A model generated the notes under the pieces. That model was not told the DNA's origin, searched no databases, and saw only the letters and a list, made by a program, of their open reading frames with translations. Below, piece by piece: positions 1 to 64,000 of a stretch of DNA of 64,000 nucleotides (positions within the stretch are counted from its first letter, which is position 1; the number at the start of each line of letters is the position of its first letter). Source of the DNA: Euglena gracilis (Eukaryota); contig CP154954.1 of NCBI GenBank assembly GCA_039621445.1, positions 12,828,716 to 12,892,715 on the forward strand. Reading direction: 5' to 3'. Position numbers and translations under genes: made by a program.

Positions 1-2343
1 GATCTCTTGATCACTCCATCCACCAAAGTTTCGAAAATGGCATTTTTTTGAAAATTTTGTTTTTCACCAACCCAGCCCAGCCCAGCCCCCTCCAGCCCCG
101 GACCTCCCCCTCCTCCCCCCCCACCCCTCACCCCCGGGGTGGGGGGTCCAGCCAGCCAGCTCAAATCCAGCCAGTGGCCTTTTTGCCAGCCGGAGGCTGG
201 ACCCCCCCGGGGGGTGCTTAAGAAATCCCCTGACCCCAGTGGCACTGTTCATTCATTCGTTTTGTTTGAGAAGTTGTAGTTGGTCTGTTTACAATTTTGG
301 TGCCTTTAACCCAGCAGGATGGACAGCGAAGCGCCCTGCTCCTGATAGCCCGTCTCCCCATTCCCTCGGTGCCCATGCCACGCCTCTGCCAACCGCGACC
401 CTTTGCTTTGTTCATGACCCCTATTCTTTCAACTGTCCCTGGTTTGATGCCAAGAAAATTCTTCAAAGTCTTTTCAGAGAAGCCTTGGAGTCACAATCCA
501 GTTTTTCTGCTTTTCAAGTTGTATTTGCCGTCTTCCAGCATCCCCCCAACCAGCTGTTTCTTATTTGGGCTTGCTGGTTCCCCTGATTTTGAAACAGCCG
601 GATAATCAGCGCCGGGTTCAGTAATGGCTGAGTGCATTTGACAAAATAACGAGAAACATGTTTTAATGTGGTCCACCCACCCACCACCCCCACACTCAAG
701 AGAAGCTTGGCCAGCTCTCTTTTCATTTCTAACGTTTTCTTTTACGGCCAGTTGCACGGTCGTCAGCGCATTTCGTTCTTTATGTGTATGTCATAAATGT
801 TATGCCGTTACGTACACCATTCCTTTGCCAGCTGTTTATCGTTCGTTCTTTGTAGTTTCGCTTATTTTTTTCTCAAATCAATTCGTTTGAAGTCAATGTA
901 CTCAGTTTATTATTTTGAGGTTCGCTAAGAAACCAATTTGCTAAAATTTCGTCACGTTGATCCCAGGGACTGCGCCAATGGACCCCGTGCCATATGCTGA
1001 CGACACATCCCAGCATCTTCTCGGCCTGAGAATGGAACACGAAGTAAAAACCCTGTGATAAGAGGGTGGGAAAAAGAGAAATGGGGCAGGACAATAAAAA
1101 AAAATAAAAAAAGGGGATGGAACGAATCAGAAAACAAAAAAGAATGAGATGCAACCATCCGAACCAACACCCCCCCCCCCAACAACACACCACCACGCCC
1201 CACCCCCCACACACCCCCCCCCCCCCCCCCAATCGGGCCCCCCGAATAGAAGCCCCCCCCCCCCCTCGGTTTTTGACCAACGTTCCGAATAGTGCCCCCC
1301 CCCGAGTAGTAGGCCACTCCCCGTGGGTTGTCTGTGAATTGAGACAGCAAGTGCTTTGGCTCCTTCAGCCATTGGTTAAATGAGGGTTGGGTGAATTTAC
1401 ATTTTCTGATCCAATGCATCCACAAGAGTATATTTGCAGTAAATTTGACATGGTTTGGAAAGGTAAGATACGTAGACCCACAAACCATTTTTCCGAATAG
1501 TGACCCCCCCCCCGAATAGAAGCCCCCCCCCCCCCGGTGTTCGACCAACTTTCCGAATAGTAGCCCCCGGGGGCTTCTATTCAGGATGGGGTTTACCAGA
1601 GGTCTCCACATGGACCTGGACCCGGCCCCTGAAAAACCTGGTTGTTGAGAGGGTGTGGCAGGGTGAAGAAGCCACTGCCGGTGGTGGTTGGGGTGGTATG
1701 TGATGTGGTCTGTCTGAAGAGATTCATCCCCGCTGCAAATTCGGTGGGATCTCCCGACCCTTCCCGGGACATAGACCATTCTCTCCGCTGTGGACCATTT
1801 CCCCTGCAGCCTTGGCAAACCACCGCCTGCACACGCCTTGACAAACACCCCAAACACGCACCCCTTCCCTCCTCTTAACCCCATCATTTTCCCCCTCCGT
1901 AAATCGCCCAAACAAAATGTAAAATCCGAGGCGGGGGGAGCCAGAAAATTTGGAATCCACTTTTGGATACCTGAGACTCCGGAAGCTTCGTCGGCCTCCC
2001 TCTGAGGAATTTCCCTGGAACCACCTCTGGTTAGCCAATTTTGTACGCAGGCCACATCCGGAATGAAAGGAGAGAAGCACAGAAAAAATTTTTTGGGGAT
2101 TGAACCCGACAACTTCGTCACCCCCACACTCCTGCACCCTGCACTGGTGATTTAAGAGATGGAAGATGATGTTTGTCCTCATTGGTTTGGCTTTCTTGTG
2201 ATTGGTCTGGCTTTTTTGGGTAGTTGTGTTCAACTGTTGAATCAAGAATTTTTCTCATAATTTATTTTTTCAGTCACCATTATCATTCGAATTCATTATT
2301 TTTTGACGTGTTTTGAATGGATAGAAAAAATGGGCCAAAAATG

Positions 2344-2418
2344 GGTGGTTGCCAGCGCTTGAATCTGGGTTTCCCGAATGTCAGACTCTTTCCACTGAGC
2401 TACTGAGCTACAGTCACC
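2344..2418 (-). pseudogene. tRNA-like pseudogene or tRNA-derived SINE head
   Basis: Minus strand reads GGTGACTG-TAGCTCAGT(AGCTCAGT duplicated)GGAAAGAGT...CCAGATTCAAGCGCTGG-CAACCACC: A-box, degenerate T-arm/B-box and 6/8 acceptor-stem pairing. Anticodon arm is eroded, so no isotype can be given. Confidence 0.55.
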
Positions 2419-3374
2419 TTCTGTTTCCAAGTTTCTATTCAATTTAATTATTGTAATTCTTAACATTAACATCGACCTCTGAGCGTTTTTCGACGACCAA
2501 CCATGCTGTGTCAAATTTGATTGTATTGAGCTTTTTTCCGGAGCCTGGTCATCTGTCTCCAGGTAGCCTCCTCAGCAGACCCGAGGCAGGTAAAGGCAAA
2601 AAAGTTCATCAAAAAATTACAGGGAGAAGCGGGAGAGAAATAATGGATGTAGGGTGTGTGTGTGGGTGGGTGGGTGGGTGGGTCGGTGTGTGGGTGGGTG
2701 GGTTCTGGGCCTGTCATGCATACCAGGAATTTTGTGTCGTGCAGATAAAACAAAAAGCCGGAAGAACAAGAAATTCGGCCAAAGCAGGGGAGTGAGCCCC
2801 AAGAAAAGAGAATTTGCTCGGATCACATAGTTCACATAGTTCTGGAAGCGCTGACACGGAAATCAAATTCCAGACTTGTTTGTGTTTGTGCACACCAACA
2901 AAAAGAAGTTTATGTGCGAATTGTGCCACCCAAGTCAGAAAAAAATGCTTGCCTGCAATTTCCAGTCAGTTTGGCATCCACCCACCCATTGTTGGAAAGG
3001 GCTGTTATCGCCAATATGGCTTTGACCTTTACATTCCAGTGGTTGGCCATTCCCATGTTTTCCCTCCACCGCTTTTCCACATCACGGCCTCGGTAGCCAT
3101 ATAGCCACCGTGCAGGCCATGTTTGCCGCCTTTCTTTTTTAGGTCACCCCTCCTGCTACGTTCACATGTGTTGCTTCTCTTTTGCAGTCACTCTCATTTT
3201 CCATCACCCTTTCTTATCTCCTCCCATTCTTTTCTGATTTCTGATTCTGATTCTTTTATTTATTTTTATTTACTCTTGATTTATTCTTTTATTCTGTATC
3301 CTTTTTTTATTGAGTTATTTTAATACCAGAAAATATGACAACCTCAGTATGATGTGGGGGAAAACCGCAATTCT

Positions 3375-3685
3375 TTTAGAAAGAGCATTTGGAAGGGCCC
3401 ATACGCATGCTTCCATCAAAACTGATCGCGGATTTTGGGTCTGTTGCATTACAACTGGCAGCTCCAGCGTAACGGGTGTGTTGCAAGTGTGTTACTGAGA
3501 CGGACAGACAGAAAGGCAGGCAGATAAAGCTTTAGAAAGAGCATTTGGAAGGGCCCATACGCATGCTTCCATCAAAACTGATCGCGGATTTTGGGTCTGT
3601 TGCATTACAACTGGCAGCTCCAGCGTAACGGGTGTGTTGCAAGTGTGTTACTGAGACGGACAGACAGAAAGGCAGGCAGATAAAG
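3375..3685 (+). repeat. Perfect tandem duplication, 155 bp x2 (period 156)
   Basis: 3375-3529 is identical to 3531-3685; the paralog near 58700-58850 has only a single copy. Confidence 0.95.
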
Positions 3686-4017
3686 AACTCGAGACAGAAA
3701 GAGCGAGAGAGATGGGGATAGTTGGTGGGTCTGCCAGGGCTTTCGGGAATCCACCCAACGGGTAATGGGTGGTGTGTGGGGTGGTCGATCCCGGGGGGGG
3801 GGGGGGGCTACACGGGACCCTGCTGGGGATAGTCGACCAGATTGGAGGTCGACCCCTCACCCATCCAAGCCCGCAAAAATTTATCTCACCTCAAAATCCG
3901 CGCCTCCAGTAATATAGGTTCTGGGGGGATCCACAAGGCTTTTGGGGTCTACTGCTGGCGTTTTTTCCGGCCAGGCAATCGCCATGGACAATTGCGTAAT
4001 TGCGAAGTCCGCTGGGT

Positions 4018-4318
<301 letters not shown>

Positions 4319-4409
4319 AGGGAGAAAGGTCGCCCCACCCTGTTGCTTCCAGTCAGCCTTTGCCACAAACCCAGACCCAGACATGACCCACAACCCCAGA
4401 CATTTTTCA

Positions 4410-4871
4410 TGTCACGTTTTCAAAGAAGGCCCTTCCAGAAGCGCTGATGCCCAGATTGTGAAATAAACCCAACCGAACCAGCGTCTTTTTACACCGTCTT
4501 TAAATGCACACCTCGCCCGCAAAAGATAATTGATGGAACACAGGCAGAATTGATGTGTTGATATTTGTGATGTTGAATGTTGAAAGCCGGGCAAAGGTCC
4601 CCCCCGAAATTATAAGTCCGTTTTCACTCCAGAGGTGAGTTGAGAAGAATGCAATTCCAGATATATCCGGTTTGACGGTTATGGCATATGTTACCAAAAT
4701 GAAGATAGGTGCAATGAACCTGATGGTTCCAATGGAGCGGCAGCACGCCACGCCGCGGACCAGTTTCTTGGAGCCATTTTGCGAACCCACCCAAGTTATA
4801 CCCCCATCACAGCTGATTTTCAACCTACCCACCATTATGAGCCCACAAGACAAGGAGCCTGACCTCTGATT
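4410..4871 (-). pseudogene. Degenerate exon-like segment, unknown product
   Basis: After a TTACAG acceptor one frame reads SEVRLLVLWAHNGG*VENQL*WGYNLGGFAKWLQETGPRRGVLPLHWNHQVHCTYLHFGN... with scattered stops. The block is retained in the paralog (59720-60215). No family recognised. Confidence 0.3.
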
Positions 4872-6612
4872 CTGTAATATGTAATTCATATAATACGTCA
4901 ACCTCCATCCACATTTAATTTGGAGATTTTGTTTCCTGGATATGAATGATTTGAAGCACAGACCAATATTTGACCAAATATTTTTTTGCCTCTTTCATTG
5001 TATTTTACAAAAAAAATTCAGTGGTGTGTGTTCAGGGATTGGTGCTCATACCGAAACAATTGATTATGGATGATTACGAATATTTATGGATAAGCCCAAA
5101 ACCCCCAAATATGAATAATTGTGGATAGCTATGGATAAGCCAAATTTTTGATTGTTGAGACCATTTTTGGCAACACAGACCACTTCTTGGTTGCTGAGGC
5201 CATTTGGCTATTATGCTGCTGCATCTGGGTGCTTTGGATACTGCTTCTTCTGCTACTTCTACTGCTTCTCGCTGCTGTTTGGGAAATTTTGGCCTCCTTT
5301 AGCCCACTTGTTTTGTCATTTTTGGCCATTTCTGACTGCTTTTGGTTGCATTTGGTCACTTTTAGCTGCTTCCCAGTTTTAACCCAGATTTGGCCATTTC
5401 TGGCTGTTTCTGGCTGCTTTCAGCTGTTTTGTGGTCGTTTATATATATATTTTTTTTGATTTGGTTTAGGCTTTTGCGCCTTTTTTTCCCCATGTTGCTT
5501 TGCTGCTTCTGGCTGTTCCTGGCTGCTTCTGGCTGATTTAGTCATTTTTCTGTGACATTTTCCTTATTGTGGACTTTTTTTAGGCAATAAAATACGATCA
5601 ACCTTTCTGCTCTCATTGGCTGCAGACATTTCTGGGTGGGTGTCCCCAGTCAGCACCAGCACTGTTGCAATTACGGATAATCACGAATGGTGCATCTTGC
5701 TCTGATTATCCTCCTAATGACCACCTCTCAATAGCGATGCGAGGCTTGCAGCTGTCATTCAGTCTCCCCTAAGACCCCGTGCCCTGGTTCCTGTTGCCGT
5801 GCCCACGCCAGGTGTAAGCACCCCATCCGCTCATGACCCACATCCCCATATCTGTTCCCTCCCCTCGTTGTTTGACGAGGTGTCTCTCGCATTCCGGGCA
5901 GGTCGTCGCATAAGTGGAAGGTCATCTCACCCCAGGTGGGAGGGTCCACCAGCCAGCTGCCCTTTTCCAGCCTCAGACCCCCCCCATTCCACAATTTCAT
6001 TTATTCTGCAGTCCCAGAAGGAATGCTGGATGGTAATGGATTTTTTTGCTTTTGAGGGGCACATGCTTACCAAAAAAACGATCAAAAATGGAACAAAAAA
6101 AGTGGCTACCACAATATTTGCGTCGAAAAATCAATTTTTTGCCTTCTTGGACAGGTATTTTTTGCAGTTTCGACTAGTTTTTTTCCATTCCAGTTTGACC
6201 CAGCAGCTTTTGTCCAGCTGCACCCCCCCCGTGGGGGGTCCTCAGGCGACGCCCTGTTTCCAAATTTCCATTCTTGTCAGCTTCAGCTGCTTTGGCGATA
6301 CTTAGGTCTTCCTCCCTGCAATACTCTAACACGGCAGCTGTCGGAATGTGTCCAACTCCCAGGCGGAGGGGACCACCAGAACGCATACCTCATTCCATGT
6401 TGAATATGTGTCATATTTGTGAAAATATAGAGTACCCTCAGCCAATGCTCAATTTCTGATTTTTTTTTGATCGGATCATTTCTGGACATTTTTAATATCT
6501 TTCCTTCTTCTTTTGGGCATTTTCAAGCCTTTCTGTGATGATCAAGAACTCCTTTCGCCATTTTCCCCCCTCTGCCTAGGTTCTGGGGGGGAAAAATTGT
6601 CTGATTGGCTGG

Positions 6613-6750
6613 TATACATACATACATACATACATACATACATACATACATACATACATACATACATACATACATACATACATACATACATACATACATA
6701 CATACATACATACATACATACATACATACATACATACATACATACATACA

Positions 6751-6781
<31 letters not shown>

Positions 6782-6789
6782 GATATATA

Positions 6790-6875
<86 letters not shown>
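6613..6875 (+). repeat. Compound microsatellite (TACA)n then (TA)n
   Basis: Directly visible; absent from the paralog at ~61735-61755. Confidence 0.98.
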
Positions 6876-6882
<7 letters not shown>

Positions 6883-9800
6883 CTCTGCAGACGTGTTTAA
6901 ACCTTTCCAGTGTATCTTGTTGAATTTCTCAGCAGGAAAATACACACATCCGGGATACCCCCAAATGAACACGAAAATTTTCTTATATATTAGCAATATA
7001 TGTCAGAATGAATTTCTGATAATTTAACTGGGGCAGAATATTTGAAGGAACACCTCGTTTATTTATTTACTTTATTCCTCTGATTTGTGTTAGCCCCGTG
7101 CTTTTTTGCGGGGGTCCGGATTAGCGTTTAATCTCCTCATTCTTTTGTGCCGCACCGATATACCGTCTCGTGGGGGGGGCACTCCCAGGCTGCTTAAACC
7201 TGTTTCCTGCCTTTGAATCCCCCTCCAACAGTGAAATGCACTCGCCGCTGCCGTCCCAGCGCAGGAAGGTGTCTTGTGTAAACAACGTGTTATTCCCCGT
7301 TGTGCTGCTGACCGTTTTCTGGATGCATGCCCACCCAAGCCCCCCATCGTCAGACCCGCACCAATGGAGCACTGTACCACTCTCTGCACAAACACTCTTC
7401 CTGAAAAAAGCAGCTTTTCCCGGTTGACGTAATGTTGCTTCGGTGACATGTGTGTTTCTGTAGTCGATTTGTCAATAGTTGAAGACCTTCTGAATATGAA
7501 GATTTGTTGAAATTCAAGAGGGTGGGCAGCGTTCTGTGCAACCACCTCCCCCTCTGCTGGTCTGATGCGATCTTTCTGGATACGTCGGCTCCATAAATAT
7601 GTGTATTTTTTTGCTGTTTTGCGAACAAAAAAAATGGAAAATATCAGAATAAAATCCTCAAAATTCAATATGATGAAATATGAAAATTGGGGAAAAGGGT
7701 ACCATTTTACTGCAAAATTGACATGAAATTTCCAAAGCAGCTTGGCATTGTGCAAGCTTGCAACAAAATTGCCAACAGTTGCCAACAGTGGCCAGAAATG
7801 GCAAACTGGCCAGAAATGACAAAAAAATGACCCTCAAACAATCAAAAACGGCCAAAGTGATGAAAGTAGTCAAAAAATGGACAAGAAGTCCTAGGTACTT
7901 GCCACCCCCCCCACCCCCCCTCCTTCCGTGCAAATCTAGCCCCCCTGGAGCTTGGTGACCGGCGCGAATCAACAGGAATTTTTTATATCACCCCCCAAAA
8001 CCTGCCAAAAATTGCCTGGTTTGCAATTTTGTATTTTTTTTGGAACAAAACCGAAAAAAACCCATTTCCACCGGGGCAAACCGCCAGTTGGGGTGAGTTT
8101 TCCAATTGGGGGGACCTGAGGGACCCGGACCCTGGACCTCCCAGGAGAGAGGGGTCCAGCTAATGGCTTTTCTAGTGGCTGATTTTCGGAACCCCCCGGG
8201 ATCCCAAGGCAAAGACTGGATCTGAAAATGCAACAGGTGTATGTGTGTGTGTGCGCGCGCGCGTGTGTGTGTGTGTTGTTTTTGATTACAGGTCTTGATT
8301 TTGCAAATTGTTCCATGCATTCATTGCAAATTGTCCCATTGTGCTGGTCTTTCACATTGCACCTGTCTTGAACCTGTACACCTGCAGTCTGACCAAGGTG
8401 TTCAAAATTCATTTTCGTTCCACCCTGCTTATTGGTGTATAGTAAGAGAAACTTTTCTTCTTTCCCACCCCATTCGTTGCACTGCGACCACTTTGACCGT
8501 GCCATGTCTTTGCCTTTGTTAACATGTGAATACCCATACACTCACGCTCAAAGAATTTGCCCAATTCTGACTCTCTACATTTCATTTTGGTGACCATTCG
8601 GCTTGGGGGGTGAGGTACATGAAACCTTATTGCACAATAATAATCAACCTGTGTTTTACGGATTCCAGACTATTTCATTCCCCATTGGAAAGTGGTGGGT
8701 CAGGCGTGAACCGTTACTGCTTGACGGACAAGATATCGGAAGAAATGGCACAATGCAGCTTTCGTGTCATGTTCCCCTTCCAACTCTTCGTGGAACCATG
8801 GCAACCCGCTGAAACGTCCCCCATTACCACTGGTGGCAGTCTTTTTTATTTGGGTCGGATTGGACATTGCGTTGCGATGGTCCATCGGAATGAGAATATT
8901 ACTTGCAGCTAACCAGCCCCCCAATGTTCAGCTCCCCAAACTTTGTATTTTGCTGGGATTTCAAGATCCTCAGCGTGGGGGGGGGGGGCTTTACATTTTG
9001 GGGGAAGTCAAACTTATCTGGGTGACCTAAACAAAATTTGTTGTGTATCCCCATTTTCCTCAATAATGTGCGTTCCCCTCAAAATGCTTATATCCACCCA
9101 AATTTTTTCTGCTTTCTCCTGAATGGTACGTTGGGGGGTTATTTGGGGGGGGGGAGTATTTTTGTGTTCGATTTCCTCAATTTCTGGACAAGGAGGAGGT
9201 TGGCTTTTGGAAATTGAAAGTTGGAAGTTGGACTCATCCAGCTTTCGTCCATAAACCAATCGCCCCCCGCCGACACCTAATTGTACAGCTTCCCACGCTT
9301 TCCCCTGCTTCGGGCCCAGGCTTCTTCAGTTGCTGAATTGGTGAGTTAATCCTGAAGTCAAACCTGCTGGGTCACGAGGGTGTGTATTTTGCGCACTTGT
9401 CGTAGTTTTTGAACGTGGTGAGTCGAATACTGATGGAAGCTTGGTATACTGGGAGTCGAAAGAATTCACCCGAAACCCCGAAAACTATGTTTCCGAAGAA
9501 GTCTCTCCCCATTCCTTTGGGAGTCGCTGTCCGGAAGCCGTGCGGCGAGCTTGCTACCATTGAGGTGTGGAAGTGGCGCGAGCTGCAGGGTATCCTGCTC
9601 AGTAGTTGCCTCCATGGACTTGTTGACCATAGCTTCCTTTGCTTTTGGCTCTTGCTGGCTATACCCAAACTTTTTGGGCTTGCCCGTGTGCCTGTTGGTC
9701 CACTGCTTTGCTGCGGAGTTCGTTTCGCAAGGTTTGTTTATGTTCAAACGGTTTTCGTCAAACACACAGGAGTTCGAACCACGATGATGTTTTCTCTCGG

Positions 9801-12800
9801 TCCCACCTTTGACATTGGCCCATTCAACCAGACGAAGTTGTGAGGTTCGTGTGCTCCGCTATATGTTTATTTTTGCGGCATCTGTGTTTTTTCCCCAGGG
9901 GCACACTTGTCTTTAACAGTTACCTATGAAATGACTGGGCACGACTGGGCACCAGGGCGTGACTGGCTTTGATGACACTCATTAGTGGGGTTTCGTGCAT
10001 GGATTCACTTAGTAACCCCGCGGTGGGTCGGGGCGGGCCTAAACCCATCCACACACTTTTTTCAAAAAGCCACCCACCCATGACCCCCGGGGTGGTCAAC
10101 CAACCACCTACCCTCCCAGATTCCGGCCAAAATAAACCGAAGAAGGTGAACTAAATCTTCCGCCCCGTCCTTCGGCTGGGCCAAATTCTGACCCATGGGC
10201 ACCCCACCCCGTGGGGGGGGGGGGTTCCAGAGGCCCCAACCCGCCCACCAACTCTTGAAACTTCCCCCCGGGGTGTGGTCACACAGGTGTTTTGGTAATT
10301 TATGGTTCTGCGTCTGGGTTTCACTGGGTGTGACTGGGCGTGACTGGCCACAATTAGCCTTTCTTCTCCCATTTTTGTCCCTATGCATGTTTTTGAGTAT
10401 TTTCGGTCACGTTTTGCCCTCTGTTGACCACTTATGGCAAATTCCTTTCCTGGCACTGGCATTTCTGTGCGTGGACTGGTTGTGAACGCGCGTGACCGGG
10501 CATGACTGGGCGTGACTGAGCATGACTGGGCCTAGAATTCTGGATGACCAAAGGTGTTTGGTGACAAGTGAATGGTACGGGAAATGACAAAAAAATTTGC
10601 TTGTTTTATAATTGCGGTGAACTTTCGTAATTTAAGACCTGTTTCCCGGGAGGAACCGTCAAAAAATGAAACGTCCACACACAAAAAAAAACGGAAGGGG
10701 AATGACGTTGGTAATTGATGGAGGATGTTGAGGTCTGGCTGGAGACGCACTGGCTGGGCACCCTGCCCCCAATTGATGAGATTGATGAGATAGGGCAAAT
10801 GAGAATTAAGGGCTCAAAAAAACCTGCTTTTGACCATTTTTGGACCACATCTCAGTAAAATATTGCAGCGGACCTCGGGGGGGGGTCGGAAGCAGGCGTG
10901 TGCTCAGTCGGGTGCCTACCCCATGGCGGGGGGGGGGGGCGGCCAGGGGCAGGCACCCCATAGCACCCGATCCGACCCCACCGGGGGGGGGGGGGGGGGA
11001 GGGTTTTGGGTGGCCGGGGGCCCGGCGCCTTTGGGGGGCCCGGAAAATTCCATTTTCCCTGAAAATTTTCTGGGTCCCCCCCGGACCCCTACCCCCGCCG
11101 GGGGGCGTGCCTGCTAGGGGCAGGCACCCTATAGCACCCCCCACCCCCCACCTCCCCCCGGTCGGTAAGCACAAGCATGGTCGGAAATTTGCCTGGGACA
11201 TGCTCCAGGGGAGGGGGAAAAAATGTCATTCTCGCAAGCCATGCAACTGGTTGCAGTCGTTTGGCGCCTCCACGGGCGAATTTGCCCCCACACCCGCCAA
11301 CAACCCCCACTAGTGCAAATCCTGAAAGTGAAAAGTGGAACCGTCCCACAGGCCACAAGATGGGGTGTGCCACGAAGACGAAGAAGACGCAGCACATATT
11401 ATGGCTTCCAAATAATTGCAAAAAAAGTTAGTAGTTGATGAAATATTGCTGCTCAAAAGCGAAAATATAAGTGACGTTGCTCTGTGCCTGCTCCCAGATG
11501 CTGCTTGTGTAATTTTTTTTTTCATATTCTAAGTATTTCTGCATCTCAAAGGTTGCGGTGTCGCAGGGATTTCTGAACAGAGGTCTTCTTTAAGTACCTG
11601 CTGGGGGTTCCCCGACTGAAGAAAGTGTTGGCTGGAAAAAAGTGTTGGCTAAAGGGGTCCAGCAGCTGGACACGGCTGGTAAAACCAACAAAGTCCAAAT
11701 ACAGTTGGGTTGGTTGGGATTTTTCAGCCAATCTTTTGAGGTGATAAATATAAATGCATTTAAAAATGCTGTTGTTTTTGGTCATTTTTTTGCCTCGTTA
11801 AAAAGAATTTCGGATGAGCCCAAAAATATTTTTTTCGGTCCATCACAGCTTCGTCTCGCAGCCACACAAAGTGTAGCTCGACCAGGGGACAAGGTCCCCT
11901 CGGGCTCAAGAAAACGTTAGGTGATGCACAGACCCCAGGGATGCAATTCCACCAACCTACGCAATCAATGTCCAACCATACTTCTCAGCATTTCAGCCTT
12001 GAAATGCCAGGGGCACCGATACCGTTGTTGTGTGCTTGGGGGGCACACCTCTTGCAATCATTAGTGTGCCACTGGTGGAATGACTCTCCCTCCCAGCCTG
12101 CCATGGGGTTGCCTCCGGGCTACATCAGACCTCCTCCCCCCCCCCCCCCAGCCCTGACCGCTTTGCGGGCGCAGTGTGCTGGTTTGACCTCGCTGAACCG
12201 TCAAATGTGTTGGCGGGAGCCCGCGCGTGGGACGCTTCACCAGCAAATTTCCGCGATTCCAGTGATTTTGTTTGGGAGAATGACAAAGATTATTTTGTTC
12301 CGGTTCTAATAATTGTGAAGCGGTCAGTGCTGTATGAACCGCTCCCCTGCATGGAAAAAAATTGCAAGCAAAAGAGCAATGTCGAGAAAGTTTCGCAAAT
12401 TCAAACAGAGCCGCCATGGAGGCCTTTCAAACCCACGGGGACGTGTACCTCCCCACAACGGGGGAACGTGCTTTCGACCAAGGTGCTTGCCATAGCAGAA
12501 GCGCAAAGGAGTTCCCGTAGAGATGGCATTTTGCCCCCCCCCCCTTGCATTATCCGTGTGGAGTGTGCGACCTTTACCCCTGTGACATGCCCCCCGCCGT
12601 CGAAGGGACAGTGCTCGGTGGGGGGGGTGACCTGGTTTTTTTTTGCAGAATGTGAAGGTTACTTTCGAATAATTTCTGTTTTTTTGTAACATTTTTTATG
12701 CTTTTTCACGCTGGCAGATCCAGGGCAAAGTGGAAGAGCTCCAGAGTGGCTGGTGCAACATATTGCCTATGAAAAAGGAAGTAAAATAACTGGAATACGA

Positions 12801-15126
12801 CAAAAAAGTCAACAAAAAATAAGAATAACCACAAAAATAAAAAAAAATAATTTAAATAAATAACAGACATATGCAATAAGAAAATCATCACAGTAATCAT
12901 AAAAATATGACATAAATCGAAATAATCAAACAAATTAAACCAAAATAGTAAATAAGCAAAACAGGCAGTATCTGGGAGCATGATCTACAACTTGAAGTTC
13001 TGGGCATACCCCCCGCTTTCAGGAATTGTCCAGCACACTTGAAAAGAAATGTGTGTGAAATGTGTGTGAGTTTTCTTGACCCCAAAGGTACAGCTGGACC
13101 CCAAAGGGGAGTCCATCCGTCCGGCTGCAGAGGTGCTGGCTGGACCCCCGCCCTTTTTCAGCTGAAAAATTCAAGGTAAAAAGAAGTGGAATAAAAAACC
13201 AAACATCCACCCTCCAAACACCCACTTTTGACCGTATCTGGACCAAAGTTCACCGATTTGCGTCCGAAGAAGAAATCCCACAGCCCACCCCGGCCCCGGA
13301 AATCCCCCCACCGTAACCCTCACTCTCCACTCATTTGTTGAGGGCATTTCAATTTTATTAATTTATTTATTTATTTATTTACTTATTTATTCAATTTATT
13401 TAATTTTTGATATATTCCCCCCTAAATTATTCAGAAATGCCCCAAAGGTGTGGGGTTATCTGCATGTCTCCCCACCTCCTCCGAAAAATTGCCGCCGTGG
13501 CACGCCCCCTGGTGCCAGTCTGGTGCAGTGCCCCGGGGCGCCGTCCCGTCACTCGCCCCCACACGCGTGCTGCATTCCACCTCATTCGTCTCCATCCCCA
13601 GGGTGGGACGTGCCGCTGGCTGCCCAGAAAAGCGTGATGACGCCATTTTCCAGAAAGGGACCATAGAAGCTGAGGACCAGCGTCAGTAAGTCTCGTGGAT
13701 TTAGTCTCCCCTTCTCAACCCCGGGTTTTCACCTCGCATTTTCTTTTTGACAATCAACAGAAAGATTCAGTCGGTTCTTTGGTAATGAAGGTGCACATTG
13801 TCCTTTTTCCCCCATTGGACCACATAACCGCCCCTCCCCACCAGGCTTATGGTTGGAACAGTTTATTGTGGTATATCATTTGCGGTTATAAGACGCTGTT
13901 CTTCGAACTCGTTTTTTGTGTTGGTTGTTACTTTTTGCGAGGTTTTGTTGTGCGTGCGTGTGTTTACTTTAAGAGTTACTTAGAAAGGAAATGACCCGAT
14001 TTTCAGCTGAGACCTTTTTCAACAGAAATCGAAAATTTCAAATCCTTATGTTCCCAATGATACAAATGTTCAGTTTCTTGACGATTTGATAACAGCACCT
14101 TTCTTTTAGGTGGCCCAAACGTTCAGTCTGGAACCAATTTTCTGTATAATTTCCTGCTTGATGCACCTCGTTTCTAGCTTATTTTTTTCAAAGTGAAATG
14201 TTTTGTTGATCATTTTGTAAATTCCTCATCCCCAAATCTCCACCCCAATCGACAGAAGTGCTGTTTTGCATTTCAAACTCAGCCGAAATATTTTTGATGT
14301 GAATTCGGGGAGTGGGGTCGGATTCCCGCTTGAGTCGCCCAGTCTCCCCCTCGGGTTTCCAAGTACCCTCCACGGCCACGGGGATCTATGAAAACTCACG
14401 ACGCGCCATTTAGGCGGCCTAACTCGCATTTAAGGTTTTGATTGTTGCATTTCGTCTAAGCGCAATCTGCGTGCGCAGTGTCTGCAGTATTGCAATATTT
14501 TTGAACCCCGGTAGTGAAACCCACCTTTTTGACTCTTTGGGCCCACGGAGATCATCCACGTGCCGTGAGCTGATGTTGTGACCCAGGGAACAGGCCCAAT
14601 GTTGGTGTTTTCCACCCTGTGCACCATTTTTCAAAAGGTTCAAAATCCTGGGTTTGAACGCACGCTGGGACACGTGAATTTTCCCAAAAAAGGGCCAAAA
14701 CCACTGTTGTGAGTCCCTCGTTTTTGAAACCTTGACTGTGTTCCCCAGATGGTGCTACACAGGTTGGGTGAATTTTGGCTTTTTTGGTTGCTTTTTTAGG
14801 CTCTGCGACATGTGCCTGAAGAGTTGCCTGCTGAGTCATGCAGAGGGTGAACTCTACGCACACGTTGTGAAAAGTTTAGAAAAACGACGTGTCACAGAGT
14901 TGCGATCCCTGGGAGCTTGAGCTTGAACGTCGGCGCAACAGCCACAGGAGCCCAGTGTGCTGTGCCCATTGACCGTAGAGTTCCAAGTCGTTGCTTTCTT
15001 ACCCAAGCCCTGGGGGTGTAGGGAGACATTAATGCGGACTGCCCTGAACCTCAGGCCTCGGTGTTCGAAGACAGAACTTTTTTGCAAAATGAATTGGGTC
15101 CCAGAAAATTTGGAATCCTCATTTTT

Positions 15127-15290
15127 GGTTACCTGGAGCCTCCAGGGAGGCTCCAGGGAGGCTGGTTACCTGAGCCTCCCTGGAGCCTCCCTGGAGCCTC
15201 CCTCTGGGGAGCCTCCTTGGAGGCTGGTTACCTAAGGAGCCTCCTGGAGCCTCCCTGGAGCCTCCTGGAGCCTCCCTGGAGCCTCCAGCA
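15127..15290 (+). repeat. 11-bp GGAGCCTCCCT tandem array punctuated by GGTTACC
   Basis: Directly visible; second array at 16403-16620 and mirror copy at 19340-19503. Confidence 0.9.
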
Positions 15291-15599
15291 GGTAAACAAT
15301 TTTGTACATAGGCCATGTTCGACCCTCCACCTCTGCTTCCGCTATATATTTACACACACAAATCACGTTTGCCCGTTCGCTATTTACGCCATGTCCGCCA
15401 ATTGCAGAATTGGTTGAAACATTTATCCATTTGCCACAAAGACGCCATGTCCGCCTGATTTTGCTTTTACCGTTTACCCGTTTGCTATTTACGCTTTGTC
15501 CACCAAATTTTGTCCACACAGAAGGATGTTGTTATTGGGGAGCAGGGGAGGGGGGAGGGGGGTAGGAGGGAGAGGGGAAGGGGGTGGGGGGAGGGGGGG

Positions 15600-16240
15600 G
15601 ATGCAGACGCTGGACAAGATGCAGATGCTGGACAAGATGCCGTGGACGCAGATGCTGGACAAGATGCAGATGCTGGACAAAATGCAGACGCTGGACAAGA
15701 TGCAGATGCTGGACAAGATGCAGATGCTGGACAAAATGCAGACGCTGGACAAGATGCAGATGCTGGACAAGATGCAATGGTTGCAGATGCTGGACAAGAT
15801 GCAGACACTGGACAAGATGCAGATGCTGGAGAAGATGCAGTGGTTGCAGATGCTGGACAAGATGCAGATGCTGGACAAAATACAGACACTAGACAAGATG
15901 CAGATGCTGGACAAGATGCAGTGGTTGCAGATGCTGAACAGAATGCAGATTCCAGACAAGATGCAGTGGACGCAGATACTGGACGAGATGCAGATGTTGG
16001 ACAAGATGTACATGCTGGACAAGTTGTAGATGTTGGACAAAAGAGGACAATATTGGACAACATGCAATGGTTGTAGATATTGGACAAGATGCAATGGATG
16101 CAGGTACTGGACAAGGTGTAGATACTGGACAAGGTGCAGAGACCACACAACATGCAAATACGGGACAAGATATTGACGTTTGACAAGATGCAGACACCGG
16201 ACAAGATTCAAATGCTAGTCAAGATGCAGATGTTGTCCAG
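15600..16240 (+). repeat. 18-bp minisatellite (GATGCAGATGCTGGACAA)n with 9-bp insert variants
   Basis: Roughly 30 units, homogeneous at the 5' end and degenerate at the 3' end. Confidence 0.95.
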
Positions 16241-16402
16241 ATGTTTCACATCTCTTCTTCTTGTGCCTCGCTGTGCCTGCATTATCCCATTATCCTTGTC
16301 GCATCCCCGGCGAGCAACTGCTGATTCTTGCATTCTGAGTCTACAACACCACAGATTGCATCACGGCACACCACCTGTCCCACTGTCGGCCTGTGCACAA
16401 AA

Positions 16403-16620
16403 CTGGTTACCTGAACCTCCCTGGAGCCTCCATGGAGGCGCCCTGGAGGCTGGTTACCTGAGCCTCCCTGGAGCCTCCTGGAGGCTCCTTAAAAGGGAGC
16501 CTCCCTGGAGGCTGGTTACCTGAGCCTCCCTGGAGCCTCCCTGGAGCCTCCCCGGAGCCTCCCTGGAGCCTCCCCGGAGCCTCCCTGGAGCCTCCCTGGA
16601 GCCTCCGGCAGGTAACCTCC
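16403..16620 (+). repeat. 11-bp GGAGCCTCCCT tandem array, second block
   Basis: Directly visible; same orientation as 15127-15290. Confidence 0.9.
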
Positions 16621-17061
16621 AAGGCAGGATTCCATTTTTGCGGTAGACCCAAATGAATTTGCGTGTCGGCGCAAAGTTACAATCATTTTCAAAGCCATGT
16701 GCGAATTAGGCGGCCTAAGACAGCGAAACTGGTTGTGTTTGATTTTTTTCCAATAAAAATGGTGATACCGCGGCTCGTTTGTTTCGTCCTATTCTGGGCT
16801 GGTGCCGCCGGCCCACCCTGGCGGTCTCTTCCTTCCACCGTCGTGCCTCTGCCACTTGGCCGAGACGCTCCCCCCTCCGGTCTGCACCGCCAGCGCTGAC
16901 TGCACCTCCAGCGCGCCGGGCCTTCCACACACTCTCTCAGCCACCACGAGTCGCGCACTCTCGGGTGGCAAAGGGACCTTTCCTCCCCTGGACTGATCCC
17001 GTGTGGAAAGCCGTGCAAGACAACCTTTCGCACGTCGCTTTCTTTTGCTCTTTGCCATGAG

Positions 17062-17478
17062 CAGGTATTATTATTATTGGTATTTTTTCGAAATTTTGAG
17101 GCATTTTAAGGCATTTTTTTGAAGATTTTTTAAGGCATTTTAAGGTGTTGTTTTCCAGGGTGGTCCAAGGGTTATCGAACCAACGTTTTTGATTTTGAAT
17201 GTTCCCCAAAATCAAAACGTCAAAAAACACTTTTTTTTTGAGTTTTGGGACAGTAATGTTCCAGCGATGCCAGAAAAATTTTTTCTTCCAAGATTTGGCT
17301 CGTTTTTGGCGAGATTTTGCGCTTTGATACTTGTTTGGTCGGAGAAAATCCTGCCAGTCCAAACTGTCTAAGGCATTTTCAGATATTTTCAAGAATTTAA
17401 AGGTATTTTGGCAACATATTTTCAGGCCTTTTTCAGGCATTTTAGGTTTTTAAGGCGCCTTAAAAATAATAATGTCTG
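17062..17478. mobile_element. hAT-like MITE
   Basis: TIRs CAGGTATTATTATT / rc CAGACATTATTATT; 8-bp flanks GCCATGAG (17054-17061) and GCCAGGAG (17479-17486); subterminal AGGCATTTT repeats. Confidence 0.7.
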
Positions 17479-18246
17479 GCCAGGAGGGAGGGGGCTGCAG
17501 GTGGACAGGGCCAGCCAGACGAGATCAATTAGACAGGAAACACCACAGCAAGCCCCATGAAAAAAAAATAGCCACCCAATGTAATCAACCATTTTGTGAG
17601 TAACCCCCAAGTTTCAGCAACATTTTGAATTATATTTTGGCCCGACACCCAAATCCAAGCAAACCCCAAACAGAAGCAACCCCTGGCCTGATGCTATGAA
17701 GATAATTTTCATGAAAATTGCATTGGAACGGCTGAAAGAAGCATTCTTTAAATTTGGGCAACCCCCAAATTTAAATCACCCTAAGCCTTTTTTCGGAAAC
17801 AAAATATAGGTGACAGAACTGCTTATATTTTTGGGGATTTTGCAATCACAGCAGGTGTTTTCCAAGGGACAGACATTATTTTCTAAGACACAACGTGTCA
17901 TTGGTTGCCCCTGTCAGGAACACCCAAAACCTTGCTGTGTTTTGAACAGGGAGGTGTTTTCGTGTTGGTTCAGGTGAGGTGTCTCTCTCCTGAAGAACCC
18001 CCCAAGGCTTTTTGTCCCCCTCCTCCTTACATACATGCCTCCCCCTAAAGTGGACCCACGGCCGTAACTTGTCACCTTGGACCCGTATTTTAACATTCTG
18101 GCTTATTTTGCGCAAGGCCCAACAAAATCCTTAACAATACAGATTTGGCCGCTTAAGATTGACCCTGGCCCCTCCCTTCATTTGTGCCCAGGCAAAGCGC
18201 CGGGTGGGGGGGGAGGTTATGTGCAGAAAACACTGCAATTGGGGTG

Positions 18247-21200
18247 GTGGGACAGGTGTTGTGCCGTGATGCAATCTGTGGTGTTGTAGACTCAGAATGC
18301 AAGAATCAGCAGTTGCTCGCCGGGGATGCGACAAGGATAATGGGATAATGCAGGCACAGCGAGGCACAAGAAGAAGAGATGTGAAACATCTGGACAACAT
18401 CTGCATCTTGACTAGCATTTGAATCTTGTCCGGTGTCTGCATCTTGTCAAACGTCAATATCTTGTCCCGTATTTGCATGTTGTGTGGTCTCTGCACCTTG
18501 TCCAGTATCTACACCTTGTCCAGTACCTGCATCCATTGCATCTTGTCCAATATCTACAACCATTGCATGTTGTCCAATATTGTCCTCTTTTGTCCAACAT
18601 CTACAACTTGTCCAGCATGTACATCTTGTCCAACATCTGCATCTCGTCCAGTATCTGCGTCCACTGCATCTTGTCTGGAATCTGCATTCTGTTCAGCATC
18701 TGCAACCACTGCATCTTGTCCAGCATCTGCATCTTGTCTAGTGTCTGTATTTTGTCCAGCATCTGCATCTTGTCCAGCATCTGCAACCACTGCATCTTCT
18801 CCAGCATCTGCATCTTGTCCAGTGTCTGCATCTTGTCCAGCATCTGCAACCATTGCATCTTGTCCAGCATCTGCATCTTGTCCAGCGTCTGCATTTTGTC
18901 CAGCATCTGCATCTTGTCCAGCATCTGCATCTTGTCCAGCGTCTGCATTTTGTCCAGCATCTGCATCTTGTCCAGCATCTGCGTCCACGGCATCTTGTCC
19001 AGCATCTGCATCTTGTCCAGCGTCTGCATCCTACCCCGCCCCCCACCCCCTTCCCCTCTCCCTCCTACCCCCCTCCCCCCTCCCCTGCTCCCCAATAACA
19101 ACATCCTTCTGTGTGGACAAAATTTGGTGGACAAAGCGTAAATAGCAAACGGGTAAACGGTAAAAGCAAAATCAGGCGGACATGGCGTCTTTGTGGCAAA
19201 TGGATAAATGTTTCAACCAATTCTGCAATTGGCGGACATGGCGTAAATAGCGAACGGGCAAACGTGATTTGTGTGTGTAAATATATAGCGGAAGCAGAGG
19301 TGGAGGGTCGAACATGGCCTATGTACAAAATTGTTTACCTGCTGGAGGCTCCAGGGAGGCTCCAGGAGGCTCCAGGGAGGCTCCAGGAGGCTCCTTAGGT
19401 AACCAGCCTCCAAGGAGGCTCCCCAGAGGGAGGCTCCAGGGAGGCTCCAGGGAGGCTCAGGTAACCAGCCTCCCTGGAGCCTCCCTGGAGGCTCCAGGTA
19501 ACCAAAAATGAGGATTCCAAATTTTCTGGGACCCAATTCATTTTGCAAAAAAGTTCTGTCTTCGAACACCGAGGCCTGAGGTTCAGGGCAGTCCGCATTA
19601 ATGTCTCCCTACACCCCCAGGGCTTGGGTAAGAAAGCAACGACTTGGAACTCTACGGTCAATGGGCACAGCACACTGGGCTCCTGTGGCTGTTGCGCCGA
19701 CGTTCAAGCTCAAGCTCCCAGGGATCGCAACTCTGTGACACGTCGTTTTTCTAAACTTTTCACAACGTGTGCGTAGAGTTCACCCTCTGCATGACTCAGC
19801 AGGCAACTCTTCAGGCACATGTCGCAGAGCCTAAAAAAGCAACCAAAAAAGCCAAAATTCACCCAACCTGTGTAGCACCATCTGGGGAACACAGTCAAGG
19901 TTTCAAAAACGAGGGACTCACAACAGTGGTTTTGGCCCTTTTTTGGGAAAATTCACGTGTCCCAGCGTGCGTTCAAACCCAGGATTTTGAACCTTTTGAA
20001 AAATGGTGCACAGGGTGGAAAACACCAACATTGGGCCTGTTCCCTGGGTCACAACATCAGCTCACGGCACGTGGATGATCTCCGTGGGCCCAAAGAGTCA
20101 AAAAGGTGGGTTTCACTACCGGGGTTCAAAAATATTGCAATACTGCAGACACTGCGCACGCAGATTGCGCTTAGACGAAATGCAACAATCAAAACCTTAA
20201 ATGCGAGTTAGGCCGCCTAAATGGCGCGTCGTGAGTTTTCATAGATCCCCGTGGCCGTGGAGGGTACTTGGAAACCCGAGGGGGAGACTGGGCGACTCAA
20301 GCGGGAATCCGACCCCACTCCCCGAATTCACATCAAAAATATTTCGGCTGAGTTTGAAATGCAAAACAGCACTTCTGTCGATTGGGGTGGAGATTTGGGG
20401 ATGAGGAATTTACAAAATGATCAACAAAACATTTCACTTTGAAAAAAATAAGCTAGAAACGAGGTGCATCAAGCAGGAAATTATACAGAAAATTGGTTCC
20501 AGACTGAACGTTTGGGCCACCTAAAAGAAAGGTGCTGTTATCAAATCGTCAAGAAACTGAACATTTGTATCATTGGGAACATAAGGATTTGAAATTTTCG
20601 ATTTCTGTTGAAAAAGGTCTCAGCTGAAAATCGGGTCATTTCCTTTCTAAGTAACTCTTAAAGTAAACACACGCACGCACAACAAAACCTCGCAAAAAGT
20701 AACAACCAACACAAAAAACGAGTTCGAAGAACAGCGTCTTATAACCGCAAATGATATACCACAATAAACTGTTCCAACCATAAGCCTGGTGGGGAGGGGC
20801 GGTTATGTGGTCCAATGGGGGAAAAAGGACAATGTGCACCTTCATTACCAAAGAACCGACTGAATCTTTCTGTTGATTGTCAAAAAGAAAATGCGAGGTG
20901 AAAACCCGGGGTTGAGAAGGGGAGACTAAATCCACGAGACTTACTGACGCTGGTCCTCAGCTTCTATGGTCCCTTTCTGGAAAATGGCGTCATCACGCTT
21001 TTCTGGGCAGCCAGCGGCACGTCCCACCCTGGGGATGGAGACGAATGAGGTGGAATGCAGCACGCGTGTGGGGGCGAGTGACGGGACGGCGCCCCGGGGC
21101 ACTGCACCAGACTGGCACCAGGGGGCGTGCCACGGCGGCAATTTTTCGGAGGAGGTGGGGAGACATGCAGATAACCCCACACCTTTGGGGCATTTCTGAA

Positions 21201-24200
21201 TAATTTAGGGGGGAATATATCAAAAAATTAAATAAATTGAATAAATAAGTAAATAAATAAATAAATAAATTAATAAAATTGAAATGCCCTCAACAAATGA
21301 GTGGAGAGTGAGGGTTACGGTGGGGGGATTTCCGGGGCCGGGGTGGGCTGTGGGATTTCTTCTTCGGACGCAAATCGGTGAACTTTGGTCCAGATACGGT
21401 CAAAAGTGGGTGTTTGGAGGGTGGATGTTTGGTTTTTTATTCCACTTCTTTTTACCTTGAATTTTTCAGCTGAAAAAGGGCGGGGGTCCAGCCAGCACCT
21501 CTGCAGCCGGACGGATGGACTCCCCTTTGGGGTCCAGCTGTACCTTTGGGGTCAAGAAAACTCACACACATTTCACACACATTTCTTTTCAAGTGTGCTG
21601 GACAATTCCTGAAAGCGGGGGGTATGCCCAGAACTTCAAGTTGTAGATCATGCTCCCAGATACTGCCTGTTTTGCTTATTTACTATTTTGGTTTAATTTG
21701 TTTGATTATTTCGATTTATGTCATATTTTTATGATTACTGTGATGATTTTCTTATTGCATATGTCTGTTATTTATTTAAATTATTTTTTTTTATTTTTGT
21801 GGTTATTCTTATTTTTTGTTGACTTTTTTGTCGTATTCCAGTTATTTTACTTCCTTTTTCATAGGCAATATGTTGCACCAGCCACTCTGGAGCTCTTCCA
21901 CTTTGCCCTGGATCTGCCAGCGTGAAAAAGCATAAAAAATGTTACAAAAAAACAGAAATTATTCGAAAGTAACCTTCACATTCTGCAAAAAAAAACCAGG
22001 TCACCCCCCCCACCGAGCACTGTCCCTTCGACGGCGGGGGGCATGTCACAGGGGTAAAGGTCGCACACTCCACACGGATAATGCAAGGGGGGGGGGGCAA
22101 AATGCCATCTCTACGGGAACTCCTTTGCGCTTCTGCTATGGCAAGCACCTTGGTCGAAAGCACGTTCCCCCGTTGTGGGGAGGTACACGTCCCCGTGGGT
22201 TTGAAAGGCCTCCATGGCGGCTCTGTTTGAATTTGCGAAACTTTCTCGACATTGCTCTTTTGCTTGCAATTTTTTTCCATGCAGGGGAGCGGTTCATACA
22301 GCACTGACCGCTTCACAATTATTAGAACCGGAACAAAATAATCTTTGTCATTCTCCCAAACAAAATCACTGGAATCGCGGAAATTTGCTGGTGAAGCGTC
22401 CCACGCGCGGGCTCCCGCCAACACATTTGACGGTTCAGCGAGGTCAAACCAGCACACTGCGCCCGCAAAGCGGTCAGGGCTGGGGGGGGGGGGGGGGGGC
22501 CTGATGTAGCCCGGAGGCAACCCCATGGCAGGCTGGGAGGGAGAGTCATTCCACCAGTGGCACACTAATGATTGCAAGAGGTGTGCCCCCCAAGCACACA
22601 ACAACGGTATCGGTGCCCCTGGCATTTCAAGGCTGAAATGCTGAGAAGTATGGTTGGACATTGATTGCGTAGGTTGGTGGAATTGCATCCCTGGGGTCTG
22701 TGCATCACCTAACGTTTTCTTGAGCCCGAGGGGACCTTGTCCCCTGGTCGAGCTACACTTTGTGTGGCTGCGAGACGAAGCTGTGATGGACCGAAAAAAA
22801 TATTTTTGGGCTCATCCGAAATTCTTTTTAACGAGGCAAAAAAATGACCAAAAACAACAGCATTTTTAAATGCATTTATATTTATCACCTCAAAAGATTG
22901 GCTGAAAAATCCCAACCAACCCAACTGTATTTGGACTTTGTTGGTTTTACCAGCCGTGTCCAGCTGCTGGACCCCTTTAGCCAACACTTTTTTCCAGCCA
23001 ACACTTTCTTCAGTCGGGGAACCCCCAGCAGGTACTTAAAGAAGACCTCTGTTCAGAAATCCCTGCGACACCGCAACCTTTGAGATGCAGAAATACTTAG
23101 AATATGAAAAAAAAAATTACACAAGCAGCATCTGGGAGCAGGCACAGAGCAACGTCACTTATATTTTCGCTTTTGAGCAGCAATATTTCATCAACTACTA
23201 ACTTTTTTTGCAATTATTTGGAAGCCATAATATGTGCTGCGTCTTCTTCGTCTTCGTGGCACACCCCATCTTGTGGCCTGTGGGACGGTTCCACTTTTCA
23301 CTTTCAGGATTTGCACTAGTGGGGGTTGTTGGCGGGTGTGGGGGCAAATTCGCCCGTGGAGGCGCCAAACGACTGCAACCAGTTGCATGGCTTGCGAGAA
23401 TGACATTTTTTCCCCCTCCCCTGGAGCATGTCCCAGGCAAATTTCCGACCATGCTTGTGCTTACCGACCGGGGGGAGGTGGGGGGTGGGGGGTGCTATAG
23501 GGTGCCTGCCCCTAGCAGGCACGCCCCCCGGCGGGTAGGGGTCCGGGGGGGACCCAGAAAATTTCAGGGAAATGGAATTTTCCGGGCCCCCCAAAGGGCC
23601 CGGGCCCCCGCCCCACCAAAAAACCCCCCCCCCCCCCCCCCCCGGTGGGGTCGGATCGGGTGCTATGGGGTGCCTGCCCCTGGCAGCCCCCCCCCCCCCG
23701 CCATGGGGTAGGCACCCGACTGAGCACACGCCTGCTTCCGACCCCCCCCCGAGGTCCGCTGCAATATTTTACTGAGATGTGGTCCAAAAATGGTCAAAAG
23801 CAGGTTTTTTTGAGCCCTTAATTCTCATTTGCCCTATCTCATCAATCTCATCAATTGGGGGCAGGGTGCCCAGCCAGTGCGTCTCCAGCCAGACCTCAAC
23901 ATCCTCCATCAATTACCAACGTCATTCCCCTTCCGTTTTTTTTGTGTGTGGACGTTTCATTTTTTGACGGTTCCTCCCGGGAAACAGGTCTTAAATTACG
24001 AAAGTTCACCGCAATTATAAAACAAGCAAATTTTTTTGTCATTTCCCGTACCATTCACTTGTCACCAAGCACCTTTGGTCATCCAGAATTCTAGGCCCAG
24101 TCATGCTCAGTCACGCCCAGTCATGCCCGGTCACGCGCGTTCACAACCAGTCCACGCACAGAAATGCCAGTGCCAGGAAAGGAATTTGCCATAAGTGGTC

Positions 24201-25940
24201 AACAGAGGGCAAAACGTGACCGAAAATACTCAAAAACATGCATAGGGACAAAAATGGGAGAAGAAAGGCTAATTGTGGCCAGTCACGCCCAGTCACACCC
24301 AGTGAAACCCAGACGCAGAACCATAAATTACCAAAACACCTGTGTGACCACACCCCGGGGGGAAGTTTCAAGAGTTGGTGGGCGGGTTGGGGCCTCTGGA
24401 ACCCCCCCCCCCCCACGGGGTGGGGTGCCCATGGGTCAGAATTTGGCCCAGCCGAAGGACGGGGCGGAAGATTTAGTTCACCTTCTTCGGTTTATTTTGG
24501 CCGGAATCTGGGAGGGTAGGTGGTTGGTTGACCACCCCGGGGGTCATGGGTGGGTGGCTTTTTGAAAAAAGTGTGTGGATGGGTTTAGGCCCGCCCCGAC
24601 CCACCGCGGGGTTACTAAGTGAATCCATGCACGAAACCCCACTAATGAGTGTCATCAAAGCCAGTCACGCCCTGGTGCCCAGTCGTGCCCAGTCATTTCA
24701 TAGGTAACTGTTAAAGACAAGTGTGCCCCTGGGGAAAAAACACAGATGCCGCAAAAATAAACATATAGCGGAGCACACGAACCTCACAACTTCGTCTGGT
24801 TGAATGGGCCAATGTCAAAGGTGGGACCGAGAGAAAACATCATCGTGGTTCGAACTCCTGTGTGTTTGACGAAAACCGTTTGAACATAAACAAACCTTGC
24901 GAAACGAACTCCGCAGCAAAGCAGTGGACCAACAGGCACACGGGCAAGCCCAAAAAGTTTGGGTATAGCCAGCAAGAGCCAAAAGCAAAGGAAGCTATGG
25001 TCAACAAGTCCATGGAGGCAACTACTGAGCAGGATACCCTGCAGCTCGCGCCACTTCCACACCTCAATGGTAGCAAGCTCGCCGCACGGCTTCCGGACAG
25101 CGACTCCCAAAGGAATGGGGAGAGACTTCTTCGGAAACATAGTTTTCGGGGTTTCGGGTGAATTCTTTCGACTCCCAGTATACCAAGCTTCCATCAGTAT
25201 TCGACTCACCACGTTCAAAAACTACGACAAGTGCGCAAAATACACACCCTCGTGACCCAGCAGGTTTGACTTCAGGATTAACTCACCAATTCAGCAACTG
25301 AAGAAGCCTGGGCCCGAAGCAGGGGAAAGCGTGGGAAGCTGTACAATTAGGTGTCGGCGGGGGGCGATTGGTTTATGGACGAAAGCTGGATGAGTCCAAC
25401 TTCCAACTTTCAATTTCCAAAAGCCAACCTCCTCCTTGTCCAGAAATTGAGGAAATCGAACACAAAAATACTCCCCCCCCCCAAATAACCCCCCAACGTA
25501 CCATTCAGGAGAAAGCAGAAAAAATTTGGGTGGATATAAGCATTTTGAGGGGAACGCACATTATTGAGGAAAATGGGGATACACAACAAATTTTGTTTAG
25601 GTCACCCAGATAAGTTTGACTTCCCCCAAAATGTAAAGCCCCCCCCCCCACGCTGAGGATCTTGAAATCCCAGCAAAATACAAAGTTTGGGGAGCTGAAC
25701 ATTGGGGGGCTGGTTAGCTGCAAGTAATATTCTCATTCCGATGGACCATCGCAACGCAATGTCCAATCCGACCCAAATAAAAAAGACTGCCACCAGTGGT
25801 AATGGGGGACGTTTCAGCGGGTTGCCATGGTTCCACGAAGAGTTGGAAGGGGAACATGACACGAAAGCTGCATTGTGCCATTTCTTCCGATATCTTGTCC
25901 GTCAAGCAGTAACGGTTCACGCCTGACCCACCACTTTCCA
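18247..25940 (-). repeat. Inverted repeat 1, right arm
   Basis: Reverse complement of 8686-16383. Confidence 0.98.
18390..19030 (-). repeat. 18-bp minisatellite, mirror copy
   Basis: Reverse complement of 15600-16240. Confidence 0.95.
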
Positions 25941-25945
25941 TGACC

Positions 25946-26908
25946 TGGACCATGACCTGAGCAGGGGGCAGGTCCGTCGGCCTTGCCAGGAGCACGTCAA
26001 CGACGTCATCACCGAGCTGAAGAACAATCTCCCGCAGGAGCTGATGCTCACTGGGTGGCCGGAGAGAGGAGCCCACCCTACCTCCCTGTGTTTTTGTCTG
26101 CTTTCCCGAGGTGATATTTCCACTCACTCCAAATTATATGCAGAACTGATTCGGATTACTTTTATATTTCTTCATTTTCCCCCCTGTTTTTATACACTGC
26201 TTGCGTAAAGGTGGGTGAATGCAAATTTCTCTGTGGCATCCTTTGCACAGCTGCCGGGAAGTGGGTCATACTGAGTGGACAACATCGTTTCCTGGCCGCG
26301 GCAGCCATCGCCGACGCCGCGATCGCCGATGCGCCCCCGGCCTTCACGGAGAGGTTCCAGTGCAAAGTGGTGAAGGAGAACACCCACACAGGAGTGCCAG
26401 CAGCTGCCCGGCAGGCTGCAGGACATGGACGGGAATGTGATGGACATGACGCTGGCACCGCCTGCACTGGCTCCTAAAGGAGGACACCTACAACCGGGAG
26501 GCCGCTGAAGTACATGGGGTGCCCTACAACTCGATGAAGACGGAGCTGTTGAAGACCGTTTACAAGAAGACGGGCTGTTGGGAGACGGTGGATAGCGTCC
26601 TGGTGTGCTTGGTGTTGGCATCATAATACCTGCAGAGGATGAGAAACATGTCTAAATGGACAAAAATAATGTCCATTATGGTAATGCGTTGATAGACAAG
26701 AATATAATTTGAAATGTTTCCCCGCTTCAATTTCATTCTGATGTGGTTGTTTTCATCCTCTCAGGGGACCTGGGTGAAGGCCATGCTCCCGGTGACGGAG
26801 TGGGTGCAGCAGTAGATTCTTTTTAACTGAGAAATGCAAATCCGCTATACAACTTACACTTGATACTTTTTTCTTTTCAAATGTTTGGCATATTTAATTT
26901 GTTTGTTG

Positions 26909-26965
<57 letters not shown>

Positions 26966-27686
26966 TTTTTGCGGACCACTCTGGCTGAACATCTCCGGAT
27001 TCATTCCAGAGGGGACGGAGGCGACCCCGGCATCACCCACGGAGGAGGAGCCCCCACCCAAGCAGGGTGGCCGGGGGGGCAAAGGAGTCCAAATCCAAGG
27101 AGACTAAAGAATCACAGGAAAAGCCCAAGGAGAAAGAGTCCAAAGACAAGCCGCACAAAAAGGTCAAAGACACATTCAAAAAGGGCGCTCGGGGGTCCGC
27201 CTCCTCGCAGCCAGCCCGACACTCCGAGTCGTCCCTGGAGCCGCCAGAGCGTGTGGCGCACAAGGAGTGGTGCAAAAGTTCTTGACAATGTTCATTGAGT
27301 CATTCATATATGCCTTCATCTTTATTCAATAATTATTCATATAATTACTTTTTATTATTGAGGAAATGTGTTTCCGCTTTGTTACCAAATTGCAAATTAC
27401 ACCTATTTTAAAAATGTCTTTCATTCAGGACTGAATGCTGTTTGGACATTTTCCTTGCTTGTTTCCTTTACAGAATGAGGACGACGAAAGGTTTTTCTGC
27501 AAAACTCCGGTTTCAGTCTGATGTTACTCTGTTACCAGCTTGCACCGCCTCTCTGGTGTCGCGGAAGCGGTCCGCCCTGGAGAACATCCAGGAGATGATG
27601 GTTGACGAGGACTGAGTGGCCAAGGCGGCTGCGGTGGCAGCAGGCGGCGGGTGCCGCCGGCGTGGGACAAACGTCATCGCACTGTG
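25946..27686 (+). pseudogene. ParB/Srx-fold gene, 5'-truncated duplicate
   Basis: Exon-like blocks DHDLSRGQVRRPCQEHVNDVITELKNNLP and GKWVILSGQHRFLAAAAIA...ERFQCKVVKENT (SGQHR at 26274-26288), then a K/E-rich exon; frameshifts present. Confidence 0.65.
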
Positions 27687-28874
27687 ACCCCAGAACCCCG
27701 GATCCCAGACACCAGACAACATCACACACGTACCCGCACCCCAAGCACACTCGTGTCGATCGTTTTGTTTCTGTGTCTCTTTGGCATGGCTACGGACATC
27801 GAGGGTGCCTGGGGGGCATGGTCGGATATTCACCTGAGTGCCTAGACAAGAACATAAATAAATACTCTGTTTTTGGGTTCTGCTTTAGGATGCGTAAAGA
27901 CTGACTGTTGAATGTTGTTATGACACAGTTTTACTTCTCTGGGCTGTTTCAAATTTCAGTGATTGTAATGTAATTTCCCATTCAGATGGTCAATGGTTCT
28001 TCTGATGTACACAATTTGTCACTTTTTTCTGGCCAAAAAACATTCTGTTGGGTTGAGGAAACGGAAAACCGCTTCTTTAACTTGTGTTTTTCACAACCAT
28101 TTCCTCGTCACCTCCAAATAACCGTCCACTTCGATCGAGGACAGAGGAGCAGAAGCTCTGTATTGTTCTGTGTTGTATTGCTTTGCATTCCACTTAGACT
28201 GTCTTAAGCCTTGTATGTCAATTATGTCCTTCCGATAATGCATACAATTACTGCTGAATTTGTCTCGTTTCTGTTACTTTTATAACTGTTCAGCATTTCC
28301 TTCTGAATGTAATATTGCTTGGTTGCAGTCGTACATCAATATTCCATTTTACACTATACATTTTCTGATGTTTTTGAAAGTGGTTTTCCGCTTCCTTTTT
28401 GTTTTGCGAAAAATGTATATGTTTTGTCCAGATTACATCAAATATTATTGCTTGTGTTCACTTTCTGTTGCACATCTCCAATTTTTGAAAGCGGAATGCG
28501 ATATTTACCGCTTCCTGTTTTCTTCTATTCTTCTATGTTTTTGCTTCTTTTCTTTTCTTCTATGTTTTTCTGTTTTCCCCTCCTTGCAGGGGCTTTGCAT
28601 TCTTTCCACGCCGATGACAGCAGAAACCAGGTGTGAATCTACAATTTCCTTTTTTTTTTGAATTTTCCCTACCGATTTCGTTCATTTTCATACAATTTGA
28701 AAAAAATGGGTCATTTCGAGTGTATTTTCGACTTTATAGGACTTTGGTACTGCAAGCCAAATATCCACTGAGATTGGACGAAATCGGGACCTCTTAAAGA
28801 AACTTCAAAAACTGTTTTTGGAAGCGGTTTTCCGCATCGTCTGCCGTTTACAGAGCGTCAGAAATTTTGGGCAA
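25946..28874 (+). repeat. Inverted repeat 2, left arm (~2.93 kb)
   Basis: Reverse complement of 31895-34834; near identical apart from small indels, e.g. in (TG)n at 26916-26962. Confidence 0.98.
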
Positions 28875-28889
28875 TTTACGCCGCCTAAG
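28869..28889 (-). mobile_element. Left TIR of the Academ-like element, preserved only at the end of the inverted copy
   Basis: rc = CTTAGGCGGCGTAAATTGCCC, 17/21 identical to the right TIR; followed by TCAAT (rc ATTGA, the TSD core) at 28890-28894. Confidence 0.8.
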
Positions 28890-30880
28890 TCAATACACTG
28901 GCTGAAAAAAAAACCCCAAGCAGATGGCTTTGGGCTTTTTTGTCTCCTTTCGGGTGCAGACCGGTCCCGACCGGCATCTGATTTCTGATTTGGACCCACC
29001 CCCCTGGACCCCCACCCTCCAGGGAGTCCAGCCAGCACTGTTTTTCCAGCTTTAACAACAACAAACCCAACTGTCAAATTTTCATGAATAGAATTTCTGG
29101 AAAAAATACTTGAAGGAAGGAAGATGCATCCAATTTATCCCCAGAGTTCAATTTTAGCCGATTTTGCCAGTTTACCATTTTTGCCACGGTGAGCCATATT
29201 TTCCAACAACTTTCAAATAATTTTGGCAAATTGAAATTGAAAACAAATTTACCCATCCTTCAAAACTTGCTCCATCTGAGCAATCCATCTTGGTGTTCTT
29301 GTGTTCCCACTCTATTACCACTCTATTACCACCAAGAAATGGCTTCAAGCAGCACTGTCTTGAGGGTTTACAAATCACATGCAAATTGTACCATCTCACC
29401 AAGGCTCCAGGCAAAAAAAAGAGATCTGCATCCCAGCCGGGGGAGCAGGTGGTGTCTGTAGAACGGGTGCTGGCTGGACCCTCCACGAAATGGTTCCTTT
29501 TCGGCTTAAGACTACCCCTACTTCAAGCACAAAACAAATGCTTTCTACATGACCCTGAGACAAATTGAGTTTTGTTGGCCACATCTCCTTTTTTTGGGTT
29601 TCTGAATATCAGAATGGAAGAAACCAGAGACCCAAATAGCTGCATTTTTTTTTCCAATCATATTTTTATCTTTGCATCCTCCTCAAAGCATCTTCTTGAC
29701 ACTTGACACATTTTCTGCTTCGCCCTGTGGAGGCTCTTCCTGATCAACAACGCCATTATTTTAACTTCATCGATATTCAGCAACACTTTACTCTGTTTCA
29801 AACACCAGCAGGCTTATTCCCTTCGCAAGATTAAACTTGCAGTGTCAACAAGGAATCAGAGAATGGGGAGGGGGAGAGGGAACAGAGCAGAAAAGCCTCA
29901 CACTCACTAACTACAAATCAGCTGAAAATATTCATATTTGGCGCTGGGGACACTTCCGCAACACGTGCAACACATGTTTCGCGCACCGCATGGTGCCGCA
30001 AATGCACCACGTGTGGCACTCCATGCCACCATGCTGCAGCCACCACAATAGGCCAAAAGAAATGGCTAAAAAACTGTTCAAATTTGAAAAATTGTGAAAT
30101 TGCAAAACAATGACCAAAATAGTGACCAATAGTAGCATCAGAAGTTGTTTAAATGGGAAACAACACCAAAAAAAAAGCAAAAAAACCAAAATTTGGCAAC
30201 AAACAGCCGAAGATGAAAAAGGAGTTTAAAAGCAGCCAAAGGTGGCCAAAATGAGTGATCCTTTCAACACTGTGCAGACGCTGTGACGTGGTGCACGCGG
30301 TGCCACACGAGGTGCGCGTGGTGTGGCAGCGTCCTCCCCCCGCCCTGGTCATAACCCCACCTACGGCGATCGGCCCTGGTTGGCTCCAGTCTGCCCTGGT
30401 CGGGCCGACTAGGCCAATGGTGCCCCCAAACAGCTTCACCTCTACGACGACAACAATTAAACTTCAGGAACAAAATTTCCAGGGGAAAAAAGACATGCAA
30501 CCGAAAAAAAAATGATTGTTGACCTGCATTTATTTCTGCAAATCACTCTCTGGTGGAAGCACTTGACAATGGCGTGCGGCAAACCCATGCAAAAAAAAAA
30601 ACGGTCGCTGAGTCTGCGTACTATTTTGCCATATATTACCAAATTGTGTGCAATCCATGCAACCATAAAAAGCACACCCATCCGTGGAGGTTGCTACCAC
30701 CCCAACCTTCGGCTAAACACGGCAGTCGCCTGCACGCCGCCCGAGCAGCTCTGGAGCCCGTCCACTCAACCCGCGCATCGGCACCGCAAGGCAGCGACAG
30801 AGTGGAGAGCATTTTGTTGAGAGTATGACTAACCTGGGGGCGGATGGAATGTTGCAAATGCTGTTGTAAGCCAGCAACCC
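28890..30880 (-). repeat. Old segmental duplicate X1 (inverted relative to 46150-47985)
   Basis: 29170-29400 vs rc 47440-47690; 29930-30250 vs rc 46825-47160; 30530-30860 vs rc 46170-46520. Confidence 0.88.
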
Positions 30881-31894
30881 AAAAAGCAAAGCTAATGGCA
30901 AAACAACTGAATCAGGGCGATGATAAATGAACCCCCCCGGGGGGGGTCCAGTTAAGAGGCAGGAAAATTTGGGCTGGGCTGGAAAAAAGCTGCTGGCTGA
31001 CGGTCCCAGGCTGGAGCTGAGCCTGGACAACTTTTTCCCGACCCATTTTCGCCGACTTCCGTACATCTAAAAGCCAAAATCTGTTAACGTTTCATTGATG
31101 AGGAGAAGGGGGTCCGGGGCTGGAAAAAGGCTGCAGGGAAAAGGCTGCTGGCTGGCTGGACCCTTCGGGGGGTCAAAATTCAAGACCCTTCGGGGGGTCA
31201 AAAAAGCAACGTCCTGAACTGAATTATAATGAAAAACAACTACAAATGAATTGAAAATTGTCATATTACCAGAAACAGAATTCGAAAAATGAAAAGCCAG
31301 AATACACAAATCAAAAAACTGCTTTTGAAGCAACAACAATGCTCCCCTCAACTCCTCCGCGAGCAGCCCCCCCCCGTCCGAGCTATTTCCACAATGGGAA
31401 GGGAATAGCTCACTGTTATAGCACTTTCATGAAGAAAATCTTAAAACAGTGCTCAAAATTGACCTTTTTTGGAAGGTTTCAAACATCACTTTTTGGCAAA
31501 TGTGCTTGGTATTGACCATTTTTTTTGCGAAAATCCAAAAAAAGTTGCCAAAAATAACACCTTTTTGGGCTTTCCCGCATCGGGGATGGGGAACATCAAC
31601 ACAACAAAGACATTTATTTTTCAAAATTGTTTCTTCAAAAAAAAGCAATCAATAAACACCAAAAATGCCGCAACAAAAGAACACGTGACGCAGATTTGAA
31701 AAATGATATTGTCGGTTTGCCCAATTGCATTCTTATGCAATTACTGCTGATGGAATTGGTCTAAAAAAACGCGTGCCCCCAAAAAAGTCGAAAATATGCA
31801 TTTTTTTAAAAATTATTACGATTTTGGATTCTGCAAAAAAAATGTAAACCATCGCAGTGTAAAAATTTGCACTCCCCCTTGGTGGGGGTTGGGG

Positions 31895-33806
31895 TTGCCC
31901 AAAATTTCTGACGCTCTGTAAACGGCAGACGATGCGGAAAACCGCTTCCAAAAACAGTTTTTGAAGTTTCTTTAAGAGGTCCCGATTTCGTCCAATCTCA
32001 GTGGATATTTGGCTTGCAGTACCAAAGTCCTATAAAGTCGAAAATACACTCGAAATGACCCATTTTTTTCAAATTGTATGAAAATGAACGAAATCGGTAG
32101 GGAAAATTCAAAAAAAAAAGGAAATTGTAGATTCACACCTGGTTTCTGCTGTCATCGGCGTGGAAAGAATGCAAAGCCCCTGCAAGGAGGGGAAAACAGA
32201 AAAACATAGAAGAAAAGAAAAGAAGCAAAAACATAGAAGAATAGAAGAAAACAGGAAGCGGTAAATATCGCATTCCGCTTTCAAAAATTGGAGATGTGCA
32301 ACAGAAAGTGAACACAAGCAATAATATTTGATGTAATCTGGACAAAACATATACATATTTTTCGCAAAACAAAAAGGAAGCGGAAAACCACTTTCAAAAA
32401 CATCAGAAAATGTATAGTGTAAAATGGAATATTGATGTACGACTGCAACCAAGCAATATTACATTCAGAAGGAAATGCTGAACAGTTATAAAAGTAACAG
32501 AAACGAGACAAATTCAGCAGTAATTGTATGCATTATCGGAAGGACATAATTGACATACAAGGCTTAAGACAGTCTAAGTGGAATGCAAAGCAATACAACA
32601 CAGAACAATACAGAGCTTCTGCTCCTCTGTCCTCGATCGAAGTGGACGGTTATTTGGAGGTGACGAGGAAATGGTTGTGAAAAACACAAGTTAAAGAAGC
32701 GGTTTTCCGTTTCCTCAACCCAACAGAATGTTTTTTGGCCAGAAAAAAGTGACAAATTGTGTACATCAGAAGAACCATTGACCATCTGAATGGGAAATTA
32801 CATTACAATCACTGAAATTTGAAACAGCCCAGAGAAGTAAAACTGTGTCATAACAACATTCAACAGTCAGTCTTTACGCATCCTAAAGCAGAACCCAAAA
32901 ACAGAGTATTTATTTATGTTCTTGTCTAGGCACTCAGGTGAATATCCGACCATGCCCCCCAGGCACCCTCGATGTCCGTAGCCATGCCAAAGAGACACAG
33001 AAACAAAACGATCGACACGAGTGTGCTTGGGGGTGCGGGTACGTGTGTGATGTTGTCTGGTGTCTGGGATCCGGGGTTCTGGGGTCACAGTGCGATGACG
33101 TTTGTCCCACGCCGGCGGCACCCGCCGCCTGCTGCCACCGCAGCCGCCTTGGCCACTCAGTCCTCGTCAACCATCATCTCCTGGATGTTCTCCAGGGCGG
33201 ACCGCTTCCGCGACACCAGAGAGGCGGTGCAAGCTGGTAACAGAGTAACATCAGACTGAAACCGGAGTTTTGCAGAAAAACCTTTCGTCGTCCTCATTCT
33301 GTAAAGGAAACAAGCAAGGAAAATGTCCAAACAGCATTCAGTCCTGAATGAAAGACATTTTTAAAATAGGTGTAATTTGCAATTTGGTAACAAAGCGGAA
33401 ACACATTTCCTCAATAATAAAAAGTAATTATATGAATAATTATTGAATAAAGATGAAGGCATATATGAATGACTCAATGAACATTGTCAAGAACTTTTGC
33501 ACCACTCCTTGTGCGCCACACGCTCTGGCGGCTCCAGGGACGACTCGGAGTGTCGGGCTGGCTGCGAGGAGGCGGACCCCCGAGCGCCCTTTTTGAATGT
33601 GTCTTTGACCTTTTTGTGCGGCTTGTCTTTGGACTCTTTCTCCTTGGGCTTTTCCTGTGATTCTTTAGTCTCCTTGGATTTGGACTCCTTTGCCCCCCCG
33701 GCCACCCTGCTTGGGTGGGGGCTCCTCCTCCGTGGGTGATGCCGGGGTCGCCTCCGTCCCCTCTGGAATGAATCCGGAGATGTTCAGCCAGAGTGGTCCG
33801 CAAAAA

Positions 33807-33869
<63 letters not shown>

Positions 33870-34834
33870 CAACAAACAAATTAAATATGCCAAACATTTG
33901 AAAAGAAAAAAGTATCAAGTGTAAGTTGTATAGCGGATTTGCATTTCTCAGTTAAAAAGAATCTACTGCTGCACCCACTCCGTCACCGGGAGCATGGCCT
34001 TCACCCAGGTCCCCTGAGAGGATGAAAACAACCACATCAGAATGAAATTGAAGCGGGGAAACATTTCAAATTATATTCTTGTCTATCAACGCATTACCAT
34101 AATGGACATTATTTTTGTCCATTTAGACATGTTTCTCATCCTCTGCAGGTATTATGATGCCAACACCAAGCACACCAGGACGCTATCCACCGTCTCCCAA
34201 CAGCCCGTCTTCTTGTAAACGGTCTTCAACAGCTCCGTCTTCATCGAGTTGTAGGGCACCCCATGTACTTCTCAGCGGCCTCCCGGTTGTAGGTGTCCTC
34301 CTTTAGGAGCCAGTGCAGGCGGTGCCAGCGTCATGTCCATCACATTCCCGTCCATGTCCTGCAGCCTGCCGGGCAGCTGCTGGCACTCCTGTGTGGGTGT
34401 TCTCCTTCACCACTTTGCACTGGAACCTCTCCGTGAAGGCCGGGGGCGCATCGGCGATCGCGGCGTCGGCGATGGCTGCCGCGGCCAGGAAACGATGTTG
34501 TCCACTCAGTATGACCCACTTCCCGGCAGCTGTGCAAAGGATGCCACAGAGAAATTTGCATTCACCCACCTTTACGCAAGCAGTGTATAAAAACAGGGGG
34601 GAAAATGAAGAAATATAAAAGTAATCCGAATCAGTTCTGCATATAATTTGGAGTGAGTGGAAATATCACCTCGGGAAAGCAGACAAAAACACAGGGAGGT
34701 AGGGTGGGCTCCTCTCTCCGGCCACCCAGTGAGCATCAGCTCCTGCGGGAGATTGTTCTTCAGCTCGGTGATGACGTCGTTGACGTGCTCCTGGCAAGGC
34801 CGACGGACCTGCCCCCTGCTCAGGTCATGGTCCA
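31895..34834 (-). repeat. Inverted repeat 2, right arm
   Basis: Reverse complement of 25946-28874. Confidence 0.98.
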
Positions 34835-35150
34835 CAACCAGCTGCCCGGCTGCAGGGTTACGTCAGTTCTTTCTGGATGAAAATATCCATTTTCCAAGTT
34901 GATGAAGCGTGCTTCCGTTTCGTTTTGAATCACAAATTATTTTTTTGCCTTGCATCGCAACAATAACTGAAACTTAAAGTTGACAACCATGACAATTCAA
35001 TTGAGCTTCGCATTTCTTTTGTTCAGCAGAAGTGCAGCAACCAATGTAATTTTGTTCCCTCTGCAGCCACATCTTCTCGTCCTCCAGCAGCTTCGGAACT
35101 GACTGTCCCTAGACGTCTCCCTTTGACAACTTCATTGGAGGAATGCGTAT
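33086..35150 (-). pseudogene. Multi-exon ParB/Sulfiredoxin-fold domain protein (frameshifted)
   Basis: Exons: VPKLLEDEKMWLQREQNYI (~35040-35110); QLVVDHDLSRGQVRRPCQEHVNDVITELKNNLPQELMLT (~34725-34870); GKWVILSGQHRFLAAAAIADAAIADAPPAFTERFQCKVVKENT (~34395-34530); RLHWLLKEDTY...KTELLKTVYKKTG; K/E-rich tail. Motif order matches the ParB N-terminal domain (Q-x-R, helix, GxxRxxA, closing beta strand). Confidence 0.65.
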
Positions 35151-35619
35151 TTGTCTGCGGGGACAAACAGAGGACAAATATGGACAAATATGGATATAAT
35201 CAACCAATCTCTATGAAATCAAGCTGAAATGAACATAATTTTTTCATTTATTTCGAAAAGGTGTTCTAAAATGCAGCCACGTAGCTTTTCCCCCCCACAT
35301 TTCCAGAGTTGTTTTCACACACACCCTACTTTTAAGTCATTTCCGAAACGCAGCCAAATAGCCTTTTTCCCCTACATTTCCAGTGTTGTTTTCACACACA
35401 CCCTATTTTTAAGTCATTTCCCGTACCAAACAGCACCGTCAGTAAAAAAAAAGAGGAATTTTTCTCACCGTGTTTCCTGCCAAGACTCAGTAGGTTCTTT
35501 TCGGCCTCTGCATTGGGTAGAAGTACGTCATCGTGTGAACCCAGCTTGACCCAAAAGTTGTAGCACGACAGACCACCTCCAAAAGTCACTGCACCAAGAT
35601 GCCAGTGACACACCACTGC

Positions 35620-38060
35620 TACTCTCCGGGTGGACCGTACAGGGACTCCGGCGGCTCGTATATGCTGCTACCCTCCTCCATCTCCCCCAGTGAGGCTAAA
35701 GACTCTGCCACCTCTCCAGCGTCGTTGTCACCGAAGTGGTTCTCCGCTTCCTACATGTCATGCAAGATATTTCCGCTTCATCAGTGGAGGCAGTGGTGGA
35801 ATTTCTCCTGCTTCAGCCGTGCTTCTTCTGTGTGCCAAGAAGGTGGAGATGGCCTCTTGTCTTTCCTGCAGAAATTCACACAACCAACGTTGTTCTTGAG
35901 CCACTCCTCCACGTCCGATGCGAGGCACTGCCCTCGGATGAGGGTCTGCAAAGAATGCCGCAGGACAGGCAGCAGCTGCTCAGTGGTCATACGTGTTGGA
36001 AGAGGTTCGGGTGCCATCCAGGTGGAGAAGTTCTCTGGGTCCAGCAGCCACTGCACGGTGGTGCTGTCCCTCTTTGGAAATGGACGTTCTCCGGGGCTTC
36101 CAACCAAGCCACGCACACGACGTGCCATCTCCTGTACCAACTGCCGCCAAAGGCTACCATGGCTGTGATGAGCCTCTCCGGAGGGGGCACCAAGGTTCAG
36201 GAACAGCTGTAGCGTAACGTCGAAGCTGGTCACGCGCGGGTTCCGCTGGCAGAGGACAGCCTCGACAGCATGACCTCGCAGCCGGGCAGCCGAGCAGCCG
36301 TCACATCCAGTCTTGCCAGACCAGCAGGGCGAGGGAGATGGTCCGCCGGTATTCCGAGGGCGGCCTTCCGGGAGTCATCAGTCGTTCCAGGTGCATCAGC
36401 AGCAGGAGGCATTTCTGCAGCACCAGACGAGTGGTGGTGCCCTTCACCTCGTCCTCCGGTCTCCCCCTCCAGGTACACTGTCGCACCTCGTGGCCCAGGT
36501 GCAGCAACGCTGGAGAACACCAGGATATTCCACAGCCTCTGCAACAGCTGGTACGGATGCAACCGGAGCATCTCCTGTTGTACAGCTCGCGTAGTCCCTG
36601 AGATTGTCAAGTCCGTCATTTGTGTAGTCAATTGTCAACTGAATTGCAGAAAATTTGTTATTCACATTCACAATTCACCGCCTAACAATCAAAGCAAGCG
36701 GAAGTCCACTTCACTGCGATTTTGTGCCACTCAGATCGGGGCATGACACACTCGCAAGACAACAGAAGGCTGGCAAACAGCTTCTCCATGTACAGCACTT
36801 TCTAATGGCTCCGCAGACTGCACGTCAGGTGGTGATCACCGGGGGACACTTCCAGGTGGGCCAGGACCGGGAAGAACGCCCGGTACACGATGGCCACCAT
36901 GTGCTTGTACGCGTGCCAGATACCGCACAGCAGGCCAGATAGCGGGACATGTAGTACCGTGATGCCGATGCGGAGTACAGCAGCTGCAGGCACTGGTTGT
37001 GGATGTTCTCATCCACCACGGAGTCTGGCGCCGAGTCAGGTGCTGCAGGGATTTGGCCGTCTGCAGCACAAGCAGGAGGTCCAGGTTGGCTGACACCACC
37101 TGCTCGGTCAGTGACAGTGGACGCCACTGTCACCGACATGCAGGGACCGCATGTCGGTCCGCCGACATCCAGCGGCACCCTGATCGTCTTCTCCGTCAGC
37201 TGCATCCATCGGATTCGACCCACGGCCTGGTGCAGCAGCGGCAACGCAGTACAGCAGGAGGAGGCCACAACTTCCAGGTTGCCGGTGAGCTCGCTCAGTT
37301 CTGGATGTCCTGGAGACACCGGGAAGCTCACGGAACGTGTCCTCATTCCCTGGCACAGCAACACGTTCTCCAGCTGCGGAAATCATCCCCAGTGAGTAGT
37401 ACATGTGTTACCTGCCAGGCAATCATTTAGCACCTCAGACCCAAAGATTACCATCAAATTATCATTTGTCGGCAATCCGCTTCATACTGCCAAATAGCAA
37501 AAATAAATCTTGTTTCTGTATTGCTAAACGTGATATGAAACTCATTTAAATATGGTGATTGTTCATACCCAACCTGTGATTGTATAAAGTACCCTGCACT
37601 GATCCGAAAGCCGTGAGGTTCTGGCTCAGGTTCGGCATCGTTGGGCCTGTTCCCCACCAGCAGCCAGCAGAAGTTGTCCAGCCAGAGGATGATTTGGTGG
37701 TTCCACAGGGAGGATGTTCCGCACATCCGCCGCTGCCCGGGCTGCCACCGGCTCCTCCGTGCGACCCACAATACCGGTGTGTCGCAGTGTTCCCTGCGTT
37801 CCTCTCGGAAGCAGCTGCAGCGTCCGCATGCTGGGAGTGTTCTGCGTCATCGTACTGGGGTCCGCGAAGGGCTGCGCCTGGCGATGCAACGTACACCACA
37901 CAGTGTACGTCCCAGTGGCCAACCACCGAGGATGGCGAGACACGACCGCAGGAAGACCTCCCGCACCGCGTCCACTGTGTGAACGCCGTGCATGGTGTGA
38001 ACGCCGATTCAGCACCATGCAGCACAGTGCCACTATGGCTTGGGCCCCTGCCCCTGTGTC
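35620..38060 (-). pseudogene. Academ/DUF6589-like DDE transposase, intron-containing and frameshifted
   Basis: Stitched across frames in order: IILWLDNF (~37670), IRVPLDV (~37170), VSANLDLLLVLQ, VVDENIHNQCLQLLYS (~37010), LCGIWHAYKHMVAIVYRAFFP (~36915), EYRRTISLALLVWQDW (~36330), GCEVMLSRL (~36275), acidic tail. This fits a D...D...GxxH...Y...E pattern. Further 5' exons may extend to ~39025. Confidence 0.6.
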
Positions 38061-40510
38061 ACGTCATGAAACAGGTCCCATCCGGAACCTGGCTGACCAC
38101 AATGTAAATAAGCTCGAAGGTCCCGAATGTTCAGGACCAGTTCCACGGACAAAAAAGTGAACACATTATGGCCAAGGAAGAGGATCACCGCTTCCTTATT
38201 GTAATTTGCAAACCTGGAACTCTAGAGACATAAAAAAAAGTTTATCTGTTTATGTATGAAGCAGTTTTACGCTTCATTTGAATGCTACTGGTGGTTTTTT
38301 AGGTGCTGTTTGGCAAGTGTACCTTGATTTCAGAAACAACAGGTGCAACATGGCATTGGTTTTTTTAATTGGCTCATCCGGAGCACGATGCAAGGTAAAA
38401 TCCTTCCCAAAACACAAGTACCCGGGAATTTACCATGAATTGGTGTGGATGGTGGAACAGCCGCCGAAACGTTCAGTAAAAATCTTTGCGAGACAGAAGC
38501 GTAGGGTTGGTTTCGGTAATTTTTGTTTGTTTTTTTTCTGCAAGCGGAAAAACGCTTCCCTGAAACTCGCATTTCGAAGTAATACGCGTATTTTGTATTT
38601 TGTTCCAACCGCGCGTGGTCGCTGTCGTTACTCCAACCTGCATGACCGCCTGCGTGACCACAGTCACCACCTCCCCTGCGGCTGCTGACGTGATCACTGT
38701 TACTACCTGTATCTTGATCTCAGTGTATACGTGCTGTGCCAACTTCCCTGTGATGAGTGACAGGGACACCAGGAAAACTGCTTTTGGTATATACTGGTGC
38801 TGTAAAAAATGCGCACAAGCCGTCTTGATGATCCCGACTGCCTGCGTGATCACAGTCATTACCCTCATATACGGCTTCATATCGAAGCGGATTCCCACTG
38901 CCTGTGAAAGCAAAAAGTAGACCCGCATTGGTGTGGCACAGCAGACATTGTGTGGAAGGGGTGGGCAGTCCCCGCCGCACAGGGTCCGTGCCCACAGCCA
39001 GTCCGGTCCGCTGAGGCCATGCCTGTAAACTGAATGTGTGTTGTTTGGGCAGTTTAGTATTTTGTGGTCACAGCGCTTGGTATGAACAATCAAAATCGCG
39101 TTTCAAGTTGTAGGTGAATCAGTTTTCCGCTTCATTTTTTCGATTTATAAAACAAATGTACAGGTAAAAATAAAGTGATGGTAAAAGCTCCTCGAAGTTC
39201 ACGGTTGCGGAGGATTTCTCATGGACTCGATGAATTCTGTATGGAATGCTTAGAAACATACACAATTTGCTGTGGACTGATTTCGCTTGTGGCCCACCGC
39301 GCGTATTTACTCAACTATGCACCTGGAGAAGAACAATGTGACCATGATGTTTTGACAGTGCTTGATACTGGTAAACAATTGTGTACTTTGTGAGTAACAT
39401 TTCAATATAATTGTTCGCCAGTTACAGAGGAAGCGGAAAAACACCTCTTGTTCAGTTTACTGCTGTGTTTTGTGTTGATCCGGAAAGGGGTTGGATTGAA
39501 ATGTTGTTAACCGTTCAACGATTGATTGAAACAGAAAGTGCACTCAGCATTCTTCAGCACGTATTGTAGTTTGTGAATCCAGAACAACGGGGAGCCTGGA
39601 CTGTACGCCTGCCCGGTCCAGCGAAAGCCGTAACCGAACCCCTGGCGACCATGCACCGTTCAGGGGTATGGGGAAGTGAAATGGACCCGGTCCAGCCTGT
39701 CCCCTTTTTTGTTTGCAATTCAGCGTCATTTGGCACCACATTTGTGTTTCTTACTGTTTCATTACGCAGAAAACCGCTTCCTCAGCCGTATATGACCTAT
39801 TTTTCATCGACCTACGAATGTGTCTCGCACACCAATCAACCGCTAAACTGCTGAGTGCACCGTCAACCCCGAAGGTGAGTGACCGGTGCATTTCAGGTAC
39901 AAGATGATTTTGTCTACGGTAGTGCAAGGCGGGGAGCCACGGGGCTGCCGGGTGCCTGCTTCCGCCGCATGCGGCTCTGGCAGCCAACAGGTATACCCGA
40001 CACCGACGGTGGCCAACGTCGGTGTCAGCGAGAGTTAATGACAAAGGATGAACGTGGTCTCTCCTCTTTTTCAATTTGCAATGATGTGTTTCTCTTAATG
40101 TTGGTGCTGTTCTGTTTTCAGCAATATCATGTGTTGCAGTATCCGTGAAGCGGTATTCCGCTTCGTTGCTTCGTTGTGGTTTATGCTTTATTTTGCCATT
40201 ATATTTTTTGGTAAGTAGTGTACATAGCAAAACTAGTTAAAGCCACTTAGTACCTATCTATCTGTTTCTAAGGTGTTTATTGGGGATGTTTGTATGCTTA
40301 CAGACATATTTGCTACTATCTTTTAGTGTTACGTATTTCTTTCTGATTTTACATTAAAATATATTTTAAAATTCATTGAAGCGTTTTTCCGCTTCATCGA
40401 CTCCATCGTCGTATACGTGTAAAAACTTTCTTCGTCCAGTGCAATTTAAAAAATTTGACCGTTTTTGAGAACAATTTTACCGGTTTCTGGAATGCAGTCA
40501 AAATTTTCAT

Positions 40511-40531
40511 GGGCAATTTACACCGCTTCAA
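40511..40531 (+). mobile_element. Right TIR of the Academ-like element
   Basis: GGGCAATTTACACCGCTTCAA followed by ATTGA (40532-40536); contains a CCGCTTC half-site. Confidence 0.8.
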
Positions 40532-41616
40532 ATTGAGGTGAAAACCCCAAAAACAACCATTTTTGGCCATTTTGGACCCTTTTCATCAATTTTTTTTCAC
40601 GTTACAGGCCGGTTTTCATTGGCCTGCTGAGGTTTTATTGCCACTCACCCCCCTGGGGGGCGTCCACTATCCGACTGGCAGGTGTTTGCTGGAAAAACAG
40701 TTCTCCCAAGGGGGTAGGGGTCCACCTTAAGAAATTCCGGGCGTAGATTTACGACGCGGCTGAATTAATCAAAAAAGTCATTAAATTGAATTATCGAACA
40801 TTCAAAATATTGTGTGCCTAAAAAAGTAGAGAGCATGGCGCATTCTCATTCTCTGACAAATTCCCAGAGCTCTGATGGCCAAAAAATGAACGAGAATGTC
40901 ACAAGCATCATTGTGTGGTTTTGAAGCATGATTGTTTTGTGTTGGCACACCCTGCTTAATTATTTGCTGGCTGGATTCAGAATGAACAATGGAACTATCA
41001 GGAGCCATGTAAGGGACCACATGCACAGTAGTCTAGGGCTGCTGAAGCTCTTGCAATCCCATCACCGCCAGTTGGCCGTCCAAGTCGGCAGAACTTTTGC
41101 AGAAAGTTGGTGCGGTGTATTTAGGTGCATTTAATGACATTTGAACTCCAAGCTTCCAAGCCAAAACACCCTTGTTGGGTTTTATACCAATTTTATAAAT
41201 ATTTCATAATTATCATATTCCCGGGCTCTGGGTTTCTAGATTCTAGGTCCAATCCATCTGAAATCCAATTTTCCCCTGTTTTCTTTTTATCTTTTATGCC
41301 AAACAGGGCTCCTGGTTTCAAAGTGCCAAGCTGTTTTGGTTGACCCAGTGCGATTGAACCCAATGTGTGTGATTGAGCATGCAACTTTTTAATACACCAC
41401 CGTTGTGTGACGAAAAAAATTGCCTTCCCCCCTTTTTTGGTGGTTCTAGTAACGCGTCTCGGTCTTGGTTTCTTTCTGTATTTTTTTTTGTAGAATTTCG
41501 CCAGGCAAAAAATTCATTACAGCAAAGTGCGAAACGTTCGATGAGTCATCCCCACTTTATTGTTCCGAAAAAGCAAGGGCTCTTCAAGTGTGCGTGTGTA
41601 TGTGAGTATGAGTGTG

Positions 41617-41649
<33 letters not shown>

Positions 41650-43085
41650 TTATGGTGTATGTACAAGCATAAATAGTTTGGGCGTCCAAAGTCGGGGGAC
41701 AGAGAGCGCATCATTTGGGAGGTTCATTATTTGATCAGAAAAAATCATATTGAAAATAATGATATCCGCACTTTTTGATATTCATTTCATTTTTTTCGAT
41801 ATTTCCCATATTTGTTGGTCCAGTATATTTTTCCAAAATATGTTTGTTCTTTTATGTGTCTTTTTTTTGAAGAAGAAGATTGATGTTTCCCCCTGGCCAG
41901 GGTCCATTATTTGCGGATATTTGGAAGGGGCGTGCATGGTGGTGATGAATGGTGAAGTTCAAAATTATTATTATGTGGCAGGGTGAAGTTTGTGCCCCCC
42001 AAGGTGGTCTCAGGTATACAGAAGGATAGTGTTACGGTTGCAATTTTCCGGTCTAAGATTTCTTTGTATATTTCTGGACAGCAGTATTTTATGAAAGCTG
42101 TGTATGAATTGCACAGAATGTTTATTCTCGAAAGGGGCAGGGGATTGGTTAGGAACAGGTTTAGGGTTCCCCCCCGTTGGCGTTCTTCCCTCGTAGATTT
42201 GCTCGATGTCAGACTGGTTGAGTTCTTGCCAACAGTGTCGGGACAATCAGAATTCATAACAGTAATGGCAATTGTCTTGTGTCAGAAGCAGGCGGCTATT
42301 CCAGACATTGGGAGCAGAATGACCCTGGATTTGCCTTGCACACCCCACTCCCTCCAGCCCAACCAGCTCGGACAGCAGTGTTGGGACCTCCGGTCCCTTC
42401 GGCTGGAGCCCTCCGCTCACCCTGGCGGTGACCGTGCCACCCATGCCTCCACGGTGGTCGTGCCGCTCCATCGATTGCCACCGAATCCGCCTTATCATGA
42501 AAACCACACAACTGCAAATACTGGAATTGTTGAAGAAAATGAAGGGATCCTTAATTTGAGAAACAGAAAGGAGATGGAAAATTACTGGTTTTATCTTACG
42601 CTTCCGGGAGCATACTGTAATGTGCAGTGTGCAGAGGTATTATATTAAAATTTTTATAATAAAATTTTCATATCAATTAATTATTTACAATATTGTTTGT
42701 GATAGCATATACCAATCGTTGGAGGAGCGAATTTGTCAGGCAAGGACCGTTTTCAGTAAAGGTCAAGGTAAACCTTGCCTTCTTTGCTTGCGCACTGATA
42801 AGTTTTTTCCAGCTTTTTTTGAATATTTTTTCAGGCTCTCAATCATGTCTCAGGCTTTTTTACGACAGTGCAATTGTGTGTGCCAAACAAATGTTATTGC
42901 CGAATTGTATGCCACGCCACAGATAGCCCCCCCCCCTTCTGGAGAAGCCCCCCCATTTCACAGCAGAACCCTCTGACGAGGGCTGCCCCACTGAATTACA
43001 AAAAAAACCAGGTTTGTTTCTGCAGCAATGATGTCCTGAATTGTACAGTGTCACCTGGGAATCTATCCCCCCCCTCTATATCTCT
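40532..43085 (+). repeat. Old segmental duplicate Y1 (direct paralog of 47981-49910)
   Basis: 40560-40700 vs 48030-48185; 41000-41090 vs 48520-48616; 42350-42530 vs 49080-49260; 42830-43065 vs 49680-49910. Confidence 0.9.
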
Positions 43086-43239
43086 CTCTGTGTGTGTGCC
43101 TGCGCGCATCAATATTTCTTTCTTTTGTTGGAATTTCCAAAGTTATCTTTAGGCAGCCCTGAATTAAAGATGTTATTTCTTTGCTGCCCCGAAACGCCTT
43201 TTCGATCTCTTTGTGTCACGTTGCTCAATTTCTTTTCAT

Positions 43240-43500
43240 ATTTAATGGTGTTTGGCTCTGCCCGAACGTCGTCGCCCAACAGCAGCGCAGCGAAGCTGTT
43301 GATGCTGAGGCTGTTTATCTGCATCTGCTGCGCCTAGTTGTCACCCCCGGCCAGCTGCCGCACTCCGACAGGGGGTGCCGTACTTTAGCACCCATACCGG
43401 TACCGCCCTGGCACCTCCCGCCGCTCTTTCTAGATGTCCTCCGCCATCTTCTTCAGGACAGCCGTGAGGTGCTGCCCTCCAACGACGACATACTCCCGGT
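43240..43500 (-). pseudogene. Second ParB/Srx-fold exon, diverged paralog
   Basis: After a CACAG acceptor: REYVVVGGQHLTAVLKKMAEDI*KERREVPGRYRY / VLKYGTP / VGVRQLAGGDN*AQQ. Aligns with KWVILSGQHRFLAA...VVKENTHTGV.QQLPG and has the same intron phase. Confidence 0.6.
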
Positions 43501-45023
43501 CTGTGACGGAGGGTGAGAGGCAGGCAGGAAGGGAAAGGAAATTCAATCTTCTGTTCCCTTGGGAAGAGGTGCTTGTCGGGCCAGCCACCGGCCCAGGGGC
43601 GTTGGGCTCCACCGCCACCTTCTTCTTCCTCTTCTTCTCCGCCTCCAATTCCTCCCCTTCCGCCTCTTGGGGGATTTGGGTTGGAGCGGGTTGCAAGGAG
43701 ATGCAGCTGCCACAGCTGCTCCAAGTAGTGGCTGCGGAACGGGACATGGGGTCCACCAGGGGCAGCACCGCCACCACCACCCGTTCAGGTGCTCCGGTAA
43801 CTCTGCCCGTAGTAGTCGAACCGCAAGACAGCGGGGTTCCCGGCCAGGTCGCGACATAGCTGGGCCTGCCGCTCCAGGGCCAGCCGGGAACGGTAGGCAG
43901 CAGAGTGCAGCAGGGGTGACGGGTGGCCCACACCCGGGTCGCATTCCGCCGCTCCCCGGACAGCGACCACCTTCTGGCCGAACTGACCCGCCGCCCCCGC
44001 CGACATCACATGGAGATGCTGTGGGATGCCTGGGCGTCGCTCCAGGCCCATCACCAGCACGCCTGCCCCCGTTACCGCTCGTCGCCTACAAGGACGTGCT
44101 GCTGCCCACCACCGGTGCCCTGGGCCGCTTCCTCCGCCCCACCAGCTTGTAGAGGGGGTGGGACGGGTCCACCGTGGCCATGACAAAGTCCGCGCACGTG
44201 GCGACGAATGTGTCCCGCAGCAGCCATTCGATGGTCTTGCCGGCGGTGGTGCAGAATTGTCTGACAGGGGGGTAAGCGTGTCGGGGACGGTGGAGGGTCT
44301 GCGGTTGGTGGGGTATGGAGTTGTGGTGGGTGTAGGGACCTCTGATTGCCGGGATCCGCCGACACAACAGCCGGTCAAAACCACACAGCCGAAGGGAGGG
44401 TCCCCACACGTTAAAAGATATTGAGAGATCAAAGGATGAATGTGCAGGTGCATTCATTCATCATTCATGTTGATACCATTATTAGCAGGAATGTGAATTT
44501 GCGCATTCTTTTCAGTAACAGTGAATGCACACCTGCACATTGTGCAGTGAAGAATGGGATGGTTACATTTGCAGATTATATCCATTTCAGGTGTGGCCAG
44601 ATGGTTGGAGTCTGTGAACGCGTTTGTCAGCTGTAAAATTGTTTTGATATTCACTTTCAAACCATCAACAACGGCATCGGGGGATAACATCAGATCCTGT
44701 GTTTATCAACAGTGCTCAGGTATTGTGTGCCGTACAATTTGAAACCCATATGGTTGGAAGAAACCTTGTGCAGCCAACCCCAGATAGGTGTATCTCACCC
44801 ACTCCCAGATTATTGTGGATTCCCCCTCGAAAACATTTGGAAAAATTTTTAGCTGTGGTCTTTGGCCAGGCTGGACTGACCTCATAGGAGGGGAGCCCAT
44901 GGTGAGGGAAAAGCATTCAGGATGCAGCAGCCTCGTAATCACGTGAAACTCTCCGTTCTGACACCCGCTCACTCAACGCAAGCAAGGGCTTGAACTGCGT
45001 TAAACCTTGGGGGTAGCAACAAC

Positions 45024-45226
45024 CAAGCACCTATAGTACAAATGGCCGAAAATGGCCGAAAATGGCCGAAAATGGCCGAAAATGGCCGAAAATGAATTTT
45101 TGGGCTCTATAGGTAGGTGGGGGTCCCGAAAATGGCCGAAAATGGCCGAAAATGGCCGAAAATGGCTGAAAATGGCCGAAAATGGCCGAAAATGACAAAA
45201 ATCGGGGGGTCAACTATAGGTGCTTG
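45024..45226. mobile_element. hAT-like MITE with (AAATGGCCGA)n subterminal arrays
   Basis: Perfect 14-bp TIR CAAGCACCTATAGT; perfect 8-bp TSD GCAACAAC at 45016-45023 and 45227-45234. Confidence 0.9.
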
Positions 45227-46149
45227 GCAACAACCACCACCGGCCCGCTTCCAACAGCTTGTGGTGCCAGAAGGAGGAATTTTTGGATATCCTTATTGCG
45301 TAGATGCGCATTTTCCAAATAACCAATATCTGCGCATCCACGCCTTCCTTTCTAATCTCTAACAAATACACCCTCGTTTTCTGCCCTTGTCCTCACACAC
45401 ACACCGTAGGCCCCATCCCATTCAAAACATCCATCACATCCATACCACCCCAATTATTTTCTCCAACCGCAATTCTGCTGCCCCGGCGGGGTGAAGGTGG
45501 GTGGGCGGCGTCAACTGGAGGTCACCGCACAATCTAGGGTAGGGTTTTGGGGATCGGTCAGGCAGGCACCCCTGTCCGGTGACCGATTCTGTTTTCTTTA
45601 CCCTTTTTGCAAAGACCAACCCGACCCTGGGTACCCTGGCTACCCCCTCGGGTGGTGTGCCTGCTATCTGCAGGCACCTTATAGCACCCATCCCCCACTC
45701 CCCCCCTGTTGGTAAAAAAAAAGTCACAAGCCTCACAAACATTTCAAGGTTCAAAGCACTTTTATAGTTTATGGCCAACCGCGTGCCACCATCCAAGGTA
45801 TGCCTCCATCCCGGCACCCATCATTCCAGTCGGTGCCTGCTAGCTGAGAAACAATGAAGAGAATCTTGTGATCCCTGCACCACTGTGGCCTGCAATGAAT
45901 TTGTCCACGTCATCAAAGGTTGTTCAGTTTTGGGTTTAACGGAATGTTGTTTTTGACACATTATTGGTTTTCTGTTGGGTTTGTTAATTTGGCAGCCCAT
46001 TTCCGGCATAATTTGAACCTGCTCGCTCACTCATTTGTTGCTGTCTAGTTGTTTTTCCATGGCCAAAGAGTATTTAAAAAGTCTATCATTCGATAGGAGG
46101 GAGTTTTGTTTTATCATATTTGATTGACACAAATACAATGGGGAATTTA

Positions 46150-49100
46150 ATTTCGTCTCAAACTTGCACGGCATTTGCAACGTTCCATCCGCCCCCTTCC
46201 CCATTTTTGCCCAGGCAAGCCTTGCTCCCAACAAAATGCTCTCCTCCTCTCTGTCGCTGCCCTGCGGTGCCAATGTGCGGGTTGAGTGGACGGGCTCCAG
46301 AGCGGCTCGGACGGCGTGCAGGCGATTACCGTGCTTTTCCGAAGGCAGGGGTGGTATTAACCTTCCCTGGATGGGTATGCTTTTTATGGTTGCATTGGAT
46401 TGCATACAATTTGTAAATATAGGACAAAATAGTAAGCAGTGTCGTCGACCATGTTTTTGTATGGATCTGCTGCACAGCATCGTGAATTGCTTCCACCAGA
46501 GAGTGATTTGCAGAAACAAATTCAGATGCTCCGGCCAACAATCAGCAATTTTTTTTTCATTTCTCGTCTTTTTTCCCCCTGGAAATTTCATTCCTGAAGT
46601 TTGGGGGTTGTGGTCGTTGGGTTTTAGAGGCACCGTTGTTGCTATTTGGAGGTACCGTTGGCCGAGTCGGCCCTCCCGGGGCCAACCAGGGCCGATTTTG
46701 CCGATACCCGTAGGGCTGGTGGGGATGCTGCCACACCACGCCCACCTCGTGCGGCACCGCATGCTCCGCATGGCGCACCGTGTGCACCGTGTGGGCTCAT
46801 TTCCAACATTCCTCGAATTTATATTACATTTTGGCCACCTTTGGCCGCTTTTAACGTTTTTGTTTGTTTAATCTTCGGCTATTTGTTGCCAGTTTTTGGC
46901 TTTTTGCCTTATTTGGTGTCGTTTCCCATTTGAAGCATTCTTGATGTCATTGTCGGTCATTTCATGGCCACTGTTTTGCAATTTTAACAGTATTTCGATT
47001 TTGAACCTTTTTTAGCCATTTTTTTGCCTAATGCAGTGGTTGCAGATATGGTGGCACAGAGTGCCGCACGTGGTGCACTTGCGGCACCATGAGGTGCACG
47101 TGGTGCCACAAAATATGTGATGCACGTGTTGCGGAAGGGTCCCCAGTGCCAAATATGAATTTTGTTGGCTGATTTATGGGGAGTGAGTGTGAAGATTTTA
47201 TCCCCTCTTCCTTTGTTCCCTACGCTTTTGGTGCAAACAGTCTCCCTCTCCTCATTCTTTGATTTCTGTCTTGTTTGTACTGCAAGTGAATTTTGTGAAG
47301 GGAATGAGCGACAGCTGCGGTTCGAAACATAATTAAGTATTATTGAGGGGTCCAGCCAGCACCCTTTTTACAACCAGCACCTGCACCCCCGAATGGGCTG
47401 CAAAGCGTCCCTTTTGTCTGGAGGTTTGGTTGTTCCTTGATTGAGATGGTACATTTTGCATGTGATTTGTAAACCATCAAGACAGTGACGGTTGAAAACA
47501 TCTTTTGGTGGTGATAAAGTGTTAATAGAGTGGGAACACAAGAACACCATCTGGAATGGCATGTGATTGCTCAGATGAAGGATGGCTCCCAAAACGGTTA
47601 AATTGGTTTCAATTTCAAACAGCCAAAATTACTGGAAAGTTGCTGGAAAAAATGGCTCACCCTGGCAAAATGGCAAAATGACAAAATGGGGAGGCTAAAA
47701 CTGGACCACGGGGGATAAATTGGCTATTCGAGGGAAGAAGACAATGTAGCTTCGTAATTGAATGAAATGTGTCTTCCTTCCTTCAAATCTTTTTTTCCAG
47801 AAATTCTCTGCATTAAAGTACTGCAGTTGGCTTTGCCGTTATAGAAGCTGGGAAAAAGTGCTGGCTGGACCCCCCCCCCTAGAGGGGTCCTATTCAGCTG
47901 CTGAGCTGGACCCGGCTGGCACCCGAAAGCTGGCAAAAAGGACCAAATCTACCTGTCTTGGATTTTTTCCCAGCCAACTTATTGAGGTGGAAACCTAAAA
48001 AACGACCAACAATGGATTTTGGCCATTTTTGGCCATTTTGGACCTCTGTTAATCAATTTTTTTTTCGGTTCAGGCCGGTTTCACTGCCCTGTGAAGATTT
48101 CATTGACACTCACCCTCACCACTCCCACTTACTCTTAGGGGGGAGCGTCGGCCATTCGAATGGCAGGTGTTCGCTGGAAAAAATGGTGCTGGTTCAAACC
48201 CCCGGCAGGGGTGGAGGCAGGGGGGGGGTCCCTGGAATGGGTTGGAATGGGGGCACAGGTTTATGATGTGGCTGAAGACATCACAAAGTCAAGTAATTGA
48301 ATTCATCGGATATTCAAAATATTGTGTGACAAAAAGAGTAAAAAGCATGGCACATTATTATTATGTGACAAAAAATCCCAGCCCTGGCGACGTAAAATGT
48401 ATGACATTGTCACAAGTATCATTGTGTGGTTTTGAATCATAATTATTTTGTATTGGCACACCTCCTGAATGTCCGGCCAATTACGTGACGGCTGGCAAAT
48501 TCGGAATGAACCATGGAGCTGTTAAGAGCCGTGTAAGGGACCATATTTGCACAGTGGCCTGGGGCTGCTGAAGCTCTTGCAATCCCATCACCGCCAGTTG
48601 GCCATCCAAGTCGGCATGTCCCGCTGCAAGGTTCTCCTGTAATGTAAAAGAGTGGTTATGAGTTTTTTTCTCGTTGTGTGTGTGTGTGTGTGCGTGTGCT
48701 TGAGTGCGTGTGTCTGTTTATAAGCGTAAATAATTTGTGCAGCCAAAGTCGGGGGACAGGGCGCTGTAAGTTGGGTAAGCTGTAGTTTTCTGCGTGTAAT
48801 TTTAGACAGCAACATTTTATGTAAGCTATGTATGAATTGCACCGAATGTTTATTACCACATTGGTACCACATTGGGCAGATAATTGGATAGGTTCCGATT
48901 TAGGGTTCCCCCATTGGCATTATTCCTTCCTAAATTCGCTAGATCTGAGATTGGGTGATTCTTGCCAACAATATCAGAACAATAAGAATTCAGAACAATA
49001 ATAAAAATTGGTGTGTGTGTATGTCAAAAGCAGGTTGATTTTCCAGTATGACCCTGTCCTTGCCTTGAGCATCCCACCCCCTCCAGCCCAACCAGCTCGG

Positions 49101-49909
49101 ACAGCAGTGTTGGGACCCACGGTCCATTCGGCAGGAGCCCTCCACTCACCCCAGCGGTGGCCGCACCACACATGCCTCCACGGTGGTCGTGTGGCTCTAT
49201 TGATTGCCACCTATTTCGCCTTATCTTGAAAACCACACAACTGCCAATACTGGAATTCTTGTCCAGCTGAAGAGTGAAGAGCTGGAGGGATTCTGAATTT
49301 GAGAAATAGAAAGGCAATGTAAAAATAACCGGTTTTCTCCTGTGCTTGCGAGAGTAAACCGTAAAGTGCTTGTTTTTAGAGGATTTGAATGATTTTTTTT
49401 CTCATCAGGTAATACGTGTGGCATAACAATTGGTTATTTACAACATTGCTTGTGGCCGTATATACAAATCGTTTGAAAAGTGAAAATGCCAGAAAAGGAA
49501 CGTTTTCAGTAAAGGGAAGCCTTGACAAGGCTGGTAATTGATCTTGCATTTGGGGGGGGGGGTTGCGATATTTTGCGAGACATTGCACGGCCTTGCAATA
49601 TTGGCGATATTTTCAATTGTCTTCTTTTCTTGCATACTGTCATGTTTGTTTTTTCATCCAAATTTATTTTTTGAATATTTTTTTCAGGCTCTCAATCAGG
49701 TGTTAGGCTTTGTCACGACGGTGCAATTGTGTGTGCCAAACAGATGCGATTGCCGAACTGTATGACACGCCACAGATAGCCCCGCTTCTAGAGGAGCCTC
49801 CCCATTTCACAGCAAAACCCTCCGACGAGGGCTGCCCCACTGAATCACAAGACAACCAGGTACGCTTCTGTGACAATCATGTCCCAAATCGTACAGTGTC
49901 CCCTGGGAA

Positions 49910-49910
<1 letters not shown>
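46150..49910 (+). repeat. Old segmental duplicate X2+Y2, uninterrupted (contains the empty insertion site)
   Basis: Left part matches rc 28890-30880 and right part matches 40532-43085; they join at a single ATTGA (47981-47985). Confidence 0.88.
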
Positions 49911-49971
<61 letters not shown>

Positions 49972-49979
<8 letters not shown>

Positions 49980-50933
49980 CGTGGGTTTCCCTTGCCTTTC
50001 CCTTTCCCCCTCCCCCCTCCCTTGGCCTCCTGTCCCCCGGTAGCTGCCCGTCTGTCTGGCGCGCTGGGCTGCCCCTTCCCTTTCCCCCTCCCCCCTCCCT
50101 TGGCCTCCGGTCCTCCGGTGGCTGCCCGTCTGTCTGGCGCGCTGGGCTGCCCCTTCCCCCTCCCCCCTCCCTTGCCTGCTGGTGGGTGTGTGACGGTCCC
50201 CGTGCGTGCGTGCGTGCTGGGGGGGCGGCGCTCCCCCCGTGGGCTCCGCACGCCTTTCACGCCACCCCTGGACCCCGCACCAGGGCCCGGGGGCCCGGGG
50301 ATGCCACCGCCGGCAAGCCCCCCACCCCCCAGGGCCCTGTCGGCGTGGTACACCTCGTTCTGGTACCCGCATGACGGGCACGGATGGCAGTCTCCGTGCC
50401 CGGCACGCGGGTTTCGGGGATCTCCGCGGCCGCGTCGTTCTTGGGCTCCGTCGCCTCGTCCACGGCCTCGTCCTCCGCGTCCTCCGCGTCCTCCTCGTTG
50501 CTCTGGTGGCGGCTGCCTGCTCGCTTGGCGGCTTGGGGGTTCAAACCCAATGGATCTCTTCCGCCCCCGGCGTTGTTGCTGTGGCTGCAGGGGGGCCCAG
50601 GGGTTGTCGTCCCTTAGGTCCGGTCGTTACTGCTGCTGCTGCGGGGGCGGATTCTGCCGCCATTGGTCGAGCTCTTGCTGCATTTCTTGCAGCGCTCGTT
50701 GGAGCCCTTGGAGGCGCTTTTGGAGGCGTTTTTGGCCGGTGCTTTGTGCTGTTTGCCAGCCCTCTCCTTGGGGTTGGCCCTGCCTGCTTCCTTGTGGGGT
50801 GACGTTTCCTTTGCCACCCTTGCCTCCTTTCCTGGGCTGTGTCTGTCCTTTTCCTGTTTGTTGTCCTCCTCGCTGGGCCCCCCCTTTTGGGTTGGGCTGT
50901 TGGTACCCTCTTTGGGGTGGTCCGGGGTTTTTT

Positions 50934-50937
<4 letters not shown>
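49972..50937 (-). pseudogene. RGG/Gln/Gly-Lys-rich ORF fragment with a half zinc finger, possibly a retroelement ORF1
   Basis: ORFs 50627..51109 and 49877..50353 share one frame, broken only by a TAA at the end of a CAG run (50627). It reads ...KRLQGLQRALQEMQQELDQW...RGGRGGRGGRGRGRG...CPSCGYQN... and is bounded by (GA)n on both sides. Confidence 0.45.
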
Positions 50938-50963
<26 letters not shown>

Positions 50964-50968
<5 letters not shown>

Positions 50969-52481
50969 GCACACAGCAGTAAAGGAGCCAGGCGGTTTCG
51001 GATCCAGCCGGGCCTTCCTTGTCGATGCCCCCGACGCCCGGCTGGTGGGGGCAGACCGCCTGGTGACGGGGCACTCATGCTCCGCGGGTGGGCGCGTCAT
51101 GGACCCCAAAGGGTATGCCGACCCTCAGGGCCACCCACGGCTCCATCCAGGCAGGCGAGATATAGCCCCGTGGGCACCCACCTGGAGAGCGGCTCCGCGT
51201 GTTGCATGGCCCTCGGGTGCTGCCGTCACCCGAGGAACGGCCCAGGAACTCCGGTTGCCAGGAGCGGGGACCCCGGGGGCCACTCGCCCCACTCCTTGGC
51301 GTGAAGGTGGTCACCACTCTGGGATACTCTGGTCCACGGCCGGGGCCGATTGGGGTCCTGGCACCCCGTCAGCCCGCCTCCTTCACCCCGAGATGGGCCA
51401 GCCTTCCCGGAGCTACAGCCCGCATAGAGCCACTTGCTTCGACCCCAAGCAAGGTGTGGGGAGCCCGACCTGCGACTCACCAGGAGGGTCACGGGCTTCA
51501 CCCACACGTGGCTCTTTCCTCTGTGCCGACTTGCACTGGAGGCTGTGCGGGCGGGACTTTGCGCTCGAGTCCTTGCAGGCCGAGAAGCCCCACCTCGGTT
51601 GCTGCGTGGGGTGGCCTAGCTGATGTTTGTAAACCGCGTCAGCTGGCGGGAGCCCATATTCTTTTCGCCGTGGGCGGTGGCGGCGTCGGCTCACCCCAGA
51701 CTCCTAGCCCCTAGCCGTCTTGGGCTGTGTGGGGAAGCGCTTCAGTCCCATGCGCCTGGCCTCGGAAGGCTCGCAAGCGCTAGGTGCCCGGAAGGAAGGC
51801 CGGGACTTTTGTTCCACCCGTTGTGGGGTGGCCGCGGTTTCCCGCGTGTCTCTCTCTTTTCCGCACACAGCGGTAAAGGAGCCAGGCGGTTTCGGATCCA
51901 GCCGGGCCTTCCTTGTCGATGCCCCCGACGCCCGGCTGGTGGGGGCAGACCGCCTGGTGACGGGGCACTCATGCTCCGCGGGTGGGCGCGTCATGGACCC
52001 CAAAGGGTATGCCGACCCTCAGGGCCACCCACGGCTCCATCCAGGCAGGCGAGATATAGCCCCGTGGGCACCCACCTGGAGAGCGGCTCCGCGTGTTGCA
52101 TGGCCCTCGGGTGCTGCCGTCACCCGAGGAACGGCCCAGGAACTCCGGTTGCCAGGAGCGGGGACCCCGGGGGCCACTCGCCCCACTCCTTGGCGTGAAG
52201 GTGGTCACCACTCTGGGATACTCTGGTCCACGGCCGGCGCCGATTGGGGTCCTGGCACCCCGTCAGCCCGCCTCCTTCACCCAGAGATGGGCCAGCCTTC
52301 CCGGAGCTACAGCCCGCATAGAGCCACTTGCTTCGACCCCAAGCAAGGTGTGGGGAGCCCGACCCGCGACTCACCAGGAGGGTCACGGGCTTCACCCACA
52401 CGTGGCTCTTTCCTCTGTGCCGACTTGCACTGGAGGCTGTGCGGGCAGGACTTTGCGCTCGAGTCCTTGCAGGCCGAGAAG
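50964..52481 (+). repeat. Near-identical direct repeats, 624 bp x2 (50964-51587, 51858-52481; period 894)
   Basis: Directly visible, few substitutions; each copy is preceded by a CT run. Confidence 0.95.
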
Positions 52482-52489
52482 TCCTTGCA

Positions 52490-53155
52490 GGCTCTCTCTC
52501 TTTCTCTCTTTTCTCTTTCTCCTCTCTCCCACTCCTCCCTCTTTTCCCTCTCCCTCGCTCCTCTGTCCCTTCTCCCCTCCCGTCCTCCCTAGCCTCTCTC
52601 CCCCTGGTCGCCTCTTCTCCTCGCTCTCTCTCTCCACCTCTCGCGGGACTGCCTCTTCATCTGCGGTGCCTCTTCGCCCTCTCCCACTCTCATCTCTCTC
52701 CTCTTCTCTGCTCTCATCGGTCTGTTGGACTCGGGGGCTCCTCTCATCTCTCCCTCCGGCTCCAGGGGGGGCTCAGTCTGGGCTCGCTCTCCTCACCTCG
52801 CCCACCCCGGAGCTCTCCCCCACTCTCTCCCACTCAGTGTCTGACTTGGCCCGTCTCTCCTCTCGTCTCCGCCTCTCTCTCTCTCTCTCTCGGCACGTCT
52901 CTCTCTCTCTCTCTGCCAACTCTCTCTCTCTGCTCTCTCTCCACTCGCTCCCGTGGAGGTGTTCCTTCTGGGCGGCACTCTCTCCTCTCTCTCGTCCTCC
53001 CCCTCTCACCGGCTGTCTCCCGGAGCGCTCAGTCTCTCCTTCTCTCCAGGCTCTTCCGTCTCTCTGTCTCTCTCTCTCTCTCTCCTCTTCATGCTTCTCT
53101 CCTCTGTCTCTCTTCTCTCTCCTCTCTTTCTCCGCTCTCTCGCTCTCTCTCTTCT
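52490..53155 (+). repeat. CT-rich low-complexity mosaic
   Basis: (CT)n tracts interspersed with short GC-rich pieces. Confidence 0.9.
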
Positions 53156-54022
53156 GAATGGTGTTGATGGGGGAACTCCTTTGGGGGGAACTCCTTGACG
53201 GCCCGAGAGTGTGTGCTTGTGGGGGGAAGTGTGTTGTCAGTCGGTGTGGGCGCGTGTGTTGTCAGTGTGTGTTGCGGTTTTCGCCCCACGCTGGCGGGTG
53301 TGGCATCGTTAAAGGTGACGACCCTGCCAAACCTCGTCCCCGACCGCTCTTGTCTGTGTGGAACGCTAAAAACGAGCTCTCCCAGTCACCCTCCCGGTGG
53401 GGGGGGGGGGGCTAAAAAAATCCGAAAACAAGGCAGCATGGGACGGGAAAATGTCTCCACTACCTGTGGGGCACCCTCCGGGACAGCACCCGGGAAAGCC
53501 AGTCAAGGCCCTTTCGGCGCGGAGAAAGGCAAAAATTGCCGAAAAATACGGATGGCACCTGAAGGCCTGCGGCGCAAGTACCCAATTCTAAGCCGCTGAT
53601 ACTGGGGTCGCAGCACTGGGAGAGGGGGTGGCCTGAGCCGCAGTTGCTCAGCGGAATTGCCGAGGGTTTAACCCACAAAATGGGGCGCTGGGGCGAGGCA
53701 TAGGGGTGCGAAAAAGCAACCACGCCATATGCAATTATGGGGAAAATGCCGTTAATATTTCTATTTATATATATATCTCTCTCTGCGTGTGTGTGTGCGC
53801 GCGCGTGCGGGTGTATTTTGGACCCATTTTGGGACCCATGTAGGAGGTCCCCCCCCCAAAAAAACCCCATTTTTTCACCCCTTCCAAGCAGGGGTTTTCT
53901 CAAGACGGAGGACACCTATCCCCTGGGGGGGTCAAGCCAGCCAGCAGCAAAAATTCGGGCTGGGAGCCCCCTCCCGGGGGGTTGAGTGAAATTAAGTCAG
54001 GTCCAGCTCCAACTCCCCAGCC

Positions 54023-54398
54023 CAGGGTTTGATATAAGGAGGGCGTACATGGTTTAGGTGGGGAGGGTGTCCCCCCCACCCCCCCCCCCTCCTGGCCCGC
54101 AGGGGGGTCGACCCCCCCCCCACCTGCCAGTGTGGTCCGCACCGACCGCGTGACCTCCCCCAAAAAGGGTCAATTTTTTCCTCCGGCGCTTTGCGCCGAA
54201 AATTTTTTGCATTTTTCGCACATTTTTGCCCAAAAAGTGCGCAAAATGGCACTTTTGGTCGTTTTGGGGGGTCAAAAATTTTCGGTAACCCAGACCGCGC
54301 AACTGTTTAGGTGGGGGGGGTGTCCCCCCACCCCCCCCTCCTGCCCCGCAGGGGGGGGGGGTCCGGACCCCCCCCACCTGCCCTTATGTCGAACCCTG
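54023..54398. mobile_element. hAT-like MITE
   Basis: 17-bp TIR CAGGGTTTGATATAAGG / rc CAGGGTTCGACATAAGG; perfect 8-bp TSD CCCCAGCC (54015-54022, 54399-54406). Confidence 0.9.
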
Positions 54399-54409
54399 CC
54401 CCAGCCTTG

Positions 54410-57400
54410 ATCTCGCTCCATCCACCAAAATGTCGAAAATTGCAAAAAAATTTTAGAAAATTTTTGTTTTTCACCGATCCAGCCCAGCCCAGTCCCCTCC
54501 AGCCCCGGACCCTCCCCTCTCCCCCGGGCCAGCCGGCCGAAGGCCGGCCAGCCGGTCGCAGGGTGTCCAGGCAACTGGGCTGTCCAGCCCACCTTTCCCT
54601 GCATTTTTCCCCCTCATTGCAGCTTCCTCCATCACAGCCCCCAGCCTTGACCTAGCTCCATCCATCAAAATGTCGAGAAGGCGAAAATGTCTTGGAAAAT
54701 TTTGTTTTTCACCGACCCAGCCCAGCCCAGCCCCCTCCAGCCCCGGACCCTCCCCCTATCCCCCCTGGGGGGTACCGCCAGCTCATTCCCAGCCGCAGGC
54801 TGGACCCCCGGGGGGGGGGGGGTTTAAGAAAACCCCTGCTTCCAAGTTTTTAACATTTTACAAAATTTCCAAGAGAAAAGAATCTCAGTAAAGTTTTATT
54901 GTGCCAAAACTTGGTCCAATTTTCTTTGACCTTCGTTTTTTTTACCCCCTCCTAAAAACTACCAATTTTTAGTCATCAAAATTTTGAGATTTTTTTGTGC
55001 AAAAAATGTGGTTTTCCATCAAAAAAATTATGTATTTTGGGTTCATTTTTCAGAAAAAAGTTTTCAAGAATTTTCCCCGGCTAAAACCCCCGTTTTCCCA
55101 AAATTGGTGAAAATGCTGTTGTGGGTTGGTGGGCGGTCGACCCCCCCCCCCTCCCGGGTGTGGTTTGTTCATTCCCCCGACCAGGCCTTCCTGTTCTGCC
55201 CTGCACCTGAGGAGGGCTGGCTGCTGGTTAGCTGGCTGGACCCCCCCCCCCGAGAGCAAGGGCCTCTCCGGCTTAAGAAAACCCTTGCATATGGCACTGC
55301 TCGTATGGCGCTGCATTCGTTTTGTTTGACCAGTTGTAGTTGGTCCGTTTACAATTTCGGTGCCGTTCCACCCAGCAGGATGGACAGCGAAGCGGCTTGC
55401 TGCTGATAGCCAGACTCCCTATGCCATGCCTCTCGCGACTCTTTCCTTTGTTCATGACCCCTATTCTTTCGAGTGTCCTTGGTTTTATGCCAAGAAAACT
55501 CTCTAATTTCTTTACAGAGGAGTCTTGGAATCACGGTCCGCTCGTTGTTTTTCTGTTTTGCGCTTTGGATTTGCCGTCTTCCAGCATCCCCCCCAACCAG
55601 CAGTTTCTTATTTTTGGCTTGCTGGACCCCCTGGGTCTGAAACAGCTGGAGAATTAGCGCCGGGTTCTGTAACGTCTTGGTGTATTTGACAAAACAATGA
55701 GAAATATGTTTGTAAAAGCGGTTTCATTGTGGCACACCCGTCCATGACCCCCACTCAAGAGAAGTTTGGCCAGCTCTTTTGCATTTCTAAGATTTTTTTT
55801 TACAGCCAGTTGCATGTTAGGGCATTTCTTCTGTATGCATATGTTGTAAATGTTATGCCGTTGTGTACGTCATTCCTTTGCAAGCTGTTTAGCATCTGCT
55901 CTTTGCAGTTTCCTTTATTTTTTCTCAAATAAAAATGAGTTTGAATTTAATGTCTTCAATGTATAATTTTTCGGTTCGCTAGGAGACCAATTTGCAAAAA
56001 AAATTTCATATTGATCCCAGGGACTGCGCCAACGGACCTCGTGCCATATGCTGACGACACATCCCAGCATCTTCCTCTCGGCCTGAGGATGGTACGCAAA
56101 GTAAAAACCCTTGTTTTGTCAGAAAGCTTTTGTCACCAAAGACATAACGTATCATTTAATAATACGTAATCAAAAGAGATTGGGCTATGGATAATTTGAG
56201 GTTGTACATATACACCTACATATACACCGGGGTCTGTCTCGGTCTTGGGTGACGCAACTCGCAGATAAGGAATTTCCTTTTGTCGGTTCGAATGCTCGCA
56301 ACATTTTTTTCCACAAAAGTCGGACCCCGCATCTGGGAAAAGCTGAAAAACTGCTTGTTTCGCGCCTCACGAACCCGTAGCAATTGCAAAAATTGGCGCA
56401 CTCACTAGCCTTAGTGGGGGGGGGGTGGGGGGGGCGTAAACCGAAAAACATTTTCCTTGTTCCTGTGGGTATTTTCGGAATCGCTGTGAAATGTTCTTTC
56501 TGTATTTGGGTCATTTGTGGGGTCAAAAAAAGCGGCAAAAAATTCTTGGCAGCCCCCTGGCACGTTGTCCTCTACGACCGGGTCGTCAGAGTTGGGGGGG
56601 CAGACATGCTTCTGGTCCATGGAAAACTAGCATCATCACAAATGTAATCACAAGAGCAACAAAGGCTGGTAATTTGGACACAGAGAATGTTTAATTGAAA
56701 GAACATCTGGCTTTCGTTGTTTTTTTGGAGAAACAAATCATCAACCATTGTGAATTATTACAAGCTGTTGCAAAATGAAGAAATTCCTGTCTCAGGCAGT
56801 GCATCCTGTTCGGTAGGTTACGTCTTGTGACAGAAAGTTTGTCTCCGCTCCATGTGCAGTCTTATATGTTTTATTTCCTACCGCAAATTGTTTTCATGTT
56901 GGTTTACATAAACTGTGAAAATGATGTAAAAACAGAAGTGTATTTTCATGCAACCGTTGTTTGTCGCACATTGCACACAAGGTTGCTGTGACATTTCATG
57001 AGGAGAACAAAAAAAAACAGGCAGGATATTTTCCACAGCTTTCAGCTGAAGGGATGTGTTGTGCGTTACACTGACTATGTGCACATTTGCGCACACCAAC
57101 CATTTGTGTTTTTTGTGCAAAATGTTCGGTGTGTGCATTGGCGCACATCGATCACCTGTGCATTTATGCCAAATGATATGTGTGTGCATTTGCACACATC
57201 GACAAATTTGTGTATTTTTTACTTGCAAAATACACAAAATGGTCGATGTGCCCAATTTTGCACGCCAACCTTCAGTTCACAAGTAAGACCTGAAAATTTG
57301 ACATACGCACATTTCGGTCCATTAAAAGCGGATATGTATTTTTCATGCCACAACCATTAATGTATTCCAGCTGCACATCACGTCGTCCAACTCATGCGAA

Positions 57401-60400
57401 CCCATCGGCATGAAACCTGTGTGCACCGCCTGGGCGGTGTGGCAGGGGTGTGGGGGGGTGTGGGGAGTGGTGTGGGGGGGGTTTGGGGGTGTGGGGGCTA
57501 TTTGCTACCGGGGGCGCCAATTTTTGCAGTACCTCCGTTTTGCATCACGGAGGTTTCTGATTGTCCTGCGAAATACGTGCGGAGCAGTTCATTCGTGTCC
57601 TTGTCTGTGAAACGGGCAGTTAGCACATACCGGCTGGTATCACCTTTGGGGTCCCCCCCACTCCCTTCCACTGACGCGCATGCGCCATTTCCCTCAAGGG
57701 TGATGGCAAAAATGGGTGAAATTTTGTCGGAGTCCAGGGGAAGATGGGTGCTGCACCTTCCCCTCCCCCCCCCCCCGGACTCCCCCCCCCGCTGGCCCTC
57801 ACTCACCCCCTCTCCCTATTTTGAAAAAAATTCATTCTTCGATTTTTTTTCAAGAAAAACAGTCTTAAAGTATGAAAAATTTGGCTGGTTACCTGGCGCC
57901 TCCCCGGAGCGTGGGGAATGTTTGTTTGTGTGGGCTCCGGGCCTGCCATGCATTATCTTTTTTGGGGCTGTCACTCCCCTTCTTTGGCAGAATTTCTTGT
58001 TTTTTCGGCTTTTTTTTTTTTTATTTCTGGATTTTTTTCCGTGCAGAAAAAAAAAATAAAGCGGAAAAAAAAATAAACTCTGCCAAAATCCCCGGCATGC
58101 ATGCAATTTGCTCGGATCTGTCGCAATCGAGCTCCCCATCGATCCAAATTCTCAAAGTTCTGGAATCGCTGGCGAAGAGATCAAATTCCATGCATGTTTT
58201 CCGTGCATGGAATTCCACGCATTCCATGCATTCCGTGCATGTGTTTGCGCACACCAACCAAAAGAAGTCTATGTGCGAGTTTCACCACCCAACCACCCAA
58301 GTCAGTAAAAATGTGTCGTCGTGGCATTTCAAGTCAGTTTGGCACCCACCCACCCACTGCTGGAAAGGGCTGTTAGGGGGGCCAATATGGCTTCAGCTTT
58401 TATATTCCAGTGATCGGCCATTCCCATGTTCTCCCTCAAATTCCCTTCCAGAAAGAATCACGGGGTTCCCACATCCCACTGAGGTGGTTCTATTTTCTGG
58501 TATTCAAATAATTCAGTAAATAATACAAAGGAACAGAGAATCAAAGTCAGAAATGAGAAAGAGAATGGTGGGAGAAAAGAAAAGGCGATGGAAAATGAGA
58601 ATGACTGGAAATAAGAAGCAACATGCGTGAATCTGTGGCAGGAGGAACTAAAAAGAATGCGACAAAAATAGCCCACTCGGTGGCTATATATGGCTACCGA
58701 GAGTCAGGCGCCCACACCCAAGCTTCCATCAAAGGTCCCAGATGGTTCTGGGTGTGTTCCGTTGGAGCTGGCTGCTCCAGCATAGCGGGTGTGTGTTGCA
58801 AGTGTGTTACTGAGGCAGACAGACCGGCAGGCAGACAGGCAGACAAAGAATGCGAGACACAAAGAATGAGAGGGAGGGGTATTGCCCCGGGCTTTTGGGA
58901 ACCCCTGGAATCCAGCGGGTGATGGAATGGGTGGTGGATGGGGTGGTCGACCTCCCCCCCCCCCCCACCAGCGAGCCTTCCCACATTACTGGTGGCGCCG
59001 ATTTTTCGGTCAAATTTTTCTTTGTGGGCTTGGATGGGTGGCGGGTCGACCCTCTGGGGTCAACCCCCTATCAGGTCCCGCAAGGCCCTTTGGGGTCCCC
59101 TGTTGGAGGTGGAGTTTTGGCTATTTTTGTTTTACCAAACAAAGGATGGACTTTTTCATACCCCAAAATTATCCCCAGAAATTGGGTCCCCAGACCTCTC
59201 CCCCCCGGGGGGGGAACCCCTGTACCTGTCCCTGGCTGGGATACCGGTACCTCCCCCAGTCTTTAAAAGAAAAATTGATGCCTATACAAGGCAGAGAGGC
59301 AGACAGAGGCACAGATATTGGTTGTTATGTGCATTCATTTCAGTTTATGCTAATTTTGTTATCCTCTGACACAAATCAATCAACATCCCCGTACCTGGGG
59401 CATGTCATTTTGCAATTTCATTTCACAATGCTTGCCTGTTATGCGGTTCTGAGTTAGATGGTTCGTCCATTTTCCATCTGTGTCTGCTGCCTGTCAACGG
59501 CAAACTTTTTGTTTGCACCGTTGCTGCTGCGGAAGGTTATTTTTTTTCCATTCAGGCAACGCCGTGGAGTGCTGATGCGACTGCGTCCGAAGTCTGCTGG
59601 GTGAGAGGGAGGGAGGCAGGCCGCCCCAGGCAGGCCGCCCCATCCTGTGGCCATCAGTCCTTTTTCACAAACAGTCCAGACGCTGCAGAACGACCGGGGA
59701 CACACAGCAATGTTCACTCATGTTTCCAAAGACGGGCCTTCCAGAAGAGGTGATGTCTGGATTGTGGCTTTTTTTTATTTGAAATAAATCCAAGCGAAAC
59801 CAGCGCCTATTTACACCATTTTTAGATTCATACCTCGCACGCAAAAGCACATTCATGGAACAAAGACAGAATCGATGTGCTGATTTTTAGTAAATGTTGA
59901 GTGTTGAAAGCCGGTCAAAAGTCTCCCCTGAAATAGCAAGTCCATTTTCAGTTTTCAATTTTCCAGAGGAGAGTTGAGAAGAATGGATAGCTCCGGTTTG
60001 CCACGATGTATTTGGTATATGTTCCAAGGATGAAGATAGGTGTAATGAACCTGATGGGTGCAATGGAGCAGGAGCACACCACGCTGCGGACCAGTTGCTT
60101 GGAGCCGTTTTGAACCCACCCCAAGTTATAGTAGAATCCCCTCCTCGTGATAACTGACCTTCAACCTACCCACCATTATCAGCCCACAAGACAAAGAGCC
60201 TGGCTTCTGGTTCTGTAACGTTTTATTCATATTTTTACATCAATCTCCCACATTCAATTTGGAGTGGTTGTTTCTTAGACATGAATGAGTTGAAGCACAG
60301 ACCAGTGTTTGAGCAAATAATTTTTTGCCTCCTTCTTCGAATTCTTCGAATACAAAAATTTTCATCTGTGTGTGTGTCAGGGATTGGTGTTCATATTGAA

Positions 60401-62965
60401 ACAGATAACTACGGATGATTCTGGCTGCTTTTTGGGCAATTTTAGCCTCCTTTGGCCCACTTTTTTTTTGTCACTTTTGGCGATTTCTGACTGTTTTTTG
60501 TTTTGAATTTTGTCATTTTTGGCTGTTTCTGGCCGATTCCAACCGTTTTGTGGCCATCTGCATATTTTTTTTCTTTCAATTTGCTTTAGCCTTTTGTGAC
60601 TCTTTTTTTTTTTTCAGGCGGCTTTGCTGCTTCTGGGCGTTCCTAGCTGCTTCTGGCCGACTTAGTCATTTTTCAGTGACATTTTCCTCGTTGTAGGCAT
60701 TTCTGAGGCGATATGACGATCAATCTTTATGTTCTCATTGGTTGCAGCAATTTCTGGGTGGATGTCCTCAGCCAGTACAGGCATTGTCGCAATAACGGAT
60801 AATTATGGACAATTATGGATCGCAACAAATGATGCCCCATGCTCTGATTGTCATCCTAATTCACCACCTCTCAATAGCGATGCGAGGCTTGCAGCTGTCA
60901 TTCAGTCTCCACTAAGACCCCGTGCCCTGGTTGCTATTGCCGTGCTCACGCCAGGTGTAAACACCCCATCCGCTGATGACCCATATCTCCCCACTTTGTT
61001 TGGGGTGCCTTTCGCATTCCAGGTCGGGCGTCACTTAAGCCGAAGGGCACCTCATCCCTGGGTTGGAGGGTCCACCAGCCAGCTGCTTTTTTCCAGCCTC
61101 GGACAGCCCCCTATCGACGAGTTTTGATTTATTTTGCAGTCCTAGAAGGAAGGCTGGATGGTAACAGATTCTTTTTTTGCTTTTGAGGGGCACATCCGGA
61201 CAAAAAATAAAACACGCAAAATGCCAGAAAAAGTGCTGGCTAGCGGAATATTTGGTCGAAGAATCTTTTTTTTTTCGCAGGTATTTTTTCAGTTTCGATT
61301 TTCTTCTACGTAGTTTGACCCCAGCAGCTTTTGCCCAGCCTGCCCAAAATTTTCCATCCGCACCCCCCGGGGGGGTCCTCAGGCGACGCCCTGTTTCCAA
61401 ATGTCTGTTCTTGTAAGCTTCAGCTGCTTTGCCAATGCTTAGGTCTTCTTCATGGCAGCTGTTGGAATGTGTCCAACTCTCTGATGGGGGGTGGAAGGGG
61501 CCACCAGACTCATCCCAGGGATCGAAATATGTGTGGTATATGATGTGTATGTATTCGGTCAATGTTCGATTTCCAACCAGCTTTTTTTTGATCCAATCAT
61601 TTTTGGTCATTTTTAAACACTTTCCTTCGCCTTTTCTTCTGGCCATTTTCAAGCCTTTCTGTGATGATTAAGAACTCCTGACGCCTTTTTTTTTCCCTCT
61701 GCCCAGGTTCTTGGGAGGGCAGACGACTGGTGATTGGCTGGTTTGATATCAGATTTCTTTGGGGACGTGTTTTACTCTTGCCACCATCATGGCAATATAT
61801 CTTGTGATATTTCTCAGCAGTGAAAATATGCACACATCCGGAATAACCCCAAATTAACAAAACACGAAAAAAATTATTATGCATTTAAAATATATTGTCG
61901 GAATAAAATTCTGATCACAGAATTGTGTCAGATAATTGAAGAAACAACTCGTTGATTTTTTTTATTCCTCTGATTTGTGTTTGCCACAGCCCGTTTTGCG
62001 GGGGTCCTGATTAGTGTTTAATATCCTTGTTCTTTTGCGCCTCGCCGATACATCGTCACGCCACAGTTTAGGGGAGGGGGGCACTCCCCGCCTCCTTAAA
62101 CCACAAGGGTTAGTTGGACCACCTGCCTGGCCTAGTGTCCAACATTGGGTTGGCTGCCTTGGAAACCCCCTCAAACAGTCAGATGCACTCGCCGCTGCCG
62201 TCCCAGCGCAGGCGGTTGTCTTGTGTGAACAACCCGTTAGTTCCTGTTGTGCTGCTGTTGGCCGTTTTCTGGATGCACCCCGACCCAAGCCCCCATCGTC
62301 AGAAGCGCATTAATGGGGCACTGGACCACTCTCTGCACAAAAAAAATTACAAAAAAAAAAAACAGCTTTTCCTGATTGGCAGAATGTGGCTTCGGTGACG
62401 TGTGTGTTTCTGTGGTCGCTTCGTCAATTCACAAATCAGGTGAGTTGAGAACATTTTGAAAATGAAGATTTGCTGAAATGGATTCAAGAGGGTCGGCAGG
62501 GTTATGTGCAACGACCTCCCCTCTTCTGGTCCGATGCGATCATTCTGGATACATTGGGTCCATAAATATATGTTTTTTTGTTGTTGTTTTTTGCTAATAA
62601 AAGTACATAAATAAGCAAATAAAAATACACAGTGAAATGAAAGAAATAAATGAAACATGGTGAAATGACCAAACATGGAAAATATTACAATAAACTGCTG
62701 AAAATTTTAATATGACTCGGAAAAAGGGCGACTCAAGATGTCAAAGTTGACGTGAATTTTTAAAAGCGGCTTGCCATTGTGCAAGCTTGCAATAAAATGA
62801 CCAACAATGACTAAAAGTGGCCAGAAACGGCAAACTGGCCAAAAATGACGCTCAGACGGTCAAAAATGGCCAAAGAAATGAAATCAGTCAAAAAAAAAAA
62901 CGGACAAAAAATCCCAGGCACCTGCCCCCCCCAACCCTCTCCCTGCATGCAAATTTGGCACCCCT
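54410..62965 (+). repeat. Old segmental duplicate, copy 2 (direct paralog of ~12-7945)
   Basis: Same colinear blocks as listed for copy 1. Confidence 0.9.
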
Positions 62966-64000
62966 GAAGCGTGCCCCCCTATTTTTTAACGTTTTTGGCT
63001 CACGTTGCAACTGGCCCGCTCGTTACCAGATTCCAAAACCAGAACCACAGAACCAGAACACTGATTGGGACTGGTGGTCAAACTTTTCGTGCGAAACTGG
63101 ACAGCTGACTCAGGAATTTCAACAGTGCAGACACAAAACTGAAAGACGAACCAGCAAACAGCAGAAACACACTGCAGCAGCAACAAGCAGCAGTCATTCT
63201 TTGGTGCTCCCAATGATCTCCCAAGGAAGGTGTGAGAGAGAGTGTGAGAGCTGCCAACCCGCCCCTTTTCACTCAAAAACTCCCTAAAAATAAAAATAAA
63301 ATGCAATTTTTGAAACAAGCCGCGAGGGGGATCGAACACACCCTGGGCAGGGTGAAAGATCCGACGCAAAGGGGTGCCAGCCACGGAAAAACGGAAATTG
63401 GGGTTCCAGGTACACCGATACAACATGGTTGCAGAGGTAGACTGCCCAATTTTGACTCCCCTCCAACGTGCGGTTGCGAACAACGCCAGAGGCTGTAAAA
63501 ACTGACGCTGACATGCCAGCTGCCCCAACCGCCAATACTGGGGTGGTGGAGCCAGCGGATGGCTGCTCAGCCATGTACCAACCACTGGAGACGCCAGCTG
63601 CCTTAACCACCATCGCCTCACCGACATTACAGTGCCAAAGACATGCAATGACAGCCCACTTCTAAATTTCTAAACACACAAATTTGCCCCCTGGGGTTGC
63701 CCCCCCAGGGCAGAACGGGAATCGGCCGAACAGCCAGGGTGGGTGCCCCCCCCCACCATCTCTTCCCGTTTTTCCGGGAGCACCAATTTTTGGACCCGAA
63801 AAAAAATTTTACCCATTTTGGGACCCATGTAGGGGGTCCCCCCAAAAACCACCCAAAACCCCATTTTTTTCACAGCTTCCAAAAATTCAACATTTTCTCA
63901 AAGTTTTGATTTTGAGAGGTTTATGAAGCAAAAAAATGCCATTGAAAGTCCAAAAAAATTCAACAAGAAAAAAAATGTCAGTAAAATTTGACTGTGCCAA

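Follow-up and report, generated by a model that had tools for sequence, protein, structure and literature searches.

Dispersed 18-bp palindromes confined to a Euglena gracilis transposon are candidate recognition sites for an element-encoded dimeric protein

Subterminal repeats bound by the transposase are common in cut-and-paste elements. In En/Spm (CACTA) elements, TnpA, an accessory protein separate from the transposase, binds many copies of a short motif that lie close to either end and face either way, and it probably brings the two ends together; the EnSpm/CACTA group, including Plavaka, is characterized by CACTA-type termini and a target duplication of about 3 bp. In bacterial ParB-parS systems, a dimeric protein with a GxxRxxA N-domain recognizes short repeated or palindromic sites private to one replicon; the parS sites are clustered in one centromere, and ParABS systems include a ParA partner. 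The anti-silencing VANC proteins of the Arabidopsis VANDAL (Mutator-like) elements are reported to bind a short family-specific motif (PMC5735166). PAG3, an accessory protein of red-algal Plavaka (EnSpm), Zisupton and Mutator-type transposons, is described as having a ParB-like N-domain and inverted-repeat arrays beside its gene, and the authors propose that it binds to its own transposon (10.1101/2025.02.11.637652).

The Euglena gracilis element analyzed here shares features with these systems. Like the PAG3 elements as described, it is a eukaryotic DNA transposon with a weakly ParB-N-like gene beside a (here putative) transposase gene, and it carries its own inverted-repeat units. However, PAG3 is adjoined by tandem inverted-repeat arrays, whereas the Euglena element has dispersed single 18-bp sites echoed in its tips; PAG3 has a putative 2OG-oxygenase domain, whereas no oxygenase domain was found in the open frames scanned, including those downstream of the incomplete small-gene model, where small exons could hide one. 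The hosts of PAG3 are red algae and the host of this element is a euglenid. As reported for the VANDAL elements, a family-specific motif has built up in the non-coding parts over the length of the element, and coding DNA lacks it. The VANDAL motif is bound by an element-encoded protein in sequence-specific self-recognition, whereas the Euglena binder is a prediction; the VANC motifs are non-palindromic, 8-9 nt long and mostly tandem, whereas the Euglena sites are dispersed two-fold symmetric 18-mers; and VANC is not ParB-like, unlike the proposed Euglena binder. Profile searches assigned no family, Mutator-type transposase and VANC included, to either element gene. The Euglena motif is unrelated to the quoted bacterial parS consensus, as the earlier note had stated, and to the P1 box A / box B layout (NC_005856 annotation). 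Its copies are scattered over 8.6 kb of a nuclear transposon rather than clustered, and no ParA-type family was seen among the 33 + 13 open frames of the region, where short exons could be missed. Unlike En/Spm, the element has a 5-bp duplication, no CACTA termini, and sites lying kilobases from the ends; the termini (TTGAAG... and CTTAGG...) and the 5-bp ATTGA duplication do not match those of the EnSpm/CACTA group.

Inverted ends, a target duplication and a paralogous empty site identify the element as a cut-and-paste DNA transposon of 8,652 bp, with limits set by the inverted ends and by the diverged empty site in the same window (the whole 64,000-nt stretch of DNA analyzed). Its features are as follows.

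25946 to 28874, minus strand: duplicated arm, a second copy, in inverted orientation, of element positions 16 to about 2955
28868 to 28889, minus strand: left terminal inverted repeat, with a degenerate half-site (5/7)
28890 to 28894, minus strand: left target-site duplication, 5 bp, reverse complement ATTGA
31895 to 40531, plus strand: main body (element positions 16-8652), with all 16 independent sites and both genes
34173 to 34862, minus strand: ParB_N-like gene, exons at about 34715-34862, 34333-34548 and 34173-34320
35781 to 38058, minus strand: large multi-block gene, putative transposase, with frame breaks
40510 to 40531, plus strand: right terminal inverted repeat, with an exact half-site CCGCTTC at 40523-40529, 2 nt from the tip
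40532 to 40536, plus strand: right target-site duplication, 5 bp, ATTGA
47981 to 47985, plus strand: empty site in a diverged flank paralogue (75-84% identity), one ATTGA, without the element

The inverted ends are 22 bp long, 18 of 22 positions agreeing between the left one and the right one read as its reverse complement, and the left repeat stands in inverted orientation because of a fold-back. Beyond the left target duplication, the flank continues into a homologue of 47772-47874. Alignment of the duplicated arm with 31895-34834 (2,940 nt) contains no mismatches and 11 gap letters in 4 gaps; the arm repeats four sites (at 26711, 28058, 28377 and 28821) and part of the ParB-like gene. The interval given in the earlier note starts at 26711; that position is the duplicate of a three-mismatch site at 34050, and the left end of the element is not near it but at the inverted repeat, 28868-28889.

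Scanning of the window with GAAGCGG-N4-CCGCTTC at up to two mismatches identified 16 copies, all within 28058-40395; shuffled sequence yields 0.19 on average and 2 at most. These include a single perfect palindrome (40147-40164). The earlier count of at least 16 copies is confirmed. Relaxing the threshold to three mismatches gives 21 copies, 20 of them in the element or its duplicated arm and one elsewhere (55389). Since sites 28058, 28377 and 28821 are sites 32696, 32377 and 31931 copied by the 2.9-kb inverted duplication, 13 sites at up to two mismatches are independent; with the duplicated-arm copies left out, three more have three mismatches. The sites and half-sites of the main body, listed without strand, are:

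31931 to 31948: palindromic site, 1 mismatch; duplicate at 28821
32377 to 32394: palindromic site, 2 mismatches; duplicate at 28377
32696 to 32713: palindromic site, 1 mismatch; duplicate at 28058
34050 to 34067: degenerate site, 3 mismatches; within the ParB-like gene, in an AT-rich gap; duplicate at 26711
34904 to 34921: palindromic site, 2 mismatches; directly upstream of the first recognizable ParB-like exon
35733 to 35750: palindromic site, 1 mismatch; just beyond where the last open frame of the large gene ends
36695 to 36712: palindromic site, 2 mismatches; bordering an AT-rich gap that separates coding blocks of the large gene
38177 to 38194: palindromic site, 1 mismatch
38258 to 38275: palindromic site, 2 mismatches
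38541 to 38558: palindromic site, 2 mismatches
38884 to 38901: palindromic site, 2 mismatches
39116 to 39133: palindromic site, 2 mismatches
39430 to 39447: degenerate site, 3 mismatches
39763 to 39780: degenerate site, 3 mismatches
40147 to 40164: perfect palindromic site; folds at -8.3 kcal/mol (z -5.5) as single-stranded DNA
40378 to 40395: palindromic site, 1 mismatch; 115 nt inward from the right terminal inverted repeat
37477 to 37483: lone exact half-site, in an AT-rich gap (about 37385-37590) between two large-gene coding blocks
32255, 33202 and 35773: further lone half-sites

The sites are confined to the element. The 52.4 kb of the window outside it, much of which is AT-rich non-coding DNA, contain no site at up to two mismatches and one at three. 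Exact heptamers number 18 in the 8.6-kb element and 7 in the 52.4 kb outside, and among all 7- and 8-mers those taken from the motif show the strongest enrichment in the main body over the rest of the window. The earlier observations of no full copy beyond the element and its duplicated arm and of a half-site in the right terminal repeat are borne out, the half-site being exact. In a single contig of run X19, 17 of the 18 site letters are kept and the upstream 11 letters agree at 5, which is one data point on conservation of the sites among copies.

The geometry of the sites is strict. With the same half-sites and tolerance, a spacer of 4 nt gave 16 matches, and every other spacer from 0 to 12 gave none or one. 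The spacer is not the arbitrary N4 of the earlier description, but a T4/A4 tract, with T at 13, 12, 13 and 14 of the 16 oriented sites, position by position; the T-tract direction is balanced (8 plus, 8 minus). This fixed spacer sets the half-site centres 11 bp apart. No compensatory changes between the halves were found in the 13 imperfect sites, the two halves decaying independently, which fits reading as double-stranded sequence and not as a hairpin. The flanks of the sites are unrelated to one another, and Tandem Repeats Finder detected no tandem array of the motif; neighbouring sites are never closer than 81 bp, and together they extend over 8.4 kb.

The sites also avoid the GC-rich coding blocks. 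Flanks of 75 bp on either side have a GC content of 0.40, against 0.49 at random places of the element (so low a value never came up in 5000 random draws), and none of the 16 sites falls within the GC-rich bins (at least 0.55; 33 of the 87 100-bp bins), in agreement with the noted location in AT-rich non-coding DNA. Coverage of the whole length was, however, overstated: the sites do reach the middle of the element, but its middle 5.4 kb holds only 4 of the 16, and the AT-rich DNA of the left 0.9 kb and the right 2.4 kb is 2-3 times denser in sites than that of the middle.

The small gene, which has frame breaks in this copy, encodes the motif GQHRFLA, an instance of GxxRxxA, the arginine-patch motif that follows a strand in the N-terminal domain of the ParB/Srx superfamily. 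For its family, a search of 1.84 billion representatives yielded 7 proteins with E 0.001 or better, and in an alignment of the six proteins covering the conserved block with the reading frame of the window, GQH(R/K) is conserved throughout the 7 sequences (family pattern GQHRF.A). Similarity to ParB is weak. The Pfam ParB_N profile (PF02195) matched one of the 7 members (E 0.042; 14.3 bits where the cut-off is 26.3; profile positions 49-75), as did TIGR00180 parB_part (E 0.12), and hhalign with P1 ParB, which aligned the motif with the P1 GSRRR stretch, gave P 0.019 and a probability of only 2.4%; all ParB profile matches of the family fall below the family cut-offs. An AlphaFold model (pLDDT 72) shows a strand-helix-strand-helix order around the motif; as the exons are parted by an intron, it is limited to the second half of the domain, and structure searches with this half returned no ParB match. 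The large gene matches the E. gracilis transcripts EG_transcript_6996 (E 5e-36) and EG_transcript_16241 (E 2e-17), but has no match in Pfam, NCBIfam, PHROG or PDB and no recognizable DNA-binding domain; since it has no family and its model is unusable (pLDDT 34.8), it is a transposase by supposition. In two RNA runs, almost no reads fell on the element: 5 and 10, from about 5-6% of each run.

The confinement of the sites to the element, their two-fold symmetry, the fixed 11-bp distance, the exclusion from coding blocks and the half-site at the tip fit a dimeric element-encoded binder. On the best reading of the sequence, the palindromes are most likely cognate sites for such a protein, either the ParB-like one or the putative transposase. 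We tentatively propose that they are cis-acting recognition sites of one transposon family with terminal inverted repeats and target-site duplications in a Euglena gracilis-type genome, and that the small ParB_N-like protein is the binder; protein binding, the identity of the binder and the effect of binding are what we infer. A dimer of this protein would occupy each 18-bp site, with one GAAGCGG half-site per monomer and the half-sites one helical turn apart over the T4/A4 tract. Given that almost all non-coding stretches contain sites and that the tips contain a half-site, the protein may mark the whole element as 'self', a label that could bring the ends together for the transposase or protect the element from host silencing. 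The earlier suggestion of operator- or parS-like sites for a dimeric element protein is supported in part, as regards specificity, symmetry, the 11-bp distance, the avoidance of coding blocks and the tip half-site; for a ParB binder there are the motif and three marginal profile matches, but no fold match. The broken frame of the small gene and its weak ParB-likeness speak against it as the binder, as do the lack of a ParA-type partner and of an oxygenase domain in the open frames scanned and the scarcity of RNA reads on the element, and the tip half-site and end-biased density suit a transposase equally.

It is possible, if somewhat unlikely, that the large protein binds the sites instead. 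The palindromes would then be internal pseudo-ends, or extended subterminal repeats of the kind usual in cut-and-paste elements, and the ParB-like gene would be uninvolved; each site would consist of two tip-like half-sites facing each other, which could titrate or concentrate the transposase and help end pairing. In agreement with this, the terminal 9 nt of the right end are the half-site and its flank, the left tip matches at 5 of 7 positions in the same register, the density of sites rises toward both ends, and, of the 36 joint endpoints listed for DNA contigs, 15 are no more than 13 bp away from a site, a zone that makes up about 6% of the stretch. However, four sites and lone half-sites are located 2-4 kb from either end, within gene gaps; the inverted ends share at least 22 nt, of which the internal sites keep just 7-9; and the large protein lacks the family, DNA-binding domain and usable model that would identify it as a transposase.

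An extension of the ParB-like proposal, which we regard as doubtful, is that euglenid transposons took over a bacterial-type ParB switch, with loading at private parS-like palindromes in every non-coding stretch and at the inverted-end tips, spreading over the element, and a nucleoprotein 'self' coat read by the transposase or by host silencing, each family having its own palindrome.

The sites could instead be functionless by now, decaying remnants of a short palindrome once spread over the non-coding DNA of the element by slippage, gap repair or small duplications. The single perfect copy among 16 sites, the frame breaks in the genes of this copy, and the 9 CpG transitions among 28 half-site mismatches in the site matrix, as expected in unselected, possibly methylated DNA, would agree with this. 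Yet the flanks are mutually unrelated, tandem arrays are absent, and the strict spacer, the T4/A4 tract and the tip match need a cause; moreover, decay in a dead copy is uninformative on function in live ones. We consider this explanation improbable. Even less probable is a role as hairpins or cruciforms in single-stranded DNA or RNA, acting as processing, termination or replication signals: perfect and near-perfect sites do fold into a 7-bp stem capped by a 4-nt loop (between -8.3 and -4.5 kcal/mol, z between -5.5 and -2.3), but every mismatch weakens the stem with no compensatory change, site 36695 folds no better than shuffles, the sites face both ways relative to the genes, and they matched no Rfam family. 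Finally, it is very unlikely that the motif belongs to the host, as a regulatory element widespread in the non-coding DNA of Euglena, rather than to the transposon, given its near absence from the 52.4 kb of the window outside the element.

If an element-encoded dimer does read these sites, a protist transposon would label its whole length, beyond its ends, with a private address. Experimental demonstration of such self-recognition is reported only for plant VANDAL/VANC; in the case of red-algal PAG3 it has been proposed from sequence alone. The euglenid case, with its simple 18-bp site, offers a directly testable pair of a small protein and an oligonucleotide, which would tell whether DNA clamps of the ParB type function in eukaryotic nuclei; were the ParB-switch proposal true, a chromosome-partition module would have been re-used as a transposon identity tag. 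Since the motif flags members of the family, it would also aid annotation of the very repeat-rich Euglena genome.

Pattern scanning of the window with the 18-bp palindrome GAAGCGG-N4-CCGCTTC found a single perfect copy (40147-40164) and, at up to two mismatches, 16 copies, all of which are held by the span 28058-40395; dinucleotide-preserving shuffles give an expectation of 0.19 and a maximum of 2 at this tolerance. Allowing up to three mismatches raises the total in the window to 21; of these only the match at 55389 lies outside, the other 20 belonging to the element or to its duplicated arm. With the same half-sites (the 7-bp arms) and the same tolerance as for the 16 matches obtained at a spacer of 4 nt, each other spacer from 0 to 12 nt yields none or one. 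The copy number, the one perfect copy and the fixed 4-nt spacing described in the earlier note are thus borne out, and so is the enrichment inside versus outside the element for which it proposed a scan of the window: the element has 18 exact heptamers, against 7 across the 52.4 kb of outside sequence, and the top-enriched 7- and 8-mers of the element, compared with the remaining window, are words derived from the motif. Because three of the 16 sites (28058, 28377, and 28821) are mirror copies of those at 32696, 32377, and 31931 within a 2.9-kb inverted duplication, the independent sites are 13 at up to two mismatches and 3 at three.

The limits of the element were set from an empty site. The window contains a diverged paralogue, at 75-84% identity, of the DNA flanking the sites (46210-47874 versus 30838-29022, reverse; 48023-49938 versus 40557-43091), and in an alignment of three stretches this paralogue proves to be the empty site, reading ...TTATTGAGGTGG... 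with a single ATTGA at 47981-47985. Given the empty site, ATTGA on both sides and the 22-nt inverted ends, the element is a transposon of 8,652 bp whose ends are terminal inverted repeats and whose target duplication measures 5 bp; in general terms it qualifies as a cut-and-paste transposon. Its features are as follows.

28868-28889 and 40510-40531: terminal inverted repeats, 22 nt, agreeing at 18 of 22 positions
28890-28894, reverse: left target-site duplication ATTGA (empty-site comparison)
34173-34862, minus strand: exons of the small ParB_N-like gene
35781-38058, minus strand: large gene, putative transposase
40532-40536, forward: right target-site duplication ATTGA (empty-site comparison)

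Read inward, the right tip is TT-GAAGCGG-TGTA..., so that the half-site previously noticed within the right terminal inverted repeat is an exact copy, separated from the element's end by 2 nt; the left tip carries the half-site at 5 of 7 letters in the same register. The left boundary near 26711 implied by the earlier note was not upheld, the feature there being a three-mismatch duplicate site inside the duplicated arm. The empty site itself derives from an old segmental duplication (75-84% identity) that spans much of the window, with 254-7820 matching 55314-62849, and 29022-30838 (reverse) plus 40557-43091 matching 46210-49938.

The left 2.9 kb of the element is present twice, as 31895-34834, which lacks the first 15 nt, and as an inverted copy at 25946-28889, which retains the junction with the original flank. 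Between the arms (25946-28874 versus 31895-34834) there are no mismatches and 11 gap letters in four gaps; since they are virtually identical, the duplication either arose very recently or reflects a fold-back in the assembly. Next to it lies another inverted duplication (8686-16383 and 18247-25940, 7.7 kb, 99.7% identity); one duplication breakpoint lies 15 nt inside the left end of the transposon, and the junctions of the two duplications show microhomology, CCATGACCTG at 25940-25950. Either both are genuine, the result of fold-back rearrangement at the end of a transposon, or they are artefacts of long-read assembly. In the window copy both genes contain frame breaks. An independent DNA run lacks, at full depth, 2, 1, and 1 letters at 34270, 33029, and 38478, respectively, and the frame break at 34270 is missing from this run and from the duplicated arm as well; some of the frame breaks in the window are therefore probably assembly indels.

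After orientation of the sites by the spacer, their consensus becomes GAAGCGG-TTTT-CCGCTTC, with T at the four spacer positions in 13, 12, 13, and 14 of 16 sites, the T-tract lying on the plus strand in 8 and on the minus strand in 8. Because T dominates all four positions, the spacer is T4/A4 and hence non-arbitrary; the N4 notation therefore stands for the length, fixed at 4 nt, but not for the sequence. The half-site centres are 11 bp, or approximately one helical turn, apart over this A/T tract. The GC content of the flanks (±75 bp) is 0.40, compared with 0.49 at random places in the element (0 of 5000 draws as low), and none of the sites falls in 100-bp bins with a GC content of at least 0.55, which make up 33 of 87 bins and coincide with blocks of protein-like frames. 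In agreement with the earlier placement of sites in non-coding gaps of both genes, sites are found at 34050 and 34904 in gaps of or around the small gene, and at 36695, with a lone half-site at 37477, within the large gene. By manual count the distribution is uneven, with 3 sites in the left 0.9 kb, 4 in the middle 5.4 kb and 9 in the right 2.4 kb. Whole-length coverage is thus overstated: sites also occur in the middle and within genes, but not as an even spread. An origin of the sites by miniature-element insertion or as excision footprints was ruled out, flanking duplications being absent and the flanks of different sites mutually unrelated. Another palindrome, AGCCTCC-NN-GGAGGCT, occurs 5-6 times in 60-75-bp repeat units (15126-15290 and 16403-16606, with mirrors at 19340-19500) adjoining a larger tandem-repeat block (15599-16243), and may be a private repeat of another element.

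An exhaustive phmmer search of 1.84 billion representatives with the 120-residue frame of the small gene yielded seven proteins at E ≤0.001, the best of them showing 71% identity (E 5.5e-18). Six of them were aligned with the window frame, P0006 being omitted as a repetitive protein of 362 residues that matches over short stretches only. The block common to the seven rows lies around G(K)YYILSGQHRF.AA and includes the GxxRxxA of ParB-type N-domains. One of seven family members matches Pfam ParB_N (profile positions 49-75, E 0.042), and one of seven matches TIGR00180 parB_part (E 0.12); in one hhalign run against ParB of phage P1, ATGKWVILSGQHRF was aligned with ATGKIEILDGSRRR (P 0.019, probability 2.4%). 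For the family, AlphaFold (pLDDT 72.4) predicts strand-helix-strand-helix around the motif; the model represents the second half of the domain only, the upstream exon being separated by an intron, and Foldseek and VIA-align retrieved no ParB structure for this half-domain. Sequence and model point, weakly and consistently, to a putative ParB-type N-domain. A sequence search of solved structures gave no match for either ParB-like exon or the family profile, a word-index protein search found no longer relatives of the frame, and plasmid sequences contained no tblastn match to a family member; in public metagenomes none of 66 pattern matches to the family alignment was confirmed. PHROGs, NCBIfam, and PADLOC returned marginal rows only.

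The large gene matches two EukProt transcripts of Euglena gracilis (E 5e-36 and 2e-17), and its place in the element suggests a putative transposase. Transcripts of this species being the best protein matches, the DNA comes from E. gracilis or a close relative. Pfam, NCBIfam, and PHROGs contain no family match to the large gene, its profile matched no solved structure in the PDB, the word-index search found no longer relatives, and ESM Atlas gave no usable lead for two of its frames; the AlphaFold model of its core (pLDDT 34.8) is unusable. In one contig of run X19, which is presumably RNA, 127 nt of this gene (37776-37902) are missing; the missing piece has GT..AG on the plus strand, antisense to the gene, if the cut is moved by one. 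The contig derives either from a spliced antisense transcript or from a variant with a deletion. Between the two genes a 77-bp unit forms two tandem copies (35269-35421, 88% identity).

Four runs were compared with 31500-40900. The two RNA runs gave 5 and 10 reads on this stretch in a sample of about 5-6% of each run, and no RNA run is listed as carrying the element. In one DNA run the summed contig depth, a measure that does not translate into copy number, amounts to about 80-190 in many of the AT-rich bins with sites and reaches thousands, up to 64,000, over GC-rich blocks; this suggests numerous relatives (≥95% identity) of the coding blocks but not of the non-coding stretches. At 39350-40291 the same measure is 9,000-64,000, above the core of the large gene, and this segment may hold either a short repeat of very high abundance or a 5' region conserved in the transposon family. 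Among the joints listed, 15 of 36 endpoints by manual count are no more than 13 bp away from a site, compared with about 6% of the positions in the stretch; the count covers 18 of 30 joints, whose shorter sides span just 20-36 letters. Most simply, the motif would also be present in contigs that come from other contexts. As a single anecdote favouring site conservation, an X19 contig that diverges from the window 12 nt before the perfect site agrees at 5 of 11 letters upstream of it and keeps 17 of the 18 site letters, spacer included. A 20-nt pattern from the inverted end had no hits in public metagenomes, and the 25-42 kb segment gave none in Rfam or tRNA scans.

Several features argue that the sites would be recognised as double-stranded DNA by a dimeric protein supplied by the element: they are two-fold symmetric with one-turn spacing, their halves decay independently, and they are confined to one element and kept out of coding sequence. 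Tentatively, we favour the ParB_N-like small protein as the binder, because proteins of this kind recognise private palindromes and an equivalent pairing, of a ParB-like protein with inverted repeats, is proposed for PAG3, an accessory protein of red-algal transposons, in a preprint (10.1101/2025.02.11.637652). The putative transposase comes close in likelihood, since the element tips carry a half-site and the sites are denser toward the ends. That the sites are functionless remnants seems improbable; in favour of this reading, 9 of 28 half-site mismatches are C-to-T or G-to-A at CpG. Action of the palindromes as hairpins is less likely still: the perfect site would form a 7-bp stem, folding of the degenerate sites does not exceed that of shuffled sequences, and compensatory change between the arms was seen in 0 of 13 imperfect sites. 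A host motif, with one match outside the element and its arm, is highly improbable.

The ends and the target duplication of the element differ from those that define CACTA/Plavaka, and the tandem array that accompanies the PAG3 gene has no counterpart for this motif in the element. In the literature searched, such elements are not described for euglenids, and the Bostrychia preprint (10.1101/2025.02.11.637652) was the sole relevant work. New here are the exact limits set from the empty site, the 5-bp target duplication, the half-site at the element tips, the T4/A4 spacer of the palindromic sites and their arms without compensatory change. Binding at the sites may gather the ends of the element, or may mark the whole element against silencing, by analogy with the motifs of VANC, the anti-silencing protein of Arabidopsis VANDAL elements, for which such marking through motifs in non-coding regions is shown (PMC5735166).

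Follow-up and report, generated by a model that had tools for sequence, protein, structure and literature searches.

The association of a ParB-like accessory protein with inverted repeats carried by its own transposon was put forward in 2025 for elements of red and brown algae, and this gives a precedent for what the preliminary description of the present locus had regarded as a possibly undescribed combination. In red algal Plavaka elements, according to the preprint (bioRxiv 10.1101/2025.02.11.637652), the accessory protein PAG3, whose similarity to ParB is weak and N-terminal, occurs with inverted-repeat arrays and is proposed to bind its own transposon; the protein also carries a fused putative 2OG oxygenase, it is accompanied by PAG1 and PAG2, and the repeats form tandem arrays beside the gene. 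Sola1-1_Ec32 from Ectocarpus, an element of 21.5 kb, has its accessory gene on the opposite strand; the product, of 1104 aa, is ParB-like, contains a DNA methyltransferase domain and has been proposed to act on its own element, by binding and modifying it (PMC12477816). The Academ superfamily (Repbase Reports 2010, as cited in PMC4455052 and PMC5751038) is listed in the latter article, together with Kolobok, Sola, Novosib, Zator and Dada, as without Pfam similarity as of 2017.

The locus described here was found in a window (the whole stretch of Euglena gracilis DNA analysed) of 64,000 nucleotides, and is best explained as a single insertion, old and dead, of an 8.6-kb eukaryotic cut-and-paste DNA transposon with two genes, present in high copy number (Table 1). 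TIRs, a target-site duplication and multiple copies give it a cut-and-paste anatomy. It shares with the Plavaka elements a DDE transposon, a candidate accessory protein of weak ParB type and an inverted-repeat array inside the element, and with Sola1-1_Ec32 the location of a ParB-like accessory protein, putative here, within a eukaryotic DNA transposon. It differs from the former in its repeats, which are scattered along its entire length up to the TIR tips, and in the absence of a detected enzyme domain, and from the latter in its size, in its co-oriented genes and in a short protein without methyltransferase: the 10 minus-strand ORFs of at least 49 aa scanned in 32867-35199 yielded neither a methyltransferase nor a 2OG oxygenase domain.

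Table 1. Coordinates of the element, its palindromes and the surrounding features within the window
Feature	Position	Strand	Remarks
Inverted duplicate of element 31895-34834	25946..28874	-	left end through part of second-gene exon 2
Complete left TIR	28856..28888	-	survives only beside duplicated arm; minus-strand start TTAGGCGGCGTAAATTGCCC
Left target-site duplication copy	28889..28895	-	TATTGAC on minus strand; 1 mismatch vs empty-site TATTGAG
Spacer between arms	28896..31894	.	29022-30864 = reverse complement of unit U left half
Truncated left TIR of long copy	31895..31915	+	outermost ~13 bp absent; 31895 = inverted-duplication edge
Left subterminal palindromes	31931..32713	.	31931, 32255 (13-nt spacer), 32377, 32696
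Second pseudogene, putative ParB/Srx-like accessory	33157..35140	-	co-oriented with transposase gene
Internal palindromes	34050..36712	.	34050, 34904, 36695 (AT-rich putative introns); 35733
Transposase pseudogene	35631..38200	-	tblastn with P0009, P0013, P0017
Right subterminal palindromes	38177..40395	.	38177, 38258, 38541, 38884, 39116, 39430, 39763, 40147, 40378
Right TIR	40497..40530	+	outermost bases CCGCTTCA = palindrome half-site
Right target-site duplication copy	40531..40537	+	AATTGAG; 1 mismatch vs empty-site TATTGAG
Paralogous empty site, TATTGAG	47980..47986	+	inside repeat unit U (46168-49938)

The right border originally given, 40531, holds to within about 1 bp, whereas the left one, 31895, does not: the copy starting there lacks the tip of the element, and the complete left terminus with its target-site copy adjoins the other arm of an inverted duplication, at 28875-28895. 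This terminus can be aligned to the right end in reverse complement (TGAAGCGGTGTAAATTGCCC...), and homology to unit U begins just outside. The TIRs are imperfect, of about 30 bp, and the target duplication is about 7 bp, 5-8 bp being possible given decay. The two halves of unit U correspond to the two flanks of the element, with the reverse complement of 29022-30864 matching 46168-47874 and 40557-43091 matching 48023-49938, at 70-84% identity; judged from sequence homology, 29022-30864 is the original left flank. A further high-copy repeat occupies 30785-31618 of the spacer.

The two arms, 25946-28874 and 34834-31895, align over 2,940 columns (about 2.94 kb) with 99.6% identity and no substitutions, the only differences being four short indels (a GA dinucleotide, a TG microsatellite, a C run and an AT step). 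Once the element had inserted, its left 2.9 kb and the left flank would have been duplicated in inverted orientation, or misassembled so, and it is this event that produced the false left border at 31895.

Both genes were found, as initially described, to be co-oriented spliced pseudogenes on the minus strand, made of GC-rich coding pieces split by AT-rich, stop-filled intervals, with several frame changes and in-frame stops; this copy is dead. In the transposase pseudogene, where at least five changes of frame occur besides in-frame stops and putative introns rich in AT, the stretches LWLDN, RVPLD, VDENIH and GIWHAYKH are still recognisable, and a conserved FVEES stretch appears to be deleted. 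A phmmer search with the C-terminal ORF identified 21 relatives, some of them 671-770 aa long, and a further search 60; identity between the relative P0009 and the pseudogene ranges between 31 and 56% in the tblastn pieces. Invariant or nearly invariant columns, in a set of 36 sequences, are D164, D259, D309, W344, H345, K348, E387 and E516/E517/E520. Among them, D164 and D309, nearly invariant, are candidate catalytic residues, together with either E387 (invariant) or E516/E517/E520 (nearly invariant) as the third; in the P0009 model, D164 lies in strand 159-171, D309 just past strand 306-308, and E517/E520 in helix 517-532, and the catalytic triad may be drawn from these acidic residues.

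The AlphaFold model of P0009 (pLDDT 82.2, pTM 0.74) was compared with known structures by using Foldseek, whose best matches were Hermes (probability 0.99, E 2e-3) and the P element, and VIA-align, which ranked the P element first (Z 10.0, 293 residues aligned), followed by Hermes (8.6), Tn5 (8.1), ISCth4 (7.4) and then by integrases and RAG1, with matches over residues 137-557. A DDE transposase with an RNase H-like fold, as initially claimed, is therefore supported by the match of the model to the P-element and Hermes transposases. The DUF6589 affinity considered at the outset was not found, as none of the 36 full-length relatives matched this or any other Pfam family; Pfam on the same relatives and structure alignment identified no DNA-binding domain in the transposase N-terminus. 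Taken together with the predicted fold, these data support the assignment of the first gene to a large family of DDE/RNase H-fold transposases for which there is no Pfam model.

The likeness to P-element and hAT (Hermes) transposases, the best structural matches, lies in an RNase H core split by a large helical insertion, and the target duplication of about 7 bp falls in the range of both groups. However, identity to the matched structures is 8-11%, and THAP, hAT-dimerisation and P-element Pfam domains are absent from the 36 relatives, as are matches to the Plavaka and KDZ Pfam models. With Academ the element has in common a eukaryotic DDE transposon and a Pfam-less transposase, and some Academ lineages also carry a second protein; the Academ target duplication is, however, 3-4 bp, and neither an XPG nor a helicase gene is found here. 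The C/DxxH signature, as given in PMC9587614, is not evident by eye in the transposase family.

About 15 palindromes of 18 bp had been noticed initially, and 16 sites of the form GAAGCGG-N4-CCGCTTC were counted within the element. The sequence GAAGCGGAAAACCGCTTC, with 3 mismatches at most, is matched 16 times in the 64-kb window, against 0.06 matches expected: 13 rows, corresponding to 12 sites, lie in 31931-40395, and the other 3 matches belong to the duplicated arm (28058-28838). When only the two 7-nt half-sites, separated by 4 nt, were scored, with at most 3 mismatches out of 14, there were 16 sites in 31895-40531, to which the one with the 13-nt spacer at 32255 is to be added, against a single site in the 49,414 bases outside 25946-40531 and a mean of 0.275 (maximum 4) in 200 shuffles. 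Conservation among sites is confined to the 18-nt core, with unrelated flanks; the site at 40147 is perfect. The sites, 8 in one orientation and 8 in the other, are dense in both subterminal regions, with the highest density in the outer 0.8 kb on the left and the outer 2.4 kb on the right, and sparse in the element interior, where the one at 35733 falls within the 3' tail of the transposase gene, which is poorly conserved. The half-site is also the outer tip of both TIRs. At 28836, in the duplicate-arm mirror of the first site (31931), the contig base T restores a perfect CCGCTTC half-site; T is carried by 32 contigs in X1 and 29 in X10, the entire depth in both runs, and by 33 contigs in X18 (depth 278.9 of 284).

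The 16-17 palindromes most likely bind a dimeric protein that the element itself encodes, either the accessory protein or, possibly, the transposase. Once bound, this protein would mark the element and help to join its ends, or shield it.

The second gene lies between the TIRs, 0.5 kb downstream of the transposase gene, and ends in a K/E/S-rich tail. Its exon 2 spans 34716-34862, and its exon 3, at about 34160-34530, bears SGQHRFLAA, a GxxRxxA-type motif also present in P0004, an intact exon-3 relative from a metagenome with 69% identity. A nucleotide-binding motif of this type defines ParB, and the preceding exon shows the pattern expected upstream of it. A weak lead comes from the language-model-based ESM Atlas, where seven of the 30 nearest clusters are labelled by Pfam (23 are unlabelled), with ParB_N assigned to 15-19% of members in the two representative rows; searching the Atlas with exon 2 yielded no usable match. 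Neither the exon peptides, which are half-domains, nor P0004 had a relevant match in Pfam, NCBIfam, PADLOC or PHROGs; phmmer against PDB sequences retrieved ERO1 alone (E 0.66); sequence searches found no full-length relative of the protein; and the AlphaFold model of P0004, exon 3 alone, has a pLDDT of 40.1. Against a purpose-built HMM of 106 bacterial ParB domains, the joined exons 2 and 3 reached 2.3 bits, lower than 17 decoys, and hhalign placed the GxxR motif on the GERR of ParB with a probability of 2% (P 0.025). These tests were made on single exons or, for the join of exons 2 and 3, with a profile of canonical ParB only. The motif recognised in the preliminary description is thus present, and the ParB/Srx fold ascribed to the gene was not confirmed by HMM, profile or fold; on sequence grounds, the product may be a DNA-binding protein of the ParB/Srx type. 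The locus shares with bacterial ParB-parS systems a GxxRxxA-type motif and multiple short palindromic sites, but has no ParA gene, and the canonical ParB profile fails to detect the second protein.

In three DNA runs, 6171, 3449 and 3293 contigs were placed on a stretch of 12.5 kb, mostly with less than 95% identity. Summed depth in X1, which is not a measure of copy number and compares with about 80-130 for exact single contigs, reaches 46,404 in bin 36623-37039 (transposase core) and 16,767 in bin 34121-34537 (exon 3 of the second gene). Judging from the contigs of these independent runs, both genes appear to be present in high copy number. Distant family clusters comprise 65 and 45 near-identical sequences, located on contigs of megabase scale.

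Chance capture of a host gene, or of a fragment of one, in this one copy appears an improbable source of the second gene. Such an origin would agree with the absence of the second gene from 7 of 7 metagenome loci of distant transposase relatives, each of 4 kb at most with a single ORF; it is contradicted by the position of the gene between the TIRs, its orientation and closeness to the transposase gene, the depth over its exons (against about 100 for single contigs) and, at position 35097 in X1, by 19 contigs making up a depth of 39,544 out of 39,845. A more serious contender, though still somewhat short of even, is that the GxxRxxA match is coincidental, and that the gene is an accessory or captured one of another fold. 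The HMM, profile and fold tests, all negative or unusable, and the unproductive Atlas search with exon 2 fit such a view, which has against it the exact fit to the motif, the expected pattern in the preceding exon, the ParB_N label of Atlas neighbours and the confinement of the tests to single exons or a canonical profile. The published ParB call for PAG3 is, moreover, similarly weak, with an HHpred E of 0.29 in the preprint (bioRxiv 10.1101/2025.02.11.637652).

With regard to the palindromes, they could be subterminal sites of the transposase itself, recognised by an N-terminal helical domain, with another role or none for the second gene, an arrangement comparable to that of the repeated motifs in Ac/Ds, En/Spm or P elements. 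Subterminal repeats of many transposons are bound by the transposase itself; here both TIRs have the half-site as their outermost bases, the place at which a transposase must act, the sites crowd towards the ends, and the ParB fold of the second gene is unconfirmed. This reading is nevertheless rather unlikely: symmetric 7+4+7 palindromes fit a symmetric dimer, the sites at 34050, 34904, 35733 and 36695 lie deep in the element, which is unusual for transposase binding, and the transposase N-terminus has no identified DNA-binding domain. Little weight is given to the possibility that the palindromes act as RNA or single-stranded DNA hairpins, for instance in termination, in processing or as a source of small RNAs. 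Folding is possible for a 7-bp stem with a 4-nt A/T loop, and three internal sites lie in putative introns; but the sites occur equally in both orientations and in non-transcribed subterminal DNA, the half-sites at the TIR tips are unable to form a hairpin, and an Rfam search gave no family match.

Slightly better than even, in our judgement, is the explanation of the whole as a dead DDE transposon with an accessory gene that may be ParB-like, palindromes serving as sites for an element-encoded protein, and a later duplication of the left end. Its most specific form, in which a stand-alone ParB-type clamp, with no fused enzyme, loads on the element-wide palindromes and TIR-tip half-sites of an uncatalogued DDE superfamily, is considered doubtful; such a clamp would pair the element ends or coat the element against silencing.

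The misread left border is a caution that near-perfect inverted duplications in the window can imitate element ends. The transposase family is of interest in itself, being large, present on many metagenome contigs and without a Pfam model, with a confident P/hAT-like predicted fold. With 8.6 kb, two genes and one motif, the element is far simpler than the giant algal elements, and therefore easier to test. If the accessory protein is truly ParB-like and binds the palindromes, this would be a compact transposon carrying its own site-specific DNA-binding system.

Self-comparison of the window shows that 25946-28874 (arm B) is an inverted duplicate of 34834-31895, with 99.63% identity over 2.94 kb; no substitution separates the two arms, and the four short indels that distinguish them lie in a GA dinucleotide, a TG microsatellite, a C run and an AT step. 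The exact inner edge of this repeat is position 31895, which the preliminary description had taken for the left terminus of the element. The true borders were resolved by means of the unit U (46168-49938), which is paralogous to the DNA around the element and diverged from it. Its left half resembles the reverse complement of 29022-30864, and its right half resembles 40557-43091. Both homologies stop at one point of the unit, TATTGAG (47980-47986). On the minus strand beside arm B, the left U homology is followed by TATTGAC and then by TTAGGCGGCGTAAATTGCCCAAAATTTCTGAC; at the right end of the element, GTCAAAATTTTCATGGGCAATTTACACCGCTTCA is followed by AATTGAG and by the right U homology. The element therefore has imperfect terminal inverted repeats (TIRs), each about 30 bp long, and its target duplication measures about 7 bp (5-8 bp being possible). 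The copy starting at 31895 has lost the outermost 13 bp or so, and the right border originally set at 40531 is correct within about 1 bp.

The inverted duplication may be either genuine or an assembly artefact; the public contigs over the region are too short to speak for or against the junctions at 25945/25946 and 31894/31895. In each of two runs, a single contig joins position 28886, some 2 bp away from the inferred terminus, to 32249, beside a palindrome; this join may come from another genomic copy that is nested or rearranged. A second, larger inverted repeat is also found by self-comparison, with 7.7-kb arms that are 99.66% identical, differ mostly in G-runs and low-complexity stretches, and are separated by a 1,863-bp spacer; its right arm ends 5 bp ahead of the left arm of the element duplication. 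Giant palindromes lying side by side in this way point either to fold-back artefacts of the assembly or to a rearrangement that is recent and complex.

With up to 3 mismatches allowed, the window contains 16 matches to the motif GAAGCGGAAAACCGCTTC, where 0.06 would be expected; every match lies within the element or the duplicated arm. When only the half-sites were scored, 16 sites were found in 31895-40531 and one in the other 49,414 bases, the mean for 200 shuffles being 0.275. The internal array, of which about 15 palindromes had been noted, is upheld. The palindromes have in common an 18-nt core only, and are equally divided between the two orientations (8 and 8); an extra one, with a 13-nt spacer, lies at 32255. 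In either subterminal region, neighbouring palindromes are 81-384 bp apart; in the coding part the distance is 829-1482 bp, and three of the four palindromes there lie within AT-rich intervals full of stops. Both TIRs are half-site-like in their outermost 7-8 bases. At 28836, which mirrors the first palindrome, 32, 29 and 33 contigs of three independent DNA runs (X1, X10 and X18, respectively) carry the base needed for a perfect half-site, so that at least this palindrome is conserved in the family. The exact palindrome also occurs once in each of five viral contigs, probably by chance.

Gene 1, the transposase pseudogene of this dead copy, has frame changes and stops; the conserved FVEES stretch is apparently deleted in it as well. 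A phmmer search with its longest ORF retrieved 21 relatives, of which three are 671-770 aa long, and a further search raised 60, none bearing a Pfam domain or name; no Pfam transposase family matched the 36 aligned members. Invariant or nearly invariant positions of the alignment are D164 (LWLDN), D259 (RVPLD) and D309 (LLVDENIH), as well as W344-H345-K348, E387 and E516/E517/E520. In the AlphaFold model of a relative (pLDDT 82.2), a long insertion of helices splits the strand-helix core. The model best matches the folds of P-element transposase (Z 10.0 over 293 residues), Hermes (8.6), Tn5 (8.1) and ISCth4 (7.4), with retroviral integrases, RAG1 and Transib at lower ranks; Foldseek agrees. 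The proposed assignment of gene 1 as a DDE/RNase H transposase is therefore well supported. No relative of gene 1 was found in the viral contigs searched.

Academ transposons produce target duplications of 3-4 bp, which the duplication of about 7 bp does not fit, and membership of the element in this superfamily is unsupported. A literature search for a combination of Academ, XPG and transposase found none, and among the matches listed for Academ, transposon and ParB only bacterial ParB appeared. Several superfamilies, Academ included, were without Pfam similarity in 2017, according to PMC5751038.

Gene 2, the accessory pseudogene, lies about 0.5 kb downstream of gene 1, likewise on the minus strand, in agreement with the two co-oriented pseudogenes first described. 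Its GQHRFLA stretch matches the GxxRxxA pattern of ParB proteins. Word-index searches yielded no full-length relative, P0004 alone being found, an intact relative of exon 3 on a metagenome contig (69% identity), for which AlphaFold, run on this exon alone, gave an unusable model. No match was obtained with the exon peptides or P0004 in four HMM libraries, with gene 2 in PDB sequences, or with P0004 in phages by tblastn; prokaryote genomes held no relative of the protein, and Pfam against the window ORFs returned nothing relevant. The joined exons scored 2.3 bits, lower than 17 decoys, against a profile based on 106 ParB domains from bacteria, and hhalign placed them in the correct register with a P of only 0.025; with this profile, from bacterial ParB only, neither result is significant. 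PF02195 had no match in phage P1, which was searched as an intended source of ParB sequences. In the ESM Atlas, labelled clusters among the 30 nearest to gene 2 have ParB_N on 15-19% of their members, which is a weak lead, and exon 2 gave no usable match. Searches for a methyltransferase or oxygenase domain further downstream found neither. A ParB/Srx identity for gene 2 is plausible but unproven, and we hold it slightly likelier to be right than wrong.

The three DNA runs come from different studies, one being labelled as another organism; all contain the locus nearly unchanged, together with thousands of diverged contig pieces matching it. Summed depth over the exons of both genes is two orders of magnitude higher than that of single exact contigs, a quantity which, by the method's own warning, does not equal copy number. 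These exon depths and the diverged contigs argue that gene 2 itself is high-copy, without proving its adjacency to gene 1 in other copies. A metagenome scan with the transposase alignment returned seven loci, all of them distant, short and limited to a single ORF; they contained neither a ParB-like piece nor a palindrome, and the scan is uninformative on linkage. Over the two genes, about 5% of one RNA run gives a depth of 0-0.74 for each strand and bin, which is too shallow to conclude that the family is silent. In roughly the same fraction, reads reach about 6-10x per strand over the element flanks at 30368-31201 and 40793-41200, where loose read ends suggest spliced or polyadenylated transcripts.

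The top summed depths of the contig-covered stretch, in X1, are 67,640 at 39542-39958, in the right non-coding part of the element, and 34,979 at 30785-31201, in the spacer. Both intervals are GC-rich and look like two distinct repeats of very high copy number; Rfam and tRNA scans found nothing in the window, these intervals included.

Pseudogenes and additional repeats of the window, in window positions
Feature	Position	Strand	Remarks
Gene 1 pseudogene	~38200 to 35631	minus	at least 5 frame changes, several stops
Gene 2, exon 2	34716-34862	minus	encodes ...VVDHDLSRGQVRRP...LMLTGWPE
Gene 2, exon 3	about 34160-34530	minus	encodes GKWVILSGQHRFLAA...
Tandem duplication, 77 bp	35264-35417		86% identity; in the short gap between genes 1 and 2
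Larger inverted repeat	8686-16383 and 18247-25940		
9/18-bp tandem-repeat arrays	15545-16240 and 18387-19083		inside the arms of the larger inverted repeat
Direct segmental duplication	254-7954 and 55314-62973		diverged; about 70-94% identity in pieces; ~55 kb apart
Direct repeat	50954-51590 and 51849-52484		98.9% identity; 894-895 bp apart; region of 61-68% GC with a 638-aa open frame without Pfam domain
10-bp tandem repeat	45020-45215		AAATGGCCGA, in two blocks

Two 2025 papers (bioRxiv 10.1101/2025.02.11.637652 and PMC12477816) describe DNA transposons of eukaryotes that carry ParB-like accessory genes. Both propose that the ParB-like protein binds its own transposon, so that this idea, which had been put forward as possibly new for the present element, was already in print. 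In the former, PAG3 of red-algal Plavaka transposons combines a ParB-like and a 2OG oxygenase domain, adjoins tandem inverted-repeat arrays, and also accompanies Zisupton, Mutator and Fanzor-encoding elements. In the latter, a protein of the Ectocarpus transposon Sola1-1_Ec32 combines ParB-like and DNA methyltransferase domains, and similar proteins are said to exist in green and red algae. The transposon described here is real, as is its motif array; the copy is dead, and its borders have been corrected. Unlike Plavaka/PAG3 and Sola1-1_Ec32, it has a transposase of a different, unclassified family, and gene 2 has no fused enzyme domain found; in contrast to the tandem arrays of PAG3, its palindromes are dispersed over the whole element, reaching the tips of the TIRs.
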